Source of the DNA: an uncultured bacterium
GTDB taxonomy: Bacteria; Muiribacteriota; UBA9980
Direction: 5' to 3'
NCBI GenBank assembly: GCA_964545075.1
Contig: CAZJFS010000003.1
Coordinates: 18,661-82,660, forward strand
Length of the DNA: 64,000 nucleotides
Each line of letters starts with the position of its first letter. Position 1 is the first letter of the stretch. The notes below the pieces were generated by a model, which ran no database searches, was not told the DNA's origin, and saw only the letters and a list, made by a program, of their open reading frames with translations. The translations under genes were made by a program, and so were the position numbers. Positions 1-64,000 of this stretch are shown here, piece after piece.

Positions 1-132
1 CAGATGCGCAAGATAATAGATCCTGAAAGTACCTTGTGGCTCAATGTTACAGAAGCTACCGGCCAGCCTTCCTACATCGGCAACGACCCGATCTTTCTTT
101 CCAAGCTTCAAAACAGCAGAGCTAATATGTGA
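1..132 (+). CDS. 3' fragment of an unidentified protein (…WLNVTEATGQPSYIGNDPIFLSKLQNSRANM*)
   Basis: Open frame 1 from the window edge to TGA at 130-132. The gene start is outside the window and no family is recognised. Confidence 0.3.
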   Translation, partial: QMRKIIDPESTLWLNVTEATGQPSYIGNDPIFLSKLQNSRANM

Positions 133-170
133 CGATCAGCTAACTATTAATTGCTATAAACTAATTTTAC

Positions 171-199
171 TTGATAATTGCTAAAATTTATGATAAAAT
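171..199 (+). promoter_or_regulatory. Sigma70-like promoter for yebC (TTGATA-17bp-TAAAAT)
   Basis: TTGATA at 171-176, a 17-bp spacer, and TAAAAT at 194-199. Followed by the RBS AAGGGGAGG at 246-254 and the ATG at 265. Confidence 0.4.
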
Positions 200-264
200 A
201 TAACAAATTTTTATCTTGAGCGAAATATTAAAACTCTAACTACATAAGGGGAGGAAACACATAA

Positions 265-1014
265 ATGTCAGGACACAACAGATGGGCAAAAGTTAAACAC
301 GTAAAAGCCAAAACAGACGCTATTAAAGGAAAAGTTTTCACGAAGGTCATCAAGGACCTCGTAATGGCCGCTAAGAACGGCGGCGGAGACCCGGGCCTTA
401 ACGCTTCGCTGAGAACTGCCATGCAGAAAGCTAAAGAAGTAAATATGCCTCAGAGTACGGTTAAGAACGCGATAATGCGTGGAACCGGCGAACTCCCGGG
501 CGTCAATTATGACGAACTCACTTACGAAGCATACGGTCCTGGCGGAACGGCAATAATCATCGACGTTCTTACCGATAACAAGAACAAGGCCGTCGCCGAA
601 GTGCGTTACATCATCGATAGAAACGGCGGAAAAATGGCCGAAGCCGGCGCCGTTAGCTACATGTTCAAGAAAAAAGCCGTCGTTATCGTCAGCGCGGAAA
701 AGGTTACCGAAGATAAACTCATGGAAATAGTATTGGACGCAGGCGCGGACGATGTCAAGCAGGACGAGGATATATTCGAGGTAACAGGCGAACCTAACAC
801 TCTTGAACCTATAAGAACGGCGATCGAAAAAGCCGGCCTTGAAGTTCAGAGCGCGGAGGTCAGCAAGGTTTCGGATACGAGCGTAATGGTTGCCGGCGAC
901 GACGCCAGAAAAATGCTCAAGCTTATAGATGCGCTTGAAGAATACGATGACGTTCAGAACGTATATTCAAATTACGATATGGACGAGAAAACTATGCAGG
1001 AGGCCATGGCTTGA
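265..1014 (+). CDS. yebC: YebC/PmpR-family transcriptional regulator (DUF28/TACO1)
   Basis: The 249-aa product begins MSGHNRWAKVKHVKAKTDAIKGKVFTK…NGGGDP, the hallmark YebC N-terminus. It sits in the classic position upstream of ruvC. Confidence 0.9.
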   Translation: MSGHNRWAKVKHVKAKTDAIKGKVFTKVIKDLVMAAKNGGGDPGLNASLRTAMQKAKEVNMPQSTVKNAIMRGTGELPGVNYDELTYEAYGPGGTAIIIDVLTDNKNKAVAEVRYIIDRNGGKMAEAGAVSYMFKKKAVVIVSAEKVTEDKLMEIVLDAGADDVKQDEDIFEVTGEPNTLEPIRTAIEKAGLEVQSAEVSKVSDTSVMVAGDDARKMLKLIDALEEYDDVQNVYSNYDMDEKTMQEAMA

Positions 1015-1532
1015 TAGTCATGGGAATTGATCCCGGAACCCACCGATGCGGATTTTCCGTCGTGGAAAGCTCGGGATCAAAGCTCCGGTTGATAACGGCC
1101 GGTATTTTCGATACCCGGGAAAAGGATAAAACCGTTCTCGCGGTCGAAAGGCTTAAAAGAATTAAAGAAGGCGTTGTCGGGCTTATAGCTAGCTTTAAGC
1201 CCGAGTCGCTTTCAATAGAAAGGCTCTTCATAAACCGCAATGTCAATACGGCGGTTTCGGTCGGCGAGTCGCGTGGCGTTGTAATGCTTTCGGCTTACGA
1301 ATGTGGCCTTAACATATTTGAATATACGCCGCAACAGATAAAAAGCGCCATAACCGGGAACGGCGCCGCTCCGAAAGAGCAGGTGCAGCAGATGGTAAAG
1401 GTTCTCATGGGACTCGAAAAACCCCCGAAGCCAGACGACGTAGCAGATGCCATAGCATGCGCGATATGTCATATACAGACCGCTCCATTCCTTAAAATTA
1501 CAAGTTTAGCAGTTAAAGCGATCAGTCATTAA
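1011..1532 (+). CDS. ruvC: Crossover junction endodeoxyribonuclease RuvC
   Basis: MGIDPGTHRCGFSVVE… carries the RuvC-type RNase H fold N-terminus. The start overlaps the yebC stop by 4 bp, indicating translational coupling. An alternative start lies at 1020. Confidence 0.85.
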   Translation: MIVMGIDPGTHRCGFSVVESSGSKLRLITAGIFDTREKDKTVLAVERLKRIKEGVVGLIASFKPESLSIERLFINRNVNTAVSVGESRGVVMLSAYECGLNIFEYTPQQIKSAITGNGAAPKEQVQQMVKVLMGLEKPPKPDDVADAIACAICHIQTAPFLKITSLAVKAISH

Positions 1533-1599
1533 ACTATTATAGAGCGGCCGGTTGTTTTTCACTGCTTCGCGCCCGAAAAAAGAAAATGCAGGTTTCGAT

Positions 1600-1627
1600 G
1601 AAAAGACAAGTTATTCTTTGTCTTTTC
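1600..1627 (+). promoter_or_regulatory. Hairpin between ruvC and ruvA (9-bp perfect stem GAAAAGACA / TGTCTTTTC)
   Basis: The stem and loop were read directly from the sequence and are followed by a T-rich stretch. It could act as a partial terminator or attenuator within the operon. Confidence 0.3.
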
Positions 1628-1667
1628 ATTGTGTTATTATAAAATAATATATTCAGCGGTGCACATT

Positions 1668-2282
1668 ATGATTTACTCAATAAAAGGCAAACTACTGGAA
1701 AAGCAGAAGGAAGCAATCATCGTGGAGGCTTCCGGCATAGCTTACGAAATAATATTCCTCTCATCATCTTATTCCAAACTTCCGGAGATAGACGGAGAAG
1801 TCAACGTATATACTAATTTCATAGTCCGTGAGGACGCGTTTTTTCTTTTCGGCTTTCTTTCGCGCGAAGAAAAAAATTTTTTCAATACACTCACTTCCGT
1901 TCCTGCGGTCGGCCCTAAAACGGCTTACAACATAATGAATACCGTTCCTATCCCGCGTCTTATCGAGGCGATATTGCGTGAAGACGAAAAATGTCTTACT
2001 CAGGTCTCGGGAATCGGCAGTAAGACCGCAAAAAGGATCATACTCGAATTGAAAGATAAAATGTCGAAGCTTCACTCCGCTTCAAAAGACGCGTCCTATG
2101 AATCTTTGGCCTCATCTTCCGGGGCGGCGCCTTCGCCATTCGCGGAAGCCAGGCTCGCGCTTGGTTCCCTCGGCTTCGGTTACGCCGAGATCGACAAAAT
2201 GCTGGACGGAATTTTAAAAGGCAGAGACGCGGGCCCTATTACTACGGAAGAAATAATAAAACAGGCGTTAAAAAAAAGATAA
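1668..2282 (+). CDS. ruvA: Holliday junction DNA helicase RuvA
   Basis: MIYSIKGKLLEK… followed by helix-hairpin-helix regions (GIGSKTAKRIILELKDK). The start was set at the internal Met at 1668; the ORF track begins at 1629. Confidence 0.85.
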   Translation: MIYSIKGKLLEKQKEAIIVEASGIAYEIIFLSSSYSKLPEIDGEVNVYTNFIVREDAFFLFGFLSREEKNFFNTLTSVPAVGPKTAYNIMNTVPIPRLIEAILREDEKCLTQVSGIGSKTAKRIILELKDKMSKLHSASKDASYESLASSSGAAPSPFAEARLALGSLGFGYAEIDKMLDGILKGRDAGPITTEEIIKQALKKR

Positions 2283-2285
2283 GCG

Positions 2286-3350
2286 GTGAATCCGATGGCT
2301 ATAAGCTCAGACGAAAATTTTGAACACATCTTAAACCCTGAATTTCAGGCCAATGATAAACATACCGACATAAGGCCGCGAACGCTCGATAAGTTCATCG
2401 GGCAAAAAAAGATCAAGGAGAAATTAAAGATATATATGCAGGCCGCTAAAAAACGCGGTGACGTGCTTGATCATGTCCTTTTGTGCGGCCCTCCGGGTGT
2501 CGGAAAGACGACGCTCGCCAATATTATCGCATCTGAAATGGAAGTTTCCATTACTACGACTTCGGGCCCGATACTAGAACGCCAGGGTGATCTGGCTGCT
2601 ATACTTACTAATATAGGTCAGGGATCGGTGCTTTTCGTGGACGAAATACACCGTATCAACCATACGGTCGAAGAGATACTCTATCCCGCGCTTGAAGATT
2701 TCAAACTCGACATAATTTTAGGAAAGGGGCCTTCAGCGAAAACTATAAGGCTTGATCTTCCGCCGTTCACGCTTATCGGAGCTACGACCCGCCAGGGTAT
2801 GATCAGCGCACCGCTGCGCGACAGATTCGGCGTGGTTCTTTTCATTGATTACTATGAACCAGAGGACCTCGTCGATATAATAAAGAACGCCGCCGAGCTG
2901 CTTAAAGTGAAGATCACAGACGATGGTGCTTTTGAAATAGCCAGGCGTTCGCGCGGAACGCCGCGAATAGCTACAAGGATATTGAAAAGGGTCCGGGATT
3001 TTGCCGAGGTCAGGCATAACGGCGTTATAGATTCGGCGATAGCCGATCAATCGCTTTCCATGCTTGAAATTGACAAGCTCGGTCTTGACGCCATCGACAA
3101 CAGGATATTGACGACGATAATCGAAAAATATGACGGAGGACCTGTTTCAGGAGACACTATCGCCGTTTCGGTTGGCGAGGATTCGGACACCATATATGAC
3201 GTTTATGAACCGTACCTTATAAAATTAGGGTTTATACAGCGAACTCCTCGCGGCAGGGTGGCGACGCGGCTCGCATACGAGCATCTGAAAATACCGTACA
3301 ATAAAAAACGTGATTTCAACGGAGGCGCTTCGCAAAGCGAGCTGTTCTAG
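2286..3350 (+). CDS. ruvB: Holliday junction branch migration ATPase RuvB
   Basis: Walker A motif [11 protein letters not shown] is present. The AAA+ protein has a RuvB-type C-terminus and is adjacent to ruvA. Confidence 0.9.
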
Positions 3351-3434
3351 AGAAAGTTCTTTGAAATATTAAAATTTATCAGGCTTTATTATTAATATTA
3401 TTATTAATTTTTAATAAAAGCCGATATGTGAAAT

Positions 3435-4694
3435 ATGAAAAAATATTTTTCATATTCATTATTTATAATGTTAGTTTTTACATGTCTTTTAGTCTTCGCC
3501 GGCGATGCTTGGGCTAAGTCCATACCGAGCCTTAAGGTCGGGATTGTAAAGGCGTCGTCGTCGATAACCCTTAGCAACGTTGATTATTCAAGTTCGAAGG
3601 AATATTCGAACGTTCTGAAAAAAAACAGGATAGCTCAGAATTTCACTCTCAAACTGGAGACTTATAAGGATTCGCGCGGCAAACAAGCGTTAAAAGTTGG
3701 AGGCATCGCGACGGGGGCTTCAAAATTCAAGATTTACCCTAAAAAAAACTCTTTCGTGAAGATAAATGGAGCGCCTTATCGCGGCGATTTTGACATAATA
3801 ATAATAAGAGGCTCGATATATGTAATAAACAACGTGACTATGGAGGATTATCTCAAAGGCCTTCTTTCATGTGAAATGGAGCCGGAATCGGATATCGAAG
3901 CTTTAAAGGCGCAGGCCGTAGTGGCCAGAACTTACGCCTTGACGACTTCCGGGAAGCACAAATCGCTAGGTTATGATGTGTGTAACAGCACTTGCTGTCA
4001 GGTTTATAAGGGTGTCGCTCATGAAACTGAAAAGACGAACAGGGCTGTCGAACAAACCGAAGGCGCGGTCATAGAATATAAGGGAAAATTGATAAACTCC
4101 TATTATTGTTCCGCTTGCGGCGGGCAGACAGAATCGGTTGAAGAAGCATGGCCCGGAGCGTCTTCGAAGAAATATCTGAAAGTGATTAAATGCGATTATT
4201 GCTCGGCGGATGGAAGGGTCGCCTGGACATACCGTATCAGTAAAAAGGAATTCGTCAGCAAGATGCGTCAGGCCGGCTTTAACCTGACAGGCGTGATATC
4301 TTCAAAATCTGAAGATAGAACCGGTTCCGGAAGATTTTACACGGTTGAGATCGAGGATCCGTCGGGTCCGGTCTTCTGCTCGGTGGAAGTGATCAGAAAA
4401 GCATTCGGAAATTCTAACATAAAATCAAATTATTTTAATGTAGCCGTAGAGGGCGGCAGATCAAAGTTCAGGCCCTCGAGCGTAAGAAAGATAGATGACA
4501 TAATAAAGGAAAAGTCATCCTATAATCGGGCTAATCTTGAAAATTCATATGTAACTTTCAGCGGAAGCGGCCATGGCCACGGAGTGGGAATGTGCCAGCA
4601 CGGAGCGAAAAAAATGGCGGCCGAAGGCAAAAATTACAAGGATATATTAAAATATTATTTTACAAGGGAAATTAATGTTAAAAGAATATATTAA
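3435..4694 (+). CDS. SpoIID/LytB-domain protein (secreted, lytic transglycosylase/amidase-enhancer family)
   Basis: The N-terminus is a signal peptide. The motifs ARTYALT…CNSTCCQVYKG…YYCSACGGQTES are characteristic of the SpoIID/LytB family. Confidence 0.75.
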   Translation: MKKYFSYSLFIMLVFTCLLVFAGDAWAKSIPSLKVGIVKASSSITLSNVDYSSSKEYSNVLKKNRIAQNFTLKLETYKDSRGKQALKVGGIATGASKFKIYPKKNSFVKINGAPYRGDFDIIIIRGSIYVINNVTMEDYLKGLLSCEMEPESDIEALKAQAVVARTYALTTSGKHKSLGYDVCNSTCCQVYKGVAHETEKTNRAVEQTEGAVIEYKGKLINSYYCSACGGQTESVEEAWPGASSKKYLKVIKCDYCSADGRVAWTYRISKKEFVSKMRQAGFNLTGVISSKSEDRTGSGRFYTVEIEDPSGPVFCSVEVIRKAFGNSNIKSNYFNVAVEGGRSKFRPSSVRKIDDIIKEKSSYNRANLENSYVTFSGSGHGHGVGMCQHGAKKMAAEGKNYKDILKYYFTREINVKRIY

Positions 4695-4732
4695 TAAACT
4701 AATTAATAAAAAATCAAAGTAGGTGAAGAGCG

Positions 4733-5794
4733 ATGTTTAGTTTTGGTTCATCAAAATCAGCGATTGGCCTCGATATCGGAACATATTCGATAAAGATGGT
4801 ACAGCTAAAGAAAGGGGCGGGTGACCCCCAGATTTTAAGTTTCGGCATTGCTCAGCTTCCGCAGGGTTCCGCCGCGTCCGATGGACAGATAGTGGATACC
4901 AACGCGGTCTCTGAGGTAATAAAGGATCTTTTCAAATCCTCGAAGATCAAGCCCAACAATGTCGTTACGTGTCTTTCAAATCAGAATATCATTTCGCGTT
5001 TCATAAAGGTTCCGATGATGGCCGATAACGAACTTGAAGAAGCCGTCAAGTATGAGGCGGAACAATACGTGCCTTACGCGCTCGATGAAATGAACCTGAG
5101 TTTTTATAAACTTTCTCAGGTCGAGGAAGACGGTATTGCTCAGCATTTCATACTTTTAGTGTGCGCGCAGAAGGAGCTTCTGAAGAACTTTCTGGGTTCG
5201 CTCAAAAATGCCAGCATTACGCCACAAGTTGTCGACGTCGACAACATAGCCATAATAAACGCGCTTGAAAAATCGATAAGGCCCGAGGAAGTTACGGCGA
5301 TAATCGATATAGGCGCGAGTTCAACGAATATTAACATAATAAAGGAAGGCGTTCTCAAATTCACGCGTAATATTTTGATCGCTGGAAATAACATAACTAA
5401 CGCCATCATGAATGTTTTGAAACTGGACTTTGCGCAGGCTGAGAATATAAAAACGGAAGAGGTCGTTGTATCGACCGATGAGGGTGGCGAAAACAATGAC
5501 GTTTCAGAGGTCGTAAGAAGTATAATTGAGGAACTTGCCTCGGAAATCAGACGCTCCTTTGATTATTACAAGGCACAGCATCGCGAACAAACCATCAATA
5601 GGATACTGCTTTCGGGCGGTACGGCGAAACTTAAAAACCTCGATGTTTTCCTTGCCAACGAGCTTGGCATAGAGGTTGAAAAAGCCAATCCAATGAATGG
5701 TATAGCGGCTAATGTCGCTAACGCTGACCAGCTGAACGATCATCTGCTCGAACTTACTGCGGCGATAGGTCTCGCCCTACGCGAGGTGATATAA
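4733..5794 (+). CDS. pilM: Type IV pilus assembly protein PilM (actin-like ATPase fold)
   Basis: GLDIGTYSIKMVQL… gives an actin/FtsA-like N-terminus. It is the first gene of the pilMNOPQ gene order. Confidence 0.85.
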   Translation: MFSFGSSKSAIGLDIGTYSIKMVQLKKGAGDPQILSFGIAQLPQGSAASDGQIVDTNAVSEVIKDLFKSSKIKPNNVVTCLSNQNIISRFIKVPMMADNELEEAVKYEAEQYVPYALDEMNLSFYKLSQVEEDGIAQHFILLVCAQKELLKNFLGSLKNASITPQVVDVDNIAIINALEKSIRPEEVTAIIDIGASSTNINIIKEGVLKFTRNILIAGNNITNAIMNVLKLDFAQAENIKTEEVVVSTDEGGENNDVSEVVRSIIEELASEIRRSFDYYKAQHREQTINRILLSGGTAKLKNLDVFLANELGIEVEKANPMNGIAANVANADQLNDHLLELTAAIGLALREVI

Positions 5795-5797
5795 TTT

Positions 5798-6553
5798 ATG
5801 ATCAAAATAAATCTACTCCCGCAAAAAAAGCGAATGCAGCTGCCAAAGGTTCCTATCGGGACTATACTTGGCGTTATAATACTGGCGGCTCTTGGATATT
5901 ATTTATGGGTCATTCAGGAAGAAAATTTCCAGACGCATCTTCAGGAACTTCAGGAAAAGATAAAACAGCTTGAAAACAAGAAAAAACAGGTCCTCGCCGA
6001 TAAGCAGGAAAAGTTATCCGCTATTGATCAGCAGATTAACCTTTACCGCCAGCAGGTCAACCTCATAAAAAGACTCATCGGTTCCGACATGGTGCCGTGG
6101 AGCAGCGTGTTCGAGGATCTTACGGTTCTCGTTCCGAAGGACACGGTGTGGCTTAAGAGCTTCCAGTGCGAAGGCGACAGCAAGATCCTGATGCAGGGCG
6201 TCGCAAGAAGCGATCCGAACGTCGATCAGAAAAAACAGGAAGGCCAGAAGATAATGACTTCCATAGCCAAATTCATCGAAAATATGACCGATTGCTTCTA
6301 CATATCCAATGTTTATCTTTCAACTTCGCAGAAAACCCAGATGCATGGTCAGGACGTATATCAGTTCTCGCTTTCCGCAAAGATCGACAGGACCAAGAAG
6401 AGCGGCGGCGGAAGTGACAGCGGTTCCGATGCCGGAACAACGTCGACGGGCGGAGGCGCAGCCGCTCCCTCAGGCGGAGGTACAGCCGCTCCCTCGGGCG
6501 GAGGCACAGCCGCGCCGGCAGACGGTAATGCAACCGGAGGTGGAAACAAATGA
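5798..6553 (+). CDS. pilN: Type IV pilus assembly protein PilN, with a C-terminal Gly/Ser/Ala/Pro-rich low-complexity tail
   Basis: MIKINLLPQKKR is the canonical PilN start. A single TM helix is followed by a coiled coil. The C-terminal 50 residues are low-complexity: GGGSDSGSD…(APSGGGTA)x3. Confidence 0.85.
   Translation: MIKINLLPQKKRMQLPKVPIGTILGVIILAALGYYLWVIQEENFQTHLQELQEKIKQLENKKKQVLADKQEKLSAIDQQINLYRQQVNLIKRLIGSDMVPWSSVFEDLTVLVPKDTVWLKSFQCEGDSKILMQGVARSDPNVDQKKQEGQKIMTSIAKFIENMTDCFYISNVYLSTSQKTQMHGQDVYQFSLSAKIDRTKKSGGGSDSGSDAGTTSTGGGAAAPSGGGTAAPSGGGTAAPADGNATGGGNK
6451..6522 (+). repeat. 3 tandem copies of a 24-bp unit encoding APSGGGTA inside pilN
   Basis: The sequence cggaggNNcagccgctccctcNgg repeats three times in tandem, as seen directly in the sequence. 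Confidence 0.6.
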
Positions 6554-7116
6554 ACAACACAAAAGTAATGATATTCGTTCTTTTCGTTATAATAGCCGCT
6601 TCCATGATCGGTGTTTGGTATTTCGTGAATTACAAAGAATATGAAATGCAGGTCGAGGACAAAAACGCTACGATAGAAAGCCTTCAAAAAGCGATAGATA
6701 ACGTCGGTCGCGTTGAAGAGGACCTTAAAAGGAAAAATGCCGAACTTGCTGAGATCAAGGAAGAATTTGAAAAACTGAAGAAAAAGATACAGATAAAGGT
6801 TGACGTTCCAAAAATGCTTAAAGAAACCGAGCAGGCAGCCCTTGACACCAAGGTGAAGTTCAACGAGATCAAGATCGAAAACCTGGTGCCTTATGAAGGA
6901 TATTCGGAAATTCCGATCGAGCTTCAAATAGTTGGAACTTATCATGACCTCGGGAAGTACCTTAGAAAACTTGAACATATGAAGCTTTTTAACGTTAACG
7001 CGGGAACATTGCAGCTTCAGCCGTTTATAGGCCGTGAGGGTTCGAACAAGGTTGAAATAAATATGTCGCTTAATGTTAAGTCGTTCGTTCTCAATGACGC
7101 CGGAGGTGGTCTGTAA
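6550..7116 (+). CDS. pilO: Type IV pilus assembly protein PilO
   Basis: It has an N-terminal TM helix, a coiled coil and a PilO-like C-terminal domain. Its start overlaps pilN by 4 bp and it holds the correct position in the operon. Confidence 0.75.
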   Translation: MNNTKVMIFVLFVIIAASMIGVWYFVNYKEYEMQVEDKNATIESLQKAIDNVGRVEEDLKRKNAELAEIKEEFEKLKKKIQIKVDVPKMLKETEQAALDTKVKFNEIKIENLVPYEGYSEIPIELQIVGTYHDLGKYLRKLEHMKLFNVNAGTLQLQPFIGREGSNKVEINMSLNVKSFVLNDAGGGL

Positions 7117-7117
7117 A

Positions 7118-7753
7118 ATGTTAAAAAAATATGAAAATAAAATTGGTCTGACGGCCATTGTGTTTACGCTTATAATTTTCGCCGCTGTATTTGTATCGTG
7201 GGAAGCGGCTTATTCTCAGGATGCACCGCCTGCCGCGCCTGATGCGGCTCCTGCGGCGCCTGATGCAGCACCGCCTGCCGACGCTGCAGCAACTACTCCC
7301 GCTGCCGCGCCCGACGCTGCAGCAACTGCTCCCGCAACGCCTGACGCGGCCGCTGCAACTCCTGCGGCAACGACCGCAGCTGCTCCCGCGGCAGGCGAAG
7401 AGGAACCTTTAGTCGAGTATTCGCCCAAGGATAAAAGCAAGGACCCGAAGGATCCTTTTAAACCGCTTGTAATGCCTCCTCCGCCGGTCGCACCTCCTGT
7501 GTCGCAGCAGCAGAATGTCGCGAAGAAGACGGAAGTTCAGGTTCCGCCCCTTCCTTTGAAAGTAACGTTTATCTGCGGTTCGGACGCTAAGAAGATAGCG
7601 GTACTTTCGCTTAACAACAAAACTTATGAAATGGCGGCTGGCGAGCAGGAAGATTCGGGGCTTTTCAAAATATTGGAAGTTACCGATTCCAAGGTTAAGA
7701 TATTCGATTCCCGCGTTCAAAAAGAAAGAGACATATTTCTTCAGGGCCTTTAA
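7118..7753 (+). CDS. pilP: PilP-like pilus assembly lipoprotein-position protein with an Ala/Pro/Thr-rich linker
   Basis: A TM or signal segment is followed by a roughly 70-aa AP(D)AA repeat linker and then a compact beta domain (VTFICGSDAKKIAVLS…KIFD). It lies between pilO and the secretin gene. The start was chosen at the ATG just after the pilO stop; the ORF track begins at 7073. Confidence 0.6.
   Translation: MLKKYENKIGLTAIVFTLIIFAAVFVSWEAAYSQDAPPAAPDAAPAAPDAAPPADAAATTPAAAPDAAATAPATPDAAAATPAATTAAAPAAGEEEPLVEYSPKDKSKDPKDPFKPLVMPPPPVAPPVSQQQNVAKKTEVQVPPLPLKVTFICGSDAKKIAVLSLNNKTYEMAAGEQEDSGLFKILEVTDSKVKIFDSRVQKERDIFLQGL
7225..7400 (+). repeat. Imperfect short tandem repeats encoding an Ala/Pro-rich linker (APDAA/ATPAA units) in pilP
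   Basis: Repeated gcNcctgaYgcNgc motifs are visible. On the antisense strand they create spurious Ala-rich ORFs (7191-7440). Confidence 0.5.
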
Positions 7754-7926
7754 AAAAAGTTTGTCGTTGTCTGGAAATAAAATATGTTTTTTTACAATTT
7801 AGATATTAAACTTTTCAAAAAATAATCGATATATTGTCGTAGCATGTTAAAAGGATTTTACATTTAAATCTTTTTGTTTTAAAAACAACATTTAAAGTAA
7901 TAGTCGAAGAATCGAGGAGGTATCTT

Positions 7927-9300
7927 ATGAACCACAGAGTTAAAAGTTGCAGGCCGCTGAAAAAAGGAAGAGTGAAACTCGCTCCCGGATTTATGTTTGC
8001 AATTTTTGTTTTTTGGGTAGCGGCATCTTTATTCAATGCGCAGGCCGCGAATGCGCAGGCACCCGCAGCAGGCGGCGGCGGAGGAAGCTCTAATGAATAT
8101 ATTTCAATGAGTACTCAGGGCGGCGGAGAGGATATCAGGCAGGTCGTCAAAACGATAGCCAAGCAGGCCGGCGTTAACATTCTCTGCGACAGGTCCGTTT
8201 CGGGCAAAGTTGTTTTCTCGCTAAAGGACGTATATTATGAAACTGCCCTTCAGCTTATCGCAAAGACGAACAATCTCGCGGTTAGAAAAGAAGGAAACAC
8301 CTTCGTTATCGGCCAGGCAAAAGCGCTTGCGGAAGGTTTTGACAGGAACACCACCAGAAACTATAAACTTAATTTCGCTAAGCCTGAAGACGTTCAGAAG
8401 ACCATATCGGAAGTTTATAAATCGACGACGGGAACTCCTATTAAAGTAGCCGTTGACAAACGTATAAACGCTATAGTCGTTCAGGGAACTAAAGAACAGC
8501 TCGACCAGATATCAGATCTTGTTAAGCAGCTTGACGTCAAGGTCCATCAGGTCCTTTTAGAGGCTAAGATAGTAGAAGTTTTAACGAGCGGCGCGCACGA
8601 TATCGGAATGCAGTGGGGATGGGGCGCTGGAACATATTCGGAAGGCAAGTCAAGTTCGACCGGAAAGATCGGCGCCATCACGGAAGTACAGGCTAAAAGC
8701 GCAAATTCATCTTCATACAGACCAGAACTTAACAGTTTAGCGGTCGGCGGTCAGGGCGACGTATTCAGTCTGGGAGATTTTTACAGAGGCCCTATGTTCT
8801 TTGAAGCTACTCTTCACGCTCTTGAAACAAGCGGCAATGGAAAACTTTTAAGTAATCCGAAAATCGCCACTTTGAACGGCCAGAAGGCCAGCATAGAAGT
8901 CGGTCAGAAAATCGCGTACTATACCGGCGGCGATCAGGGTGCCGGAGAAAAAGATGTAGGTATAAAACTTACGGTAACGCCTCAGATCAACGATGAAGGC
9001 TGGATTACAGCTGAAATAGCCCCTGAAGTAAGTTACCTTGAAAAATACGATGACGCTACGAATAAATTGCCTCTCATCGGCAGAAGACTCGCTAACACAG
9101 TCGTACGCGTTAAGGACGGCGAAGAGATCCTTATCGGCGGTCTTATCAAGGAAAGCAGTACTACCGGACAGACGAATTTCCCGGTTCTTGGAAACATACC
9201 GCTGCTTAAGACTTTATTCTCCAGCAAGAAGGTCAGCGAGGACACTCAACAGTTGATAATTCTGATTAAACCTTCCATTATACCCGAACAGGAAAGCTAG
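7927..9300 (+). CDS. pilQ: Type IV pilus secretin PilQ (compact, 457 aa)
   Basis: The secretin C-domain motifs NPKIATLNGQKASIEVGQ and PVLGNIPLLKTLF are present. An N0-like domain follows the signal peptide. Confidence 0.85.
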   Translation: MNHRVKSCRPLKKGRVKLAPGFMFAIFVFWVAASLFNAQAANAQAPAAGGGGGSSNEYISMSTQGGGEDIRQVVKTIAKQAGVNILCDRSVSGKVVFSLKDVYYETALQLIAKTNNLAVRKEGNTFVIGQAKALAEGFDRNTTRNYKLNFAKPEDVQKTISEVYKSTTGTPIKVAVDKRINAIVVQGTKEQLDQISDLVKQLDVKVHQVLLEAKIVEVLTSGAHDIGMQWGWGAGTYSEGKSSSTGKIGAITEVQAKSANSSSYRPELNSLAVGGQGDVFSLGDFYRGPMFFEATLHALETSGNGKLLSNPKIATLNGQKASIEVGQKIAYYTGGDQGAGEKDVGIKLTVTPQINDEGWITAEIAPEVSYLEKYDDATNKLPLIGRRLANTVVRVKDGEEILIGGLIKESSTTGQTNFPVLGNIPLLKTLFSSKKVSEDTQQLIILIKPSIIPEQES

Positions 9301-9339
9301 CAAGCTTGAACCTGACGGTGACATAAAATAAAAAAACGG

Positions 9340-9372
9340 TCCCTTGCGATTTCGCGGGGCCGTTTTTTTTAT
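9340..9372. terminator. Bidirectional rho-independent terminator between pilQ and the convergent gene
   Basis: An A-run is followed by a CGGTCCC…GGGGCCG stem with one G-U pair and then a T8 run. It therefore looks like a terminator on both strands. Confidence 0.6.
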
Positions 9373-9437
9373 AGGTGCGCCCGGCATGGGCGATAACTTT
9401 TTAAAACAAGACCTGTTACGATATTTTAGCGTGAATT

Positions 9438-10559
9438 TTATTGAATGGGCATTTCCTCGTCTTCGTCGGACTTCTGAAGTTTTTCTGTAAGGCTTTCTTT
9501 GAGAGCGGTCCATTTCGGATAAACTTTAATAGCCGTTTCATACGCTTCGCGGGCGGCTTTTTCATTTCCGGCCTGCCGCAGCGATCTTATAATTGTAAGA
9601 TACATATTGGCGAGTTTATTGTCGATTTTTAATGCCTGTTTCATAGCTTCCTGCATCGCCGCAGTATCTTTTTTTTCAAGAGCCGCGTAAAAAGCGTTTT
9701 CGGCGGGCGCAAGCTTAAGCGACTGAAAATATGCTTCGCCTGCGAGTTTTTCGAGTATCGGCGCTTCTTCCGCGTCGACGTCCCTGTTATATTTTTCGTA
9801 ATCTAAAGCTATGCGGTCGTCGAGTTTATATATCTCGTAAAAGTCGCCGTGACGTGAGCAGCTTGCTATAACTTCAAGATTCGCTGAATCCGTTCCGCGC
9901 ACAAGCGCGAGCTTTATTTCTCCGTCTTCGGGGCATTTAGGGATATCCTTTAAAAGTTTTTTCGATTTGAGCGTTTCGAAATTAACGCCGGCCGGGGCCT
10001 GCATGTCCTCGTAAAAATTATTCAGAAGGCTGGCCACCTTATAGACCGCGCGGGTGTTAAGGTAGCACTTGCGGCGTTTATCATTCATCTTCTGATAGCG
10101 TTTTTCCGAGATTGAATTTATCTTAAGCGCTTGAGGCGTGTCGCGGATAATGTTGAATTCCTGGCGGATCGTCTCGCCGTCTCCGGTATATGTGCAGATC
10201 GCGTCGCCTGAAGGGTTTATTTCAACGGCGCGCTTATAGTTTTTTAATATGTAGCCGTCGATGAAGTAATTATTATGAAGGTCTATTTCGGTAACTTCCG
10301 TCGATATTAATTTTTCATAATTGTTATTGCCGGCCGCAATGGAATCGAGAAACTCGTTTATTATGTTCGCCGCCGCTTTTTTCTCGGACTCGCTGAAAGG
10401 TTTAACCGTTGATTCGGCGGCCGGTTCGGCGGTCTGAGGCGCGATAGCGGATCCGGCCTGCGATACTTGAGGCAAGAGTGAAAAAGCCAATATTAAAGAA
10501 ATTTTAGCCGTGCGTTTCAGTAAGTTAATAAAGCCGGACTTCGATATTTCTGAGATCAT
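9438..10559 (-). CDS. Secreted hypothetical protein with a C-terminal TPR-like helical region
   Basis: It has a signal peptide (LILAFSLLPQVSQAGSA). The C-terminus contains TPR-like helices (AYETAIKVYPKW). Confidence 0.5.
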   Translation of the reverse strand: MISEISKSGFINLLKRTAKISLILAFSLLPQVSQAGSAIAPQTAEPAAESTVKPFSESEKKAAANIINEFLDSIAAGNNNYEKLISTEVTEIDLHNNYFIDGYILKNYKRAVEINPSGDAICTYTGDGETIRQEFNIIRDTPQALKINSISEKRYQKMNDKRRKCYLNTRAVYKVASLLNNFYEDMQAPAGVNFETLKSKKLLKDIPKCPEDGEIKLALVRGTDSANLEVIASCSRHGDFYEIYKLDDRIALDYEKYNRDVDAEEAPILEKLAGEAYFQSLKLAPAENAFYAALEKKDTAAMQEAMKQALKIDNKLANMYLTIIRSLRQAGNEKAAREAYETAIKVYPKWTALKESLTEKLQKSDEDEEMPIQ

Positions 10560-10653
10560 TTAATATTTTCCTCCACAAAATTCCTGGAATCAAATTAATA
10601 TAAGCTTATAAAAGCCTAATTATATCATAAATTAATGCCGATATCAAGATATA

Positions 10654-11526
10654 ATGAAACGTAAAACCAAACTTTCGTTTTCGATTTTATTAATATTCGT
10701 ATTTTCGAGCATTTTTTCGTCCGGAGCGGAAGTGCGTTTATGCGTCGCGTCGCAAAGCCTTATACTCACGGGCGTCGTGACATCGCAAAAAACTGGAGCC
10801 ACGCTTACAAGCGGCGTCGTTATAATCAATAACGGCGAGCCGCTGGATCCGGTTCTAAGCGGAAACGGGGAATACAGAATATATCTTATGCCCGGCGATA
10901 ATTCAGTCGTATTTAAAAAAGCGGGTTATTATGACGCGACTTTTGAAGTGAATTTCAAAAATATATTAAATCACGAATATATAAAATATAAGAACGTGGA
11001 GCTTGCGCCCCGCGAAAAGAATCTCAGAATATGCGGAATCGTTAAAGACAGGGTTACGACCGAAACCATAAAAAAAGCGGAAATCAGAATAAACCGGCAG
11101 ATACTTTTAACCAATAATGAAGGCTATTTTGAGTGTATGGAGAACTTTGGAGACTTTGAGATATCCGCGGCCGCGAACGGTTATTTTCCTTATAATGAAA
11201 AAATAAAAAAAGAAAAAGCGGAATCCGGCCCTTTGGCCGTGATGCTTGAAAGGCATACGATACATTCCGCGATACGCGGAATCGTGGCGGAAAAATCGAC
11301 CCATGAGCCGATAAGGGACGCTCTTGTCGACATCGCCGGGATGAGAGTTTTGACGGATGAAGAAGGTAATTTTGAATTTCGCGTGCCCAGATCCGGGAAG
11401 CAGCTTTTAAGATGCAGCGCCGAAGGGTATGAAAGGGTTTTTCAGACCGTGAAACTGATACCCGGGAATAATAAAATATCGATTTTTTTAAATAAGAAGG
11501 ATAGCAGGGTAAAGAGCAAGAAATGA
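10654..11526 (+). CDS. Secreted protein with three carboxypeptidase-regulatory-like (CarbopepD_reg) beta-sandwich repeats
   Basis: It has a signal peptide. The repeats are seen at LTGVVTSQKTG…, ICGIVKDRVTTE… and IRGIVAEKSTHEP…TDEEGNFEF. Confidence 0.5.
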   Translation: MKRKTKLSFSILLIFVFSSIFSSGAEVRLCVASQSLILTGVVTSQKTGATLTSGVVIINNGEPLDPVLSGNGEYRIYLMPGDNSVVFKKAGYYDATFEVNFKNILNHEYIKYKNVELAPREKNLRICGIVKDRVTTETIKKAEIRINRQILLTNNEGYFECMENFGDFEISAAANGYFPYNEKIKKEKAESGPLAVMLERHTIHSAIRGIVAEKSTHEPIRDALVDIAGMRVLTDEEGNFEFRVPRSGKQLLRCSAEGYERVFQTVKLIPGNNKISIFLNKKDSRVKSKK

Positions 11527-12038
11527 AGAAAATGCTCGCCACGTCACATATATTCATAGCCATGGCCGTTCTTTTGGTCATAATGAGCAGCGGCTGCATT
11601 CAAAAGGAGAACGACGTCTTCTGCGTAGGAAACAACTATTCCGACGAGGACCCAATTAAGGAGCTTTTGAAAAATTACTGCGATTGTCTCAACAAGCGCG
11701 ATCTGAACGCGCTCATGAATTGCTTCGATGAGAAAATAAATTTTCCGGATAAGATCAATACCGCGCTCCAGATTACTTATCGCGGGCTTTTATACGATTA
11801 TAAGGACTTCTTTGAAAAGATAGAATCGATAGGCTATGAATTCAATGATACTTATATATTGATAAGCGCGCATACCGCTAAAGTCACAATGAAGCTTCGC
11901 AAACGCTACAAGGCCATATCCCCGTTTTCGTATAACGTCGATACCGTCGTCGAAGAACTTGTGATGGTGACTAAAAATGACTCGGGCGTTTGGAAGGTCA
12001 CCGGAATGAACGAGCTGCTTCCGCCGCGCATCTACTGA
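11523..12038 (+). CDS. Hypothetical lipoprotein
   Basis: The signal carries an SSGC lipobox. The start overlaps the upstream gene by 4 bp. Confidence 0.5.
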   Translation: MKKMLATSHIFIAMAVLLVIMSSGCIQKENDVFCVGNNYSDEDPIKELLKNYCDCLNKRDLNALMNCFDEKINFPDKINTALQITYRGLLYDYKDFFEKIESIGYEFNDTYILISAHTAKVTMKLRKRYKAISPFSYNVDTVVEELVMVTKNDSGVWKVTGMNELLPPRIY

Positions 12039-14095
12039 TCGAAGTTTTGCGGCCGCATATTTCCTTCGATATCTTCATGAGCGGCCCTTAATATTTCCGC
12101 GACGCTCCATGCCTGGCTTATACATCCGTGAGGCCTGTGCGGCGAATCTCCGTCAAAAATTTCCGAAACCGAAAATATTCCCGCTTCGTTTAAATGACGC
12201 TCGAAATTTTGAAGCGCTCCGCGGCAGAAATCAAGAGATGTTTCGCCGTATTTTTCCGCGCGAAGTTTCGCGGTTATGAACGGACCAATGAGATAGGCCC
12301 AGACGGTACCCTGGTGGTAAGCAGCGTCGCGTTCGAGCCTCGTTCCCTCGTATTTAGCGGTATATTCCGGATCGGAAGGCGCCAGCGAGCGCAGCCCGAA
12401 AGGAGTTAACAGGTTTTTTTCGACCGTCGAAACCACGCTCAAAGCTTCTTTTTCGCCAAGCGCCGTGAATGGAAGGGCCGCGGCGAATATCTGATTCGGC
12501 CTTATTTTAGTTGAAACCCGCCCTTTTAAAGCGCCGGCGTCATCGAGTTCGTCGACTATGTCGTAAAGCCCGCCGGCAGGGTTTGAAAACCGTCGCGTGA
12601 AATTGTCTTTAAATCCTTGTATAATGGCTGAATTTTCATCATGCCGGCCCGACGACGTTTCCAGCTCGAAAAATCGCAGGCATAAAAGAGCGTTATACCA
12701 CAGAGCATTTATTTCTACGGCTTTTCCGGCGCGCGGCGTAATGACGTGATCGCCGATTTTGGCGTCCATCCATGTAAGTTGATACCCTTTTTCGCCGTGC
12801 GATATAAGGAAATCGGCCGGATCCATGCGGATATTGAACAGCGTCCCCTGAGAATAACTTTTAATTATGGACCTCATCGCCGGAAGAAGTTTTTCGACGA
12901 AGGCGGTTTCTCGCGTGTAAAGGTAGTATTTATAGACCGCGTAGAAGAACCACAGCGAAGCGTCAACCGTGTTATATTCAGGGGTGTCCGTGGAACGGTC
13001 GGGAAACCTGTTCGGGATTATGCCGTGCGATATATTTTCAGAGAACGTCAGAAGAATGTCGCGGCATACGTCAAAACGGCCGGTGACAAGGGTCAGTCCC
13101 GTAAGGGCTATCATCGTGTCCCGGCCCCAGTCGGTGAACCAGTGGTAACCAGCTATCACGGTTTTTTTTCCGGTCGATCTTCTTTCGACTATGAAGGAAT
13201 CCGCGCTATATGCAAGTTTTTTTATGAACTCCGATCGGGCGCCCGCGAATTTTAAAATCTGCTCGCATCTCGCTGAATTTTTCTTTTCGATGGAGGCGAA
13301 ACTGCCTTTAAAAGGAAGCTCATCTGCGGAAGCCGCGATATAAAAAATATCGTTTTCTTTCGCTTTTAAAGTGAACCGGCCGGGACAGAGGAGGTCTTCG
13401 TCGGGATTTTCGCCCCTGGACGCCTCGCGGGCCAGAAAAAAGCCTCTGCTCCAGTTTTCATTCTGTTTCGCCGCGGCGCGGTCTGAAAAGATCCTGAGTT
13501 TTTTATCGCCGAAGGTAGCGGACCTGAAAATAAAGCTCATTTCCAGGTTCGAACGGGATATTTCGTGCACGAAGCCGGGGGCCGAAGCGTCCGTGTTGCC
13601 GTGAAAATCCCGGCACGTGACCAGCGGGTATAGTTTTATAGTGAAAGGGCCGCTGCAGGCTTTGATCTCGTATTTTATGACTACGGAATTCGTTTCATAG
13701 GGCATGAATATTTTTTTGGTGACGAGAGCGTTGAAGCTTTTTCCTTCGACGCGGTAAGTTATGACGGGATCTGGGCAAAGTTCGAAAGATTCGAGATAAC
13801 GATAGCCGGCAGGCTGTATCACTTCGCCTTTGGAGTAGAGATTTGAGGCGAGAAAGAATTCCTCCGTGGCGGTCGATATTTCCTCCTCAATTTTTGAAAG
13901 CATCAAAAACCTGTCAGTGGGCGGGTTAAAGGAGGCCGTCAAAAGCCCGTGATATTTTCTGGTATTGATTAGAAACGGCGTGCCTGAAGCGAACCCGCCG
14001 AGACCGTTGGTGATTAACCATTCGCGTCCGGTGATCTTTGGGATGTCCGGGGGCTCCGCCGCCAGCCAGTCTTTTTCCAGTTTAAATTTCAACAA
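12032..14095 (-). CDS. Amylo-alpha-1,6-glucosidase / archaeal-type glycogen debranching enzyme family protein
   Basis: The N-terminus reads ITNGLGGFASGT…NTRKYHGLL. A central segment reads GYHWFTDWGRDTMIAL. The C-terminal GDE_C-like region reads LTWMDAKIGDHVITPRAGKAVEINALWYNAL. Confidence 0.8.
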   Translation of the reverse strand: MLKFKLEKDWLAAEPPDIPKITGREWLITNGLGGFASGTPFLINTRKYHGLLTASFNPPTDRFLMLSKIEEEISTATEEFFLASNLYSKGEVIQPAGYRYLESFELCPDPVITYRVEGKSFNALVTKKIFMPYETNSVVIKYEIKACSGPFTIKLYPLVTCRDFHGNTDASAPGFVHEISRSNLEMSFIFRSATFGDKKLRIFSDRAAAKQNENWSRGFFLAREASRGENPDEDLLCPGRFTLKAKENDIFYIAASADELPFKGSFASIEKKNSARCEQILKFAGARSEFIKKLAYSADSFIVERRSTGKKTVIAGYHWFTDWGRDTMIALTGLTLVTGRFDVCRDILLTFSENISHGIIPNRFPDRSTDTPEYNTVDASLWFFYAVYKYYLYTRETAFVEKLLPAMRSIIKSYSQGTLFNIRMDPADFLISHGEKGYQLTWMDAKIGDHVITPRAGKAVEINALWYNALLCLRFFELETSSGRHDENSAIIQGFKDNFTRRFSNPAGGLYDIVDELDDAGALKGRVSTKIRPNQIFAAALPFTALGEKEALSVVSTVEKNLLTPFGLRSLAPSDPEYTAKYEGTRLERDAAYHQGTVWAYLIGPFITAKLRAEKYGETSLDFCRGALQNFERHLNEAGIFSVSEIFDGDSPHRPHGCISQAWSVAEILRAAHEDIEGNMRPQNFDQ

Positions 14096-14125
14096 ATAGT
14101 TTTCCCGTTCCTCGCGGCATGATTT

Positions 14126-15652
14126 TTATTTTGGCAGCATCGCATAACCGTTCTGCCATTGAGGGTTTGCTTGTATATAAGAACCTACCATATTCTGCGC
14201 TTCTATCAGGCGGTCGTGGGTCGATGGATGGGTCGAAATAAGCCTCATGAAGGCGGGCGTCTTTTCAGGCTCATACTTGTTTTTAAGCTTTTCGAAGAAT
14301 TTCACCCCGCCGTAAGGATTATAACCGGCCATGGTGGAATATTTAAACGCGTACCTGTCGGCCTCCATCTCGTTGTCGCGGGAATATTTCAATGACATGA
14401 AGGCGTTGGCTATTTCAAGGGCCTGTTTGTTGTTTCTTACGACGCCCATCTTTGAATTGCGGATGAAATAGTCGATCATCATGGCTTTTTCAAAAGCTTT
14501 TATGGAGTGTCTTCCGACCTGATGGCCCATTTCGTGAGAAAGAACGGACGCAAGTTCGGAATCCGAAGAAATGAAATCCAGCAGCGCGCGTGTAACGTAA
14601 ATGGTTCCGCCTGGGACGGCGAAAGCGTTGACTTCCTTCATATTCATTATCTTGAATTTGTAATTGAGGTCCCTGCGCTCTGAAACCGCGGCTATTCTTG
14701 TGGCTACGCGGTTCAAGCGGGCGTTGAGGTCCGCGTCCTTATTGACGCCGTATAAAAGCTCGAGCGCGGCGCATGTCTGGACCCCGATGAGCATTTCAGT
14801 CGACTGTTCCAATTTTCTGAAGGCTTTTTTGAAAATATTTCCTCCGCCTCCGCCTCCGGAAATCTGAGGAATAGGCGTGTTAGGCGTATCGGCGAGATAA
14901 GTGACGCCAGGCGCTATCGCTTTTACAGGGAATAGCGGGCCCGAAGTTTTTCCGGGGACCGCGCTTCTTCCGTTTTGATCGTTTTTAGCGGAAGCGGTTT
15001 CAAGCTTTTGCGGTTCGGCTTTTTTGGCAAGATATTCGCGGTATGCTTTCTGGTATTCTACATAGGCGTCATGTTTTTCGCTTGATCCTGCAGGCGTGCT
15101 CCTGTATTTTTCATAAGCTTCGTCGGATTTTGCTTTAGCGTTTTCCAAATCCGAGCCGTTCTGATAAGTTTTTTTCTCCGGTGATGATTTTTTATCAGTT
15201 TTTTGCGTCGAATAATTGCGCGTTATGACGCCGTCATTGCTTTTTTCATCTTCGTTTTCTTTTTTTGAAGAAACTTTGGCGTTCGAGTTTTCGCGGTATA
15301 TTTTAAGATATTCATCGTACAAACGGTTTTTTTCAGTTCCGGCCGGCGCATTTTTATATTTTTCGTAAGCGATATTTACCGCGTCGTCGGAAGAGTGTTT
15401 GGATGTTTTATCGATGACGGAACCGCTTTCATTTTTTTTATTTTTGGAGCATTCACGAAGATATTCCTGGTAAAGTTCAGCTTTTACAGCGGAGTTTTCA
15501 GGCTCATTTTTGTATCGCTCATAAAGTTCGTCGCTTTTCGACATGCCTTCGTCCCCACTTTCAGCCCTCGCCGCGATGGAGTTAAACGGATCGAATATCA
15601 GGCAAGATACGGTAAGAGCTAAAAAGATTTGTTTTAGCAATGAATTTGGCAT
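14126..15652 (-). CDS. Secreted M48-family zinc metalloprotease with three N-terminal ~40-aa helical repeats
   Basis: HEMGHQV is an HEXXH motif. It has a signal peptide. The repeat YE(K/R)YKN…YxEYL occurs three times. Confidence 0.75.
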   Translation of the reverse strand: MPNSLLKQIFLALTVSCLIFDPFNSIAARAESGDEGMSKSDELYERYKNEPENSAVKAELYQEYLRECSKNKKNESGSVIDKTSKHSSDDAVNIAYEKYKNAPAGTEKNRLYDEYLKIYRENSNAKVSSKKENEDEKSNDGVITRNYSTQKTDKKSSPEKKTYQNGSDLENAKAKSDEAYEKYRSTPAGSSEKHDAYVEYQKAYREYLAKKAEPQKLETASAKNDQNGRSAVPGKTSGPLFPVKAIAPGVTYLADTPNTPIPQISGGGGGGNIFKKAFRKLEQSTEMLIGVQTCAALELLYGVNKDADLNARLNRVATRIAAVSERRDLNYKFKIMNMKEVNAFAVPGGTIYVTRALLDFISSDSELASVLSHEMGHQVGRHSIKAFEKAMMIDYFIRNSKMGVVRNNKQALEIANAFMSLKYSRDNEMEADRYAFKYSTMAGYNPYGGVKFFEKLKNKYEPEKTPAFMRLISTHPSTHDRLIEAQNMVGSYIQANPQWQNGYAMLPK

Positions 15653-15715
15653 TGGGAATCACCTCTTTTTTGAAAAAATTTGTTGATGTACTTATGTTGA
15701 TAAGTCAAGCAAGTT

Positions 15716-16267
15716 TCATTCCTTCCAGAGTCCGAGCTTTTTTTCTTTTGCATATTTGTAAGCGTCTAAAAATTTTCCGCTATAGCGAACATTTGGAGGA
15801 ACCGTCATAACGTTAGCGTAACCAGCTTTTATTATTTCCTCGTTAAGCATTTTTCCTGAAGGGAGATAGATATAGCCTAGAAGCCTTCCGTACCTATCTC
15901 GAAGCGTTACGTCAAATTCGATATTTATGATTTCATCTTTTTTTAAAAGACCTTTGACGAAAGTTGAGGCTAGTCGCCCCAGCTCGAGTATGGATGAAAC
16001 GTCCGTATGGCTGCGGCGGGCATCGCGTGAGGCTTTTGATCCGTTATAGCTTTCGGGGGTGTCTATACCGATAAGCCTTATGCTCTCATTTTTTCCGGAA
16101 TAATTAATTTTAAGAGTGTCGCCGTCGACGACCCTTATAAACCTGGCTTCCACGGCAAAAAGTTGCGTATGAATAACGGATAATAAAATTAAAGCCAATA
16201 ACATCGCCGGAAAAATTCTAATTAAAACTCTCACGAAACACTTCCTTAAAGCAATCGGGATGAGCAT
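15716..16267 (-). CDS. Staphylococcal-nuclease (SNase/thermonuclease)-like nuclease
   Basis: The motifs VVDGDTLKI…RLIGIDTPES…RYGRLLGYIYL are typical of this family. It has a signal or TM N-terminus. Confidence 0.75.
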   Translation of the reverse strand: MLIPIALRKCFVRVLIRIFPAMLLALILLSVIHTQLFAVEARFIRVVDGDTLKINYSGKNESIRLIGIDTPESYNGSKASRDARRSHTDVSSILELGRLASTFVKGLLKKDEIINIEFDVTLRDRYGRLLGYIYLPSGKMLNEEIIKAGYANVMTVPPNVRYSGKFLDAYKYAKEKKLGLWKE

Positions 16268-16432
16268 ACTCTTCTTTAAAACATATTATACCCTTTTTTA
16301 ATTTTTTTTTCAAGCGGCCGATTTGGGCCGGGCGTTATTTTTTAACTTAAAAACATATATCTTGACACATAAAAATCTGTAATGTAAAATAAAAAGTGAA
16401 CTTAAAAGCATATTTTTAAAATTATCGTATTA

Positions 16433-19400
16433 TTGATTTTTATGACGCAAGATATTAAATTGAATAATAATTCTTTTCAAGATAGCGAGCTTGTCCGAGT
16501 TTCTCTTGAAAAACTTCAAATACCCGCTTTCTGGATGGACCGTCTTGGAAAGATCGTAAAGTTCAACCAGGCGGCGCCGTATTCTCTGGACTATTCGCCA
16601 GAAGAGTTTTTAAGGCTTTCCGGCTGGGACGTGGATGAATCAATTTCAAAGGACGCGTGGGCGTCTCATTTTGAATCAGTTAAAAAGCACGGATGGCTTA
16701 ATTTCCACAGCCGTTATAGAAATAAAAATTCCGTTTTGATCCCCGTTGAAGTAAATATTCATTTCATCGAATCTGGCGGCGGCGAATTTCTTTTTGCCTG
16801 CGCCGCCGATATGCGCGAACGCAAGGATATTTTGAGAACGTTAAGCGAAAGTGAGATCAAGTTCCGTTCGCTTATGGAAACTACTTCGGCGGCTATTTTT
16901 ATATATCAGGGCGACAAGTTCAAATACGCCAATCCCGCGATGTTGAAATTGACCGGATATAGCGCTGAAGAGCTTTATAAAAAGGATTTATGGCAGAAAG
17001 CCGATCCGGATTCCTACGAGCATATAAAAAAAATAGTCGCCGCCTGCCTTAAAGGCGAGGCGGCTCCGTTGAATTATGAAATGAGATCTTTTACTAAGAA
17101 CAAAGAGCTGAAATGGCTTGATGTTACGGCTGGAGTGATCGAGTACAACTCGAAACCGGCCGTTATCGTGACCGCGCTTGATGTAACGGAGAGGAAAGCC
17201 GCGGGTGAATTGCTTGAGAGCAAGGTTAACGAGAGGACAGCCGCTTACCGCGAAATTCATCAGGAGCTTGAAAACAATAAAAATTTTCTGGACGCGGTTA
17301 TAAACTCGATAGTCGATCCTGTTTTAGTAAAAGACGAAAACCATAAATGGGTTCTTTTAAACAACTCTTATTGTGAGTTTATGGGACATTCACGCGAAGA
17401 ACTTATAGGCAGATCCGATCCTGATTTTTTTCCGGCGGATGAAAGCAACGTTTTCTGGCAGAAGGATGAAATGGTTTTAAAAACCGGGCTTGCGAATGAA
17501 AACGAAGAAAAATTCACGGACTCTAAAGGCGATATTCACATCGTATTCACGAAAAAAAGTCTTTTTATAGATAATTTCAAAAATAAATTTATCGTCGGGG
17601 TCGTAAGGGATATTACCGAGGTCAAAAAAACGCAGGAAGAAATCAGAGAAAATCTCCGGCTTGTCGAGGCGCTCATATCGTCGATGCCGCATCCTGTTTT
17701 TTATAAGGACCGTAAAAAGAAATATATAGGATTTAATAAGGCTTTCAGTGATTTCTGCGGAAATGACTTCGCAAGCATCGTCGGAAAAGAAATATTCGAT
17801 GTTTTTCCATTTGATATAGCCGCAAGATTTAACGAGCAGGACGTTAAACTCTTGGAAGAGGGCGGAACGTGCGTTACCGAGTGCCAGCTTTATAATCACG
17901 TTATGAAACAGATGCGCGACATGCTGATAACCAAGTCCGCGTTCCATGACGCATCCGGCGCCATTTCCGGCATAATCGGCACCATGATAGACATAACCGC
18001 GCAAAAAAGAAACGAGGAAGCGCTTCGCGTCAGCGAGGCTAAATACAGGACCATCATTGAAAATACCGAATCGGTCGTCCTGACTTTCGATCCCGGCGGC
18101 GTTATAACCTACGTAAGCCCTAAGGTCAAGCAATTTGGGTATGAACCTCGTGATGTGATCGGATGCGCTATATCTAAATTCATTCATTCCGATGATCTGC
18201 CAATGGTTATGAAGGGTTTTCAAAAAATACTCAAGTACGGACGTAATATTCCCATTACGTTCCGGGTATTAGCTAGCGATGGCGAATATAGATTAGTCGA
18301 GGAGGCCGGCTCCGCCATTTACGATGAGAGCGGGAAAGCAATATTTGTAACTAGCATTTTACGCGATATAACTGAAAAAAGAAAAATGGAAGAGGAAATA
18401 ATAAGGACTTCCAAGCTCGAGTCTCTCGGCATATTGGCCGGCGGGATCGCTCATGATTTTAATAACGTCCTGATGGGGGTCATTGGAAATCTTAATCTCG
18501 CCAAACGCCGCATTAAATCAGATGAAAAAACGCACGAGATATTATTGCGGGCTGAAAATGTAGCTTATAAAGCGAAAAAGCTTACGGAACAACTGATAAC
18601 TTTTTCGAAAGGCGGAGTTCCAATAAAAAACTGGGGTTTTGTCGGCGAAATAGTTCGGGAATCGGTAACCTTCGCGCTTAGCGGGGCAAACGTTACGTGC
18701 AGGATTAAAATAGACGACGGGCTCTGGCCGTGCGAGGTCGACGAAAACCAGATAGCTCAGGTAATAACGAATCTCGTCATAAACGCGCAGCAGGCGATGG
18801 CGGACGGTGGATCCATAGAAGTGGAGTGCGCGAATGTCGATGTCGAAAATAATTTGAATCTCGGGATCGGCCGGGGAAGATATGTAGTGATTTCAGTTAT
18901 AGATCACGGGTGCGGGCTAAACGAGGAAATCAAGCAGAAAATTTTCGACCCGTATTTTACCACTAAAAAAACGGGAAGCGGATTGGGGCTTTCCACGTCA
19001 TATTCCATAATTAAGAACCATGGAGGCACGATAGCCGTTGAATCAAAGCCGATGGCGGGCTCCGTTTTCAAGGTATATATCCCGGCCGCCAATAACAAAG
19101 GAATCGCCGGCAAGGCAGTTTCCGAAATTTTTGAAACGTCGCCCGCAAGAAAGCGCATACTCGTGATGGACGATGACGATAGCGTGCTGCTGCCTATATA
19201 TGAAATGCTTACGGAAGCCGGACATGAAGTCGAGATATCCAGAAACGGCGCTGAAGCCGTCAATCAGTTCTTGAAATTTAAAAAACTTGAAAAGCCTTTT
19301 GACCTCATAATAATGGATCTTGTCGTAAAGGGCGGTTCGGGCGGCTGCGAGGCCGTAAAAAAAATACGCGAAATAGACCCTTCGGTCAAGGCGATCGTTT

Positions 19401-19531
19401 CGAGCGGATATTTAAATGATCCGGTGATGTCCGCGCCTGACAGCTACGGATTTTGCGGTATTCTCGTAAAGCCTTACAGGAGCGAAGAACTCATAAGAGC
19501 GGTTGAGCGCGCTTTAACGGCAACGGCGTAA
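16433..19531 (+). CDS. Multi-PAS hybrid sensor histidine kinase (HisKA + HATPase_c + C-terminal receiver)
   Basis: It has about 5 PAS/PAC segments. The H-box reads HDFNNVLMGVIGN. The G-boxes read DHGCGLNEE…TGSGLGLS. The receiver region reads ILVMDDDDSV…DLIIMDLVV. Confidence 0.85.
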   Translation: MIFMTQDIKLNNNSFQDSELVRVSLEKLQIPAFWMDRLGKIVKFNQAAPYSLDYSPEEFLRLSGWDVDESISKDAWASHFESVKKHGWLNFHSRYRNKNSVLIPVEVNIHFIESGGGEFLFACAADMRERKDILRTLSESEIKFRSLMETTSAAIFIYQGDKFKYANPAMLKLTGYSAEELYKKDLWQKADPDSYEHIKKIVAACLKGEAAPLNYEMRSFTKNKELKWLDVTAGVIEYNSKPAVIVTALDVTERKAAGELLESKVNERTAAYREIHQELENNKNFLDAVINSIVDPVLVKDENHKWVLLNNSYCEFMGHSREELIGRSDPDFFPADESNVFWQKDEMVLKTGLANENEEKFTDSKGDIHIVFTKKSLFIDNFKNKFIVGVVRDITEVKKTQEEIRENLRLVEALISSMPHPVFYKDRKKKYIGFNKAFSDFCGNDFASIVGKEIFDVFPFDIAARFNEQDVKLLEEGGTCVTECQLYNHVMKQMRDMLITKSAFHDASGAISGIIGTMIDITAQKRNEEALRVSEAKYRTIIENTESVVLTFDPGGVITYVSPKVKQFGYEPRDVIGCAISKFIHSDDLPMVMKGFQKILKYGRNIPITFRVLASDGEYRLVEEAGSAIYDESGKAIFVTSILRDITEKRKMEEEIIRTSKLESLGILAGGIAHDFNNVLMGVIGNLNLAKRRIKSDEKTHEILLRAENVAYKAKKLTEQLITFSKGGVPIKNWGFVGEIVRESVTFALSGANVTCRIKIDDGLWPCEVDENQIAQVITNLVINAQQAMADGGSIEVECANVDVENNLNLGIGRGRYVVISVIDHGCGLNEEIKQKIFDPYFTTKKTGSGLGLSTSYSIIKNHGGTIAVESKPMAGSVFKVYIPAANNKGIAGKAVSEIFETSPARKRILVMDDDDSVLLPIYEMLTEAGHEVEISRNGAEAVNQFLKFKKLEKPFDLIIMDLVVKGGSGGCEAVKKIREIDPSVKAIVSSGYLNDPVMSAPDSYGFCGILVKPYRSEELIRAVERALTATA

Positions 19532-19562
19532 AACGCGTTTAACGATATGCGAAATGGGCCTG

Positions 19563-20642
19563 TTATTTAGAAAGCGGAATATATAACGGGTTTTTAATAC
19601 GCGTGAAACATCTTTCCGCCGGGCCTTCTCCTTCAGAAAACGGCTTGAAGTCATTCCAACCCGGGAACCATGAGTTGATGAATATTTTCATTTTTGAGCC
19701 GGCGGGCACATTTTTTTTCTTTTCATAATTTTCAATCGTTCCGGCCGGCTCGCCGTCGGCGTAGAAAACGATCTTTTTTTCCAGATATGATATCGCATAA
19801 TTATGAAACCGTTCCGAAGGATCGAAAGGAAGCTTGAACTCGATTTTTTCAAGCGGATCTCCGGCCGATATGTAGGAAGTGAGCCAGAGGCGCCTGGAAT
19901 CGTCGTTGAAGATCTCCATGGTTATTTCGTCCTCGCTTACAGGGTCGTAAAGAAAAAAGCCGGTCACCGATTTTGCGGCGCGGCACGTTTGAAGATCGAC
20001 GGAAAAAGTTCCGTACGAGAACGGCTCGATGGATTCTATCTGGCCTCCGTCGAATTTTTTCGCGTGGAAACTTATTTTAATTTCATTTCTATCATATGAA
20101 ATGTTTTTGAACAGGAGCTTTCCCCTGTTGCGGAGGGGTTTGCAGGTGTCAGGGGTCGGTTTGAAGCCGGTATTGCCTAATATTAAAATTTTTTCAAGAT
20201 TCGTGTTTAAAACGTAAAACGAGTTTTCACTGTCGATGAAAAGATAACGTACTGGTTCCTTGGAATCTGGCGGCGCGTTCCATATAGCCACTCTTACCCG
20301 GAATTTTCCGCTTGGAAACGAATCGTCGTCCGGCACCGTCCAGGATACCTTGAACGGCGCTGAAATTTCTCCGGCTGAAAGAGCGACCGGCCCTGTATAA
20401 GGCGCATCGTGCCATGCCATAGATGCGTCGCAGACGCTATAGCCGATCCAGAAACTTTTCTTTTCGCGTGACGAATTTTTAAAAGTGATAGAGGAAGTCG
20501 CTTTTTCGCCGCATTTATAGTTTCCCGAAGCGGGGCTGAAATCGATTATATGGACGGGGGATTCTCCGCCTGAAACGGGCGCCTGACCGAAAAGGAAACA
20601 AAGGGCGTATGACATTATGAATATTAAGCGTAATGCGTTCAT
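19563..20642 (-). CDS. Secreted hypothetical protein, possibly a GH16/concanavalin-like beta-jelly-roll
   Basis: It has a signal peptide. The segment YGTFSVDLQ…FFLY…EDEITMEIF resembles the GH16 catalytic strand ExDxxE, but the middle Asp is replaced by Thr. Confidence 0.35.
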   Translation of the reverse strand: MNALRLIFIMSYALCFLFGQAPVSGGESPVHIIDFSPASGNYKCGEKATSSITFKNSSREKKSFWIGYSVCDASMAWHDAPYTGPVALSAGEISAPFKVSWTVPDDDSFPSGKFRVRVAIWNAPPDSKEPVRYLFIDSENSFYVLNTNLEKILILGNTGFKPTPDTCKPLRNRGKLLFKNISYDRNEIKISFHAKKFDGGQIESIEPFSYGTFSVDLQTCRAAKSVTGFFLYDPVSEDEITMEIFNDDSRRLWLTSYISAGDPLEKIEFKLPFDPSERFHNYAISYLEKKIVFYADGEPAGTIENYEKKKNVPAGSKMKIFINSWFPGWNDFKPFSEGEGPAERCFTRIKNPLYIPLSK

Positions 20643-20712
20643 TTTAAAATGCTTCCAGTTTAACGGTATCTTTATAATGCTTATCTTCGTTCAGGGCGAT
20701 CATTACAGGTTG

Positions 20713-21261
20713 CTACGCGAGGATTATCGAATAAATCTTTTTGGGTCCGTGCATGCCTTTGACGATCCGTTTTTCGATGTCCGCGGTCCTGGAAGGGCCG
20801 GATATTAAAGTTATCAGCGGCGGCGCGACATTTTTTGAAAGATAAATTTCGGAAAAATATTCGTTCATATTTATATAAGCTCGCGGATTTTTGGATATGA
20901 ATACGTTAAATGGCGGAACCAGGGTTTCAGCCGTTGCTTCTCCGCTGCCGGCAAAGGCGAATGCGCCGTCGTTTAAAAGAAGAGCGTCAGGCGTTGAAAC
21001 TGTGAGCATAACGTCATTTTCAAACTTAAGGGCGAACTCGACAGTCATTTTGTCTGAAAGAAGTTTTGATTTAAGGCTTCCGGCAAAACCTCCGTCGTAT
21101 TTTTCGGAGACCGAGTCCGAGATGAAGATCTTGAATGAGCCGAGAGCGCCCATTTCATTTTTAATTATGTTTTTAACGCTTTCAACCACTCCGGCTGAAT
21201 TTTTGCAGTGCATCACTGTTCCGCCGTTGATTCTGAAGCGCTCATTGAAAAGCTTTATCAT
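20713..21261 (-). CDS. lutC: LutC/YkgG-family (LUD domain) lactate utilisation protein C
   Basis: It has LUD-domain architecture with a GPSRTADIEKRIVKGMHGP C-terminus. The start overlaps lutB by 4 bp. Confidence 0.7.
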   Translation of the reverse strand: MIKLFNERFRINGGTVMHCKNSAGVVESVKNIIKNEMGALGSFKIFISDSVSEKYDGGFAGSLKSKLLSDKMTVEFALKFENDVMLTVSTPDALLLNDGAFAFAGSGEATAETLVPPFNVFISKNPRAYINMNEYFSEIYLSKNVAPPLITLISGPSRTADIEKRIVKGMHGPKKIYSIILA

Positions 21262-22637
21262 TTTTTAAAATATCCTTCCATGAAAGTTTTGCGCGGCATA
21301 TCTATGAAATGCCTTTTGGCGAACCTGTTCCAGAATGGAACGTAGTTATAGCCGAGCGCTTTTTGCGAAAGCTTGAGATACAAACGCGCGAAAGGCCGGA
21401 CAACTTTTCTTATTAAGTAATATGACATGGCGATCCTGTATGCGTAAGAGAAACCCCTTTTGAATCGGTGGGCGAGCGAAACTTTTCCGTCGTATTCTTC
21501 GGCGAACCTTCTGCGGTGTTCGATTATAAGGCGGGAAATGGAAATTTTCATGGGGCAGACCGATGAGCAGAAGCCGCACAGCGTCGACGCGTTAATTATT
21601 TCCTCGCATTCGGTATAGCCTTTAAAAAAAGGAGCGAGCATGACGCCGATGGGGCCGCCATAGGTGAACCCGTACCCGTGGCCTGAAATACGTTGAAATA
21701 CCGGACAGACGTTCTGACATGCGCCGCACCGGATGCACCTGAGCGCCTCTTTAAAAACCGGATCGGCGGCTATTTCAAATCTTTTGCGCGTGACGATGAT
21801 ATAGTGGCGTTCATGCCCCGGGGCTGGATTTCCCGCCACCGACGTATAGGCGTTTAATATCTGCCCGGTGGCCGATTTCGAAAGAATATCCAGGAAATAT
21901 GGCAGGTCGGACAGGCGCGGTATAAGCTTCTCGACGCCGAAGATCGCTATGTGAGTTTCAGGCAGCGACAGGCACATGCGGGCATTGCCTTCGTTCTCGA
22001 CTATAGCGATGGAGCCGCTTTCGGCGATAGCGAAATTCGCCCCCGTTATTCCGACTTTAGCGTTCAGGAATTTCTCGCGCAGGTGGTTCCGGGCGAATTC
22101 GGCCATGATTTCTATATCCTCGGTATAATTCATCGCGAGTTTTTCCGAAAAAAGCGCGGCCACGTCTTCTTTTGATTTGTGCAGGGCCGGAGCGGTTATG
22201 TGCGACGGCGCCTCTCCCGCGAGCTGCACGATAAACTCGCCGAGGTCTGTTTCGATAGGAACGACGCCGTTTTTTCCGAGGTAATCGTTAAGCGCCATTT
22301 CTTCGGTAAGCATTGATTTTGATTTAACTACGTATTCCGCGCCCTTTTCCCTTATGATTTCAAGCGCTCTCGCGTTGGCGCTTTCGTAATCGTCAAATAC
22401 ATCCACTTTTATTGATAGTTTGCGGCATGCGGCGCAGAACTGGTCCAGAAGAAGCGACAGTCCGGAGATCGAGGCGTCCCTTATGGTTATGGCTCGCTCG
22501 CGGGACTGTTCGTATGTTTCGGAAATCGCTATCGCCGCGCTCCTGTTTTGAAGCGCCGTCATAGTGGCTTTTTTCAGGTTGGCCTGAAGTTTTTTGTCGG
22601 CGAGGGCTTTTTGTGAATTTTTACGGACTGATATCAT
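21258..22637 (-). CDS. lutB: LutB/YkgF iron-sulfur lactate utilisation protein (2x 4Fe-4S + LUD domain)
   Basis: The motifs CIRCGACQNVCPV and CGFCSSVCP are present, and the N-terminal domain is DUF3390-like. Confidence 0.75.
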   Translation of the reverse strand: MISVRKNSQKALADKKLQANLKKATMTALQNRSAAIAISETYEQSRERAITIRDASISGLSLLLDQFCAACRKLSIKVDVFDDYESANARALEIIREKGAEYVVKSKSMLTEEMALNDYLGKNGVVPIETDLGEFIVQLAGEAPSHITAPALHKSKEDVAALFSEKLAMNYTEDIEIMAEFARNHLREKFLNAKVGITGANFAIAESGSIAIVENEGNARMCLSLPETHIAIFGVEKLIPRLSDLPYFLDILSKSATGQILNAYTSVAGNPAPGHERHYIIVTRKRFEIAADPVFKEALRCIRCGACQNVCPVFQRISGHGYGFTYGGPIGVMLAPFFKGYTECEEIINASTLCGFCSSVCPMKISISRLIIEHRRRFAEEYDGKVSLAHRFKRGFSYAYRIAMSYYLIRKVVRPFARLYLKLSQKALGYNYVPFWNRFAKRHFIDMPRKTFMEGYFKK

Positions 22638-22653
22638 AGATCACCATTGCCTT

Positions 22654-23373
22654 TTAGTTCGAACACATATCTATAAATTCGCATATATGATAAAAATTCA
22701 TTTTAAACGATCTGGCGCATGCGATGCTTTTTAAATGCATAAGGCATCCGCTGTCGCACGCGATGATGGTGTTTAAACCGAGCCGCCTTACGAATTCGAG
22801 CTTTGACGTCCCGATATCGATGGAAAGTTCCGGCATGGCGGCCGAGAACGAACCGCCAAATCCGCAGCAGGTATTTTCAGAAAGCCCGGCTTCGAAATAT
22901 TTAAGCCCTGAAATTGAGTCAAGTATGGCTTTGGGCGCCGCGTCGATCTCCATTTCATTCAGAAGGTGGCATGATTTGTGGTAAAATATTCCACCCTTAT
23001 AAGACATTTTAAGCTTTTCACTGAGCTTTTCGGCATGAAAAAACTCGGAGAATTCGCGGATCTTTGAAAAAATCTTTTCGTCGGCTTTTTCCGGAATGAG
23101 GCGCGGATGAGCGTGTTTTATCATTGCCGCGCATGATCCGGAAGGCACGAGTATATAGTCGGATTTATCGTGTCTGAACTGTTTGAAGAATTTTTGCGCC
23201 AGCGCTCTGGCGTCTTCATGAAATCCCATATTATAGCCGGGCTGTCCGCAGCAGGACTGATATTTATTGACATATACTTCGATGTCGCATTTTTTTAATA
23301 TATTGACCATCGCATGTCCGGCCGAAGGCATGAAGTGATCGATGATGCAGGGGATGAAAAGCGTTACTTTCAT
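22654..23373 (-). CDS. lutA: LutA/YkgE (Fe-S) oxidoreductase with CCG domains
   Basis: The motifs FIPCIIDHF…CCGQPGYN are typical of cysteine-rich CCG domains. Confidence 0.75.
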   Translation of the reverse strand: MKVTLFIPCIIDHFMPSAGHAMVNILKKCDIEVYVNKYQSCCGQPGYNMGFHEDARALAQKFFKQFRHDKSDYILVPSGSCAAMIKHAHPRLIPEKADEKIFSKIREFSEFFHAEKLSEKLKMSYKGGIFYHKSCHLLNEMEIDAAPKAILDSISGLKYFEAGLSENTCCGFGGSFSAAMPELSIDIGTSKLEFVRRLGLNTIIACDSGCLMHLKSIACARSFKMNFYHICEFIDMCSN

Positions 23374-23390
23374 TCGATTAAACTCCGCGG

Positions 23391-23819
23391 CTAATTATTT
23401 TTGCTTGTGACGGCTTCCACCAGGGGTTTGTCGCCGGCGTGCCCGTCTTCCGCGCCGTTCAAATTTTTCCCGGATAGAACCGATGCATGCGTTAGTATCG
23501 CCCGGCCCACGAAGAAAACGCCGACTATCGCCAGGCCTGACATAAGCGCGGTAAGCACGGCGTTTAAAGTCATGAGCGCGGACAATAATATAGGCTTGAA
23601 GAAGCCCACGTTCAGAAAATTGCAGGCTACGTTAAAGCCGGAAACGCCTATTCCCAGAAGAAAAAGCGATGTGACGGCGGCCTCGAATTCGCGGTCCTTT
23701 AAGCCGGAAAAGATCGGCCGGGCGATCGAACTGTTGAAATAAACGAGAAACGCGCCTGTGACAACCGCTGAAATCACGAAACATAAAATTGCTTCTAAAA
23801 ATCCCATAAGAACCTCCAT
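23391..23819 (-). CDS. Small hypothetical membrane protein (4 TM)
   Basis: The profile is hydrophobic and no family is recognised. Confidence 0.4.
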   Translation of the reverse strand: MEVLMGFLEAILCFVISAVVTGAFLVYFNSSIARPIFSGLKDREFEAAVTSLFLLGIGVSGFNVACNFLNVGFFKPILLSALMTLNAVLTALMSGLAIVGVFFVGRAILTHASVLSGKNLNGAEDGHAGDKPLVEAVTSKNN

Positions 23820-24083
23820 TATAAGCGTTTAAAATAATTCACATTCAAAAAATATCAGGCATTAGTTTGGAATTTTAACACAACTGATGCCAAAAAGCAA
23901 TATATGTTAGAAATCGTGCCTGAATTCATTGACATCCATTTTTAAAAATGATAGCATAATTAAACCATCGTTATACGTGCCGCTATCTCACATGGAATAG
24001 TCCGTTAAAAGCACGAATTGCGTTTAAAACCAATCGTTTTAAGAAAAGCGACGCGAACAACAATATCGGGAGTGTGTTACCAA

Positions 24084-24956
24084 ATGAGAGTTGAAAAAAC
24101 AAAGATTACGGCCATTATATTTTTACTGTTTTTAATATTAACTCCGTCTTACGCCGCTGATACGCCGGATACTAAAGTTGGCATCTCGCTCGTTCGGGCG
24201 GCTAAATATGGCGATGTTGAAAACATAAAAGCGCTTATCGCTCAGGGCGCCAATATAAATGAGCGTTCTGAAACCGGCCGTACCGCGCTTATAGAAGCTG
24301 TTGTCAAAGACGACACCGCCTCGGTCGCGCTTCTTCTTGAAAAAGGCGCCGACGTCGCGATAGCGGGAAACGAAGGCGAAACTGCTTTGAGCCTGGCCGC
24401 CTTCAAAGGAAATATCAATGTCGTTCGCGCGCTGGCCGAAAAAAAAGCCGATATTAATTCGACCGATAACGATGGAGAAACGCCGCTTATGCAGGCTATA
24501 AACTATCGTGAAAATACCGAAGTCGTAAAATTCCTGCTTGAAAAAGGCGCCAATATAAACGCCGCTGATAAAACCGGCCAGACCGCTTTAGTCATAGCCG
24601 TTTCAGAAGGCATATCGAATATGGTCAAAATGCTCGTGGAATCTGGCGCCGACGTTAACATAAGAGACAACCGCGGTAAGAACGCCATGGTAATAGCCGT
24701 CGAAGAAAATAATGCTGAAATAGTAAAGATGCTCATCGATAAAATATCGAAAATTGATGAGGAGAGCGACAAAGGGAAGACTGCTCTTGTTTACGCCGCT
24801 TCAAAGGGAAATGAAGAGCTCGTAAAACTTTTAATCGAGAAGAAAGCGGACGTAAATCACCAGGATAAAAAAGGCCAGTCGGTGCTGCGCTATGCCGGTG
24901 AAAAATCCGGTAACGATAAAGTTATAGAAATTCTCAAGGCCGCGGGAGCCAGATGA
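24084..24956 (+). CDS. Secreted ankyrin-repeat protein (~8 ANK repeats)
   Basis: It has a signal peptide, then repeated G.TALM.A…LL..GADVN units. The start was set at the Met at 24084; the ORF track starts at 24018. Confidence 0.8.
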   Translation: MRVEKTKITAIIFLLFLILTPSYAADTPDTKVGISLVRAAKYGDVENIKALIAQGANINERSETGRTALIEAVVKDDTASVALLLEKGADVAIAGNEGETALSLAAFKGNINVVRALAEKKADINSTDNDGETPLMQAINYRENTEVVKFLLEKGANINAADKTGQTALVIAVSEGISNMVKMLVESGADVNIRDNRGKNAMVIAVEENNAEIVKMLIDKISKIDEESDKGKTALVYAASKGNEELVKLLIEKKADVNHQDKKGQSVLRYAGEKSGNDKVIEILKAAGAR

Positions 24957-24958
24957 TC

Positions 24959-27070
24959 TCAGCGCATCGTTCTCATCGAGTTGAATATCGCGATGATCGC
25001 AACGCCGACGTCGGCGAAAACCGCCTCCCACATATTCGCATGACCAGTAGCGCCTAACGTAAGAAAAACGCCTTTTACGCCGAGCGCGAAGACGATATTT
25101 TGAAATACAATCGTCCGCGTTTTTTTTGCTATGTTAATGGCCTCGACGATTTTGGACGGTTTGTCGTCCATGAAGACTATGTCGGCGGCCTCGATAGCGG
25201 CGTCGGAGCCGAGCCCGCCCATTGCGATGCCGATATCGGCCCTTGCTATGACGGGAGCGTCGTTTATTCCGTCTCCGATGAAAGCGGTGAGGCCGCCGTC
25301 CTTATTGAGGCTTTTGTAATATTCGAGTTTTTCAACTTTTTCATGAGGGAGAAGTTCGGCGTGAAAAGCGCCGACATTGACGCTTTCAGCAATATGTTTC
25401 GCGGTTCCTTCGTTGTCGCCCGTGAGCATGACCGTCTTGACGCCTAATTCGGCCAGATCGCGCATCGTCCTGGCGGAATCGTCCTTCAATTCGTCGGCGA
25501 TTACGATATAGCCGGAATATTGTTTGTTGACGACGACATGGACGGTGGTTCCCGCGCCGATACATACCCTGTGCTGGATGTTTTCGTCGTGTAAAAATTT
25601 GTCGTGGCCGGCGAAAACGTTCTCGCCTTCGATGACCGCCTTTATTCCTATGCCTGGAATTTCCTCATATGATTTGATAAGTTTTTCGTCGATCGGTCCG
25701 TTATAAGCCTTTACTATTGCTTTAGCTATGGGATGGTTAGAGTGCGATTCGGCGAGCGCGGCATATTTTAGTAAAACGTTCTCGTCGCCGGTCTCATGTT
25801 CTATCGATACGACCTTGAAGGCGCCTTTGGTTATGGTCCCTGTCTTATCGAAGAGGACTGTCTTTAAATTATTAAGGGCTTCAAGATGATTCGCGCCTTT
25901 TATAAGGATGCCCTTTTTAGATGCGCCGCCGATCCCGCCGAAAAATCCCAGTGGAATGGAAATGACCAGGGCGCACGGGCAGCTTATTACGAGAAATATA
26001 AGAGCGCGTCTGAACCATTCCGAGAACGCCTGATTTAAAGCCAGCGGCGGTATGATCGCGAGTATGACGGCAAAAATGACGACCGAGGGAGTATAATACC
26101 TCGCGAATTTGGTTATGAACTGTTCGGTTTTTGCTTTTTTCAGCGAAGAAGTTTCGATGAGCTTTAAGATTTTAGAAACAGTGGACTCTTTGAAGGTTTT
26201 CGCGGCCCGGACCGTTAAAAGTCCGTTTATGTTGATGGAGCCGCTCAATATTTCGTTTCCCGGCGCGACATCGCGCGGTATGGATTCGCCGGTGAGTCCT
26301 GAAACATCCAGCGACGAAACGCCTTCGATAATATTTCCGTCCAGCGGAATGCGTTCGCCGGGTTTTACGATGAAAATATCGCCGGGGTTGACCTCTTCTG
26401 GTTTGACTTTGAGCGTTTCACCGTTTTTTTTCAGGTTTACGGATTCAGGACGCATGTTTATCAAGGATTTTATGGACTTTCTGGAATTGTCCACGGCGTA
26501 TTCCTGAAAGAGCTCTCCTACCTGGAAAAATATCATGACGCCTATGGCCTCGTGATACTCTTTTATAGCGAAAGCCCCAAGCGTCGCGACGACCATGAGG
26601 AAATTTTCGTCGAATATGTTCTTGTTTTTGAGATTTTTAAATGCGTTTATGAGCAGCGGATACGCGCCGATAGCGTAGGCGATAAGATAAAACGGAACTT
26701 CCGCCGGGCTTCCCTTTGAAAAAATTCCGAGAGTCAGAAAAACAAGTCCGGCCGCGATCCTTATCAAAAGCGAGCGCGGGGTATCCTCGTCCTTATGATG
26801 CGAAAGGGACTGTTCGGCGATGTCGTCTTCGCTTATGGCTTCGACGATTATGCCGTCCTCTATCGCGTCGACTAGCGACTGGATAGCGGATGCTTCCATG
26901 GTGAAGCCATCGTCCGGCGTGACTTCGAGAATGCCGTCTATGAAATTGAGGGCCGCGCACGAAACGCCGGGGAACTCTTGAACTGATTGTTCGATCTTCG
27001 CCGCGCAGTGGGCGCACGTCAGGCCTTTTAAGTGAAATTTAGCGTGCGTTGAAATGCTGACACCATCCAT
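24959..27070 (-). CDS. Heavy-metal-translocating P1B-type ATPase (Zn/Cd/Pb- or Cu-type) with an N-terminal HMA domain
   Basis: The HMA motif GLTCAHCAAKIE, the SCPCALV CPC motif in the TM helix, the DKTGTIT phosphorylation site and GDGINDAP are all present. Confidence 0.9.
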   Translation of the reverse strand: MDGVSISTHAKFHLKGLTCAHCAAKIEQSVQEFPGVSCAALNFIDGILEVTPDDGFTMEASAIQSLVDAIEDGIIVEAISEDDIAEQSLSHHKDEDTPRSLLIRIAAGLVFLTLGIFSKGSPAEVPFYLIAYAIGAYPLLINAFKNLKNKNIFDENFLMVVATLGAFAIKEYHEAIGVMIFFQVGELFQEYAVDNSRKSIKSLINMRPESVNLKKNGETLKVKPEEVNPGDIFIVKPGERIPLDGNIIEGVSSLDVSGLTGESIPRDVAPGNEILSGSININGLLTVRAAKTFKESTVSKILKLIETSSLKKAKTEQFITKFARYYTPSVVIFAVILAIIPPLALNQAFSEWFRRALIFLVISCPCALVISIPLGFFGGIGGASKKGILIKGANHLEALNNLKTVLFDKTGTITKGAFKVVSIEHETGDENVLLKYAALAESHSNHPIAKAIVKAYNGPIDEKLIKSYEEIPGIGIKAVIEGENVFAGHDKFLHDENIQHRVCIGAGTTVHVVVNKQYSGYIVIADELKDDSARTMRDLAELGVKTVMLTGDNEGTAKHIAESVNVGAFHAELLPHEKVEKLEYYKSLNKDGGLTAFIGDGINDAPVIARADIGIAMGGLGSDAAIEAADIVFMDDKPSKIVEAINIAKKTRTIVFQNIVFALGVKGVFLTLGATGHANMWEAVFADVGVAIIAIFNSMRTMR

Positions 27071-27134
27071 TTTGAATAAAAATAAATATCATAATAACCG
27101 AAAACAATGCTAAATTGAAAAATAAATTCACGGA

Positions 27135-27593
27135 TTATAGTTCTTTTAAATATTTCAATGCGATAGCGGCCGCCGCTAAATCATCGACTTCGACTGAAAC
27201 CGGCACCAGCGTTGAAGGCAGAAGCGACATTGGAAACGCAGGCGGGTTGCATTCGAGATAAAGCGCTCGAGCGGCCTCGGTCGTGTGTTTTTCATTGATT
27301 ACGTGAACGCTTATGCCTGAAAGTTTTTCGTTCGCGGAAATGAATTTTTTTAACGCTTCTTCAAAATTTTTAGAACAGGTGCCGTCGCCGAGAGCGATAT
27401 TTGAAACTTCGAATTTATCGAAAATATTTTGAAGGACCGGCGCCAGAGCGTTAAAAATAAATTCAGAGGATAGAGAATTTTGTCTGTCAAAATCCTGAAG
27501 CCTCTGAATTTCACGGTATATTATCTTTTTATTAACGTCAATAACTGCGACGCCGAATTTATTCAATCCGGGGTCGATTCCAAGAACTGCCAT
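27135..27593 (-). CDS. ruvX: YqgF/RuvX-like putative pre-16S rRNA nuclease / Holliday junction resolvase-like protein
   Basis: MAVLGIDPGLNKFGVAV… gives an RNase H-fold N-terminus. The NEKHTTEAA motif matches DERLTTVEA. The C-terminus reads AAAAIALKYL. Confidence 0.6.
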   Translation of the reverse strand: MAVLGIDPGLNKFGVAVIDVNKKIIYREIQRLQDFDRQNSLSSEFIFNALAPVLQNIFDKFEVSNIALGDGTCSKNFEEALKKFISANEKLSGISVHVINEKHTTEAARALYLECNPPAFPMSLLPSTLVPVSVEVDDLAAAAIALKYLKEL

Positions 27594-27594
27594 C

Positions 27595-28908
27595 TTATTT
27601 CAACGCTTCGGCGTCGATACGGCCGCAAGCAGCGTTAAGCGCCTGTTCAACGGTTTTCGCGCCGCTTAACGCTGCTTCCATTTCCGGGTTTATGAGCGTT
27701 TCAAGCTGCGCGTATTTTAATACTTTCGGGCGAGGCTGCGCCGTTTTCATTTGTTCCATAAAGACCTTGAGTATCGACGCTTCTTCCGTGTCGTCTATCT
27801 TTATTTTATCGTATGCCTTCAAATTGACCGGTATCTGGCGGAGCTTCGAGCCCCATTCAGCCTGAATGTCGGCCGAAGTGAGATGGCGGAGGAATTCATA
27901 GCACGCCTTGAGCTGATCGGGAGTGCGCTTTTTCTTGAAGATGACCATATTCGTTCCGCCGACGTTGGTTGACGTGCCTTTAGGCCCTTCGGGAACGAGC
28001 GATACCGCGAAATTGATCTTCGCGTTTTTGAAGCGTGAAACGTTCCAGGGGCCCATGAGTATCATGGCGTATCTTCCGTTCATGAATCCCGTTTCCGTGT
28101 TCTGGCCGCCTGAAGCCCAGGCGCCGCCTTCAACGGCGTATTTTCTGAAAAGATCTACCTTGAATTGAAGCGCGTCTTTAGCTTCCTGGGAGTTTAAAAG
28201 GCATTTCTGTCCGTCATCGCTCAAAAATTTAGTGCCGTAGGTATTGAAGAACGGGAACGACCACCACAAGGAATTGTCCATTCCGAATCCGAACCTGTCG
28301 GCATCCTTGTTCGTGAGCTTCTTTGCGTATTCAAGAAAATCCGCCCATGTTTTCGGGGCTTTATCGGGATCGAGCCCGGCCTGGCGGAAAAGGTCCTTGT
28401 TGTAAAAAAGGCACGCGCCGTTGGTTTGATCGGGAAAACCGTAGATGCAATTCTTGCCGCTTTTTTCATGTATGATGCAGGAGTCTATAGCCGCCGGAAC
28501 ATATTCGGCGAGTATCTCGTTCGTTCCTATTTTTTTTGCCGCGGCTTCCTCTTCTATGAATTTATTGACGTCTTCCAGTATTTGATTATACGCGAGTTCC
28601 GGCACGAACGTGGTGTCGACGCGGCCTATATCAGGCGGCGAACCGGCTATAAGCGAGGTTCTGTATTTGGATTCCTGGCCCATCCAGGGGATTTGAGCCA
28701 CATGGACGGTGAATCCGTTCTTATTTTCCTTCGACCATTTTTCAGCTATATCGTTAAAAACCTTCATTTCGTCTGGGCCGTATGAGACCCACACCAGTAT
28801 GTCCTTGGCGCCCATGCCGCCAGGCTTGGCGCAGAAAAAAGTTCCGAATATGAAGACGAAGAGAAGCGCACTTATTGCTATTGTCGATATCATGCTATTT
28901 TTAATCAT
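27595..28908 (-). CDS. Carbohydrate ABC transporter substrate-binding protein (family 1 SBP)
   Basis: It has a signal/TM N-terminus and the SBP_bac_1 fold pattern: ILVWVSYGPDE…, many Trp/Tyr residues and LINPE. Confidence 0.75.
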   Translation of the reverse strand: MIKNSMISTIAISALLFVFIFGTFFCAKPGGMGAKDILVWVSYGPDEMKVFNDIAEKWSKENKNGFTVHVAQIPWMGQESKYRTSLIAGSPPDIGRVDTTFVPELAYNQILEDVNKFIEEEAAAKKIGTNEILAEYVPAAIDSCIIHEKSGKNCIYGFPDQTNGACLFYNKDLFRQAGLDPDKAPKTWADFLEYAKKLTNKDADRFGFGMDNSLWWSFPFFNTYGTKFLSDDGQKCLLNSQEAKDALQFKVDLFRKYAVEGGAWASGGQNTETGFMNGRYAMILMGPWNVSRFKNAKINFAVSLVPEGPKGTSTNVGGTNMVIFKKKRTPDQLKACYEFLRHLTSADIQAEWGSKLRQIPVNLKAYDKIKIDDTEEASILKVFMEQMKTAQPRPKVLKYAQLETLINPEMEAALSGAKTVEQALNAACGRIDAEALK

Positions 28909-28923
28909 TTTATCATACCGCCT

Positions 28924-29787
28924 TTATTCTTTTACCGCGCCTTTTGTCATGCCTTCGATAAAGAAATTCTGCGCCACGAGAAATAGCACAGCTATCGGAA
29001 TTATCGAAAAGCACGAAGCCGCCATCATCATTTCCCACTCGGAACCGTGCGGGCCTGAAAAATAAGCGAGTCCGACGGGAAGAGTTAATATAGAGGAGCC
29101 CGGCTTCGTGATGACGAGCTGCCAGATAAAATTCGACCAGTGAAATAAAAACGTGAGAAGCAGAAGCGTCACTATTATGGGCATCGCAAGAGGCACTATT
29201 ATTATCGTGAAGATCTGCCATTCGGAAGCGCCGTCAAGCCGCGCGGCTTCTATGAGCGAATCCGGAATGCTTCTCATGAACTGACGCATCATGAACACGC
29301 CGAAAATATTTGCCAGATGCGGTATTATAAGTCCCTGATAAGTGTCGAACCATCCGAGTTTTATCGTTATTACAAACTGTGGAACGAGATACATCATGCC
29401 CGGGATCATCATGGTCGCGACCAAAAGATAGAAAAGATATTCCTTAAAGATGAATTCTTTTTTAGCGAAAACGTATCCGGCCATGCATGAAAACGCCGTA
29501 GCAAAGATAGCCGCAAGGGACGCCACTATGATGCTGTTGAAGAAATATTTCATGAAGCTGAACTCGGATAATACCTTGCTGAAATTTTCGAACGTATATA
29601 ATTTTTCGCCGGCGTTCGGGAAAAAGTGGAGCTTGAAGGCGGTGCCGGACACCTTGAAGGCGGTCAATATCATCCAAAATAGTGGAAAGAGGACCACGAG
29701 CGCGCCCAGCGTCAGAAATGCGTATAGAATGGCTTTCGTGATCTGTTTATTATATTTGACAAGTGATTCGTTTGCTTTATCCATCAT
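28924..29787 (-). CDS. Carbohydrate ABC transporter permease (MalG/UgpE-like)
   Basis: The EAA-like motif region IEAARLDGASEWQIF is present, with about 6 TM helices. Confidence 0.8.
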   Translation of the reverse strand: MMDKANESLVKYNKQITKAILYAFLTLGALVVLFPLFWMILTAFKVSGTAFKLHFFPNAGEKLYTFENFSKVLSEFSFMKYFFNSIIVASLAAIFATAFSCMAGYVFAKKEFIFKEYLFYLLVATMMIPGMMYLVPQFVITIKLGWFDTYQGLIIPHLANIFGVFMMRQFMRSIPDSLIEAARLDGASEWQIFTIIIVPLAMPIIVTLLLLTFLFHWSNFIWQLVITKPGSSILTLPVGLAYFSGPHGSEWEMMMAASCFSIIPIAVLFLVAQNFFIEGMTKGAVKE

Positions 29788-29854
29788 AAGGTCTGGTCTC
29801 CTCTTAAAATCTCTCGAAATTCGCGTTGGCTACGCGTACGGCAGTTATCCCGCG

Positions 29855-31015
29855 TTAATCTTCAGCGTGAAGGAATTTTTCCTGTACCTTTGAGATGACT
29901 ATCGTAAGGATCAGAAGCGCGTAGGACATCGCGGCGGCGTAACCGTATTCGCTCTGTTCCCATTTCGTGAAAAGGTAATATCCGGTGAGTTTGGTGGCGC
30001 CCAGCGATTTATCGAAGAGAGTGAGAATCGGGCCGCCCTTGGTCATGGCGTAAATTTCAGTGAAAGCGTTCAGCGCTCCTATAATCCCCGTGACCGCCAT
30101 GAAAAATATGATGGGCTTGACGAGAGGAAGCGTTATATAGAAAAATTTCTGGATCTCGTTGCAGCCGTCTATATCGGCCGCTTCGTATATGGCTTCAGAG
30201 ATGTTCTGGATGGCCGCCAGAAAAAGGATCATGCCGAAACCGGCGCCTTTGACTACGAGCGCGAAAACGACAGCCGGCATACATGTGGCGGGAGTTCCCA
30301 GAATTCCGCGGTCCAGAGCGTCTTTTGCGATGTTGGCGAAGCCGCCGAGAATTCCGCCGCCGCCGAAGAGAACTACGAAAACCGTGCCGTAAATAAGTAT
30401 ATCCAGAAGCGTGCCGGCCGTTTCGCCCTTGACGTATTTTTTCATTGAAAAGATCGAATGAATTTTATAGATTCCGAGAAGGATAAGGCCGTAAACTATG
30501 CCTTGAGTGAACATGGTGAACAGCGAAAGGAAAAAATGATTGAAGAAATTACCAAGAAAATTATAGGTGAAGAAGGTGAATGTGTAATTTATCAAAGTGT
30601 CGACGATGCCGCCCTTGCTGTAAATGAGCGTCCAGATGATGCCGATAACGAGCATATCGAGGACGTTCGGAAGGAAGTAGGCCGAGCGGAAAACGTTTTT
30701 AAATGAAATTTTATTGTTTAAAAATATCGCGAGCACGAGCGAAGAGAGAATGCCCATGGGCACGATCAGTACCGCGTAGTATAAAGTCATGAGCACGGCC
30801 CACAAGAACTCGTAATCGGTAAATAAGCGAGTGTAGTTATCCATTCCGACCCACTTGAGAGCGTTCAAAGAATAGCCGGTCCCGGTTTCCTGAAAGCTTA
30901 GAAAGAAAGAGTAAATAACGGGATAAGCAAGGAAGACGAAAAATATGGTTAAGAACGGGGCGAGAAATAAATAGGATATCTTGTTCTCGAGGTTCTTGGA
31001 CGAAGTTTTTGCCAT
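29855..31015 (-). CDS. Carbohydrate ABC transporter permease (MalF/UgpA-like, extended)
   Basis: The EAA motif AIYEAADIDGCNEIQKF is present. The protein is a polytopic permease. Confidence 0.8.
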   Translation of the reverse strand: MAKTSSKNLENKISYLFLAPFLTIFFVFLAYPVIYSFFLSFQETGTGYSLNALKWVGMDNYTRLFTDYEFLWAVLMTLYYAVLIVPMGILSSLVLAIFLNNKISFKNVFRSAYFLPNVLDMLVIGIIWTLIYSKGGIVDTLINYTFTFFTYNFLGNFFNHFFLSLFTMFTQGIVYGLILLGIYKIHSIFSMKKYVKGETAGTLLDILIYGTVFVVLFGGGGILGGFANIAKDALDRGILGTPATCMPAVVFALVVKGAGFGMILFLAAIQNISEAIYEAADIDGCNEIQKFFYITLPLVKPIIFFMAVTGIIGALNAFTEIYAMTKGGPILTLFDKSLGATKLTGYYLFTKWEQSEYGYAAAMSYALLILTIVISKVQEKFLHAED

Positions 31016-31140
31016 AAATCATATGCTTATTCTGGTTCTTGGTTTTATTAGATGGAATGCACCAATTAAAAAGCATATCCCCCTTTCAAAAAAATTATTG
31101 ATATATTAGAAAAAACGAATTCATTATTGTCCAGGCCGTT

Positions 31141-32535
31141 TTATTTGGATGAAATATAAGGGCTTGTTACTTCAGGTATCTCAGTTTTAAGTTTTTCGGC
31201 TTCCGCCGCGGCTTCATTTTTAGTTGCGTATCCGTCGAGTCTTACGCGGTAAACGGTGTCGCCTGACGATGCTTTTCCCGGGATTATAGATGCTTTCATG
31301 CCAAGCTTGACGACCTTTGATTTGAGACTGTCGGCGTTTTTCTGATTTTTATAGGTGCCCAGTTGTATGTAATAACCGCCGGTTTTTCCCTTTGATTTTT
31401 CAGCCGCTTTGGTTGTTTTTGCGGCTTCGGCGTCGGGGACGATCTCATCGTCGGACGGCTCGCTTATTTCGTCAGCTGTTTCGTCAGCGGCTGTGACCTT
31501 GACTTTGGATTCAGGCTTAACCGTTTCTTTTTTCGGCTCTTTTTTAACCGCGGCGGGCTTGGTTTCAGCGGTTTTTTTGACTGGCTGAACCGTTTCTTCC
31601 TCGATTATTTTAGCCGCCGTTTCTTCTTTTTTTTCGATTTTTTCAACGGGTTTGACTTCGGTCGCGTTTTTAGCTTCGACAACTTTTTTTTCGGGTTCTT
31701 TGACTTTTACGGTTTCGATGGGCGCTTCGGCCGGTTTTTTAACTTCAATTTTTATTTCCGGAGATTTAACCGTTTCTTTTTCAGGGGCGTGAGCCGGTTC
31801 GGCCGCTTTCGGTTTCACGGCCGTTACGGGTTTTTCCGGCAAAGGAGTTTCAACTTTTTCAGGTTGAACTGGTTGGCTTATCGTATTTAACACTTTCGAG
31901 TCGGAAGTGGCTACCACTATATCCGCGGGTTTCTTAACGGTTTCGGAAGATTTAGGCATGAAAGCCACTTCGAGGTTCGGATCGGGCGTTATAGTGATCT
32001 TGGCGGCATAATTTTTAAGCTTGGCCGCGTTAAGCATTGATTTGGCATCTTCGTAACTTTTGAAAAGACCTATGTGTACTACGTATTGTTTGCGGTCGGG
32101 CTTTATCATTATCTTTCTGGCGTAAAGATTTTTGTCGGAAAATTCCTTGATGATCTCGTCGGCGCGGCTTTCGTCATAAAATTCGTTTTCAACGCCTGAA
32201 CCGATCTGAACCGTGAAAAATTCGTTTTTGTTGATCGTCATGGAATCGGTCATAACCGAACCGGCGTCTTTGGATATTTTAAGCTCTCCTTCCTCGATGC
32301 GGCTGTCGGCGTTAGCTGAGACTTCCACGTTGCTTGCCGCGCTTCCGGTTATTTTGGTTACGGCGCCTTCCTGCTCGCGGACCTGCTGGCCGTAATATAA
32401 GCCTATCAAAACAACGATTATGACTACTATAATCCATGAGAGGACTATAAGCATCTTTTCATTGGTCGAGGAGACCGCTTTAAAATTGAAGTTTCTGTTC
32501 TGTCTCATTTTTTCTCCGGAAAAATAAATTAGCAA
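31141..32535 (-). CDS. SPOR-domain protein with a long Lys/Glu/Pro/Val-rich linker
   Basis: An N-terminal TM helix is followed by a low-complexity KPxEKxE linker and two SPOR-like domains (…YVVHIGLFKSYEDAKSM…; …YYIQLGTYKNQKNADSL…YRVRLDGYATKNEAAA). The real start may be the Met at 32508. Confidence 0.65.
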   Translation of the reverse strand: MLIYFSGEKMRQNRNFNFKAVSSTNEKMLIVLSWIIVVIIVVLIGLYYGQQVREQEGAVTKITGSAASNVEVSANADSRIEEGELKISKDAGSVMTDSMTINKNEFFTVQIGSGVENEFYDESRADEIIKEFSDKNLYARKIMIKPDRKQYVVHIGLFKSYEDAKSMLNAAKLKNYAAKITITPDPNLEVAFMPKSSETVKKPADIVVATSDSKVLNTISQPVQPEKVETPLPEKPVTAVKPKAAEPAHAPEKETVKSPEIKIEVKKPAEAPIETVKVKEPEKKVVEAKNATEVKPVEKIEKKEETAAKIIEEETVQPVKKTAETKPAAVKKEPKKETVKPESKVKVTAADETADEISEPSDDEIVPDAEAAKTTKAAEKSKGKTGGYYIQLGTYKNQKNADSLKSKVVKLGMKASIIPGKASSGDTVYRVRLDGYATKNEAAAEAEKLKTEIPEVTSPYISSK

Positions 32536-32561
32536 AATGTTACCATTTTTTCGTCAAATAG

Positions 32562-33569
32562 TCAATGAAAAGTGCCATATATTTTTTCGCCGCAGGCGCC
32601 GCAACATCCGCTTTCGGAAAGGCCGCCGATCGTGCTCGAAAAATATTCTCTTTTTATGAGGATTTTCCCGCAGGAAGGGCAGTGAGTGGAGTTTTTAGCA
32701 ATATCGCTGACGTTTCCCAGGTAGACGAATTTAAGTTTACGCATTCCTATCTCGTACGCCATGTTGAGCGTTTTTATAGGCGTCGTCTGAATTTCACATA
32801 AATACGAAGGATGATAACGGGAGAAATGAAGCGGAATGTCGGGTGAAACCGAAGCTACGAAATCGACAAGGCTCGATACGGCCTGGTTCGCGTCGTTAAG
32901 CGTCGGTATCAAAAGGTTGGTTATTTCCACGTGTATTCCGAGCCCCCAGGCGAGCCTGATAGTGTCGGTTACAGCCTCCAGCGATCCGTTTCCGCAGACG
33001 TCGCGGTAAAAATTATCTGAAAAAGCCTTGAGGTCTACGTTCATGGCGTCGATATAAGGCGCAAGCTCACGCAGGGCCGGTTCGGAAATGTCGCCGTTGG
33101 TGACCATGACCGTTTTAAGGCCGTTATCATGAAAGAGCTTAGCGCAATCGTAAACGAATTCATACCATATGGCGGGTTCGTTGTACGTGAAAGCTATACC
33201 GCAGCAATTGGCCGACTGGCGGGCGAGAGAGAGAAGGTAGGCAGGATTGACTTTTGTGAAGTTTGTTTTATGCTGTGAGATTTCGTAATTCTGGCAGAAT
33301 TTGCAGGCGAGATTGCAGTAATTTGTTCCGAGGGAAAGAATAAGGGTTCCGGGCAGAAAATGATACAGCGGTTTTTTTTCCATGGGGTCCATGTTGATGG
33401 CGACCGCGTTTCCATAATTTAGCGTGTAAAGCTCCCCGGCGTCGTTGATCCTTGATTTACAAAACCCGGTTTTTCCGGGTAATGTCACGCACTGTTTGGA
33501 GCAGAGGAGACAGCGGACACGATTTCCGTCCAATTTTTGAAAATGCCGCGCCGGGAATTTTTCATTCAT
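32562..33569 (-). CDS. AmmeMemoRadiSam-system-type radical SAM enzyme (PFL-activase-like)
   Basis: The N-terminal zinc-ribbon-like segment reads RCLLCSKQC…GFC. It continues with MEKKPLYHFLPGTLILSLGTNYCNLACKFCQNYEIS, which contains a CxxxCxxC motif. The start was set at MNEKFP; the ORF track adds a 34-aa N-terminal extension. Confidence 0.65.
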   Translation of the reverse strand: MNEKFPARHFQKLDGNRVRCLLCSKQCVTLPGKTGFCKSRINDAGELYTLNYGNAVAINMDPMEKKPLYHFLPGTLILSLGTNYCNLACKFCQNYEISQHKTNFTKVNPAYLLSLARQSANCCGIAFTYNEPAIWYEFVYDCAKLFHDNGLKTVMVTNGDISEPALRELAPYIDAMNVDLKAFSDNFYRDVCGNGSLEAVTDTIRLAWGLGIHVEITNLLIPTLNDANQAVSSLVDFVASVSPDIPLHFSRYHPSYLCEIQTTPIKTLNMAYEIGMRKLKFVYLGNVSDIAKNSTHCPSCGKILIKREYFSSTIGGLSESGCCGACGEKIYGTFH

Positions 33570-33601
33570 CGTTCTACCTCTATTTTCTATGATGTCAATA
33601 A

Positions 33602-34594
33602 TTAGTCGGGGATCTTGACGACGATCGCGCCTTTCGGACATCTGCCGATACAAAGGCCGCAACCTATGCATTTTTCTTCGATCACTTTAAATTCCTTGTC
33701 GGATGCTGTTATCGCATGTGCCGGGCATATTTCGGAGCATATCCCGCAGAGATTGCATTTATCGGCGTTTATTAAAACAAGGTTTTCGTTTATGCGCGTA
33801 TTTTCAATGACCCCGGTCGGGCATTTGATCGAGCATATTCCGCAGTTCGTGCAGCGGTCGGCCATTATTTCGGGTGCTCCGGCTCCGGAATCAAAGGCGT
33901 TCTGCGGACAGGCCTTGACGCAGACGAGGCATCTTATGCAACCGGTTCTGCATATTTTATGGACCACCATTCCGTCGTCGCGGGTCTGGCATTTAACGTA
34001 GGTTTTGAGCTTTCTATCGCCGAGTTTTAAAACGTTGAATGGGCAGGAAATAACGCATTTTCCGCAGCCGATACATTTCAGTTCGTTTATTCTTGGCAGA
34101 AAGTCATCTATGAGCTCTATCGCCCCGACCGGGCATGCCATCTGGCAGTCGCCGAATCCGGCGCAGCCATAGGAACATTCGCGGTTGCCGTTCCACAGAA
34201 GATTCACTCCGGCGCAGTTTTTGACGCCATAGTATTTGAATTTCTCGTTGCAGCCGGTGTGCGTTGCGGCGCACCTGGTCCGGGCGACAGGGGCCGTTTC
34301 GTCTAACGAGCCGGTATTGTACCCCCAGATGCGCGCCGAGGCTTTTTTCAATTCGGATGATGAATGAGCGCAAAGATATATGACCTCCGGAGCATGCGCA
34401 GCCGTCGCGGCGAATTCCTTGCAGTTTTTAAAGCCGCATTTTTCGCAGTCGTTAAGCGGAAGAAGTTCCAGAATAAGCGAGGCGCGGTCGTCCCCGTTGA
34501 TGAAAGCGCGCCGGTTCGCGCCGGCGTATTCTGAGATAAAACCAGTTATGAAGTTTAAAACGAGAAATGACGCTAATGTAAAAACAGAACTCAT
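33602..34594 (-). CDS. rnfB: RnfB-like electron transport complex subunit B with multiple 4Fe-4S ferredoxin domains
   Basis: It has an N-terminal TM helix. The RnfB-type FeS domain reads LPLNDCEKCGFKNCKEFA. Four ferredoxin-type CxxCxxCxxxCP motifs follow. Confidence 0.7.
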   Translation of the reverse strand: MSSVFTLASFLVLNFITGFISEYAGANRRAFINGDDRASLILELLPLNDCEKCGFKNCKEFAATAAHAPEVIYLCAHSSSELKKASARIWGYNTGSLDETAPVARTRCAATHTGCNEKFKYYGVKNCAGVNLLWNGNRECSYGCAGFGDCQMACPVGAIELIDDFLPRINELKCIGCGKCVISCPFNVLKLGDRKLKTYVKCQTRDDGMVVHKICRTGCIRCLVCVKACPQNAFDSGAGAPEIMADRCTNCGICSIKCPTGVIENTRINENLVLINADKCNLCGICSEICPAHAITASDKEFKVIEEKCIGCGLCIGRCPKGAIVVKIPD

Positions 34595-34597
34595 AAT

Positions 34598-34816
34598 TTA
34601 AAGTAACGTTATCTCTTCCACCCGGATTCCGTCTTCACGAATTATCCGAATCCACGATGCCTGTGATAGTTTTTCATACATGTCGAAACGTTCGCACGCG
34701 TGTTTTATTGCCTGAGCCTCATTGACCGCGTTTATCATGAACTCGACCGTATGTTCTTTTTTTGTGCCGCTGTCAAAATATGGGATAGTAACTTTGTAGC
34801 TTTTATTTTTTTTCAA
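34598..34816 (-). CDS. Small (72 aa) hypothetical protein inserted between rnfA and rnfB
   Basis: The ORF is tightly packed, starting 2 bp after the rnfA stop and ending 4 bp before the rnfB start. No family is recognised. Confidence 0.4.
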   Translation of the reverse strand: MKKNKSYKVTIPYFDSGTKKEHTVEFMINAVNEAQAIKHACERFDMYEKLSQASWIRIIREDGIRVEEITLL

Positions 34817-34817
34817 T

Positions 34818-35354
34818 TTATACCACCTTGAAAAAAAGAGAAAGCGAGACGGATAAAAAACCGAGCGTTATAATCTCGCAGCAAAAAATATTGAAATCGC
34901 TTATGTTTCCGGCTTCAATAGCTATTCTTTTTCTGATAAAGAAAAAAATCGCGGCTACCGCTAAAAATCCTGCCGCCGCGCCAAAGGAATTTTGAACCGC
35001 CGCTCCGGCGGTTTTAGAAAGTTTTAAAATATAGAAGGGGACCAGGCACGAGAGATAGTTAAGCGAATCGTATATGCCGTTGTCGGCATGGCCAAGAAGC
35101 CAATAAATTGATTGATTAAAAAAGAAAGCGGCCGAGACGGAAAAAATGAATATATATATATCGTTTTTCGAAAATTCGGGGAGGAAGTTTGCGATAAAAG
35201 CGAATAGCGAGGTTACCGTTAACATAGTGAACGAATTAACGGCGGCGGTCATGAAATAATCGCGGCCGCTGTTTTTGCTTGAAAAAAGGACAAGCTCGGC
35301 GCCGAAACCCAAAAAAAGAATTATGTTAAAGTATATCATGAATGTCGTTATCAT
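34818..35354 (-). CDS. rnfA: RnfA/RnfE-family membrane subunit (RnfA position)
   Basis: It has about 6 TM helices. The C-terminus AAIFFFIRKRIAIEAGNISD…IITLGFLSVSL matches the RnfA pattern …IRERLA…ITAGLMSLAF. Confidence 0.6.
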   Translation of the reverse strand: MITTFMIYFNIILFLGFGAELVLFSSKNSGRDYFMTAAVNSFTMLTVTSLFAFIANFLPEFSKNDIYIFIFSVSAAFFFNQSIYWLLGHADNGIYDSLNYLSCLVPFYILKLSKTAGAAVQNSFGAAAGFLAVAAIFFFIRKRIAIEAGNISDFNIFCCEIITLGFLSVSLSLFFKVV

Positions 35355-35411
35355 TTTAACCCTTTATCATTTCAGTTGTGAATTATATTATATCATCGGA
35401 TGCTTAATTAA

Positions 35412-35945
35412 TCAAATTAATTTTTCCAGAATCTTGCTTGTTCCGAGCGCTAAGAGACCGGCCAGGATTATCACCGGACCTGGATAATAAAGAGCGTTCA
35501 CGCCGGAAAGGGCCGGTAAAGCTTTTAATAATTCTATGCTCAGACCCGTAATCATAAAAATGCTGACGGAAACGGAGGCCATTATGGAGAAGTGTTTGAA
35601 ATATTCGGAAAATTTGGAGGCCGTTCTGGAATACCCGCCGAGATAAATGCCAGCCATTGAAAATGCGGTTAAAAAAATATAAATTTCAGAGTTCCATCCT
35701 ATGTAATAATTTTTAGACAAAAAGAAATTGTAGAGAGCGAGGTTGAATGGAAGCGAAACGAAAACTGCCGCGGGATATTTAAGCTTGATGTCATAATTTT
35801 TTAAGGGATATAAAAATGCGGCGGTGACGAACATGGCCGAGACGGAAAAAATGGAGAAAAAAATCGCGGAAGTCAGGCAGTCGACGGCCAGAAGAAATGG
35901 TAATATGCCGGTTATAGCTATTTTCACGTTTTTAAAATCGTTCAA
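35412..35945 (-). CDS. rnfE: RnfA/RnfE-family membrane subunit (RnfE position)
   Basis: It has 6 TM helices. GILPFLLAVDCLTSA matches LGLCPLLAVT in RnfE/NqrD. The gene overlaps rnfG by 4 bp. Confidence 0.6.
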   Translation of the reverse strand: MNDFKNVKIAITGILPFLLAVDCLTSAIFFSIFSVSAMFVTAAFLYPLKNYDIKLKYPAAVFVSLPFNLALYNFFLSKNYYIGWNSEIYIFLTAFSMAGIYLGGYSRTASKFSEYFKHFSIMASVSVSIFMITGLSIELLKALPALSGVNALYYPGPVIILAGLLALGTSKILEKLI

Positions 35946-36922
35946 TTCACATCCTCCTTTTTATTATTTCCTTCCATTTTGTCCGATGCGCTTGAATTGA
36001 TGAAGTCCTTGATAAGGGAAAGAATCGGTTGGATATTGCTTATAAAATCGAACTTGTCCGAATACATATTGTTTTTTCTTTCAGCGGCGGTTATCAGCAA
36101 TATATTTTCGGGTGAAATGTCGCTTATGAGAAGGCCGTTGAATCGGTCGAGAAAGCCGGAGCCGATGTTTCTGAAAAAGGTCTTTTTCAGAGGAAAAACC
36201 ATTATCCGGCATATCTGGCCGCCGGTTTTCATCGTGAAGGCGACCCTTATCTGCTCGAATTTGCCGGGAAGAAAAGTTTCGCAATAAAGTCCGGCCTGGG
36301 TTCCGTTAATTTTTATGTCGGCTATATTCGCGCAGATCTCGTCTTTTCTTATTTCGCGCGGCGCTGAAAGTTCCATTTTATGTTTTACCGCATTATAGAT
36401 CGCCTTGTAAATGTTGGCCGCCGAGGCGCCGTTATCGTCCGCAAGTTTTATTCCACGATTTTCCCGGATCTTTGTGAGTATCCTGTTTGAAATAAGTTCC
36501 ATGTCGTCGACTGAGTCGGATGATTTGAGGATGAGTCCGCGCGAGGTAAAGCTCATTGTGCGGTCCTGCTTTATGAAAAATTTTATCCAGGGAGCGGTTT
36601 CCTCGGGAAATTTATAATCTTTAAAGGCTTCTTCAAAATCGGCGCTGTCTTTATGCAGATCGAGCCCCGCGTTATAAGAGTCCAGCTTTTCGGGCGCGAC
36701 GCCGGCCTGCCAGGAATAGATTCCGGGCGGAAGGTCGTCGTTTTTGATATGGTTTCCAAGAAACGAGCGGAAAATTTCTTCGGGCGACAGCTTGAGTCCT
36801 TTGTTTTGCGATGTTTTCAGAACGTTTGAGAACGGGCGGCTTGCGATATCGGCGGCCATTATTGAAAAAGCGATGGAAATAACGAATATTAAAGAGGCGG
36901 CCAGGCTTTTACGCGCGTTCAT
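35942..36922 (-). CDS. rnfG: Membrane-anchored protein in the RnfG position (divergent; no obvious S/TGAT FMN-attachment motif)
   Basis: It has an N-terminal TM helix and sits between rnfD and rnfE. No canonical FMN_bind SGAT(S/T) motif was found by eye. Confidence 0.35.
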   Translation of the reverse strand: MNARKSLAASLIFVISIAFSIMAADIASRPFSNVLKTSQNKGLKLSPEEIFRSFLGNHIKNDDLPPGIYSWQAGVAPEKLDSYNAGLDLHKDSADFEEAFKDYKFPEETAPWIKFFIKQDRTMSFTSRGLILKSSDSVDDMELISNRILTKIRENRGIKLADDNGASAANIYKAIYNAVKHKMELSAPREIRKDEICANIADIKINGTQAGLYCETFLPGKFEQIRVAFTMKTGGQICRIMVFPLKKTFFRNIGSGFLDRFNGLLISDISPENILLITAAERKNNMYSDKFDFISNIQPILSLIKDFINSSASDKMEGNNKKEDVN

Positions 36923-36923
36923 A

Positions 36924-37910
36924 TCAGGACCTCCTGCGGCTGGTTATTTCGTCAAGCGCGGGTACCAGGGAAGACGATATTAAAAGCGCGTAATTGGTCA
37001 TATCCATACCATTGCCGTAAACACCGAGCATGTAAGCCGTGGAACCGAAAAATGCTCCGTATATGTAGCGTGAAAAACGTCTTTCAGGAGAAGAATAATA
37101 ATCTGTCAGCACAAAACATGAATAAAACAGGAACAGGCTTCCGAATGCGTGATAAACGAACTCGGAGACTACGCCCCAGAAACCCCTGGAAAAAGTGAAC
37201 ACGCAAACTGCGAGGAAAAGTCCGGAGAAGGAGCCGACGATCGAAACCGCGTCGACTGACTTTTTAAGGTAAAGCGAGAACGCTACGATGAGTATAACGA
37301 TTATCGAAGTTTCGCAATAATGTCCGGGATACCAGCCCGCCAGAAGCTTTATAAGATTTTGAAGCCCCGCTGACGTGGCGTCTGAAACGGCCGTGGCGTT
37401 CTTGAATGTAAAGCAGTTAGAATATTCGTCGATGGGGAACGGGAAAAACCATTGTTTTGACATGAAGGGCCGTGGATAATTGAAATAAAGCATTTTGTTG
37501 CCGAAGGAAATCGTCAGAAAGGCTATCGAGACTGAAACGGGGTTGAATATTCTGAAAATATTTCCCGAAGGCGGGAAGAAAGTCAGAAGATAAACGATAA
37601 TAGCCCCTAAAATAGCTATGTATAAAGGAACTCCGGCTGGAAGCAGGAGCGCGTAAAGGAACGCGTAATAATAATTTTCATATCCGATATCGGCGAAACG
37701 CCTTCCGCGTTTTTTCAGTTCGAAATAGGTCGGAAGAAGAACGAATAAAATGGCGGTGAAAATGGTCAGCATTGCCATAATACCATAGTTGTAAACCGAA
37801 ATAAGGATGACCGGAAGAAGCGCGAGCGCCCTCGTTAAAAAGATCGAACTTTTAGACAGAGGCGAGTGGATGTATGGGTGTATTGAAACGGCAAGCTCCA
37901 TGTCGGCCAT
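36924..37910 (-). CDS. rnfD: RnfD/NqrB-family polytopic membrane subunit
   Basis: GHYCETSIIVILIVAFSLYL matches the GxLGETSALALLLGGLYL pattern. TDYYSSP…GAFFGSTAYMLGVYG matches ATDPVTSP…GALIGLL. Confidence 0.7.
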   Translation of the reverse strand: MADMELAVSIHPYIHSPLSKSSIFLTRALALLPVILISVYNYGIMAMLTIFTAILFVLLPTYFELKKRGRRFADIGYENYYYAFLYALLLPAGVPLYIAILGAIIVYLLTFFPPSGNIFRIFNPVSVSIAFLTISFGNKMLYFNYPRPFMSKQWFFPFPIDEYSNCFTFKNATAVSDATSAGLQNLIKLLAGWYPGHYCETSIIVILIVAFSLYLKKSVDAVSIVGSFSGLFLAVCVFTFSRGFWGVVSEFVYHAFGSLFLFYSCFVLTDYYSSPERRFSRYIYGAFFGSTAYMLGVYGNGMDMTNYALLISSSLVPALDEITSRRRS

Positions 37911-39226
37911 CAGTTTTCACGCCCCTTTATATTGGACTGAAGGATCATCTTTTTCGAAAGTATTATCGAGTGCGTAATATTTATCCGCGAGGGGCAGATA
38001 TAAGAGCAGACGCCGCATTCTATGCATGAATAAATTCCGGCTGCCGCGGTTTCGGAATGTTTTCCGAGGCGGCTAAGACGGTTTATAAATGCAGGATTTA
38101 AGGAGGCGGGGCAATGATCGATGCATTTTTTACAGCGCATGCATGTCTCCTCGTGCGGCGTAGAAAGGCGTTCGGTTGGAAGAAGCGTCAGGGCGCTGGT
38201 AGTTTTTATAACCGGGACGTTCGTCGTATATTGAGAGAAACCGGACATGAGGCCGTCTATCACCATGGAATTAACTGTTCCGCAAAGACCGCCGCATTGT
38301 TCGATTATTTCGGAGATCATTGTTCCGATGCGAACCTTTACGTTAGATGGTTTTGCGATGGCATATCCCGAGACCGTGAGATAGGTATCTATCTGGGGTT
38401 TGTTAAACTTTAGCGCTTCATATAAAAAATAAGCGACGGAGGCGTCGAGGACGAAGCAGCCGGCATCGGAGAGTTTCCCGTGCCTTATGTCCGCCTTTAA
38501 TATGCAGGATGCGAGTATCGCTTCGTTTCCCTGCGGGTATTTATCGGTCACTCTAATTATTTTAATGTTTTTATAAGCTGATATAGCGCTTTCAAGCGTC
38601 GCTATAAGTTTTTTCATGTGGTAAGGCACGGCCAGAAAAATGAACTTCGGTGAGAGCGCCGAACTCATGAATAATATTCCGCTTAAAATTTCATCGGTAA
38701 AATTGCGCGCCATAGTTTCGACGTTGTGCACATAGGGTTCGTTCTGGACAAAATTTACTATAAGGTAGTAAATCTGCTTGTTTTTAATTTCCGAAAGTTT
38801 GTACCAGAGAGGATAATTGGAAGAAGCGCGATCGACTATGGAGCATTGCCTGGATTTTTCTATTATTTCATCCAGTGAAAAAGCGGTCCGGTCAGAAACT
38901 TTTATTTCGCCGTTAGGCGTGTCCTGACCGTCGGAAGCTATAACCACGGCCGGTGAATATTTGTAGTGAGGATGCGTGAACTCGGAAACGCTTTCAACGG
39001 TACCTGAAAGCGGCGCATGGACATCGCAGGAAATAGCACCCATTCCTCTGGCAATTAGATCAAAAGTTTTTACCCGATCGCCTGGTTTAACGCATGCAAC
39101 AGCGGGCGAACCGTTATGCTGGCTTAGAAGCACGCATACCTTAGAGGGTATCTTCAGGGAAACGAGGGGTTTTTCCTCCGTGAGCTCATTGTTGAGCGGT
39201 AATTTTATTCCTCCGTGAAAATCCAT
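37910..39226 (-). CDS. rnfC: RnfC-like subunit (N-terminal RnfC domain, 51K-like core, 2x 4Fe-4S) with a degenerate Gly-rich loop
   Basis: The N-terminus reads MDFHGGIKLP…AISCDVHAPLSGTV. The segment LIVNFVQNEPYV matches IINGAECEPYL. The 4Fe-4S motifs are CMRCKKCIDHCP and CIECGVCSYICP. The expected GxGGAGFPTxxKL loop is replaced by RASSNYPLWYKL. Confidence 0.7.
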   Translation of the reverse strand: MDFHGGIKLPLNNELTEEKPLVSLKIPSKVCVLLSQHNGSPAVACVKPGDRVKTFDLIARGMGAISCDVHAPLSGTVESVSEFTHPHYKYSPAVVIASDGQDTPNGEIKVSDRTAFSLDEIIEKSRQCSIVDRASSNYPLWYKLSEIKNKQIYYLIVNFVQNEPYVHNVETMARNFTDEILSGILFMSSALSPKFIFLAVPYHMKKLIATLESAISAYKNIKIIRVTDKYPQGNEAILASCILKADIRHGKLSDAGCFVLDASVAYFLYEALKFNKPQIDTYLTVSGYAIAKPSNVKVRIGTMISEIIEQCGGLCGTVNSMVIDGLMSGFSQYTTNVPVIKTTSALTLLPTERLSTPHEETCMRCKKCIDHCPASLNPAFINRLSRLGKHSETAAAGIYSCIECGVCSYICPSRINITHSIILSKKMILQSNIKGREN

Positions 39227-39344
39227 TTCATATCCTATATAAAAAATATTAATTGCATTCTACCACAAATAAGCTTAAAAATTCAATAAGAGTTTAATTG
39301 AAATTGCATTTTTTTTTTGATATAATAAACCGCGGAGATGATTT

Positions 39345-40460
39345 ATGAATAAATTTACTCATCCTAAAAACGAGTCGGAAGAAGCTGCCATGATGAATGC
39401 TGAAGAATTCAAGCTGGACTGCTATTTTTTGAGTGAAAACAACCTTATGTGGCTTAAAGGCGATCTTTCGAGCCTTGAAGAACAATTCATCGAAATCATA
39501 AATAACGTCCCCGCGTATAAGCCTACAATATTCGAGTTGTGTAATATATATCAGGCGCGGGGCGAGCGTGACAAGCTTCGACAGATGATAGATTATGCGT
39601 TAAAACGGTTTCCGGACGACGTGATGTTTCTTGTAATGGACGCCCTATGGCGTTTTGGCGCCAACGAGGTCGCCGCCGCGCTCGCGATACTTGAAAAACT
39701 GGCGGTTAAAGTGAACGCGCCGATCGTGATGAAGACCCTCGGCGATATCTATATGGCTCAGAAAATGATAATTCCGGCTATCGAAGCTTATAAAAAATGC
39801 GTTGAAAAATACGATGGATTTCCGGAAGTACATCTGGAACTTGTCAGGCTCTATTATCAAGCCGCCGATTTTTTAAACGTCATACTTGAATTGAAGCATA
39901 TCCCCGAAGATCAGAAGACCCTCGAACTTAAAAAGATCGAAGGCGTCTGCGATTATTACCGTGAAGACTACAAAGCCGCGCTGGCTGTATTCACGGACAT
40001 TTTAAAACACCATCCGAACGATATTTTTTCGCTGCTTTACGCGGGTGATATATGCCTGAGGTTCGAGAAAAATTACAAAGCCGAATTTTACTGGGAGAGC
40101 GCTTTGAAACTTACGCCTGAAACGCTGGAGGACCGCGCCTGTCTTGCGAAAATCCATCTTTTTACGAACGATTACGAACAGGCTGTAAAACTCGCCGATA
40201 TAAACATACGGCAGGTGCCGGATCATTATGTTTCGCTGTTCATTCTCGGGCTTATCGCGGTCTGCGAGGATAAATTTCACTCGGCGGCGGTTAACTGGAA
40301 TATCGTTTACACGAAAAAACCTGAAATATTTGATTTCGAATTCGAACTTATAAAAAAGAGCCTCAAGGACAACAAGATAAAAGAGTTTATTTATAAGGTT
40401 AACGAGCCTGAATATAAAGACATGTGCGAGCGCATAAAGGTGAGATGTGATATAAAATGA
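39345..40460 (+). CDS. TPR-repeat protein
   Basis: Multiple TPR-like helical pairs are present. Confidence 0.6.
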   Translation: MNKFTHPKNESEEAAMMNAEEFKLDCYFLSENNLMWLKGDLSSLEEQFIEIINNVPAYKPTIFELCNIYQARGERDKLRQMIDYALKRFPDDVMFLVMDALWRFGANEVAAALAILEKLAVKVNAPIVMKTLGDIYMAQKMIIPAIEAYKKCVEKYDGFPEVHLELVRLYYQAADFLNVILELKHIPEDQKTLELKKIEGVCDYYREDYKAALAVFTDILKHHPNDIFSLLYAGDICLRFEKNYKAEFYWESALKLTPETLEDRACLAKIHLFTNDYEQAVKLADINIRQVPDHYVSLFILGLIAVCEDKFHSAAVNWNIVYTKKPEIFDFEFELIKKSLKDNKIKEFIYKVNEPEYKDMCERIKVRCDIK

Positions 40461-41290
40461 ACACAGCCGTCGTTCAAATGAACATAAATATAAGCCGGCC
40501 TGAAGATAATCTCGCGGCCGGCCTGGCGTCGATACGCGAAGCCTGCGATTCGGGCGCCCAAATTATCGTGATGCCCGAAATGTGGGTCACCGGGCTTCAT
40601 CCTGATATCGTAAACTCCGCCTTCGTGGAGAAGACTCCCGAGATCATCGAAAAAATATGCTCTATCGCCAGGGAATATGGCTGCATAATAAACGCCGGTT
40701 CGTTTGCCTTTCGCGCCGAAGCCGAAAATTCTGATGACAGGCGCGTATTGAACAGGGCTTATGTGATCGACGGTGAAGGCCGCGTTTGCGGAACTTACGA
40801 TAAGATCCAGGTTTTTACGAAAAATAATGAGGACGCATATTCGAAACCCGGTTCTTTGGTTTCGGTTATCGACGCCGGCGGAATAAAAATAGCTCCATTT
40901 ATCTGTTTTGACATAAGATTTCCTGAACTTTTCAGGGTGGCGGCTCTGAACGGAGCCGAACTGATAACCGTTTCATCCCAGTTCCCGGCGTCCCGCATAA
41001 ATCACTGGAATGCGATACTTCCGGCCAGGGCCGTTGAAAACCAGTGCTATGTTCTGGCGTCTAACGTTTGCGGCAATGACGGCCTGCTTGCGCTGGGCGG
41101 AAATTCCATGGCTGTTTCGTATGACGGCGAAGTGCTCAATAATTGCCTGGCCGGTGAGGGAATCGGTTTCGCTGATATCGATCTGGAACGCATGCGCGCG
41201 TATCGCTCGAAATTTCCTTTTATTTCCGAAGCCGCGCTCGGGGGCAGGCTCGCGCCTTTAATAAGCGGCGTGCGGCCGTCCGGCGTTTGA
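40457..41290 (+). CDS. Carbon-nitrogen hydrolase (nitrilase superfamily) protein
   Basis: The segment VVQMNI…IVMPEMW contains the catalytic Glu. The motif ICFDIRFPE contains the catalytic Cys. The start overlaps the TPR gene. Confidence 0.75.
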   Translation: MNTAVVQMNINISRPEDNLAAGLASIREACDSGAQIIVMPEMWVTGLHPDIVNSAFVEKTPEIIEKICSIAREYGCIINAGSFAFRAEAENSDDRRVLNRAYVIDGEGRVCGTYDKIQVFTKNNEDAYSKPGSLVSVIDAGGIKIAPFICFDIRFPELFRVAALNGAELITVSSQFPASRINHWNAILPARAVENQCYVLASNVCGNDGLLALGGNSMAVSYDGEVLNNCLAGEGIGFADIDLERMRAYRSKFPFISEAALGGRLAPLISGVRPSGV

Positions 41291-41300
41291 GCGAAAATAT

Positions 41301-42353
41301 ATGCAGCTTTCAGTTGTTTTAGCCATACCGCCCTCTATAGCATGTCTTTTTACTATATGTCTCGGCTTATTCATTCTGAGCCAGGGCGATCGTTCATATC
41401 TTTACCGTTTCTTCTTTTTCCTTTGCACCGGGCTTTCCATATATAACGCCGGCGTAGCGATGCTTTATCTTTCGGCGGATGCGTCGGCGGCTATGCGCTG
41501 GGCGTCTTTTTCACTGTACGGACTGGTTCTCGTTTTATGTCTGCTTCCACATTTCGCGGCGCTTTTTCTTTCACTATATGAAAAAGCTCACGTGAAATAC
41601 GCCATTTTATTCTTTTACGCTTCCGCCGGAGTTTTTGCCGCCGTAAATTATTATTCTTTACTTATAACCGGCGTGCATCAGACCTCTATCGGGTATGTGG
41701 CGGAAGTTGGCCGCGATTTTTATATTTTTTGCACGGCCCTGGTCATATCGATATTTTATTCATCCTACCTGTTTTTCAAAGTGTACATGGAGGCTTCGGA
41801 CGAGGATGTCCGGGTGAAAATAAGGCATATTTTTTTGGGGATACTGGTTTGCTCAGTTTTCGCCATAGCCGATATGCTGAAAAAGATAAACGGCATTTAC
41901 GTTAATTTTTCTACGCTCGAATACGGCATAATATTTTTCGCGGTCATGACGTCTTACGCGGTAGTCAAGCACCATTCGTTCGAGCTGGAAGTCGCTATGA
42001 GCCGCGGAATACTATATTCGCTTATGATGATATTCGTCGCGCTTTTATTCATAATGATAAGCGTATTTCTGGAACAGATAACCCAGAACTGGCTCGGTTC
42101 GAATTCTTTCCTGGTAAATATCATCAACGCCTTCCTGATAGCCGTGCTGTTCGAACCGATAAAAAACTTCGCGCAGCGGCTTTTAAACCGATATCTTTTC
42201 CCGAAAATAATGAAAATAGCCGGCATTGATGATGAGATAATAATAAATAATCAGGTGATAATCGATTACATAGCCAGAAATAAAATAGGCGAGCTTAAAG
42301 ACCTTAAAGATAAAATAGAGAGGATAATAAAAAATTATGAAGAACCGCGTTAG
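41301..42353 (+). CDS. Polytopic membrane protein resembling a histidine-kinase N-terminal 7TM sensor module, with no output domain
   Basis: It has about 7-8 TM helices and a charged C-terminal tail. No kinase or GGDEF domain is present. Confidence 0.4.
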   Translation: MQLSVVLAIPPSIACLFTICLGLFILSQGDRSYLYRFFFFLCTGLSIYNAGVAMLYLSADASAAMRWASFSLYGLVLVLCLLPHFAALFLSLYEKAHVKYAILFFYASAGVFAAVNYYSLLITGVHQTSIGYVAEVGRDFYIFCTALVISIFYSSYLFFKVYMEASDEDVRVKIRHIFLGILVCSVFAIADMLKKINGIYVNFSTLEYGIIFFAVMTSYAVVKHHSFELEVAMSRGILYSLMMIFVALLFIMISVFLEQITQNWLGSNSFLVNIINAFLIAVLFEPIKNFAQRLLNRYLFPKIMKIAGIDDEIIINNQVIIDYIARNKIGELKDLKDKIERIIKNYEEPR

Positions 42354-42364
42354 ATGTGCCTTCG

Positions 42365-42973
42365 CTATTTCTGACGCAGTTGCTTGATCAGGTTGGCGTT
42401 GTTTATCGCTATGGCGGTAAGATTGGCTATAGTGTCCAGAAGGTTGGCATCGGCTTCGGTAAATGCGCTTCCATCTTTTTTATTTATGACCTGAATGGCG
42501 CCCTTGAATTTGTCGCTTACGAAGAGCGGAACGCATATCATTGATTTCGTCTGAAAATTTATTTTTTCGTCAATGCCCTTGAAATGATTTTTTTCGTTTG
42601 AAACGTTATTTAAAAGCAGCGGTTTTTTATCTTTTTCGACCGCGGAAACTATACCCTGACCGTAAGCGACTTTTATTTTTTCTATTTCGTCCGAAGTGGG
42701 GCCGACGGCAACGGGGCAGTAGAAGAATTCTCTTTTATCGTCAAGAATGAACAGCGAGGCGACCTCGGCATTTACGATGCCGATAAAACGGTTGAGTATT
42801 CGCTGGAATGAGTCTTCGAAAGTGAGGCTTTCATGGAACCCTATACTTAATTCGTATAGCAGGTTCAATTTTTTATTGGATTCCTCAAGCGCGGCCTGTT
42901 TGGGCTTTATCATGTAATGATAGATAAGGAGATAGTAAATTACAAGAGCTACAAGGATTATGACAGCCGGCAT
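42365..42973 (-). CDS. Membrane-anchored GAF-domain protein
   Basis: An N-terminal TM helix and coiled coil are followed by a GAF fold (…AEVASLFILDD…YGQGIVSAV…SMICVPL…GAIQVINKKDG…F). Confidence 0.6.
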   Translation of the reverse strand: MPAVIILVALVIYYLLIYHYMIKPKQAALEESNKKLNLLYELSIGFHESLTFEDSFQRILNRFIGIVNAEVASLFILDDKREFFYCPVAVGPTSDEIEKIKVAYGQGIVSAVEKDKKPLLLNNVSNEKNHFKGIDEKINFQTKSMICVPLFVSDKFKGAIQVINKKDGSAFTEADANLLDTIANLTAIAINNANLIKQLRQK

Positions 42974-43169
42974 ATATATTCCCCCTGTTTAAAGTGTATA
43001 GTTGAGAGCGTATTTTGTCAATAGTGGTGGATTGGCTCGCTTAGCAATCCTTTATAAATAAAAACAGCTAATTATTAAAAATTCCTTTAGCTCAACTCTC
43101 AATTTGTAATGAACTAATTTTACCTGCGCAAAACAATAAATAATCCAAAATATATTATAGCCCGATTTT

Positions 43170-44912
43170 TTAAAAAGGCAAGCGTTCGCATGAAAGATTA
43201 AAATATCCGTTAGAAGTTTTGTTTCGGCCGTATTTCGTGAAATCGATCGGCAGCGCTTTGGGAGTTTCAAGATTCGGCTGCTTTTTTATCTCGATTCCGG
43301 CGAAAAGCGAATAAATTCCGACGGCTATTCCTTCGGCTATCGCGTCCTGATTGTTTTTTAAAAGCATTCTGTCCTTCGAATTCGAAAGATATCCGATTTC
43401 GATAAAGGCGGTTATAGCGTTGGTGAAAAGGGGGATTGCCCAATCGGAAATAAACGGTTCACCGTGTTTTCCGAGTAATTCGTCGGCCTGGGCGTTCGCG
43501 GCGCCATAAAGCGAACTGAAATTATTCATAAGGGAGAGTCTTATAAATCTTATAAGTTCCTGGGACGAGTAGAAATTATCTCCGCCGTATCCTTCCGGAC
43601 CGCCCGATCTTTTATAGCACTCGTAAATCGAATTTTCGCGCATGAAAAAAAGAATGAATGAACTTAGCGGCGAATTGGTATTGTAGCGCCATGTGACCAT
43701 CAGGTACCGAAGTCCGATGAATTTATTCGTGAACGCGCGAAATCCTGTAAAATAGGTGGCGGTGTCTGATATAATTGTTCTGGTATCTATCGTGGAGAGC
43801 TTCTTGAACGTGGCGGTTATGAAGTCGGCGACCTGGCCGTAATTGTTTTCGCGGTTATACGTTTTATTTGGCGATGCTCCAGCGCCGCTGGCCGTTATGA
43901 GATTATTGACGTTTGAAAAAAACTGGAAATGAGGGGCTATGACCGCCGACATTCCGCGTGCGGACTTGCTGGGGCTTGAATTGACGTGAAGGCATACCAC
44001 CAGGTCGGGAGATATCTGGTTTATGTAGGAGATTCTGCCGAGAGCCATTTCAGCCGACGGCGTTTTTCCGTTAAACGATGCTGGACTGTCAAAAAGCCTG
44101 TATTTGTTGTTGATATTCGCAACATTTTTGTCGGGTTCACTGTCATGGCTAAATTTTCGGGTCAGGATGGAATTGATGCGCACGCGCCTTACCGTGGCTC
44201 CCGGATCGTTCATATATTTTTGAAGGATTTTTGCGAAATCTGAAAATCCTTTTTCCGTTTTCGTCAAGGCCAGAAGGGCGTCGACCTTTTTGGCCACCTG
44301 GAGCGTCCATTCATGTTCGTATATGCCGTTGCTTTGAGCGCCGAAATTGTACGGAAGAAGGAAAGTCTTCGAGAATGGGTCCCAGTGATCGCCGGAGTTG
44401 AACCTGGCGGGTTCGTACTTTCCGCCGTGGCCCGGGTCTAAAACTACCGAAAATGAATCCTGCTCGTCCGTTATATTTGGAGTTGCGGAAATTCCGGCGG
44501 TAGAGGCGGATGCCGGAATGGCGGGTTTGGAATATTTGGGCGCAAAATACGTGACGGGATTGACTTTGGGAGCTTCCGGCGCGTAATCAGCTGGTTTCAC
44601 TGTTCGCGGAACGTTTATGACCGGAGCTTTTTTGGCCGGCGGTATGTTTGAGATGGCCGGCGCTGAAGCGGCCGCACCCGCGTTGGCGTCATTTTGAGGA
44701 AGCGTCCCGTTTACGGGTACGGCGGCCGGGGAATCCTTTTTTAAAGGAAACTGAGGCGAAGGATGAGCGCTTTTCATTGCGTTAAGGCGGGCGCGAAGCG
44801 AGTCAATAAGCTCTTTTCTTTCGGAATTGATCTCGGCGCGGCAAAGCTGGGCTATCATAAGAGCTGCCGAAATGCTAAAAACGAGAGTCAAAAAAAATCT
44901 GGATCTTTTCAA
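43170..44912 (-). CDS. Secreted divergent Amidase_3 (N-acetylmuramoyl-L-alanine amidase-like) family protein, paralog A (580 aa)
   Basis: It has a signal peptide and a Pro/Ala-rich linker. The Amidase_3 Zn-ligand motifs VVLDPGHGG, GIYEHEWTLQVAKKV and DLVVCLHVNSS are present. Confidence 0.55.
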   Translation of the reverse strand: MKRSRFFLTLVFSISAALMIAQLCRAEINSERKELIDSLRARLNAMKSAHPSPQFPLKKDSPAAVPVNGTLPQNDANAGAAASAPAISNIPPAKKAPVINVPRTVKPADYAPEAPKVNPVTYFAPKYSKPAIPASASTAGISATPNITDEQDSFSVVLDPGHGGKYEPARFNSGDHWDPFSKTFLLPYNFGAQSNGIYEHEWTLQVAKKVDALLALTKTEKGFSDFAKILQKYMNDPGATVRRVRINSILTRKFSHDSEPDKNVANINNKYRLFDSPASFNGKTPSAEMALGRISYINQISPDLVVCLHVNSSPSKSARGMSAVIAPHFQFFSNVNNLITASGAGASPNKTYNRENNYGQVADFITATFKKLSTIDTRTIISDTATYFTGFRAFTNKFIGLRYLMVTWRYNTNSPLSSFILFFMRENSIYECYKRSGGPEGYGGDNFYSSQELIRFIRLSLMNNFSSLYGAANAQADELLGKHGEPFISDWAIPLFTNAITAFIEIGYLSNSKDRMLLKNNQDAIAEGIAVGIYSLFAGIEIKKQPNLETPKALPIDFTKYGRNKTSNGYFNLSCERLPF

Positions 44913-45028
44913 TTTAAAATTACCTCACAAATTCTGGTTTAATAAAGCTAGCAACGTACTCTATACTTTTTAAAATAAAAGATCAGGTTACAATCTTTTA
45001 TTTTGATTATTTTAACATAAAACTGAAT

Positions 45029-45346
45029 TTATTTCCATATAATATTTATTTTATCGCCGGGCATGAATTCGCCGGACATTACTTCCTGGCGGATAGAAGA
45101 GTTATCGTAAACCGTGTATTTATGATGCCCGCTTGGAAGCGATATCCAGTAACTGGTTTCGGCGAATATCTGCGTTTCGAGCTTTCCGTCTATATAAAGA
45201 AGGACGGTTTCGCTTCCGAGATTAGTAAAGGCCGAACTTGTCGCGGCGTCGCAGTCCTTCTCATCGTTGTCAAGAATACATCCTGAATCAATGAAAAGAA
45301 CAAGAAATAAAAATAGTATCAGTAACAGTTCCGTTTTTCTTAGCAT
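45029..45346 (-). CDS. Small hypothetical lipoprotein (105 aa)
   Basis: The signal carries a DSGC lipobox. It lies between the two amidase-like paralogs. Confidence 0.45.
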   Translation of the reverse strand: MLRKTELLLILFLFLVLFIDSGCILDNDEKDCDAATSSAFTNLGSETVLLYIDGKLETQIFAETSYWISLPSGHHKYTVYDNSSIRQEVMSGEFMPGDKINIIWK

Positions 45347-45368
45347 GCCTTCACTTTATGACATTAAA

Positions 45369-47090
45369 TTACTTCTGTTGTTTTAAAACCGATCTGAAAT
45401 AATCGCCGTATTTGGTCATGTTGATCTTTTGGCCGAGTGGAAATTCCAGGGGTTCCTTAGAATATACCGGCGGTTCGGGTTGGGCCGCTTTCTGAGTTTT
45501 TTTAACGGCGGAAGGTTTCATTTTACTTTTTAATTTATTTAAAAGTATTGAAGTTCTTGGTTTTTCAAAAAAATCGGTCCGCGCCGCCTTCGGCTGTATT
45601 GATTTGCCGTCCGTATTCTGGAGCGAGGCGGCCAGCCGAGGGTTTGTCTTTAGAAGTGCGTCTTTGGTGTTCGCTATTTTTCTGGGCGTCATGCCGCATA
45701 AAAGCGAATATACCGAAACCGCCATAGATCTTGCGATGACATCTTTTTTATTCACAAGGATATTTCTGTCTTCAGGGTTTTCGAGATATCCGAGTTCTAC
45801 GTAGGCGGTCACCGCGTTTATAAGCTGCGGCAGCGCCCAGTCGGATATGAAAGGACGGCCGTGGTTTCCAAGATATTCGTTCGGGGTTTTTACCGCCGCT
45901 ATTTCGCCGGCGGGTTTAGCGCATTTAGAAGCGTAGTCTTTCCACAGGCCCATGCGGACATATTTCAGAATTTCTTCTGACGCGTAAAAATTGTCGCCTC
46001 CAAATCCAAGCGGCCCGCCGTCGCGGCGCATGGATTCCTCGGCTGAGCGTTCGCGGTGCCAGTATGAATCGGGGTTTTTATAACTTAAAAGGTTGTTGTA
46101 TTCATCGTCTTCCGAGTAACGCCATTGGACCATCTGCCAGCGTTTTCCTATGCTGCCGCGTGTGGCGGTGCGTTTTCCGGTAAAATAGGTGTCACTGTCG
46201 TTTATAAGATCGGAAAGTTTTCCTAAAACCATGTTGTCATAGTAGAACCAGGAAAGAACCCAGAAATAAGTCATGGCTGATCTCATGCCAAGCCTGTCTT
46301 TAATGGTTTTAACGAAGTCGAATACGCGATATCCGGGTATTATTACGGATGCCGGGCCGCGCATGCCGTGATTGGTCGAAGAATTGACATGGACGCATAG
46401 AACCAGTTCGGGCGCTTCCGCATTGATTTTGCTCATTCGGCCGGGGAAAAGGTTTGGCGACGGCTGTTTTTTAGCATTGAAGCTTTCGGGAGAATCAAAT
46501 AGCCGGAAATGTTTGTCCGCATTGTCGTCGCCCTTGTACTTAAGAGATTCATAAGAATCCACGCGGCTCATTTTAACATTGAATTTTATTCGTCTGTATT
46601 CTTCAGGTTTCATTATGCCATATTCGGCCAGAATTCTGGAAAAGTCACGCCATCCTTCGTCGGTGTTGGCTTTTTGAAGTATATCGAACACTTTTGAACA
46701 GATATCTAAGACTATGGCGTGTTCGCATTCTCCATCGTAGGCCGCTCCGAAATTGTAGTTGGTTAAAAACCTTTTGGCTTTTATATCCCAATGGTCGCCT
46801 TTGTTTTGGGAAGCGCGTTCGGAGGTTCCGCCGTGGCCCGGATCTAAAACGATCCTGTATTCTTCGAGATCCGGCGTGCGTCGCGTGTCGTTTTTTGAAG
46901 ACAGATGTTCGCCATTCTGCCCGTCAGGCGAACTATAGTCAAATAGCCGCGCTATAAAATTATTTTTTAATGACATGTTCAATCCCGCCTGCGCCGGTGT
47001 GGAAATCGTCGCGCATATTAAAATGGCGGCTAAGACAGGGTTGAGTTTTATAAGGTTGGCAAAAATTTGACGCAGCTTCAAAAATAACAT
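45369..47090 (-). CDS. Secreted divergent Amidase_3-like family protein, paralog B (573 aa)
   Basis: The motifs IVLDPGHGG, GECEHAIVLDICSKV and ELVLCVHVNSS are present. It is collinear with paralog A, including the shared C-terminal segment ISDWA(I/L)P…GYL(S/E)N. Confidence 0.55.
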   Translation of the reverse strand: MLFLKLRQIFANLIKLNPVLAAILICATISTPAQAGLNMSLKNNFIARLFDYSSPDGQNGEHLSSKNDTRRTPDLEEYRIVLDPGHGGTSERASQNKGDHWDIKAKRFLTNYNFGAAYDGECEHAIVLDICSKVFDILQKANTDEGWRDFSRILAEYGIMKPEEYRRIKFNVKMSRVDSYESLKYKGDDNADKHFRLFDSPESFNAKKQPSPNLFPGRMSKINAEAPELVLCVHVNSSTNHGMRGPASVIIPGYRVFDFVKTIKDRLGMRSAMTYFWVLSWFYYDNMVLGKLSDLINDSDTYFTGKRTATRGSIGKRWQMVQWRYSEDDEYNNLLSYKNPDSYWHRERSAEESMRRDGGPLGFGGDNFYASEEILKYVRMGLWKDYASKCAKPAGEIAAVKTPNEYLGNHGRPFISDWALPQLINAVTAYVELGYLENPEDRNILVNKKDVIARSMAVSVYSLLCGMTPRKIANTKDALLKTNPRLAASLQNTDGKSIQPKAARTDFFEKPRTSILLNKLKSKMKPSAVKKTQKAAQPEPPVYSKEPLEFPLGQKINMTKYGDYFRSVLKQQK

Positions 47091-47257
47091 CCTTTCAAAA
47101 TTTTATTTATTATAAAAAAATACAAAATCATTCGGCATTGACTTCTGTTCATGCCGTTAAATAAAGACCTGATACCTATATCGGAGTAATATCCGAAAAA
47201 TGCAGGAATAAAATAAAAAAATCGGAACAATATCCGAAAAATTCGCGGCTGGAATAA

Positions 47258-47290
47258 AAAATCAGGACCGGCCGTGCGGTCCTGATTTTA
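47258..47290. terminator. Rho-independent terminator downstream of lexA (perfect 8-bp stem CAGGACCG/CGGTCCTG)
   Basis: The sequence is A6-CAGGACCGgccgtgCGGTCCTG-ATTTT. It is flanked by A/T runs on both sides. Confidence 0.65.
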
Positions 47291-47373
47291 AGATAATTTT
47301 TAATTTTAGAAGAATGTTTGGGGTTTCAAAATTAAAAAGTAAAAAAATGCGTGATATGAAATATTTTATCGGA

Positions 47374-48024
47374 TTAAGCCTGTTCCATGAAACGGGCTTT
47401 TCGTTCCATGGTTCGAATGACCGATATGACGCGCCCCAATATTTTGACGTCGTTGACATATATGGGCTGCATTTCACAGTTGGCTGGCTGCAGGCGGATC
47501 CGATCGTGCTCGCGGTAAAATCTTTTGAGCGTCGCCGTTTCGTTTTCAACGAGGGCTACGACGATGTCGCCATTAGCGGCATGGTTTTGTTTTCTGACAA
47601 GGACCATATCGCCGTCGTCGATGAGATCTTCGATCATGCTTTTTCCACGAACTTTCAGGATGAACGCTTCACCGTTTGTGAGAAGCGACCTGGCGACCTG
47701 GATGGTCTCCTGATAGTCTTCGTAAGCGAAAATCGGCTGTCCGGCGGCTATTTCGCCGATGACGGGGACTTCGATCAAATCGTCGCCGTGTGTGTCGGCG
47801 TATTGCCATCTGACGGGTTTTATGGAGCGTGATTTTCCCGAGGATTTTAAGATATGACCCTTTCTTTCAAGTTCCGAAAGGTGATAATGTATGGTTGAAG
47901 TTGATTTCGTTCCGATGAAAGTTCCGATCTCTTTTATGCTTGGGGCGGAGCCTGTGGTTTTCATTTCGGATACTATGAAGTCAAGGATCTGTTTCTGGCG
48001 CTCGGTAAGTTTTTCTATGGTCAT
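47374..48024 (-). CDS. lexA: LexA repressor (SOS regulator, S24 peptidase)
   Basis: The N-terminal wHTH reads LTERQKQILDFI. The Ala-Gly cleavage site reads IAAGQP. The catalytic Ser and Lys lie in …KVRGKSM… and …TLKRF…. The start was set at MTIEKL; the ORF track begins at 48054. Confidence 0.9.
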   Translation of the reverse strand: MTIEKLTERQKQILDFIVSEMKTTGSAPSIKEIGTFIGTKSTSTIHYHLSELERKGHILKSSGKSRSIKPVRWQYADTHGDDLIEVPVIGEIAAGQPIFAYEDYQETIQVARSLLTNGEAFILKVRGKSMIEDLIDDGDMVLVRKQNHAANGDIVVALVENETATLKRFYREHDRIRLQPANCEMQPIYVNDVKILGRVISVIRTMERKARFMEQA

Positions 48025-48057
48025 TATTATTTCACCCCTTGATAAAAAGTACACTCA

Positions 48058-48075
48058 TTCGAAAATATTTTCGAA
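48058..48075. promoter_or_regulatory. Putative LexA operator (perfect 18-bp palindrome TTCGAAAATATTTTCGAA; Cheo-box-like CGAA-N6-TTCG)
   Basis: The perfect palindrome was read from the sequence, 34 bp upstream of the lexA start. It resembles the Gram-positive-type SOS box CGAACnnnnGTTCG. Confidence 0.5.
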
Positions 48076-48156
48076 CGCATAAACTAATTTTATAAAAATT
48101 AGAAAATAAAGTCAAGACTTTTAAAAAAAAACATGAAAATAATGAAATTTATAGGC

Positions 48157-48184
48157 TTGATTTATATTTTAAATATGCTACAAT
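48157..48184 (+). promoter_or_regulatory. Sigma70-like promoter for the radical-SAM array (TTGATT-16bp-TACAAT)
   Basis: TTGATT at 48157-48162 and TACAAT at 48179-48184, about 120 bp upstream of the first radical SAM gene. Confidence 0.45.
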
Positions 48185-48306
48185 ATAAATTAACATAAAC
48201 ACGGGTCTTTATAAATTCACTCAATCATAAAAAGTCAAAGCTTTTTTATTTTAATTTTAGCGTTTTTCCAAATAATAGAACGCAAATTTTAAGACGGGAT
48301 AGTTAT

Positions 48307-49827
48307 ATGAAGAGGTCCGGTTATAAAATTTTACTTCTCGACGCCCCTCAATCCATCTGGAAATGGTTTGATGGTACTCTGCCTTCCCCGGCTCTGGCCA
48401 TATTCGCATCATATTTTAAAACCTTGTACGAACTTAAAATACTCGATCTGAATATCGAAAAAAAACCATGGACGCTTCTAAAAAAGGTGCTGGCTGAGTT
48501 CGAACCTGACCTTGTCGCGTTGCCATGCACGCACACATGCCATTTGAACGAGGTCGAAGCGAGCCTCCGGCTTATCAGGAAATTTTCGCCTAAGTCCGTT
48601 ATAATTGGCGGTGGAGTTCATTTCAACGTGTTTTATAAGGAGTTTCTAGAAAAGAACCTCGTTGATTTTGTATGTCTCGGTGAAGGCGAACTCACATTCA
48701 CCGAACTCGCCGGAGCTTTGAGCGATATACGCCGGAGCTATGGCACGCCATCGGCTGTTTCATTCGAAGAAAAAATAGGCCGTATTAAAAAAATAGACGG
48801 GCTGGCGTTTTCGGTGAACGATGAGATAATTAAAACCGGCGCGAGAAAACAGATCGAAAATCTGGATACGATACCTCTTCCGTCTTATGAGCTTTTTCAG
48901 ATGGAACGCTATAAAATTCCTATATACGGCGGAAACGAGACCTTTGGAATGACTTTCGGGCGCGGATGCCGCAACAGGTGCTGTTATTGCTCGGAGTCGT
49001 TCGGATGGAACTATACGCTTCGAAGAAATTCGCCGGCCTATGCCGTGAAGCATATCGAATTATTGCATAGCGTCTTTAACCGGCGGACCTTTATTTTCGC
49101 CGACACTGATTTTCTCGTCGATAAAAAATGGTGCGAGGAATTCGTGGCCATTATTAAAGAAAAGAAGTTGAAGATAAATTTTCATATCCAGACGGCGTGC
49201 AGGACGCTTTTGAAAAATGTGGAGCTGCTTCCGAAATTGAAAGAAATAGGCCTGTTTGAAGTAATGCTCGGAACGGAGTCCCCGTTTCAGAAAGTTCTGG
49301 ATAAATTGAAAAGTTTTCCCCAGAGCGTAGAGATAATGACGAATGCCATGAAAGCGGTTAAAGGCAACGGTCTTCTTCTTATGGCGATGATGTTTTGGGG
49401 GACCGAATATGACGATGCTCAGACGCTGCGGCAGGGCCTTAAATTTTTTGATAAGTACGCGGATATAGTATGCCCAAATGCCATGACGCCTTATCCGGGA
49501 ACGCCCCTTTACAATGAATTGACGGAGAAAGGCGTTATTCGCGTTGACGACCTTTCGCTCTACGATCAATCTCATATAATAGTACCCGCCGGAAACATGA
49601 GTTATGCTCAGACGCGCTGGGCATTCGAAAAGGAGCTCATACTGCACTTTAATTTCAATCCTAAATTTTATATGGGGCTTTTTTCGAAAAACAGGTTTTT
49701 ACGGACTAATTATTGGCATTATTTAAAACTGATATGGATGCAGGCTTTCGAAGGGCTTATGTCGCCGGTCAAATACAGGAAGGAATTATACGCTAAGAGC
49801 GAGTTCGATAAAATAATGGGGTCATAG
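48307..49827 (+). CDS. B12-binding-domain radical SAM protein, paralog 1 (506 aa)
   Basis: The N-terminal Rossmann-like B12-binding-type domain reads KILLLDAP…GGGVHFN…GEGE. The rSAM motif GCRNRCCYCSES is Cx3Cx2C. A shared C-terminal domain carries MMxWGTE and TPYPGTPLY. Confidence 0.75.
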   Translation: MKRSGYKILLLDAPQSIWKWFDGTLPSPALAIFASYFKTLYELKILDLNIEKKPWTLLKKVLAEFEPDLVALPCTHTCHLNEVEASLRLIRKFSPKSVIIGGGVHFNVFYKEFLEKNLVDFVCLGEGELTFTELAGALSDIRRSYGTPSAVSFEEKIGRIKKIDGLAFSVNDEIIKTGARKQIENLDTIPLPSYELFQMERYKIPIYGGNETFGMTFGRGCRNRCCYCSESFGWNYTLRRNSPAYAVKHIELLHSVFNRRTFIFADTDFLVDKKWCEEFVAIIKEKKLKINFHIQTACRTLLKNVELLPKLKEIGLFEVMLGTESPFQKVLDKLKSFPQSVEIMTNAMKAVKGNGLLLMAMMFWGTEYDDAQTLRQGLKFFDKYADIVCPNAMTPYPGTPLYNELTEKGVIRVDDLSLYDQSHIIVPAGNMSYAQTRWAFEKELILHFNFNPKFYMGLFSKNRFLRTNYWHYLKLIWMQAFEGLMSPVKYRKELYAKSEFDKIMGS

Positions 49828-49840
49828 CGTAAGCATATAT

Positions 49841-51367
49841 ATGAAGAATCAGGAATATAAAATACTTCTGGTCGACGCCCCTGAAAGGCTTTCACTCTGG
49901 TTCGACGGAACGATCCCCTCGCCGGCGCTTTCCATACTCGCGTCCTACGTTAAAACCAGATACGAGCTGAAGGTGCTGGACCTGAATATTGAAGAGCGGC
50001 CGTGGAACGTTTTGAAAATGGCGCTGGATGAATTTAAACCTCACCTGATCGGGCTTTCATGCACCCATACATGCCAGATGAACGAAGTAATGGCCGTCGC
50101 CCGGCTCGTCAGAAGATTTTCGCCTTCATCGCTTATCGTCGGAGGCGGAATATATTTCAGCGTTTTTCATGAAGAAGCTATTTGCGATGGATTGATCGAT
50201 ATAGCGGTAATAGGCGAAGGAGAAATGACGTTTTCCGCTCTCGCTAAAACGTTAAGCGCCATAGAGGCTGAAAGGAAAGCGGGAGCGCAAATTACGCGGG
50301 CGGATATCTCGCGAAGGCTTGAAACGATTGATGGGCTGGCGTTCAAAGACGAAACGGGTTCGATAATTAAGAGCTCGCCAAGAAAATATATTGAAAATCT
50401 CGATTCGATACCGTTCCCCTCTTATGAACTCTATCCGATCGATAAATATAAATCGCCCACTTTCGGAGGCGGCGAGGCATTCGGAATGACGTTCTCGCGC
50501 GGATGCGCCAACAGATGTTATTTCTGTTCCGAATCCGCCGGATGGAACCATACGCTCAGGCGCCATTCGCCCGAATACGCGGTGCGCCATCTGGAGATCA
50601 TATACCGCAACTACGGCCGCAGGGTATTCGTTTTCGGCGATACGGACTTTTTGTCGGATAAAAAATGGTGCGAAGATTTTATCGCCCTGATAAAAGCGAA
50701 AAAAATAACGATAAATTTTCATGTGCAGGCTTCGTGCAATTCTGTCATTAAAAACGAGGAGCTCCTTCCGAAACTGAAAGAAATAGGTCTTTTCGAGGTT
50801 ATGATCGGAGCTGAATCGCCGTTTCAAAAGATACTCTCTAAATTGAAAAAGCCATACAGCGATAAGGAAACGGTCGTCGGGGCGATGGAGCGCGTAAAAA
50901 AACACGGGCTTTTACTTATGGCGATGCTTGTCTGGGGAACCGAGTTCGACGACGAAAGCACGCTGCACGAAGGACTTTATTTTTTTGATAAATACGCTGA
51001 TATCGTCTGTCCCTGCCTTTTGACGCCTTATCCCGGTACGGAGCTATACGATGAGATGAAGTCGAAGGGACATATTAATGTCGCCGATTTCGCCTTCTAC
51101 GACCAGGCTCATGTTATAGTTCCCGCGGGTAATATGAGCTATAAGGAGACAAGGCGGGTGTATGAGAAGGAACTTTGCCTCTATTTCAATCTTAACCCGA
51201 AATTTTATATGAAGCTTCTTTCAAAAGACGCTTTTATGAGGATGAACCAGGCGGCGTTCTTTAAGATGGTATGGGCCCGCACGTTCGAGTGCGTCACAAG
51301 CCAGGGCGGCTATAAAAAGGACCTTTTTAACAACAGCGAGTATCTTAAGCTAATGAACATGAGGTGA
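49841..51367 (+). CDS. B12-binding-domain radical SAM protein, paralog 2 (508 aa)
   Basis: It is collinear with paralog 1 (KILLVDAPE…; GCANRCYFCSES; TPYPGTELY). It starts 13 bp after paralog 1. Confidence 0.75.
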   Translation: MKNQEYKILLVDAPERLSLWFDGTIPSPALSILASYVKTRYELKVLDLNIEERPWNVLKMALDEFKPHLIGLSCTHTCQMNEVMAVARLVRRFSPSSLIVGGGIYFSVFHEEAICDGLIDIAVIGEGEMTFSALAKTLSAIEAERKAGAQITRADISRRLETIDGLAFKDETGSIIKSSPRKYIENLDSIPFPSYELYPIDKYKSPTFGGGEAFGMTFSRGCANRCYFCSESAGWNHTLRRHSPEYAVRHLEIIYRNYGRRVFVFGDTDFLSDKKWCEDFIALIKAKKITINFHVQASCNSVIKNEELLPKLKEIGLFEVMIGAESPFQKILSKLKKPYSDKETVVGAMERVKKHGLLLMAMLVWGTEFDDESTLHEGLYFFDKYADIVCPCLLTPYPGTELYDEMKSKGHINVADFAFYDQAHVIVPAGNMSYKETRRVYEKELCLYFNLNPKFYMKLLSKDAFMRMNQAAFFKMVWARTFECVTSQGGYKKDLFNNSEYLKLMNMR

Positions 51368-51373
51368 GCCGAT

Positions 51374-52870
51374 ATGAAAGTATTGTTTTTAGACCCGATC
51401 CATAAGGTTTGGGAGTTTTTCAGGGGACTGACCGCGAATCCGGCGCTTATATACCTTGCAGCCGTGGCGCGCCGCGATTTTGACGTAAAGGTATACGACG
51501 CTTACGCCGAATCGGGCAGGCCGTGGAATAAAACCGCGGAATATCTTGAAAAAGAGCGCCCTGACGTCGTTTGTCTTCCCGGCTCGATCCCGGCTTTCTG
51601 GTACGATGTTCTCAACTGCGCGCGCCTGGTGCGCGAGATTCTTCCTGACGCAAAGATCGTCACCGGCGGTTATATCTCAAATCAGTTGTGGCGCGATGGA
51701 CTCGCGAGCGGCCATATCGATTATATAGTTATTGGCGAGGGCGAGGTCACGATGATGGAATTATTGAAGGCTATAAATGGCGGCGCGTCCGGTTTAGCCG
51801 AAATTAAGGGGCTCGCATATCTCAAGGACGGCAAACCTTTCCAGACGGCTGAACGCGGTTTCATAGAGGATCTCGACACGCTTCCGCTGCCGGCTTATGA
51901 TCTGTTTCCGATGCACCGCTATTCTCTGGCACCGTTCGGCGGCAATATCGGCTTTACAGCGACATTCGCGCGCGGATGTACCGGCCGCTGCAAGTTCTGT
52001 TCGGAAACGCTTCTGTGGCGTCATTGCTGGCGGGGCCACAGCGCCGAATATATGGTCGAGGCGCTTTCACTGCTTAGGTACAAATATAACAAGCGGGTGT
52101 TTTATATAGGCGACGACGATTTTTTACACGATCCTGAGCGCACCGAAAAATTCACGGAACTTATACTGAAAAATAAGATCGACATTAAAATGTGGATACA
52201 GACCACCTGCCATAACGTGGTCAGGAACGCGAAATTGCTGGCGGGCCTTAAAAAGGCTGGCGTCTATCAGATTATGGTGGGCATCGAAACGCCTAAGCCA
52301 AAGGGCCTGAAAGTGCTTAACAAGCCTCAGGACTTCGACCTTGTAATGCGCGCGCTCGAAGCGCTGAAACCCCACGAATTCATAATAATGGGCATGATGA
52401 TGTGGGGAACGCCATGGGATACGAAGCAGGACCTGATCGATAATCTCGAATTTCTGGACGAGCACTGCGATATAATCGGCCCCGACGCTGTTACGCCATG
52501 GCCTGGAACGCCTTATTATGACGAGTGTGAAAAGATGGGCGCGATCGAAGTGCGCGACCTCACGCAATACGATATGACAAACTGCATAACCCGCACGGCC
52601 GAACTTTCGGCTGCCGAGTCCGATTTCTATTACAAAAAAACCGTCGGAAAACATCTCATATTCAACAAAAAATTCCTGGGCAACTATTTATTTTCCAAGA
52701 AGCCGCTCTACAGGACATACGTGAATATGTTCGTGAAGATGGGCTGGAGTTTTTTCACTATGAAGCCGTGGACGCAGAAGAACTATCAGAGTTTCGACGA
52801 ATTCTATCCTGAATTTATCGCTAAAAAGACTGCCTATGAAATGCAGAAAACCGGCGTTATGGCGCGTTGA
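51374..52870 (+). CDS. B12-binding-domain radical SAM protein, paralog 3 (498 aa)
   Basis: The N-terminus is MKVLFLDPIHKVWEFF… and the rSAM motif is GCTGRCKFCSET. It starts 6 bp after paralog 2. Confidence 0.75.
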   Translation: MKVLFLDPIHKVWEFFRGLTANPALIYLAAVARRDFDVKVYDAYAESGRPWNKTAEYLEKERPDVVCLPGSIPAFWYDVLNCARLVREILPDAKIVTGGYISNQLWRDGLASGHIDYIVIGEGEVTMMELLKAINGGASGLAEIKGLAYLKDGKPFQTAERGFIEDLDTLPLPAYDLFPMHRYSLAPFGGNIGFTATFARGCTGRCKFCSETLLWRHCWRGHSAEYMVEALSLLRYKYNKRVFYIGDDDFLHDPERTEKFTELILKNKIDIKMWIQTTCHNVVRNAKLLAGLKKAGVYQIMVGIETPKPKGLKVLNKPQDFDLVMRALEALKPHEFIIMGMMMWGTPWDTKQDLIDNLEFLDEHCDIIGPDAVTPWPGTPYYDECEKMGAIEVRDLTQYDMTNCITRTAELSAAESDFYYKKTVGKHLIFNKKFLGNYLFSKKPLYRTYVNMFVKMGWSFFTMKPWTQKNYQSFDEFYPEFIAKKTAYEMQKTGVMAR

Positions 52871-53003
52871 TATCTTATTCGCCGGCCTTTTCGCGCGCGG
52901 CAGGATTTTTTCAGGCCGTTTATAAAAAGGTCCTTCATAGTTTAATGACTGATCGCTTTAACGGTAACAAGTATTTTAAGTTAATGGATATGGGGTGATT
53001 GGA

Positions 53004-54497
53004 ATGAAAGTATTATTTTTGGATCCACTGCATAAGGTTTGGGAATTTTTTCGTGGACTTACGGCTTCGCCGGCTCTTATATATCTTGCCGCCGTGGCGC
53101 GTCGCGAATTCGACGTAAGAGTATTTGACGCATCCATGGAGTCCAAGGATCCGTGGAACAGGACCGCGGAATATCTCTTGCGCGAAAGGCCCGACGTGGT
53201 TTGTATAACCGGCTCTATAACCGGTTTCTGGAATGATTCGCAGAACGCCGCGAAGCTCGTGCGCGAAACGCTTCCGGAAACCAGGATAATAACCGGCGGC
53301 TATATTGCCTCGCGTCTCTGGAATGAAGCGCTTCAAAGCGGGTTTTTCGATTTCGTCGTCATAGACGAAGGCGAACTGACTTTGCTTGAATTACTGAGCG
53401 CGCTCAATTCAAATTCCTCGGCGGATTATTCAAAGATAAGAGGGCTCGCTTATTTGGAAAAAGGCGTCCCCCGAAAAAACGTGGACCGTGAATTTATAGC
53501 CGATCTGGATACATTGCCGCTGCCGGCTTATGATATGTTCCCGATGGATCGTTATTCGCTGGCGCCATTCGGCGGTCACATCGGTTTCGCGCTCAGCTTC
53601 AACCGCGGCTGTCAGAACAAATGCAAATTCTGCTCCGAGACGCTTCAATGGAAACATATGTGGCGCGGACACGGCGCCGAATATATGGTTGAAGTTTTAG
53701 AGCTATTGAATAAAAAATATAATAAAAAAGTTTTTTACGTCGGCGACGATGATTTTTTACACGACCGTGAGCGCACTATAAAATTCATAGAACTCATGGA
53801 CAAAAAGAAGCTCGATATAAAAATGTGGATACAGACCACATGCTATAGCGCTATCGCGAATGTAGACCTTTTAGCGGGGTTAAAACGCATAGGCGTCCAC
53901 CAGTTCATGATGGGGATCGAAACGCCGAAACCGCTGGGAATGAAAAATCTCAACAAGCCACAAAACATCGATATCGTCATGAAAGCGCTCGAAACGGTCA
54001 AGCCGTTCGGATTCATTATGATGGGAATGCTTATGTGGGGCGCGCCCTGGGATAAAAAGGAAGACCTCGATTACGCTCTCGATTTTCTCGGCAAACATTG
54101 CGATATCATCGGGCCGAACGCCACCACTCCCTGGCCTGGAACGCCATATTACGATGAATGTGAAAAGATGGGCGCGATCGAAGTGCGAGACCTTACCAAA
54201 TATGACATGACCAACGTCATAACCAGGACCGCCGAACTTTCGGCCGCCGAAGCCGATTTTTACTACAAGAAGACGGTCGGAAAATTTTTGATGCTCAATA
54301 AGAAATTTCTTGGAAATTACATGTTTTCAAAAAAACCGCTCTATCGTGAATATATAAATATGTTCGTCAAGATGGGCTGGCGTTTCTTTATAATGAAACC
54401 CTGGTATCAGAAGAATTATCAGCCTTTCGAAGAGTTTTATTACGATTTTATCGCGAAAAAAGCGTCGGTGAAAATGACCGCGCAGCTTGTGAAATGA
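53004..54497 (+). CDS. B12-binding-domain radical SAM protein, paralog 4 (~497 aa)
   Basis: The N-terminus is MKVLFLDPLHKVWEFF… and the rSAM motif is GCQNKCKFCSET. It is about 70% identical to paralog 3 by eye. It follows a 133-bp gap. Confidence 0.75.
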   Translation: MKVLFLDPLHKVWEFFRGLTASPALIYLAAVARREFDVRVFDASMESKDPWNRTAEYLLRERPDVVCITGSITGFWNDSQNAAKLVRETLPETRIITGGYIASRLWNEALQSGFFDFVVIDEGELTLLELLSALNSNSSADYSKIRGLAYLEKGVPRKNVDREFIADLDTLPLPAYDMFPMDRYSLAPFGGHIGFALSFNRGCQNKCKFCSETLQWKHMWRGHGAEYMVEVLELLNKKYNKKVFYVGDDDFLHDRERTIKFIELMDKKKLDIKMWIQTTCYSAIANVDLLAGLKRIGVHQFMMGIETPKPLGMKNLNKPQNIDIVMKALETVKPFGFIMMGMLMWGAPWDKKEDLDYALDFLGKHCDIIGPNATTPWPGTPYYDECEKMGAIEVRDLTKYDMTNVITRTAELSAAEADFYYKKTVGKFLMLNKKFLGNYMFSKKPLYREYINMFVKMGWRFFIMKPWYQKNYQPFEEFYYDFIAKKASVKMTAQLVK

Positions 54498-56017
54498 GGA
54501 TACTTTTTTTAGATCCGCCACACGCGCCATGGGATTTTTTTCCGGGCCGAATGCCTTCGCCGGGCCTTATGGCCATTGTTCCGTTCGCCGTAGGCGCGGG
54601 ATGCGACGTGGCCGTGCTCGATTTATCGCTTGAGATCGATCCGGCGGCGGCACTTGAAAAAAAGGCCGCCTCGTTCGCGCCGGACGTCGTGGCGATATCC
54701 GGCTCTAAATCGGCTTTCGCATTCGAGACGGCGAACGCCGCCATGCTTGCTCGAAAGTTCCTTCCCGCGGCGGTTATAACGGGCGGCGGAAATTTCGCTT
54801 CGTCATACGCCGGCGACCTCGTTTCGCGCGGGCTATTCGATATAATAATAAAAGGCGAAGGAGAACTTCCTTTTTCGGCCATTTTAAAGGCCCTGAAAAA
54901 AAACAAGCCGGAAGATATAAAAGCTATAGCGGGCCTCATATATTCAAAAGAAATGATGGCTTTCCCAAAAAGTTACCGCAAGCGGCTTTCCGGGATTTTT
55001 TCAAAATTTGAGATTTCGCGGGCCGAAGGGTTCCGTTCATGCGCGAATGTTTTTGACCGAGAAAAAATTTTTGAGTTCGAAGATACCGGTTCCGCCGAAT
55101 TTATAGCGGATATGGATACGCTGCCGCTTCCAGCTTTCGAATATTTCGACATGGATAGTTATACGCTGCCGCCGCTCGGCGGGAAAACCGGCTTCGTTCA
55201 AAGCTTCAGCCGGGGATGCGGAAAGCGCTGTTCGTTCTGCGCCGATTCGCTCTTCTGGGGGCATACCTGGCGAGGCTTTTCGGCCGAACGGTGCGTTGAA
55301 ATATTAAAGACCCTCTCGTCCGCGTATGGCCGCCGGATAATTTATTTCGGCGACGCCGACTTTTTCTGGAACCGGAACCGGAACCTTAAATTTTTAGAGC
55401 TCCTCGAAAAAGAAAGGGAAGCCGGCGGGCTTAAAATAAATTTCTGGCTGCAGAGTTCCGTCGATAATATATTGGCGAATCGCGATCTTTTGAAAAGGTA
55501 TCGTAAAGCCGGCTTGTATCAAATAATGTGCGGCTTTGAAAGCGTTTCTGGCGCCGCCCAGAGCGCTTTCAAAAAGGTCCATTCTATCGATAAAATGACG
55601 GAGGCGGCGCGAGCGGTGAAAAACGCAGGCATAATAATCATGGGGATGATGATGTGGGGCGATTACGGCGACGACGAAATAACGCTCGGCGAGAACCTCG
55701 ATTTTCTGGTAAAAAACTGCGACGTTATAGGGCCTAACACAGTGACCCCTCATTACGGCACGCCGTATTTCGAAGAATGCGAAAAGCGCGGCCTGGTCAC
55801 GAAATATTCGACGCTTGGAAGCGACCAGTGCTACGTCATCATGCCGACTTACTCGCTCGATATTTCCGGCGCGGAAAAAGTTTATAAAGACATGGTTTTA
55901 AAGACCCTGATATCGAAAAAAAAGTTCATAGGGAACTATCTTTCCGCTCCCGGGCTCAGGATAAAAAAAATTCTTTCAGATCTTATCGAAAATGGATATG
56001 AGGGGAAAGCGTCATGA
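54494..56017 (+). CDS. B12-binding-domain radical SAM protein, paralog 5 (507 aa, most divergent)
   Basis: The N-terminus is MRILFLDPPHAPWDFF… and the rSAM motif is GCGKRCSFCADS. The C-terminal region carries MMMWGD and TPHYGTPYF. Its start overlaps the paralog 4 stop by 4 bp (ATGA). Confidence 0.75.
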   Translation: MRILFLDPPHAPWDFFPGRMPSPGLMAIVPFAVGAGCDVAVLDLSLEIDPAAALEKKAASFAPDVVAISGSKSAFAFETANAAMLARKFLPAAVITGGGNFASSYAGDLVSRGLFDIIIKGEGELPFSAILKALKKNKPEDIKAIAGLIYSKEMMAFPKSYRKRLSGIFSKFEISRAEGFRSCANVFDREKIFEFEDTGSAEFIADMDTLPLPAFEYFDMDSYTLPPLGGKTGFVQSFSRGCGKRCSFCADSLFWGHTWRGFSAERCVEILKTLSSAYGRRIIYFGDADFFWNRNRNLKFLELLEKEREAGGLKINFWLQSSVDNILANRDLLKRYRKAGLYQIMCGFESVSGAAQSAFKKVHSIDKMTEAARAVKNAGIIIMGMMMWGDYGDDEITLGENLDFLVKNCDVIGPNTVTPHYGTPYFEECEKRGLVTKYSTLGSDQCYVIMPTYSLDISGAEKVYKDMVLKTLISKKKFIGNYLSAPGLRIKKILSDLIENGYEGKAS

Positions 56018-57222
56018 AATTTATGGATGATCTTTTTAGGACGGGATATTTTTTAAATTTCAGCGAAAAATTATTTCTATATCTTATAAAATTCATGACG
56101 CTCGTATTCGCCGTTATTTATTATTTTCATTATGCTTTTGTCATCGACCCCACATTCAATAAGTTTTTATTTTTATATTTTTTGACTTTCATAGTCTCGG
56201 GTTTTTTCTTCACTCTTCTTCCGCTGAAAGACGAATGGATATGCGCGCTGGAATTTTTCAAAATCCAGGCAGGGCTTTACAATGCGGATAAAAAGTTATA
56301 CGAAATTGCATCGGAAAAACTCGCCGTGGAAGCGAAAATAACGAGAGATGAATCGGCTGAAGCGCTCGCTGGTTCCTTCGCCAGCTTTAAAAGCGATTAT
56401 TTCATAGTTTACCCTGCCTGGTTCGCCGTATTGGCGATGACGTTCGTCATCGAGGCGTTTGTCTTCGTGAAGTTGGATCCGCTTCTTGTCCAGAAAAATT
56501 TTGCCGTTCTTTCGGCTTTTCTGACCCTCGTCCATGTGTCGGCGATGAATTCGACATTTGAAAATTTTTCCGGCCTTCCCGGCTCTACTCACTCAGGATT
56601 TTCGATTCTTCTGGTGTGCCTCTTCGCCGTCCGTTCCGTGTTTTTCGCGATTCTTTATAGAAACGCGTGTTTTCAAGTTGCGATCGCCCTGATTCTGACT
56701 TATTTCTTCGGTAAATTATTCGCGCTTTTATATTACGGAGATGGGTTTCAGATATTCGTCAGGACTCGCGACAGGAACATATGGCGGATGGCTTTCGACG
56801 CGCGCATGACGCGCGTTGTAGAATGCGAAAAGCTTCCATTTACGATGAAATGCCGTTTTCTTAAAACGCCCTATTCGACCGCTATAGCTTTTTATGAATC
56901 GGGTGCGCGCGTTTCCGAATTTCATTTCACTCCTTACCGGCTTGGAGTTGAAAAAGAAAGCGTGGAAACGGCGGCCAGGATTTTCGCCGAGCGGCTTAAG
57001 ATCAGCGACGGCTTAAAGGCCACGGGAAGCGTTGCCGATCTTTTCGAAGAGATTACGCTGCTCGACCTGGCGAGAAAATACGGCCGCGAACAGACCGCAG
57101 TGAGCGTTTCGCTGATCGCGTCATCTTATCTTATGTGTTATGAACTTTTTCTCATTTATACGGGGGCGAATTCGCCTAACGATAATTATTTCGAGATCAT
57201 CAAAGTGATTTTGGGATTCTGA
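56014..57222 (+). CDS. Hypothetical polytopic membrane protein (N-terminal ~6 TM helices plus a C-terminal soluble domain), translationally coupled to the rSAM array
   Basis: Its start overlaps the paralog 5 stop by 4 bp. The N-terminal half is hydrophobic, the C-terminal 170 aa are charged and soluble, and no family is recognised. Confidence 0.55.
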   Translation: MKFMDDLFRTGYFLNFSEKLFLYLIKFMTLVFAVIYYFHYAFVIDPTFNKFLFLYFLTFIVSGFFFTLLPLKDEWICALEFFKIQAGLYNADKKLYEIASEKLAVEAKITRDESAEALAGSFASFKSDYFIVYPAWFAVLAMTFVIEAFVFVKLDPLLVQKNFAVLSAFLTLVHVSAMNSTFENFSGLPGSTHSGFSILLVCLFAVRSVFFAILYRNACFQVAIALILTYFFGKLFALLYYGDGFQIFVRTRDRNIWRMAFDARMTRVVECEKLPFTMKCRFLKTPYSTAIAFYESGARVSEFHFTPYRLGVEKESVETAARIFAERLKISDGLKATGSVADLFEEITLLDLARKYGREQTAVSVSLIASSYLMCYELFLIYTGANSPNDNYFEIIKVILGF

Positions 57223-57265
57223 TGATTTTGCGGCGCGCCATAAAATCAGGCGGCGGCTGCCGAGG

Positions 57266-58129
57266 TTATTTCAAAAGAGCTTTAAGGATTTTGAAGTCTA
57301 TCGATTTGATAAGCTTTTCAGTCGTGGCGGGCGAGGCGGTTATATCTATCCTGATCGCCTGAACTTTAGCGTGCGGCGCCTTCGGGTCGATCGCGGCTTC
57401 CATTGAAACGGATTCGCCGTCCTGCCTTCGTTTCCAATCGCCTATTAATATCGTCGTCTGACCTTCGTGCCCGTCGAGATTTTCTTCCGTTTCCGTCCTG
57501 AAAGTAATAGAATCTTCGATCCTGGCCGTTTCTCTGGCTGATGATACGATTGAAAAAGAGCTCTGGTTGGCTTCGATGCGGATCATGGCGTTCGCGTCCC
57601 TCGTTAATTCCGCGAAAGGCGAAGCGAGAAGTTTTTTTTGCTGTTCGGCCGCATGCGCTTCAGCCTCTTTTGAGATCTTTTCAATTTCCGGCTTTAGTTT
57701 TTCCATCTCGGCCATATTAGCAGTTTCCGCCGCTTTTCCTAATTTTTCGGAAACGGCTTTCTGTTTTTCGGATATTTCCCGCATTTTCTCCTCGCCGGCT
57801 TTCATTATCTTCGAGCCTTCCTCGATTTTTTTATTTTCCTCTTCGGGCGATATTTTTTTATGCCAGTTTGAGCTGAAGCTTATCAGCCACGGATATTTTT
57901 CGAAACCTTCGCTTACGGTTTCGAGAGCTGAGGGCGTATCGCCTTCGACGATTTCCCATCCGTCAAGCGATTTCGGCATGGCGTCCTTAAAGGTTTTAAG
58001 AATGGCCGAATGAAATGATTTTTCAGCTTCGGTCGCCGCCCTTACCGGGCCGCCGCCATCGGCAAAAGCTTCTCCGGAAGAAGCCGCGAGAAATAAAATA
58101 ATTAAAACTGAAAATAATATTTTTTTCAT
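57266..58129 (-). CDS. Secreted hypothetical coiled-coil protein
   Basis: It has a signal peptide (LFLAASSGEAFA) and a Lys/Glu-rich coiled-coil middle region. Confidence 0.45.
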   Translation of the reverse strand: MKKILFSVLIILFLAASSGEAFADGGGPVRAATEAEKSFHSAILKTFKDAMPKSLDGWEIVEGDTPSALETVSEGFEKYPWLISFSSNWHKKISPEEENKKIEEGSKIMKAGEEKMREISEKQKAVSEKLGKAAETANMAEMEKLKPEIEKISKEAEAHAAEQQKKLLASPFAELTRDANAMIRIEANQSSFSIVSSARETARIEDSITFRTETEENLDGHEGQTTILIGDWKRRQDGESVSMEAAIDPKAPHAKVQAIRIDITASPATTEKLIKSIDFKILKALLK

Positions 58130-58314
58130 ATGTCCTCCGCTAAAAATTATTTATATGACGGCGCGAAGTATATCATAATTTTTTTAATAGTTCAAACCCA
58201 TTGTCCGCGATTGCAAACCGCCTTTTTTTGTGTTATAATTTTCCGGAAACGCGTGCGGAAAATCAGACGCTACGGACTGTTTTTTTATTAAATATCGATG
58301 CCGGGGGAGACCCA

Positions 58315-58974
58315 ATGAAAAAAATATTATGGCTGACGTTTTCCGTGATCGTTCTTTTCGTATCTTTCGCCATATTCAGACTCATGGATTTTTTCAGCGT
58401 TTCCCAAGGCGAACGCGTCGACGTTTCAACGGATATCAACGGCGCTCTCCTTGTAATGGATATTCAAAAGGATTTCACGCGACCTTCAGAGGGCGGTCCC
58501 GCCAAGATTAAAAACGCGACCGAACTGATCGAACGTTTGAACGTAATAACGCGGAAGGCTAAAACCGCTGGGTTAAAAGTAGTTTATATAAAAACTGAAT
58601 ACGAGCGGAACGATCATATTCTCAACATGATAAGAAAGAACGTCGCGATAACAGGAACTTCCGGAACCGATTTTGATCCCCGCCTCAATCTGGTTTCAAA
58701 TGAGGTGTTTTCAAAAAAACGCATGGACGCCCTGTCAAATCCGGCGCTTGAAAGATTTTTCCGGGCCAATAATATAGGACGCGTTTATATCGCCGGGTTA
58801 GACGCCGGATACTGCGTGAAAAAAACCGCTCTGGCGGCCCTTAACAGGGGGATGAAAGTTGTCCTTGTGGTTGACGCTCTCGCGACCGGGACCGGCGCTG
58901 AAGTTTCGGCATGCATAGATGAAGCGGTCAAATCTGGCGCGGAAACGATTACTTCGGAAGGCTTTCCGAGATAG
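58315..58974 (+). CDS. Isochorismatase-family (cysteine hydrolase) protein with an N-terminal TM/signal anchor
   Basis: The motif LLVMDIQKDF contains the catalytic Asp. The segment VYIAGLDAGYCVKKTAL contains the catalytic Cys. The RBS is GGGGGAGA. The start was set at MKKILW. Confidence 0.7.
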   Translation: MKKILWLTFSVIVLFVSFAIFRLMDFFSVSQGERVDVSTDINGALLVMDIQKDFTRPSEGGPAKIKNATELIERLNVITRKAKTAGLKVVYIKTEYERNDHILNMIRKNVAITGTSGTDFDPRLNLVSNEVFSKKRMDALSNPALERFFRANNIGRVYIAGLDAGYCVKKTALAALNRGMKVVLVVDALATGTGAEVSACIDEAVKSGAETITSEGFPR

Positions 58975-59105
58975 AGGCCGTGGTTTGTTTTTCATATGAG
59001 CGCACTTATGATTATAACCGGGAAATGATGATATTTTAAAAGTTGACCGCCGTATAATTATAAATTATGTTTGTTCGGCAGATCTTCATTTGAATATGGC
59101 TGATT

Positions 59106-60077
59106 TCAGCTGACGGTTATGGTCTCGTGACAGATTTCGTTTCCGCCGCGTTTCGTTCCTGTTCCGCCGGCCCGGACGCATTGAAACGTGCCGTTGCTTA
59201 CGCCGGCGTCCGAAATGCCTATGGCGCTAAGATAATAGCCATAAGCCGCCGCGGTGTCTATGTTTATCGATATGAGATCGTCCATGGATGCGCCACACCA
59301 GGAAATTTTAGAGTTTTTTTCGAAGTTGAAAACGGGTTCGATGTTTTGAAATTTGAAAAAAGGGACGGCGGAATTGATGTCGTAATAACCGTCCTGACCG
59401 TTTCCTTCCCGGTCGAGCACGATGGTGGGCGTGTGGCCGTGAATGAGTATATAATCGCCGAATTTTTCGAAATGCCTGTTGCGCGTCCATAAGATCGTTT
59501 CCGAAAGGTCGCACTCACCGTTGAATACAAGGTTGTGAAGCTGTTCATGACTTTTGATTCTCAGCTGACGTTCCACGTCGATGGCGTCCGTGAGCCCCGC
59601 ATGCGTCACGGCGAATTTATATCCGCCGGCGTTTTCGATGTGAGAATATTTAAGGTTTTGAAAAAATTCGATATATTTGTCGCCCGGCTTGAAGGTTTCC
59701 GGCGAAAAAGCCGCCATAGCGGAATTACTGTCGCCAAGATCAGGCATGAAGGACATTACCGTCTGCCAGCCGCCGTTGTTGCCCCTGAACCAGTTGTTGC
59801 CGTATTCCTGAAGTTCGCGGCCGTTATTGATAAAATTGATCATCATGTCTTCGTGGTTGCCGCACAGGAAGATCTTTTCGTGTTTAAGTGAAATAAGATA
59901 ATCGACGACCTCTTTCGCTGAAGGGCCGCGGTCTATGTAGTCTCCTACGAATATAAGTTTTTCGATCCTGTAATCCGCTGAGCCGGTGTCAGGTCTTTTC
60001 TCAAGGGCGGTGAGGTAAGTGATGAGTTTTTTCAACGGATCGAACATGCCGTGGATATCGCCTATTATCCATTTCAT
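59106..60077 (-). CDS. PPP-family metallophosphoesterase (Ser/Thr phosphatase / ApaH-like) with a C-terminal extension
   Basis: The motifs GDIHG, GDYIDRG and GNHE are present, along with a second His motif HGHT. Confidence 0.75.
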   Translation of the reverse strand: MKWIIGDIHGMFDPLKKLITYLTALEKRPDTGSADYRIEKLIFVGDYIDRGPSAKEVVDYLISLKHEKIFLCGNHEDMMINFINNGRELQEYGNNWFRGNNGGWQTVMSFMPDLGDSNSAMAAFSPETFKPGDKYIEFFQNLKYSHIENAGGYKFAVTHAGLTDAIDVERQLRIKSHEQLHNLVFNGECDLSETILWTRNRHFEKFGDYILIHGHTPTIVLDREGNGQDGYYDINSAVPFFKFQNIEPVFNFEKNSKISWCGASMDDLISINIDTAAAYGYYLSAIGISDAGVSNGTFQCVRAGGTGTKRGGNEICHETITVS

Positions 60078-60222
60078 AAAAATGAACCTCTGGATCAAAT
60101 TTGAATTATTATATCACAGGTCGGTATGCAATGCAAACTTAATTAAATTAAAACCACGGAAATTGAAGCGGCCATAGAAACGATTTGACTTTTTTTAAAT
60201 AATATAATAAAATGAAAGAACT

Positions 60223-61077
60223 ATGATACAACCATTGAACGGAAACGTTAAAATCAGCAAAATTACCGATAACAGGCTTATAATGGTCCTGCTTATCGTT
60301 GTTTTTCTTCTTCTGGGTATAATAATCGACGATAAATTCGTAAAGCCCAAAAAGGTCGAATTCATCTACGGGCCTAAAACTCAGGTAATTAAAACATACG
60401 AAAATACAGTCGATTCATTTTTGCGCAGGGAAAGAATATCACTGGCCAAGGGCGACATACTTTTGAATTCGCTTTCCGATCCAATTACCGACGGTATAAA
60501 AATAGTGCTCATTCGCGTCAGCGAAGAGATCGTCAGCGAAGACGAACACGTCGCATTCGGCGAAACTGTTCATGTGTCGAAGGCCGTTGCCGCTAACTCG
60601 ATCATCGAGGTTTGCGCGGGCAGGCCCGGCCTGAAAAAGAACTATTTCAAGATAATCCAGCAGAACAACAGTCAGAAGTCCCGCGAATATCTCGGGAGCG
60701 TTTTGATTGAGCGCCCTTCCGACCGGATACTTCTTGCGGGAAGCGAAGCGCGCGCGTCGGCCGCCGATATTTCGGATGCTTCCGCTGCTAATCGCGATCT
60801 GCGCCTTGACGTTTCGGTCGTATCGACTGAAAACAAAAAACTTTCCACCGAGATCAAAGACGCTTCGGCGTCAGGCGGGGTCGCCGGAGTGGCGATAACC
60901 AGGAAGAGCGTGTTGAAAGCTAATACCGTTATAAGCGTTGAAGGTTATGGAACGTTCGTCGTATTAAACGACGAAGGCGCATCGGGAGGAAGCGGCGATA
61001 TTAAGCTTATAATTCCTTCCGGGTTTGAAAAATTTGTTCCTGGTGATAAAAAGGGCGTTAAGGTCAATCTGATCTAA
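60223..61077 (+). CDS. Hypothetical membrane-anchored protein
   Basis: It has an N-terminal TM helix and a beta-rich middle region. No family is recognised, although a DUF348/G5-like fold is possible. Confidence 0.35.
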   Translation: MIQPLNGNVKISKITDNRLIMVLLIVVFLLLGIIIDDKFVKPKKVEFIYGPKTQVIKTYENTVDSFLRRERISLAKGDILLNSLSDPITDGIKIVLIRVSEEIVSEDEHVAFGETVHVSKAVAANSIIEVCAGRPGLKKNYFKIIQQNNSQKSREYLGSVLIERPSDRILLAGSEARASAADISDASAANRDLRLDVSVVSTENKKLSTEIKDASASGGVAGVAITRKSVLKANTVISVEGYGTFVVLNDEGASGGSGDIKLIIPSGFEKFVPGDKKGVKVNLI

Positions 61078-61124
61078 GTAATTAATGGTTTTATCATAAA
61101 ACTCCAACTGAGGTGGTACTTAAA

Positions 61125-61775
61125 ATGCCGGTAAAAAAAACCAAGACAGCAACAAAACTCAAAGATAAAAAGTTGAAACCGGCCGTGTCCCCGAAAACGG
61201 CTAAATTATCTTCAGCTAAACAGCAAATCCATGAAACCGTATTTTCCGATAAAAAACTCTCCAGAAACCCCGGTGAATTATTTAATCTCGTGAAGTATCT
61301 CGAATCTGAAAAAGTCGAAGAATTCGAATATACGGAAGGGGATTTCTCTATAACGTTGAAACATAACAAACCGGGTTCGGGCGGTTCAGCTCTTAATTTA
61401 GCCGATAATCGCGATTTTATGGAAACGCTTTTGAAATTACAACATCAGGCGCCTGAAAAGATCGATAGCCCCGCTTTGTCGACGTTTGACGTAAAGCAGG
61501 AAGCGGCCAGAAAAGAAGCCGAAGACGAGTCAAAGTATAAATTCATAGAATCACCCATAACCGGAACTTTTTACGCTGCGTCTTCGCCGACGGCTCAACC
61601 GTATGTGTCATTGAATCAGAAGGTATCAAAGGGGCAGGTGGTTTGCATCGTCGAAGCGATGAAGCTTATGAATGAAATAAAATCCGAGCACACCGGTATT
61701 ATTCATAAGATCTGCTTTGAAAACGCCAAACCCGTACAGGCTAAGCAGCGTCTTTTTTATGTCATACCCGAGTAG
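61125..61775 (+). CDS. Biotin carboxyl carrier protein (BCCP)-like biotinyl-domain protein with a Lys-rich N-terminal extension
   Basis: The C-terminal biotinyl domain reads GQVVCIVEAMKLMNEIKSEHTG, where EAMKL matches the EAMKM attachment motif. The RBS is GAGGTGG. Confidence 0.7.
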   Translation: MPVKKTKTATKLKDKKLKPAVSPKTAKLSSAKQQIHETVFSDKKLSRNPGELFNLVKYLESEKVEEFEYTEGDFSITLKHNKPGSGGSALNLADNRDFMETLLKLQHQAPEKIDSPALSTFDVKQEAARKEAEDESKYKFIESPITGTFYAASSPTAQPYVSLNQKVSKGQVVCIVEAMKLMNEIKSEHTGIIHKICFENAKPVQAKQRLFYVIPE

Positions 61776-61893
61776 GCCGCGCTTTTAATTTGATACAACC
61801 GGTTCATATTGCTTGATCTTCCGTAAGTGTTAACCGGCCAGGATCTTTTTAATGATTGAGAACCATATATAAATAATGTTACTTTATAAAAAT

Positions 61894-61921
61894 AAATGCC
61901 GATAGTCCGGCATTTATTTTT
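61894..61921 (+). terminator. Hairpin (8-bp perfect stem AAATGCCG/CGGCATTT) followed by a T-run, 30 bp upstream of lpdA
   Basis: It was read from the sequence. It could terminate the BCCP-like gene or regulate lpdA. Confidence 0.45.
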
Positions 61922-61950
61922 AATAATCAACGGTAAGGAGTACTTTGACG

Positions 61951-63369
61951 ATGAGCAATTTTGATTTCGATCTCGTAGTTTTAGGCGGAGGCCCGGGTGG
62001 GTACGTAGCGGCGATTGCCGCCAGCCATAAAGGCCTGAAAGTCGCGCTCGTAGAAGCCGATCTTATCGGCGGAACATGTCTCAACCGCGGTTGCATTCCG
62101 ACGAAGGCGCTTTTAGCTTCCGCGCACGCTTACCATGATATGAAGCGGGCCCATGAATTCGGTCTTGAATGTGAAAAGGTCTCGTTTTCCTTCGAAAAAA
62201 TAATGAAGCGCAAAGACGACATAGTCGCAAAATTGCGCGACGGTATAAACCAGCTTATAAAATCAAATAAAATTACTCTCGTGAACGGGTTCGGCAAAAT
62301 AAATGACGAACATTCGCTCACGATAAATAACGAAAAAAAAATAACCTTTAATAAACTTATCATAGCTACCGGATCAAAACCCGTCAATCTTCCCTTTATG
62401 CCGGAAGGCTCGCCATATATCGTAAATTCCGATCAGGCGCTGAAACTCGTGAAACTTCCTAAAAAACTCCTGGTGATCGGCGGCGGCGTCATAGGAATGG
62501 AAATGGCGAATTTCTTCGCGTTCCTCGGCGTTTCAGTCAGTATAGTCGAATTGCTGCCGCAGGTGCTTCCTTATGAAGATTTGTCCGTCGCAAAGCGTGT
62601 GGCCGCTATATTCAAAAAATATAATGTGTCTATAAAAACCGGGAAAAAGGTTTCCGAGGTCCGTGAAGATAAAAACGCGGCCGGCGTGTGCGTTAAGCTT
62701 GAAGGCGACAGCGAACCCGCCTCTTATGACCTGGTCCTTCAGGCGGTGGGAAGAAGCCGCGTTATAGGCGATATTAATCTGGCCGGCGCCGGGATCAAGA
62801 CCGATGGCAGAAAAATATTGACGGACGATTTCATGCGCACGAATATTTCCAACATATATGCTATCGGCGATTGCGCATCCGACACGATGTTGGCTCATAT
62901 GGCCTCGCATCAGGGGATCATAGCAGCCCATAACGCGGCATGCAATGAAGAATCGGCAATGCAAAAACTCAGATCGGACGTTCCGTCCTGCATATACACG
63001 ATCCCGGAGGTAGCGTCCGTCGGGATCAACCAGACGGTTGCGCAGAAGCGAAATATCGAGACGATTTCGGGAAAATTCATGTTCAATATGCTCGGCAGAG
63101 CGGTTTGCAGCCAGGCGAACGAAGGGTATGTCGAGGTTTTTGCCGACGCAAAAACTAAAAAAGTCGTCGGAGCGAATATAATCGGTCCATCGGCCACCGA
63201 ACTGATATCGACGGTTCAAATGGCGATAGCTTCGGAACTTACTTTTGATCAGATACATGAAAGGCTTATGTTCGCGCATCCGACGCTTTCCGAGGCTATC
63301 GGCGAAGCTTTTATGGATCTTGGTAAATCCGCGATTCACGTTCCGCCGGCTCTGATGGCGGCTAGATAG
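61951..63369 (+). CDS. lpdA: Dihydrolipoyl dehydrogenase
   Basis: The FAD motif DLVVLGGGPGGYVAA is present. The redox disulfide motif GGTCLNRGCIPTK is present. The C-terminal dimerisation domain carries HAHPTLSE. Confidence 0.9.
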   Translation: MSNFDFDLVVLGGGPGGYVAAIAASHKGLKVALVEADLIGGTCLNRGCIPTKALLASAHAYHDMKRAHEFGLECEKVSFSFEKIMKRKDDIVAKLRDGINQLIKSNKITLVNGFGKINDEHSLTINNEKKITFNKLIIATGSKPVNLPFMPEGSPYIVNSDQALKLVKLPKKLLVIGGGVIGMEMANFFAFLGVSVSIVELLPQVLPYEDLSVAKRVAAIFKKYNVSIKTGKKVSEVREDKNAAGVCVKLEGDSEPASYDLVLQAVGRSRVIGDINLAGAGIKTDGRKILTDDFMRTNISNIYAIGDCASDTMLAHMASHQGIIAAHNAACNEESAMQKLRSDVPSCIYTIPEVASVGINQTVAQKRNIETISGKFMFNMLGRAVCSQANEGYVEVFADAKTKKVVGANIIGPSATELISTVQMAIASELTFDQIHERLMFAHPTLSEAIGEAFMDLGKSAIHVPPALMAAR

Positions 63370-63378
63370 CGAGGGTAT

Positions 63379-64000
63379 ATGCAGACTCTGTTTTCAAAAT
63401 ACAGAAAAAATTTAAATCACGATGAGCAGGTTCCGGTTTACGGATTATGCGAAGGCATGACGCCTCTCGTGCGTTCGCACCATATCGCCGGCGAGCTCGG
63501 CGCGAATGTTAATCTTTTTTTCAAACTGGAAAGCCGGAACCCATCGTTTTCGTTTAAGGACCGCGGGGTTTCCAACGTCATTTCCCAGGCGAGGCTCGCC
63601 GGAAAGATAGGCGTCATATGTTCGACTTCCGGAAATCTCGGCGTTTCCTGCGCCATGTACGCGGCCAGGTCGCGCATGAAGTCGGTGATATTGATACCGA
63701 AGCTTTTCGTGAATGAAGAAAAAATAAAGCGTATGCAGCTGCATGACGCGGCGATATTTGTTTTAGACGGCGATATATTCGACGGCATTAAGATAGGCGA
63801 AGAGTTTGCCGCGAAATATAATTTTGAACTTGTAAACTATAATAACCAATATTATCAGCAAGGCCTCAAAACGATATCTTTCGAGGTGTGCGACGAGCTC
63901 GGGCGCGTGCCGGACATTTTTTCCTGCGGCATAGGGCACGGAACGCTTATGGGATCGGTGTGGCGAGGCTTCAAGCAATATTACTCTTCATCTATGATCG
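63379..64000 (+). CDS. thrC: Threonine synthase (PLP-dependent), 5' portion; the gene continues beyond the window
   Basis: My own translation gives MQTLFSKYRK…LESRNPSFSFKDRG, which carries the PLP-lysine motif SFKDRG. The gene is not in the ORF track because it is truncated at the window edge. Confidence 0.75.
   Translation, partial: MQTLFSKYRKNLNHDEQVPVYGLCEGMTPLVRSHHIAGELGANVNLFFKLESRNPSFSFKDRGVSNVISQARLAGKIGVICSTSGNLGVSCAMYAARSRMKSVILIPKLFVNEEKIKRMQLHDAAIFVLDGDIFDGIKIGEEFAAKYNFELVNYNNQYYQQGLKTISFEVCDELGRVPDIFSCGIGHGTLMGSVWRGFKQYYSSSMI

Follow-up and report, generated by a model that had tools for sequence, protein, structure and literature searches.

Two neighbouring B12-binding radical SAM genes in a Wallbacteria operon are probably long-diverged alleles captured in tandem

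How did two similar genes come to lie side by side in the middle of a five-gene array? The window (the whole stretch of 64,000 nucleotides analysed here, from a Candidatus Wallbacteria genome) contains five tandem open reading frames on the + strand, P1 to P5, each with a B12-binding domain (PF02310) and a radical SAM domain (PF04055). A first-pass annotation had read the third and fourth as products of a recent duplication within the array that keep near-identical stretches of DNA. Adjacent similar operon genes are routinely read in this way, as in-genome duplications, and their divergence is then used to date the event or to infer neofunctionalisation. The array is laid out as follows.

48307-49827, + strand: P1 (g1), which heads the array and whose orthologs come first in the arrays of all relatives
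49841-51367, + strand: P2 (g2), whose last ~66 nt (51302-51367) represent the type of sequence from which the spacer's tail relic derives
51374-52870, + strand: P3 (g3a), resident middle-gene copy, ortholog of the sole g3 in the closest syntenic relatives
53004-54497, + strand: P4 (g3b), extra middle-gene copy of a different g3 lineage, absent from L105 and L107
54494-56017, + strand: P5 (g4), whose first ~56 nt represent the type of sequence from which the spacer's head relic derives
56014-57222, + strand: multi-pass membrane protein of 402 aa, overlapping P5 by 4 nt

Successive junctions measure +13, +6, +133, -4 and -4 nt, with the P5 start overlapping the P4 stop, and the interval 52871-53003 is, as had been noticed, the sole sizeable gap. 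All five predicted proteins combine an N-terminal B12-binding Rossmann-type domain (PF02310 scores of 35.7-53.2 bits, all above the cutoff of 32.1) with a PF04055 core, the two features by which class B radical SAM enzymes are recognized. Comparison with relatives defines a conserved Wallbacteria operon of three to five such genes, usually followed by the membrane protein. The membrane-protein gene follows g4 in L001, L011, L013, L095, L097, L105 and L107, L004/L005 being the exception among the relatives' arrays sampled past g4. The 402-aa protein has no Pfam or NCBIfam match; because the operon carries it, the substrate of the predicted enzymes is possibly membrane-associated. A literature search on Wallbacteria and radical SAM enzymes found nothing relevant.

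P3 and P4 are indeed the closest pair in the array (70.0% amino acid and 68.6% nucleotide identity), exceeding P1/P2 (57% and 62%, respectively) and the remaining pairs (32-41% amino acid identity), and the three peptides quoted as common to them are all present in both. Their DNA, however, is far from near-identical. Third codon positions agree at only 46%. Overall dS is 1.6-3.4, and no window of 40 codons falls below 1.1, so that synonymous sites are saturated. Where the two proteins have the same residue, they use the same codon in a fraction 0.506 of cases, within the range of 0.44-0.57 for orthologs of different species and thus no higher than between species. A dN/dS of 0.07-0.14, obtained with dS saturated, places both copies under purifying selection. 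Because both are so constrained and both retain the CX3CX2C [4Fe-4S] motif, in which C202, C206 and C209 are invariant among 19-21 g3 sequences, P3 and P4 are probably both active cobalamin-dependent radical SAM enzymes.

The nucleotide identity to which attention had been drawn is confined to a short conserved stretch.

52526-52554, + strand, partner 54159-54187: longest identical P3/P4 run, 29 nt, in register, including the quoted 26-mer

The 26-mer occurs exactly twice (52529-52554 and 54162-54187; 0 expected by chance) and is really part of this longer run. The family's most conserved motif contains the run, which is 28/29 identical in the ortholog from L011, a member of another lineage. 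Tested against a codon-usage null, the run is only mildly unusual (P=0.018); the motifs shared by P3 and P4 are conserved in all orthologs. GC3 gives a weak compositional signal (0.615 in P3, 0.556 in P4, 0.51-0.57 in neighbouring genes). Gene conversion between P3 and P4 was considered and rejected, as no window of low dS was found and the SNPs that cluster in P3 between strains do not form a clean tract of P4 origin. Given the minimal homology requirements for recombination, a pair with 31% nucleotide divergence and no identical run longer than 29 nt is a poor substrate, contrary to the suggestion that such repeats are recombination substrates.

Two independent assemblies from other samples, L009 and L010, both obtained from anaerobic digesters, show the five genes in the same order at 99.8% nucleotide identity, which establishes the arrangement as genuine rather than a mis-assembly, and a protein identical to P3 (P0267) is present in the cluster table. 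The expected variation in copy number was borne out between relatives, whose arrays range from three to five genes, but not among the three strain-level assemblies, where copy number is unchanged. The closest syntenic genomes, L105 (GCA_964551445.1) and L107, turned up in a protein search with P5; they share the downstream synteny of the window and have four radical SAM genes, without P4. Their g3 is 89-92% identical to P3 at the amino acid level with dS of 0.66-0.78, the same level as the flanking genes (g2 dS 0.62-0.71, g4 dS 0.85-0.88), whereas against P4 it is 70% identical with saturated dS. The two genomes are sisters (g3 95% amino acid identity). P3, common to these nearest relatives, is thus the resident copy, and P4 is an extra copy from another g3 lineage. 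More distant relatives have three genes, or show the middle gene immediately preceded by a P1-type gene, on contigs ending there. The nearest relatives of P4, at 84-85% amino acid identity, belong to other organisms, where they are solitary genes in low-GC contexts, one of them adjoining a DDE transposase fragment. No P4-type g3 was found in any array among the relatives examined, nor in any genome within an otherwise W-type four-gene array (W being the type of the window's own species group), so the donor lineage is hypothetical. A scan of genome contigs with a derived peptide pattern, which was too generic, returned no Wallbacteria among the matches listed.

Neighbour-joining trees of single genes of about 500 aa (500 and 400 bootstraps) separate the two copies entirely. 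No bootstrap replicate (0%) makes P3 and P4 sisters; P3 falls together with L105/L107, and P4 forms a clade with P0006 and L099 at 100%. The P3 group nests inside the L001/L011/L101 clade (99%), with L097 and L013 outside (100%), whereas the trees of g1 and g4 keep the window's group out of it (100%), and RuvB identity to all other Wallbacteria is 79-80% as against 86-97% inside the other clade. P3 and L011 g3 also agree in synonymous codons more often than the flanking genes do (0.574 versus 0.441, Fisher 1e-5). Because the P3 group nests in another Wallbacteria clade while g1, g4 and RuvB place it outside, the P3-type allele was probably introgressed earlier, and the P4-type may be the original allele of the species group. 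The discordance of P3 stands only as such an older event affecting the whole group: a reading of P3 as a recent xenolog and P4 as the resident, drawn from the distant L001, L011 and L004 only, was reversed by L105 and L107. The middle gene of the operon is unusually exchange-prone.

The gap between the two copies preserves a record of how they were joined. It consists of a decayed copy of the P5 head fused to a decayed copy of the P2 tail at CAGGCCG.

52867-52918, + strand: head relic, the first ~52 nt of g4 (P5-type), directly after P3, its ATG start now TTG
52912-52918, + strand: novel joint, a 7-nt microhomology CAGGCCG between the g4 head (CCGGGCCG) and the g2 tail (CCAGGGCG)
52912-52998, + strand: tail relic, the last ~66 nt of g2 (P2-type), just upstream of P4

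The novel joint was placed by the overlap of the two relic alignments. The tail relic retains the g2 stop TGA and a Shine-Dalgarno-like GGGGTGA, and contains a 24-nt in-frame insertion (52937-52960) that is missing in strain L010. Its local alignment to the P2 tail (34/39 identical, z 9.3) is matched in score by 0/1000 shuffles; identity is 54/63 in the gapped alignment and 53/72 on fixed columns, and tails of distant lineages gave no match. The head relic, short and decayed, is collinear with g4 heads and 37/46 identical in a gapped alignment, with modest statistical support (z 3.0, P=0.012 for the local score against the window's own P5 head, plus the collinearity). The P3 stop lies within TTGA, at the place where relatives have an ATGA stop/start overlap with g4. 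The spacer's left half had initially been aligned to a part of the P2 tail further upstream; the collinear g4-head alignment superseded this. The relics are of the type of this species group and not of a deep-ancestor type, and L004 and L095, whose three-gene arrays have long spacers that served as controls, show no relics in them. Between strains that are 99.8% identical overall, the 133 nt differ by 1 SNP from L009 and by 3 SNPs plus the 24-nt indel from L010. By its sequence, then, the gap is the scar of a duplication-type junction, so the earlier idea of a duplication within the array holds for the joint itself and fails for the gene copies, which are not recent duplicates of each other. 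The scar is still 68-74% identical to present-day g2 tails and overall about 26% diverged (about 74-86% identical to its sources). Since this fast-evolving sequence has diverged so little and P3/P4 dS is saturated, the split of the two genes predates the junction, and their divergence is far older than the scar.

We consider that P3 and P4 are probably pseudo-paralogs, that is, long-diverged alleles of one middle gene from different Wallbacteria lineages captured in tandem. That gene is the g3 of the conserved operon g1-g2-g3-g4-membrane protein, and a single duplication-type junction would have put both its alleles in tandem, leaving a g4 head after P3 and a g2 tail before P4, each placed as in an intact array. 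The resident array may have undergone illegitimate, unequal recombination with DNA from a related Wallbacteria strain that had the P4-type allele; the outcome would be the same if a local duplication had come first and such an allele had then replaced the second copy. Alternatively, both alleles may already have stood in tandem in the ancestor of the species group, the sister lineage later collapsing the repeat. Parsimony does not separate gain in the lineage of the window from loss in its sister lineage, because the tail relic is equidistant (74% each) from the W and L107 g2 tails.

The second of these histories, in its explicit form, has the tandem arising in the ancestor shared with L105 and L107, by acquisition of a P3-type gene beside a native P4-type gene, after which L105/L107 collapsed the repeat by recombining its two g4 heads and kept P3. 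The relic has diverged by about 0.3 per site, a value comparable with the dS of about 0.35 that each lineage has accumulated since the split, and the sister relationship of L105 and L107 means that a single loss suffices. Moreover, L107 has a g4 head like the head relic beside P3 (ATCTTATTCG.CG) and L105 one like the P5 head, a difference that could reflect different crossover points in the collapse. That argument, however, concerns about 20 nt only, L105 and L107 show no direct trace of a collapse, and the relic could equally be younger than their split. We regard this timing as a possibility to be taken seriously, though not as the likely one.

The two readings without a pseudo-paralogous pair fare worse. 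An ancient in-situ duplication deep in Wallbacteria, with the copies diverging in place and most lineages losing one, would involve no transfer; it can draw on the plausibility of gene loss where arrays vary from three to five genes and on P1/P2, an older duplication common to several lineages. We nevertheless think it very unlikely, since a fast-evolving scar that still resembles its sources so closely is incompatible with the age implied by saturated dS, the relics match the species group instead of a deep ancestor, P4-type genes elsewhere are solitary and outside arrays, and the discordance of P3-type g3 with g1, g4 and RuvB would require transfer anyway. The initial reading, a recent tandem duplication of one gene whose slightly diverged copies still serve as recombination substrates, accounts for the rank of P3/P4 as the closest pair, for the presence of a true duplication joint and for the 29-nt identical run. 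It is barely credible, because dS is saturated with third positions so dissimilar, the two genes are never sisters in trees, the g3 of L105/L107 is far closer to P3 than to P4, P4 has closer relatives in other organisms, and the identical run falls in a motif conserved at the nucleotide level in other lineages. Treating P4 as a hyper-mutated copy of P3 explains neither the saturated synonymous sites nor the external P4-type relatives.

The gap had also been proposed to hold an internal promoter. Neither a sigma-70-like promoter nor a terminator matching consensus was found in 52871-53003, and the predicted RNA fold is unremarkable (z -0.5), so a promoter, a terminator and a structured RNA were each rejected as an account of the spacer. 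What it does contain is an open reading frame.

52867-52998, + strand: 43-codon open reading frame spanning the whole scar, its TTG start overlapping the P3 stop (TTGA)

This frame ends, 5 nt short of the P4 ATG, in a TGA that overlaps a GTG at 52995. The frame is open in all three strains despite the SNPs and the 24-nt indel, and 6% of shuffled sequences are also open. As a hypothesis, it could be a translational relay, in which case the scar would have been co-opted to restore translational coupling over the operon's sole gap; we rate this co-option as rather unlikely. Were it true, Wallbacteria would permanently retain both the ancestral and the introgressed allele of an often-exchanged, self-sufficient B12-radical SAM module, and keeping both could widen the product spectrum of the pathway, which is possibly lipid-modifying.

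Comparison with characterized enzymes places the array in its superfamily. The best-scoring curated family is that of BchE, the anaerobic Mg-protoporphyrin IX monomethyl ester cyclase (TIGR02026), with near full-length alignment of P1-P4; membership was rejected on scores of 140-192 bits against a cutoff of 481 and on the lack of a bacteriochlorophyll-synthesis context, no Pfam family of that pathway matching any of the 30 window ORFs scanned. The NCBIfam lipid-biosynthesis B12/radical SAM family TIGR04072 scores 54-75 bits against a cutoff of 360. The sole PDB sequence matches were the solved class B radical SAM enzymes OxsB, AprD4, CysS and TokK (E 7e-12 to 7e-6), which likewise place a radical SAM barrel after a B12-binding Rossmann domain; this likeness is common to the whole superfamily and does not point to a substrate. 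GrsA and GrsB, paralogous B12-binding radical SAM GDGT ring synthases (PMC13459092), are class B paralogs acting on one hydrophobic substrate with different positional preference, which is the kind of division of labour that the first-pass annotation had, speculatively, proposed here; they have no specific sequence relationship to the array genes.

The closer parallels are evolutionary. Tandem duplications mediated by microhomology have reportedly been described in join-point studies in Salmonella and E. coli, and the locus resembles them in its head-to-tail repeat of about 1.6 kb, its 7-nt microhomology joint, the truncated copies of neighbouring genes that flank it and the possibility of losing the repeat again by recombination between copies. 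It differs from them in that the gene bodies are about 31% diverged and the scar much less, and for this reason a simple duplication from a single template is inadequate. Expansion of gene families by horizontal transfer rather than by duplication, in the form of pseudoparalogy or xenologous acquisition, is also known. As there, P3 and P4 look paralogous although their divergence predates their co-residence, P4 is absent from the nearest relatives, and the g3 tree conflicts with neighbouring genes and with the housekeeping RuvB. Unlike such cases, P4 stands in exact tandem in the same operon at a duplication-type joint of operon sequence, and the event structurally resembles tandem duplication instead of insertion elsewhere. 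The evolutionary mechanism, gene exchange, is ordinary, and no general principle is altered. The customary reading of such a pair as an in-genome duplication would nonetheless be wrong here, where a duplication-like junction joins alleles that appear to come from different lineages. The readable scar provides an internal clock independent of the genes, which makes the locus a clean teaching case and a reason for caution wherever inferences are drawn from the dN/dS of tandem paralogs in metagenome-assembled genomes.

The array consists of five B12-binding/radical SAM genes (P1 is g1, P2 is g2, P3 and P4 are the two middle, or g3, genes, and P5 is g4) followed by a membrane protein gene, with junctions of +13, +6, +133, -4 and -4 nt from P1 onward:

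48307-49827, P1, co-oriented with P2-P5, B12-binding then radical SAM domain
49841-51367, P2, co-oriented with the array, B12-binding then radical SAM domain
51374-52870, P3, co-oriented with the array, B12-binding then radical SAM domain
53004-54497, P4, co-oriented with the array, B12-binding then radical SAM domain
54494-56017, P5, co-oriented with the array, B12-binding then radical SAM domain
56014-57222, multi-pass membrane protein of 402 aa, directly after P5

By its homologs the source organism belongs to Candidatus Wallbacteria. The P4 protein is 100% identical to one on each of two contigs assembled independently from other samples (L009 from ENA and L010 from JGI), and both contigs have the identical five-gene order at 99.8% nucleotide identity to the window. 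This rules out an assembly artefact, a possibility raised by the first-pass annotation. That annotation had also described P3 and P4 as recent duplicates with near-identical DNA. The peptides it quoted are present, its 26-mer occurs at 52529 and 54162 (0 expected by chance), the 133-bp gap is as it described, and P3/P4 are the most similar pair of the array (70% aa, 68.6% nt, against 57% aa and 62% nt for P1/P2 and 32-41% aa for the remaining pairs). Near-identity and recency did not survive closer comparison: third-position identity is 46% and dS is 1.6-3.4, reaching at least 1.1 in all 40-codon windows, with dN/dS of 0.07-0.14 and the greatest divergence at residues ~100-160. The longest identical run, 29 nt (probability 0.018 under a codon-usage null), lies within the ECEKMGAIEVRD motif, which is conserved family-wide; 28 of its 29 positions are identical in a distant ortholog.

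The P3-P4 spacer is nonetheless a novel joint exactly as expected from a head-to-tail repeat of a ~1.63-kb unit running from the g2 tail through g3 to the g4 head. Directly 3' of the P3 stop, whose context is TTGA where relatives have an ATGA stop/start overlap, ~52 nt (52867-52918) are collinear with g4 5' ends, and this relic matches the window's own P5 head with a local score of P=0.012. The following segment, 52912-52998, matches the terminal ~66 nt of P2, with its stop codon and the Shine-Dalgarno-like GGGGTGA that precedes the next ATG. Local alignment gives 34/39 (z 9.3; 0/1000 shuffles as good), gapped alignment 54/63 and fixed columns 53/72. The relics meet in a shared CAGGCCG, a microhomology between CCGGGCCG in the g4 head and CCAGGGCG in the g2 tail. 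Both resemble sequences of the window's species group rather than of distant lineages, and no comparable relics were found in the long spacers of the other arrays examined. The internal promoter proposed for this gap found no counterpart, as 52871-53003 holds no promoter-like site; it holds no terminator-like site either, and nothing stands out in its predicted RNA fold. A 43-codon ORF (52867-52998) bridges the P3 stop and the P4 start across the scar and is open in 3/3 strains, as it is in 6% of shuffles; it might conceivably relay translational coupling from P3 to P4.

The joint and the genes that flank it differ in age. Although the strains are 99.8% identical overall, 1 SNP separates the 133-nt spacer from its counterpart in L009, and 3 SNPs plus a 24-nt indel separate it from that of L010, so it evolves quickly. 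Its g2-tail relic nevertheless retains 68-74% identity to present-day g2 tails, whereas P3/P4 synonymous sites are saturated. Copies born at this joint could not have diverged so far in place, and the divergence of P3 and P4 predates it. A real duplication joint is present, but the pair it separates is not the product of a recent duplication.

Comparison with the closest relatives, L105 (GCA_964551445.1) and L107, which were found by a P5 protein search, identifies the extra copy. Both share downstream synteny with the window (membrane protein, 287-aa ORF, isochorismatase, metallophosphatase, G5 and biotin-lipoyl genes) and have only four radical SAM genes. Their g3 is 89-92% identical in amino acids to P3 (dS 0.66-0.78) and 70% to P4 (dS saturated); the corresponding values are 91-92% for g2 (dS 0.62-0.71), 83-86% for g4 (dS 0.85-0.88) and 71-90% for other neighbours (dS 0.6-1.2). 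P3 is therefore the resident ortholog and P4 the extra gene, foreign in phylogenetic position. An interim reading of P3 as a recent xenolog was overturned by this comparison. In neighbour-joining trees of the single genes (~500 aa), P4 groups with P0006, a P4-type protein on contig L094, and a gene on L099 (84-85% aa, 100% support), and P3 and P4 are sisters in 0% of bootstraps.

Both P4 relatives occur singly, in different surroundings of lower GC. The L099 gene (869-2377; 84% aa and 77% nt identity to P4, GC3 0.32) closely follows a DDE_Tnp_1_6 transposase fragment (75-647), and shares with L094 only the gene itself and ~140 nt upstream, which suggests that a single P4-type gene may move on its own. 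P0006 stands alone on its 3.4-kb contig (1-3434), whose ends are ~120-nt direct repeats (2-121 and 3316-3434, 97-100% identical) and whose flanks have abundant GC-rich inverted repeats and no convincing ORFs; L094 may derive from an element that is circular or tandemly repeated, or its ends may reflect wrap-around during assembly.

The g3 position has a deeper history. The P3 group (window, L105, L107) falls inside the L001/L011/L101 clade (99%), with L097 and L013 as successive outgroups (100% each), whereas the g1 and g4 trees place the window's group outside the clade of L001/L011/L101 and L097 (with L013 in the g4 tree; 100%). The window's RuvB is 79-80% identical to that of all other Wallbacteria, the other clade being 86-97% identical internally. 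Synonymous-codon identity to L011 is 0.574 for P3/g3 versus 0.441 for flanking genes (Fisher 1e-5), and L101, a co-occurring digester lineage, reaches 88% identity with P3 against 66%, 57% and 57% in g1, g2 and g4. From this discordance, a P3-type allele probably introgressed earlier into the window's species group. P4-type distances are flat (67-72% to all lineages), as for g1 and g4, and for that reason the P4-type may be the group's original allele.

Two routes could have placed a divergent P4 behind this joint. In one, the resident array would have undergone unequal, illegitimate exchange with a P4-type array of a related strain; an equivalent result would follow from a duplication whose second copy then underwent allelic replacement. 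Alternatively, an ancestral tandem pair could have collapsed in the L105/L107 lineage when its two g4 heads recombined. The relic has diverged by ~0.3 per site, about as much as the per-lineage dS accrued since the split from L105/L107 (~0.35), and the g2-tail relic is equidistant from the window's and L107 tails; either route would be compatible with both observations.

Copy number, expected earlier to vary by recombination between these repeats, does differ between species, but there is no evidence of ongoing homologous recombination between P3 and P4. Ten of 17 SNPs between the window and L009 (a 10.9-kb contig) lie in a 91-nt P3 tract (52093-52183), where variant states are mixed (6 as in P4, 3 as in the window, 1 as in neither), and 13/20 window-L010 SNPs lie in P3; the pattern resembles a short stretch recombined in from a third P3-type allele more than clean conversion by P4. 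The g3 3' end and first ~25 nt of g4 (L105 ~4384-4473, L107 ~2576-2665, window 52840-52925 and 54467-54556) occur as two types, ATCTTATTCG.CG in L107, L101 and the window's relic, and ATACT.TTT.T.GA in L105, whose g3 C-terminus also differs, and the window's P5. This pattern indicates that mosaic recombination has probably shaped the junction.

Elsewhere, L004 and L095 have three radical SAM genes, and the L004 spacers (174-206 nt; 9795-10000 and 11492-11665) show no detectable relics. In L097 and L013 a g1-type gene, within which both contigs end, lies directly 5' of g3. The g2 gene is confined to the window's species group and the L001/L011/L101 clade, though L097/L013 branch between them, so it too has been gained or lost repeatedly. 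The nearest g3 homologs beyond Wallbacteria are single genes (10001-11479) in Elusimicrobia (L006-L008, 59-64% aa), beside an HxsD-like gene, several other radical SAM genes and a nitrogenase-like NifH/Oxidored_nitro fusion, a context quite unlike the Wallbacteria operon.

A LexA-like repressor gene (PF01726 and PF00717; 47374-48054, minus strand) is divergent from the array. L009 and L010 carry it too; none lies upstream of the array in L001 or L011. The AT-rich intergenic region (48055-48306) contains a perfect palindrome, TTCGAAAATATTTTCGAA, at ~48058-48075 and several promoter-like hexamer pairs. Also encoded in the window (32562-39226, minus; 2286-9300, plus; 43170-47090, minus) are two large Amidase_3 proteins just upstream of the LexA-like gene, RuvB, SpoIID, PilM and a secretin, a glycogen debranching enzyme, and an Rnf-type cluster with RnfC, RnfD, a polyferredoxin and another radical SAM gene.

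Judged by sequence, P1-P5 are class B radical SAM proteins. None reaches the cutoff of a curated equivalog model (the best, BchE, gives 140-192 bits against 481), and a profile search of PDB sequences returned only generic class B matches (OxsB, AprD4, CysS, TokK). The cluster cysteines are kept in both P3 and P4, and both genes are under purifying selection. Because the membrane protein gene is co-operonic, in all sampled arrays but L004/L005 (L004 lacks it), a membrane-associated substrate or product is suggested. Positional division of labour is known among such radical SAM paralogs from GrsA/GrsB (PMC13459092), to which the array paralogs may be likened by analogy. In their origin, P3 and P4 exemplify pseudo-paralogs that arise through allele capture, a phenomenon already known.
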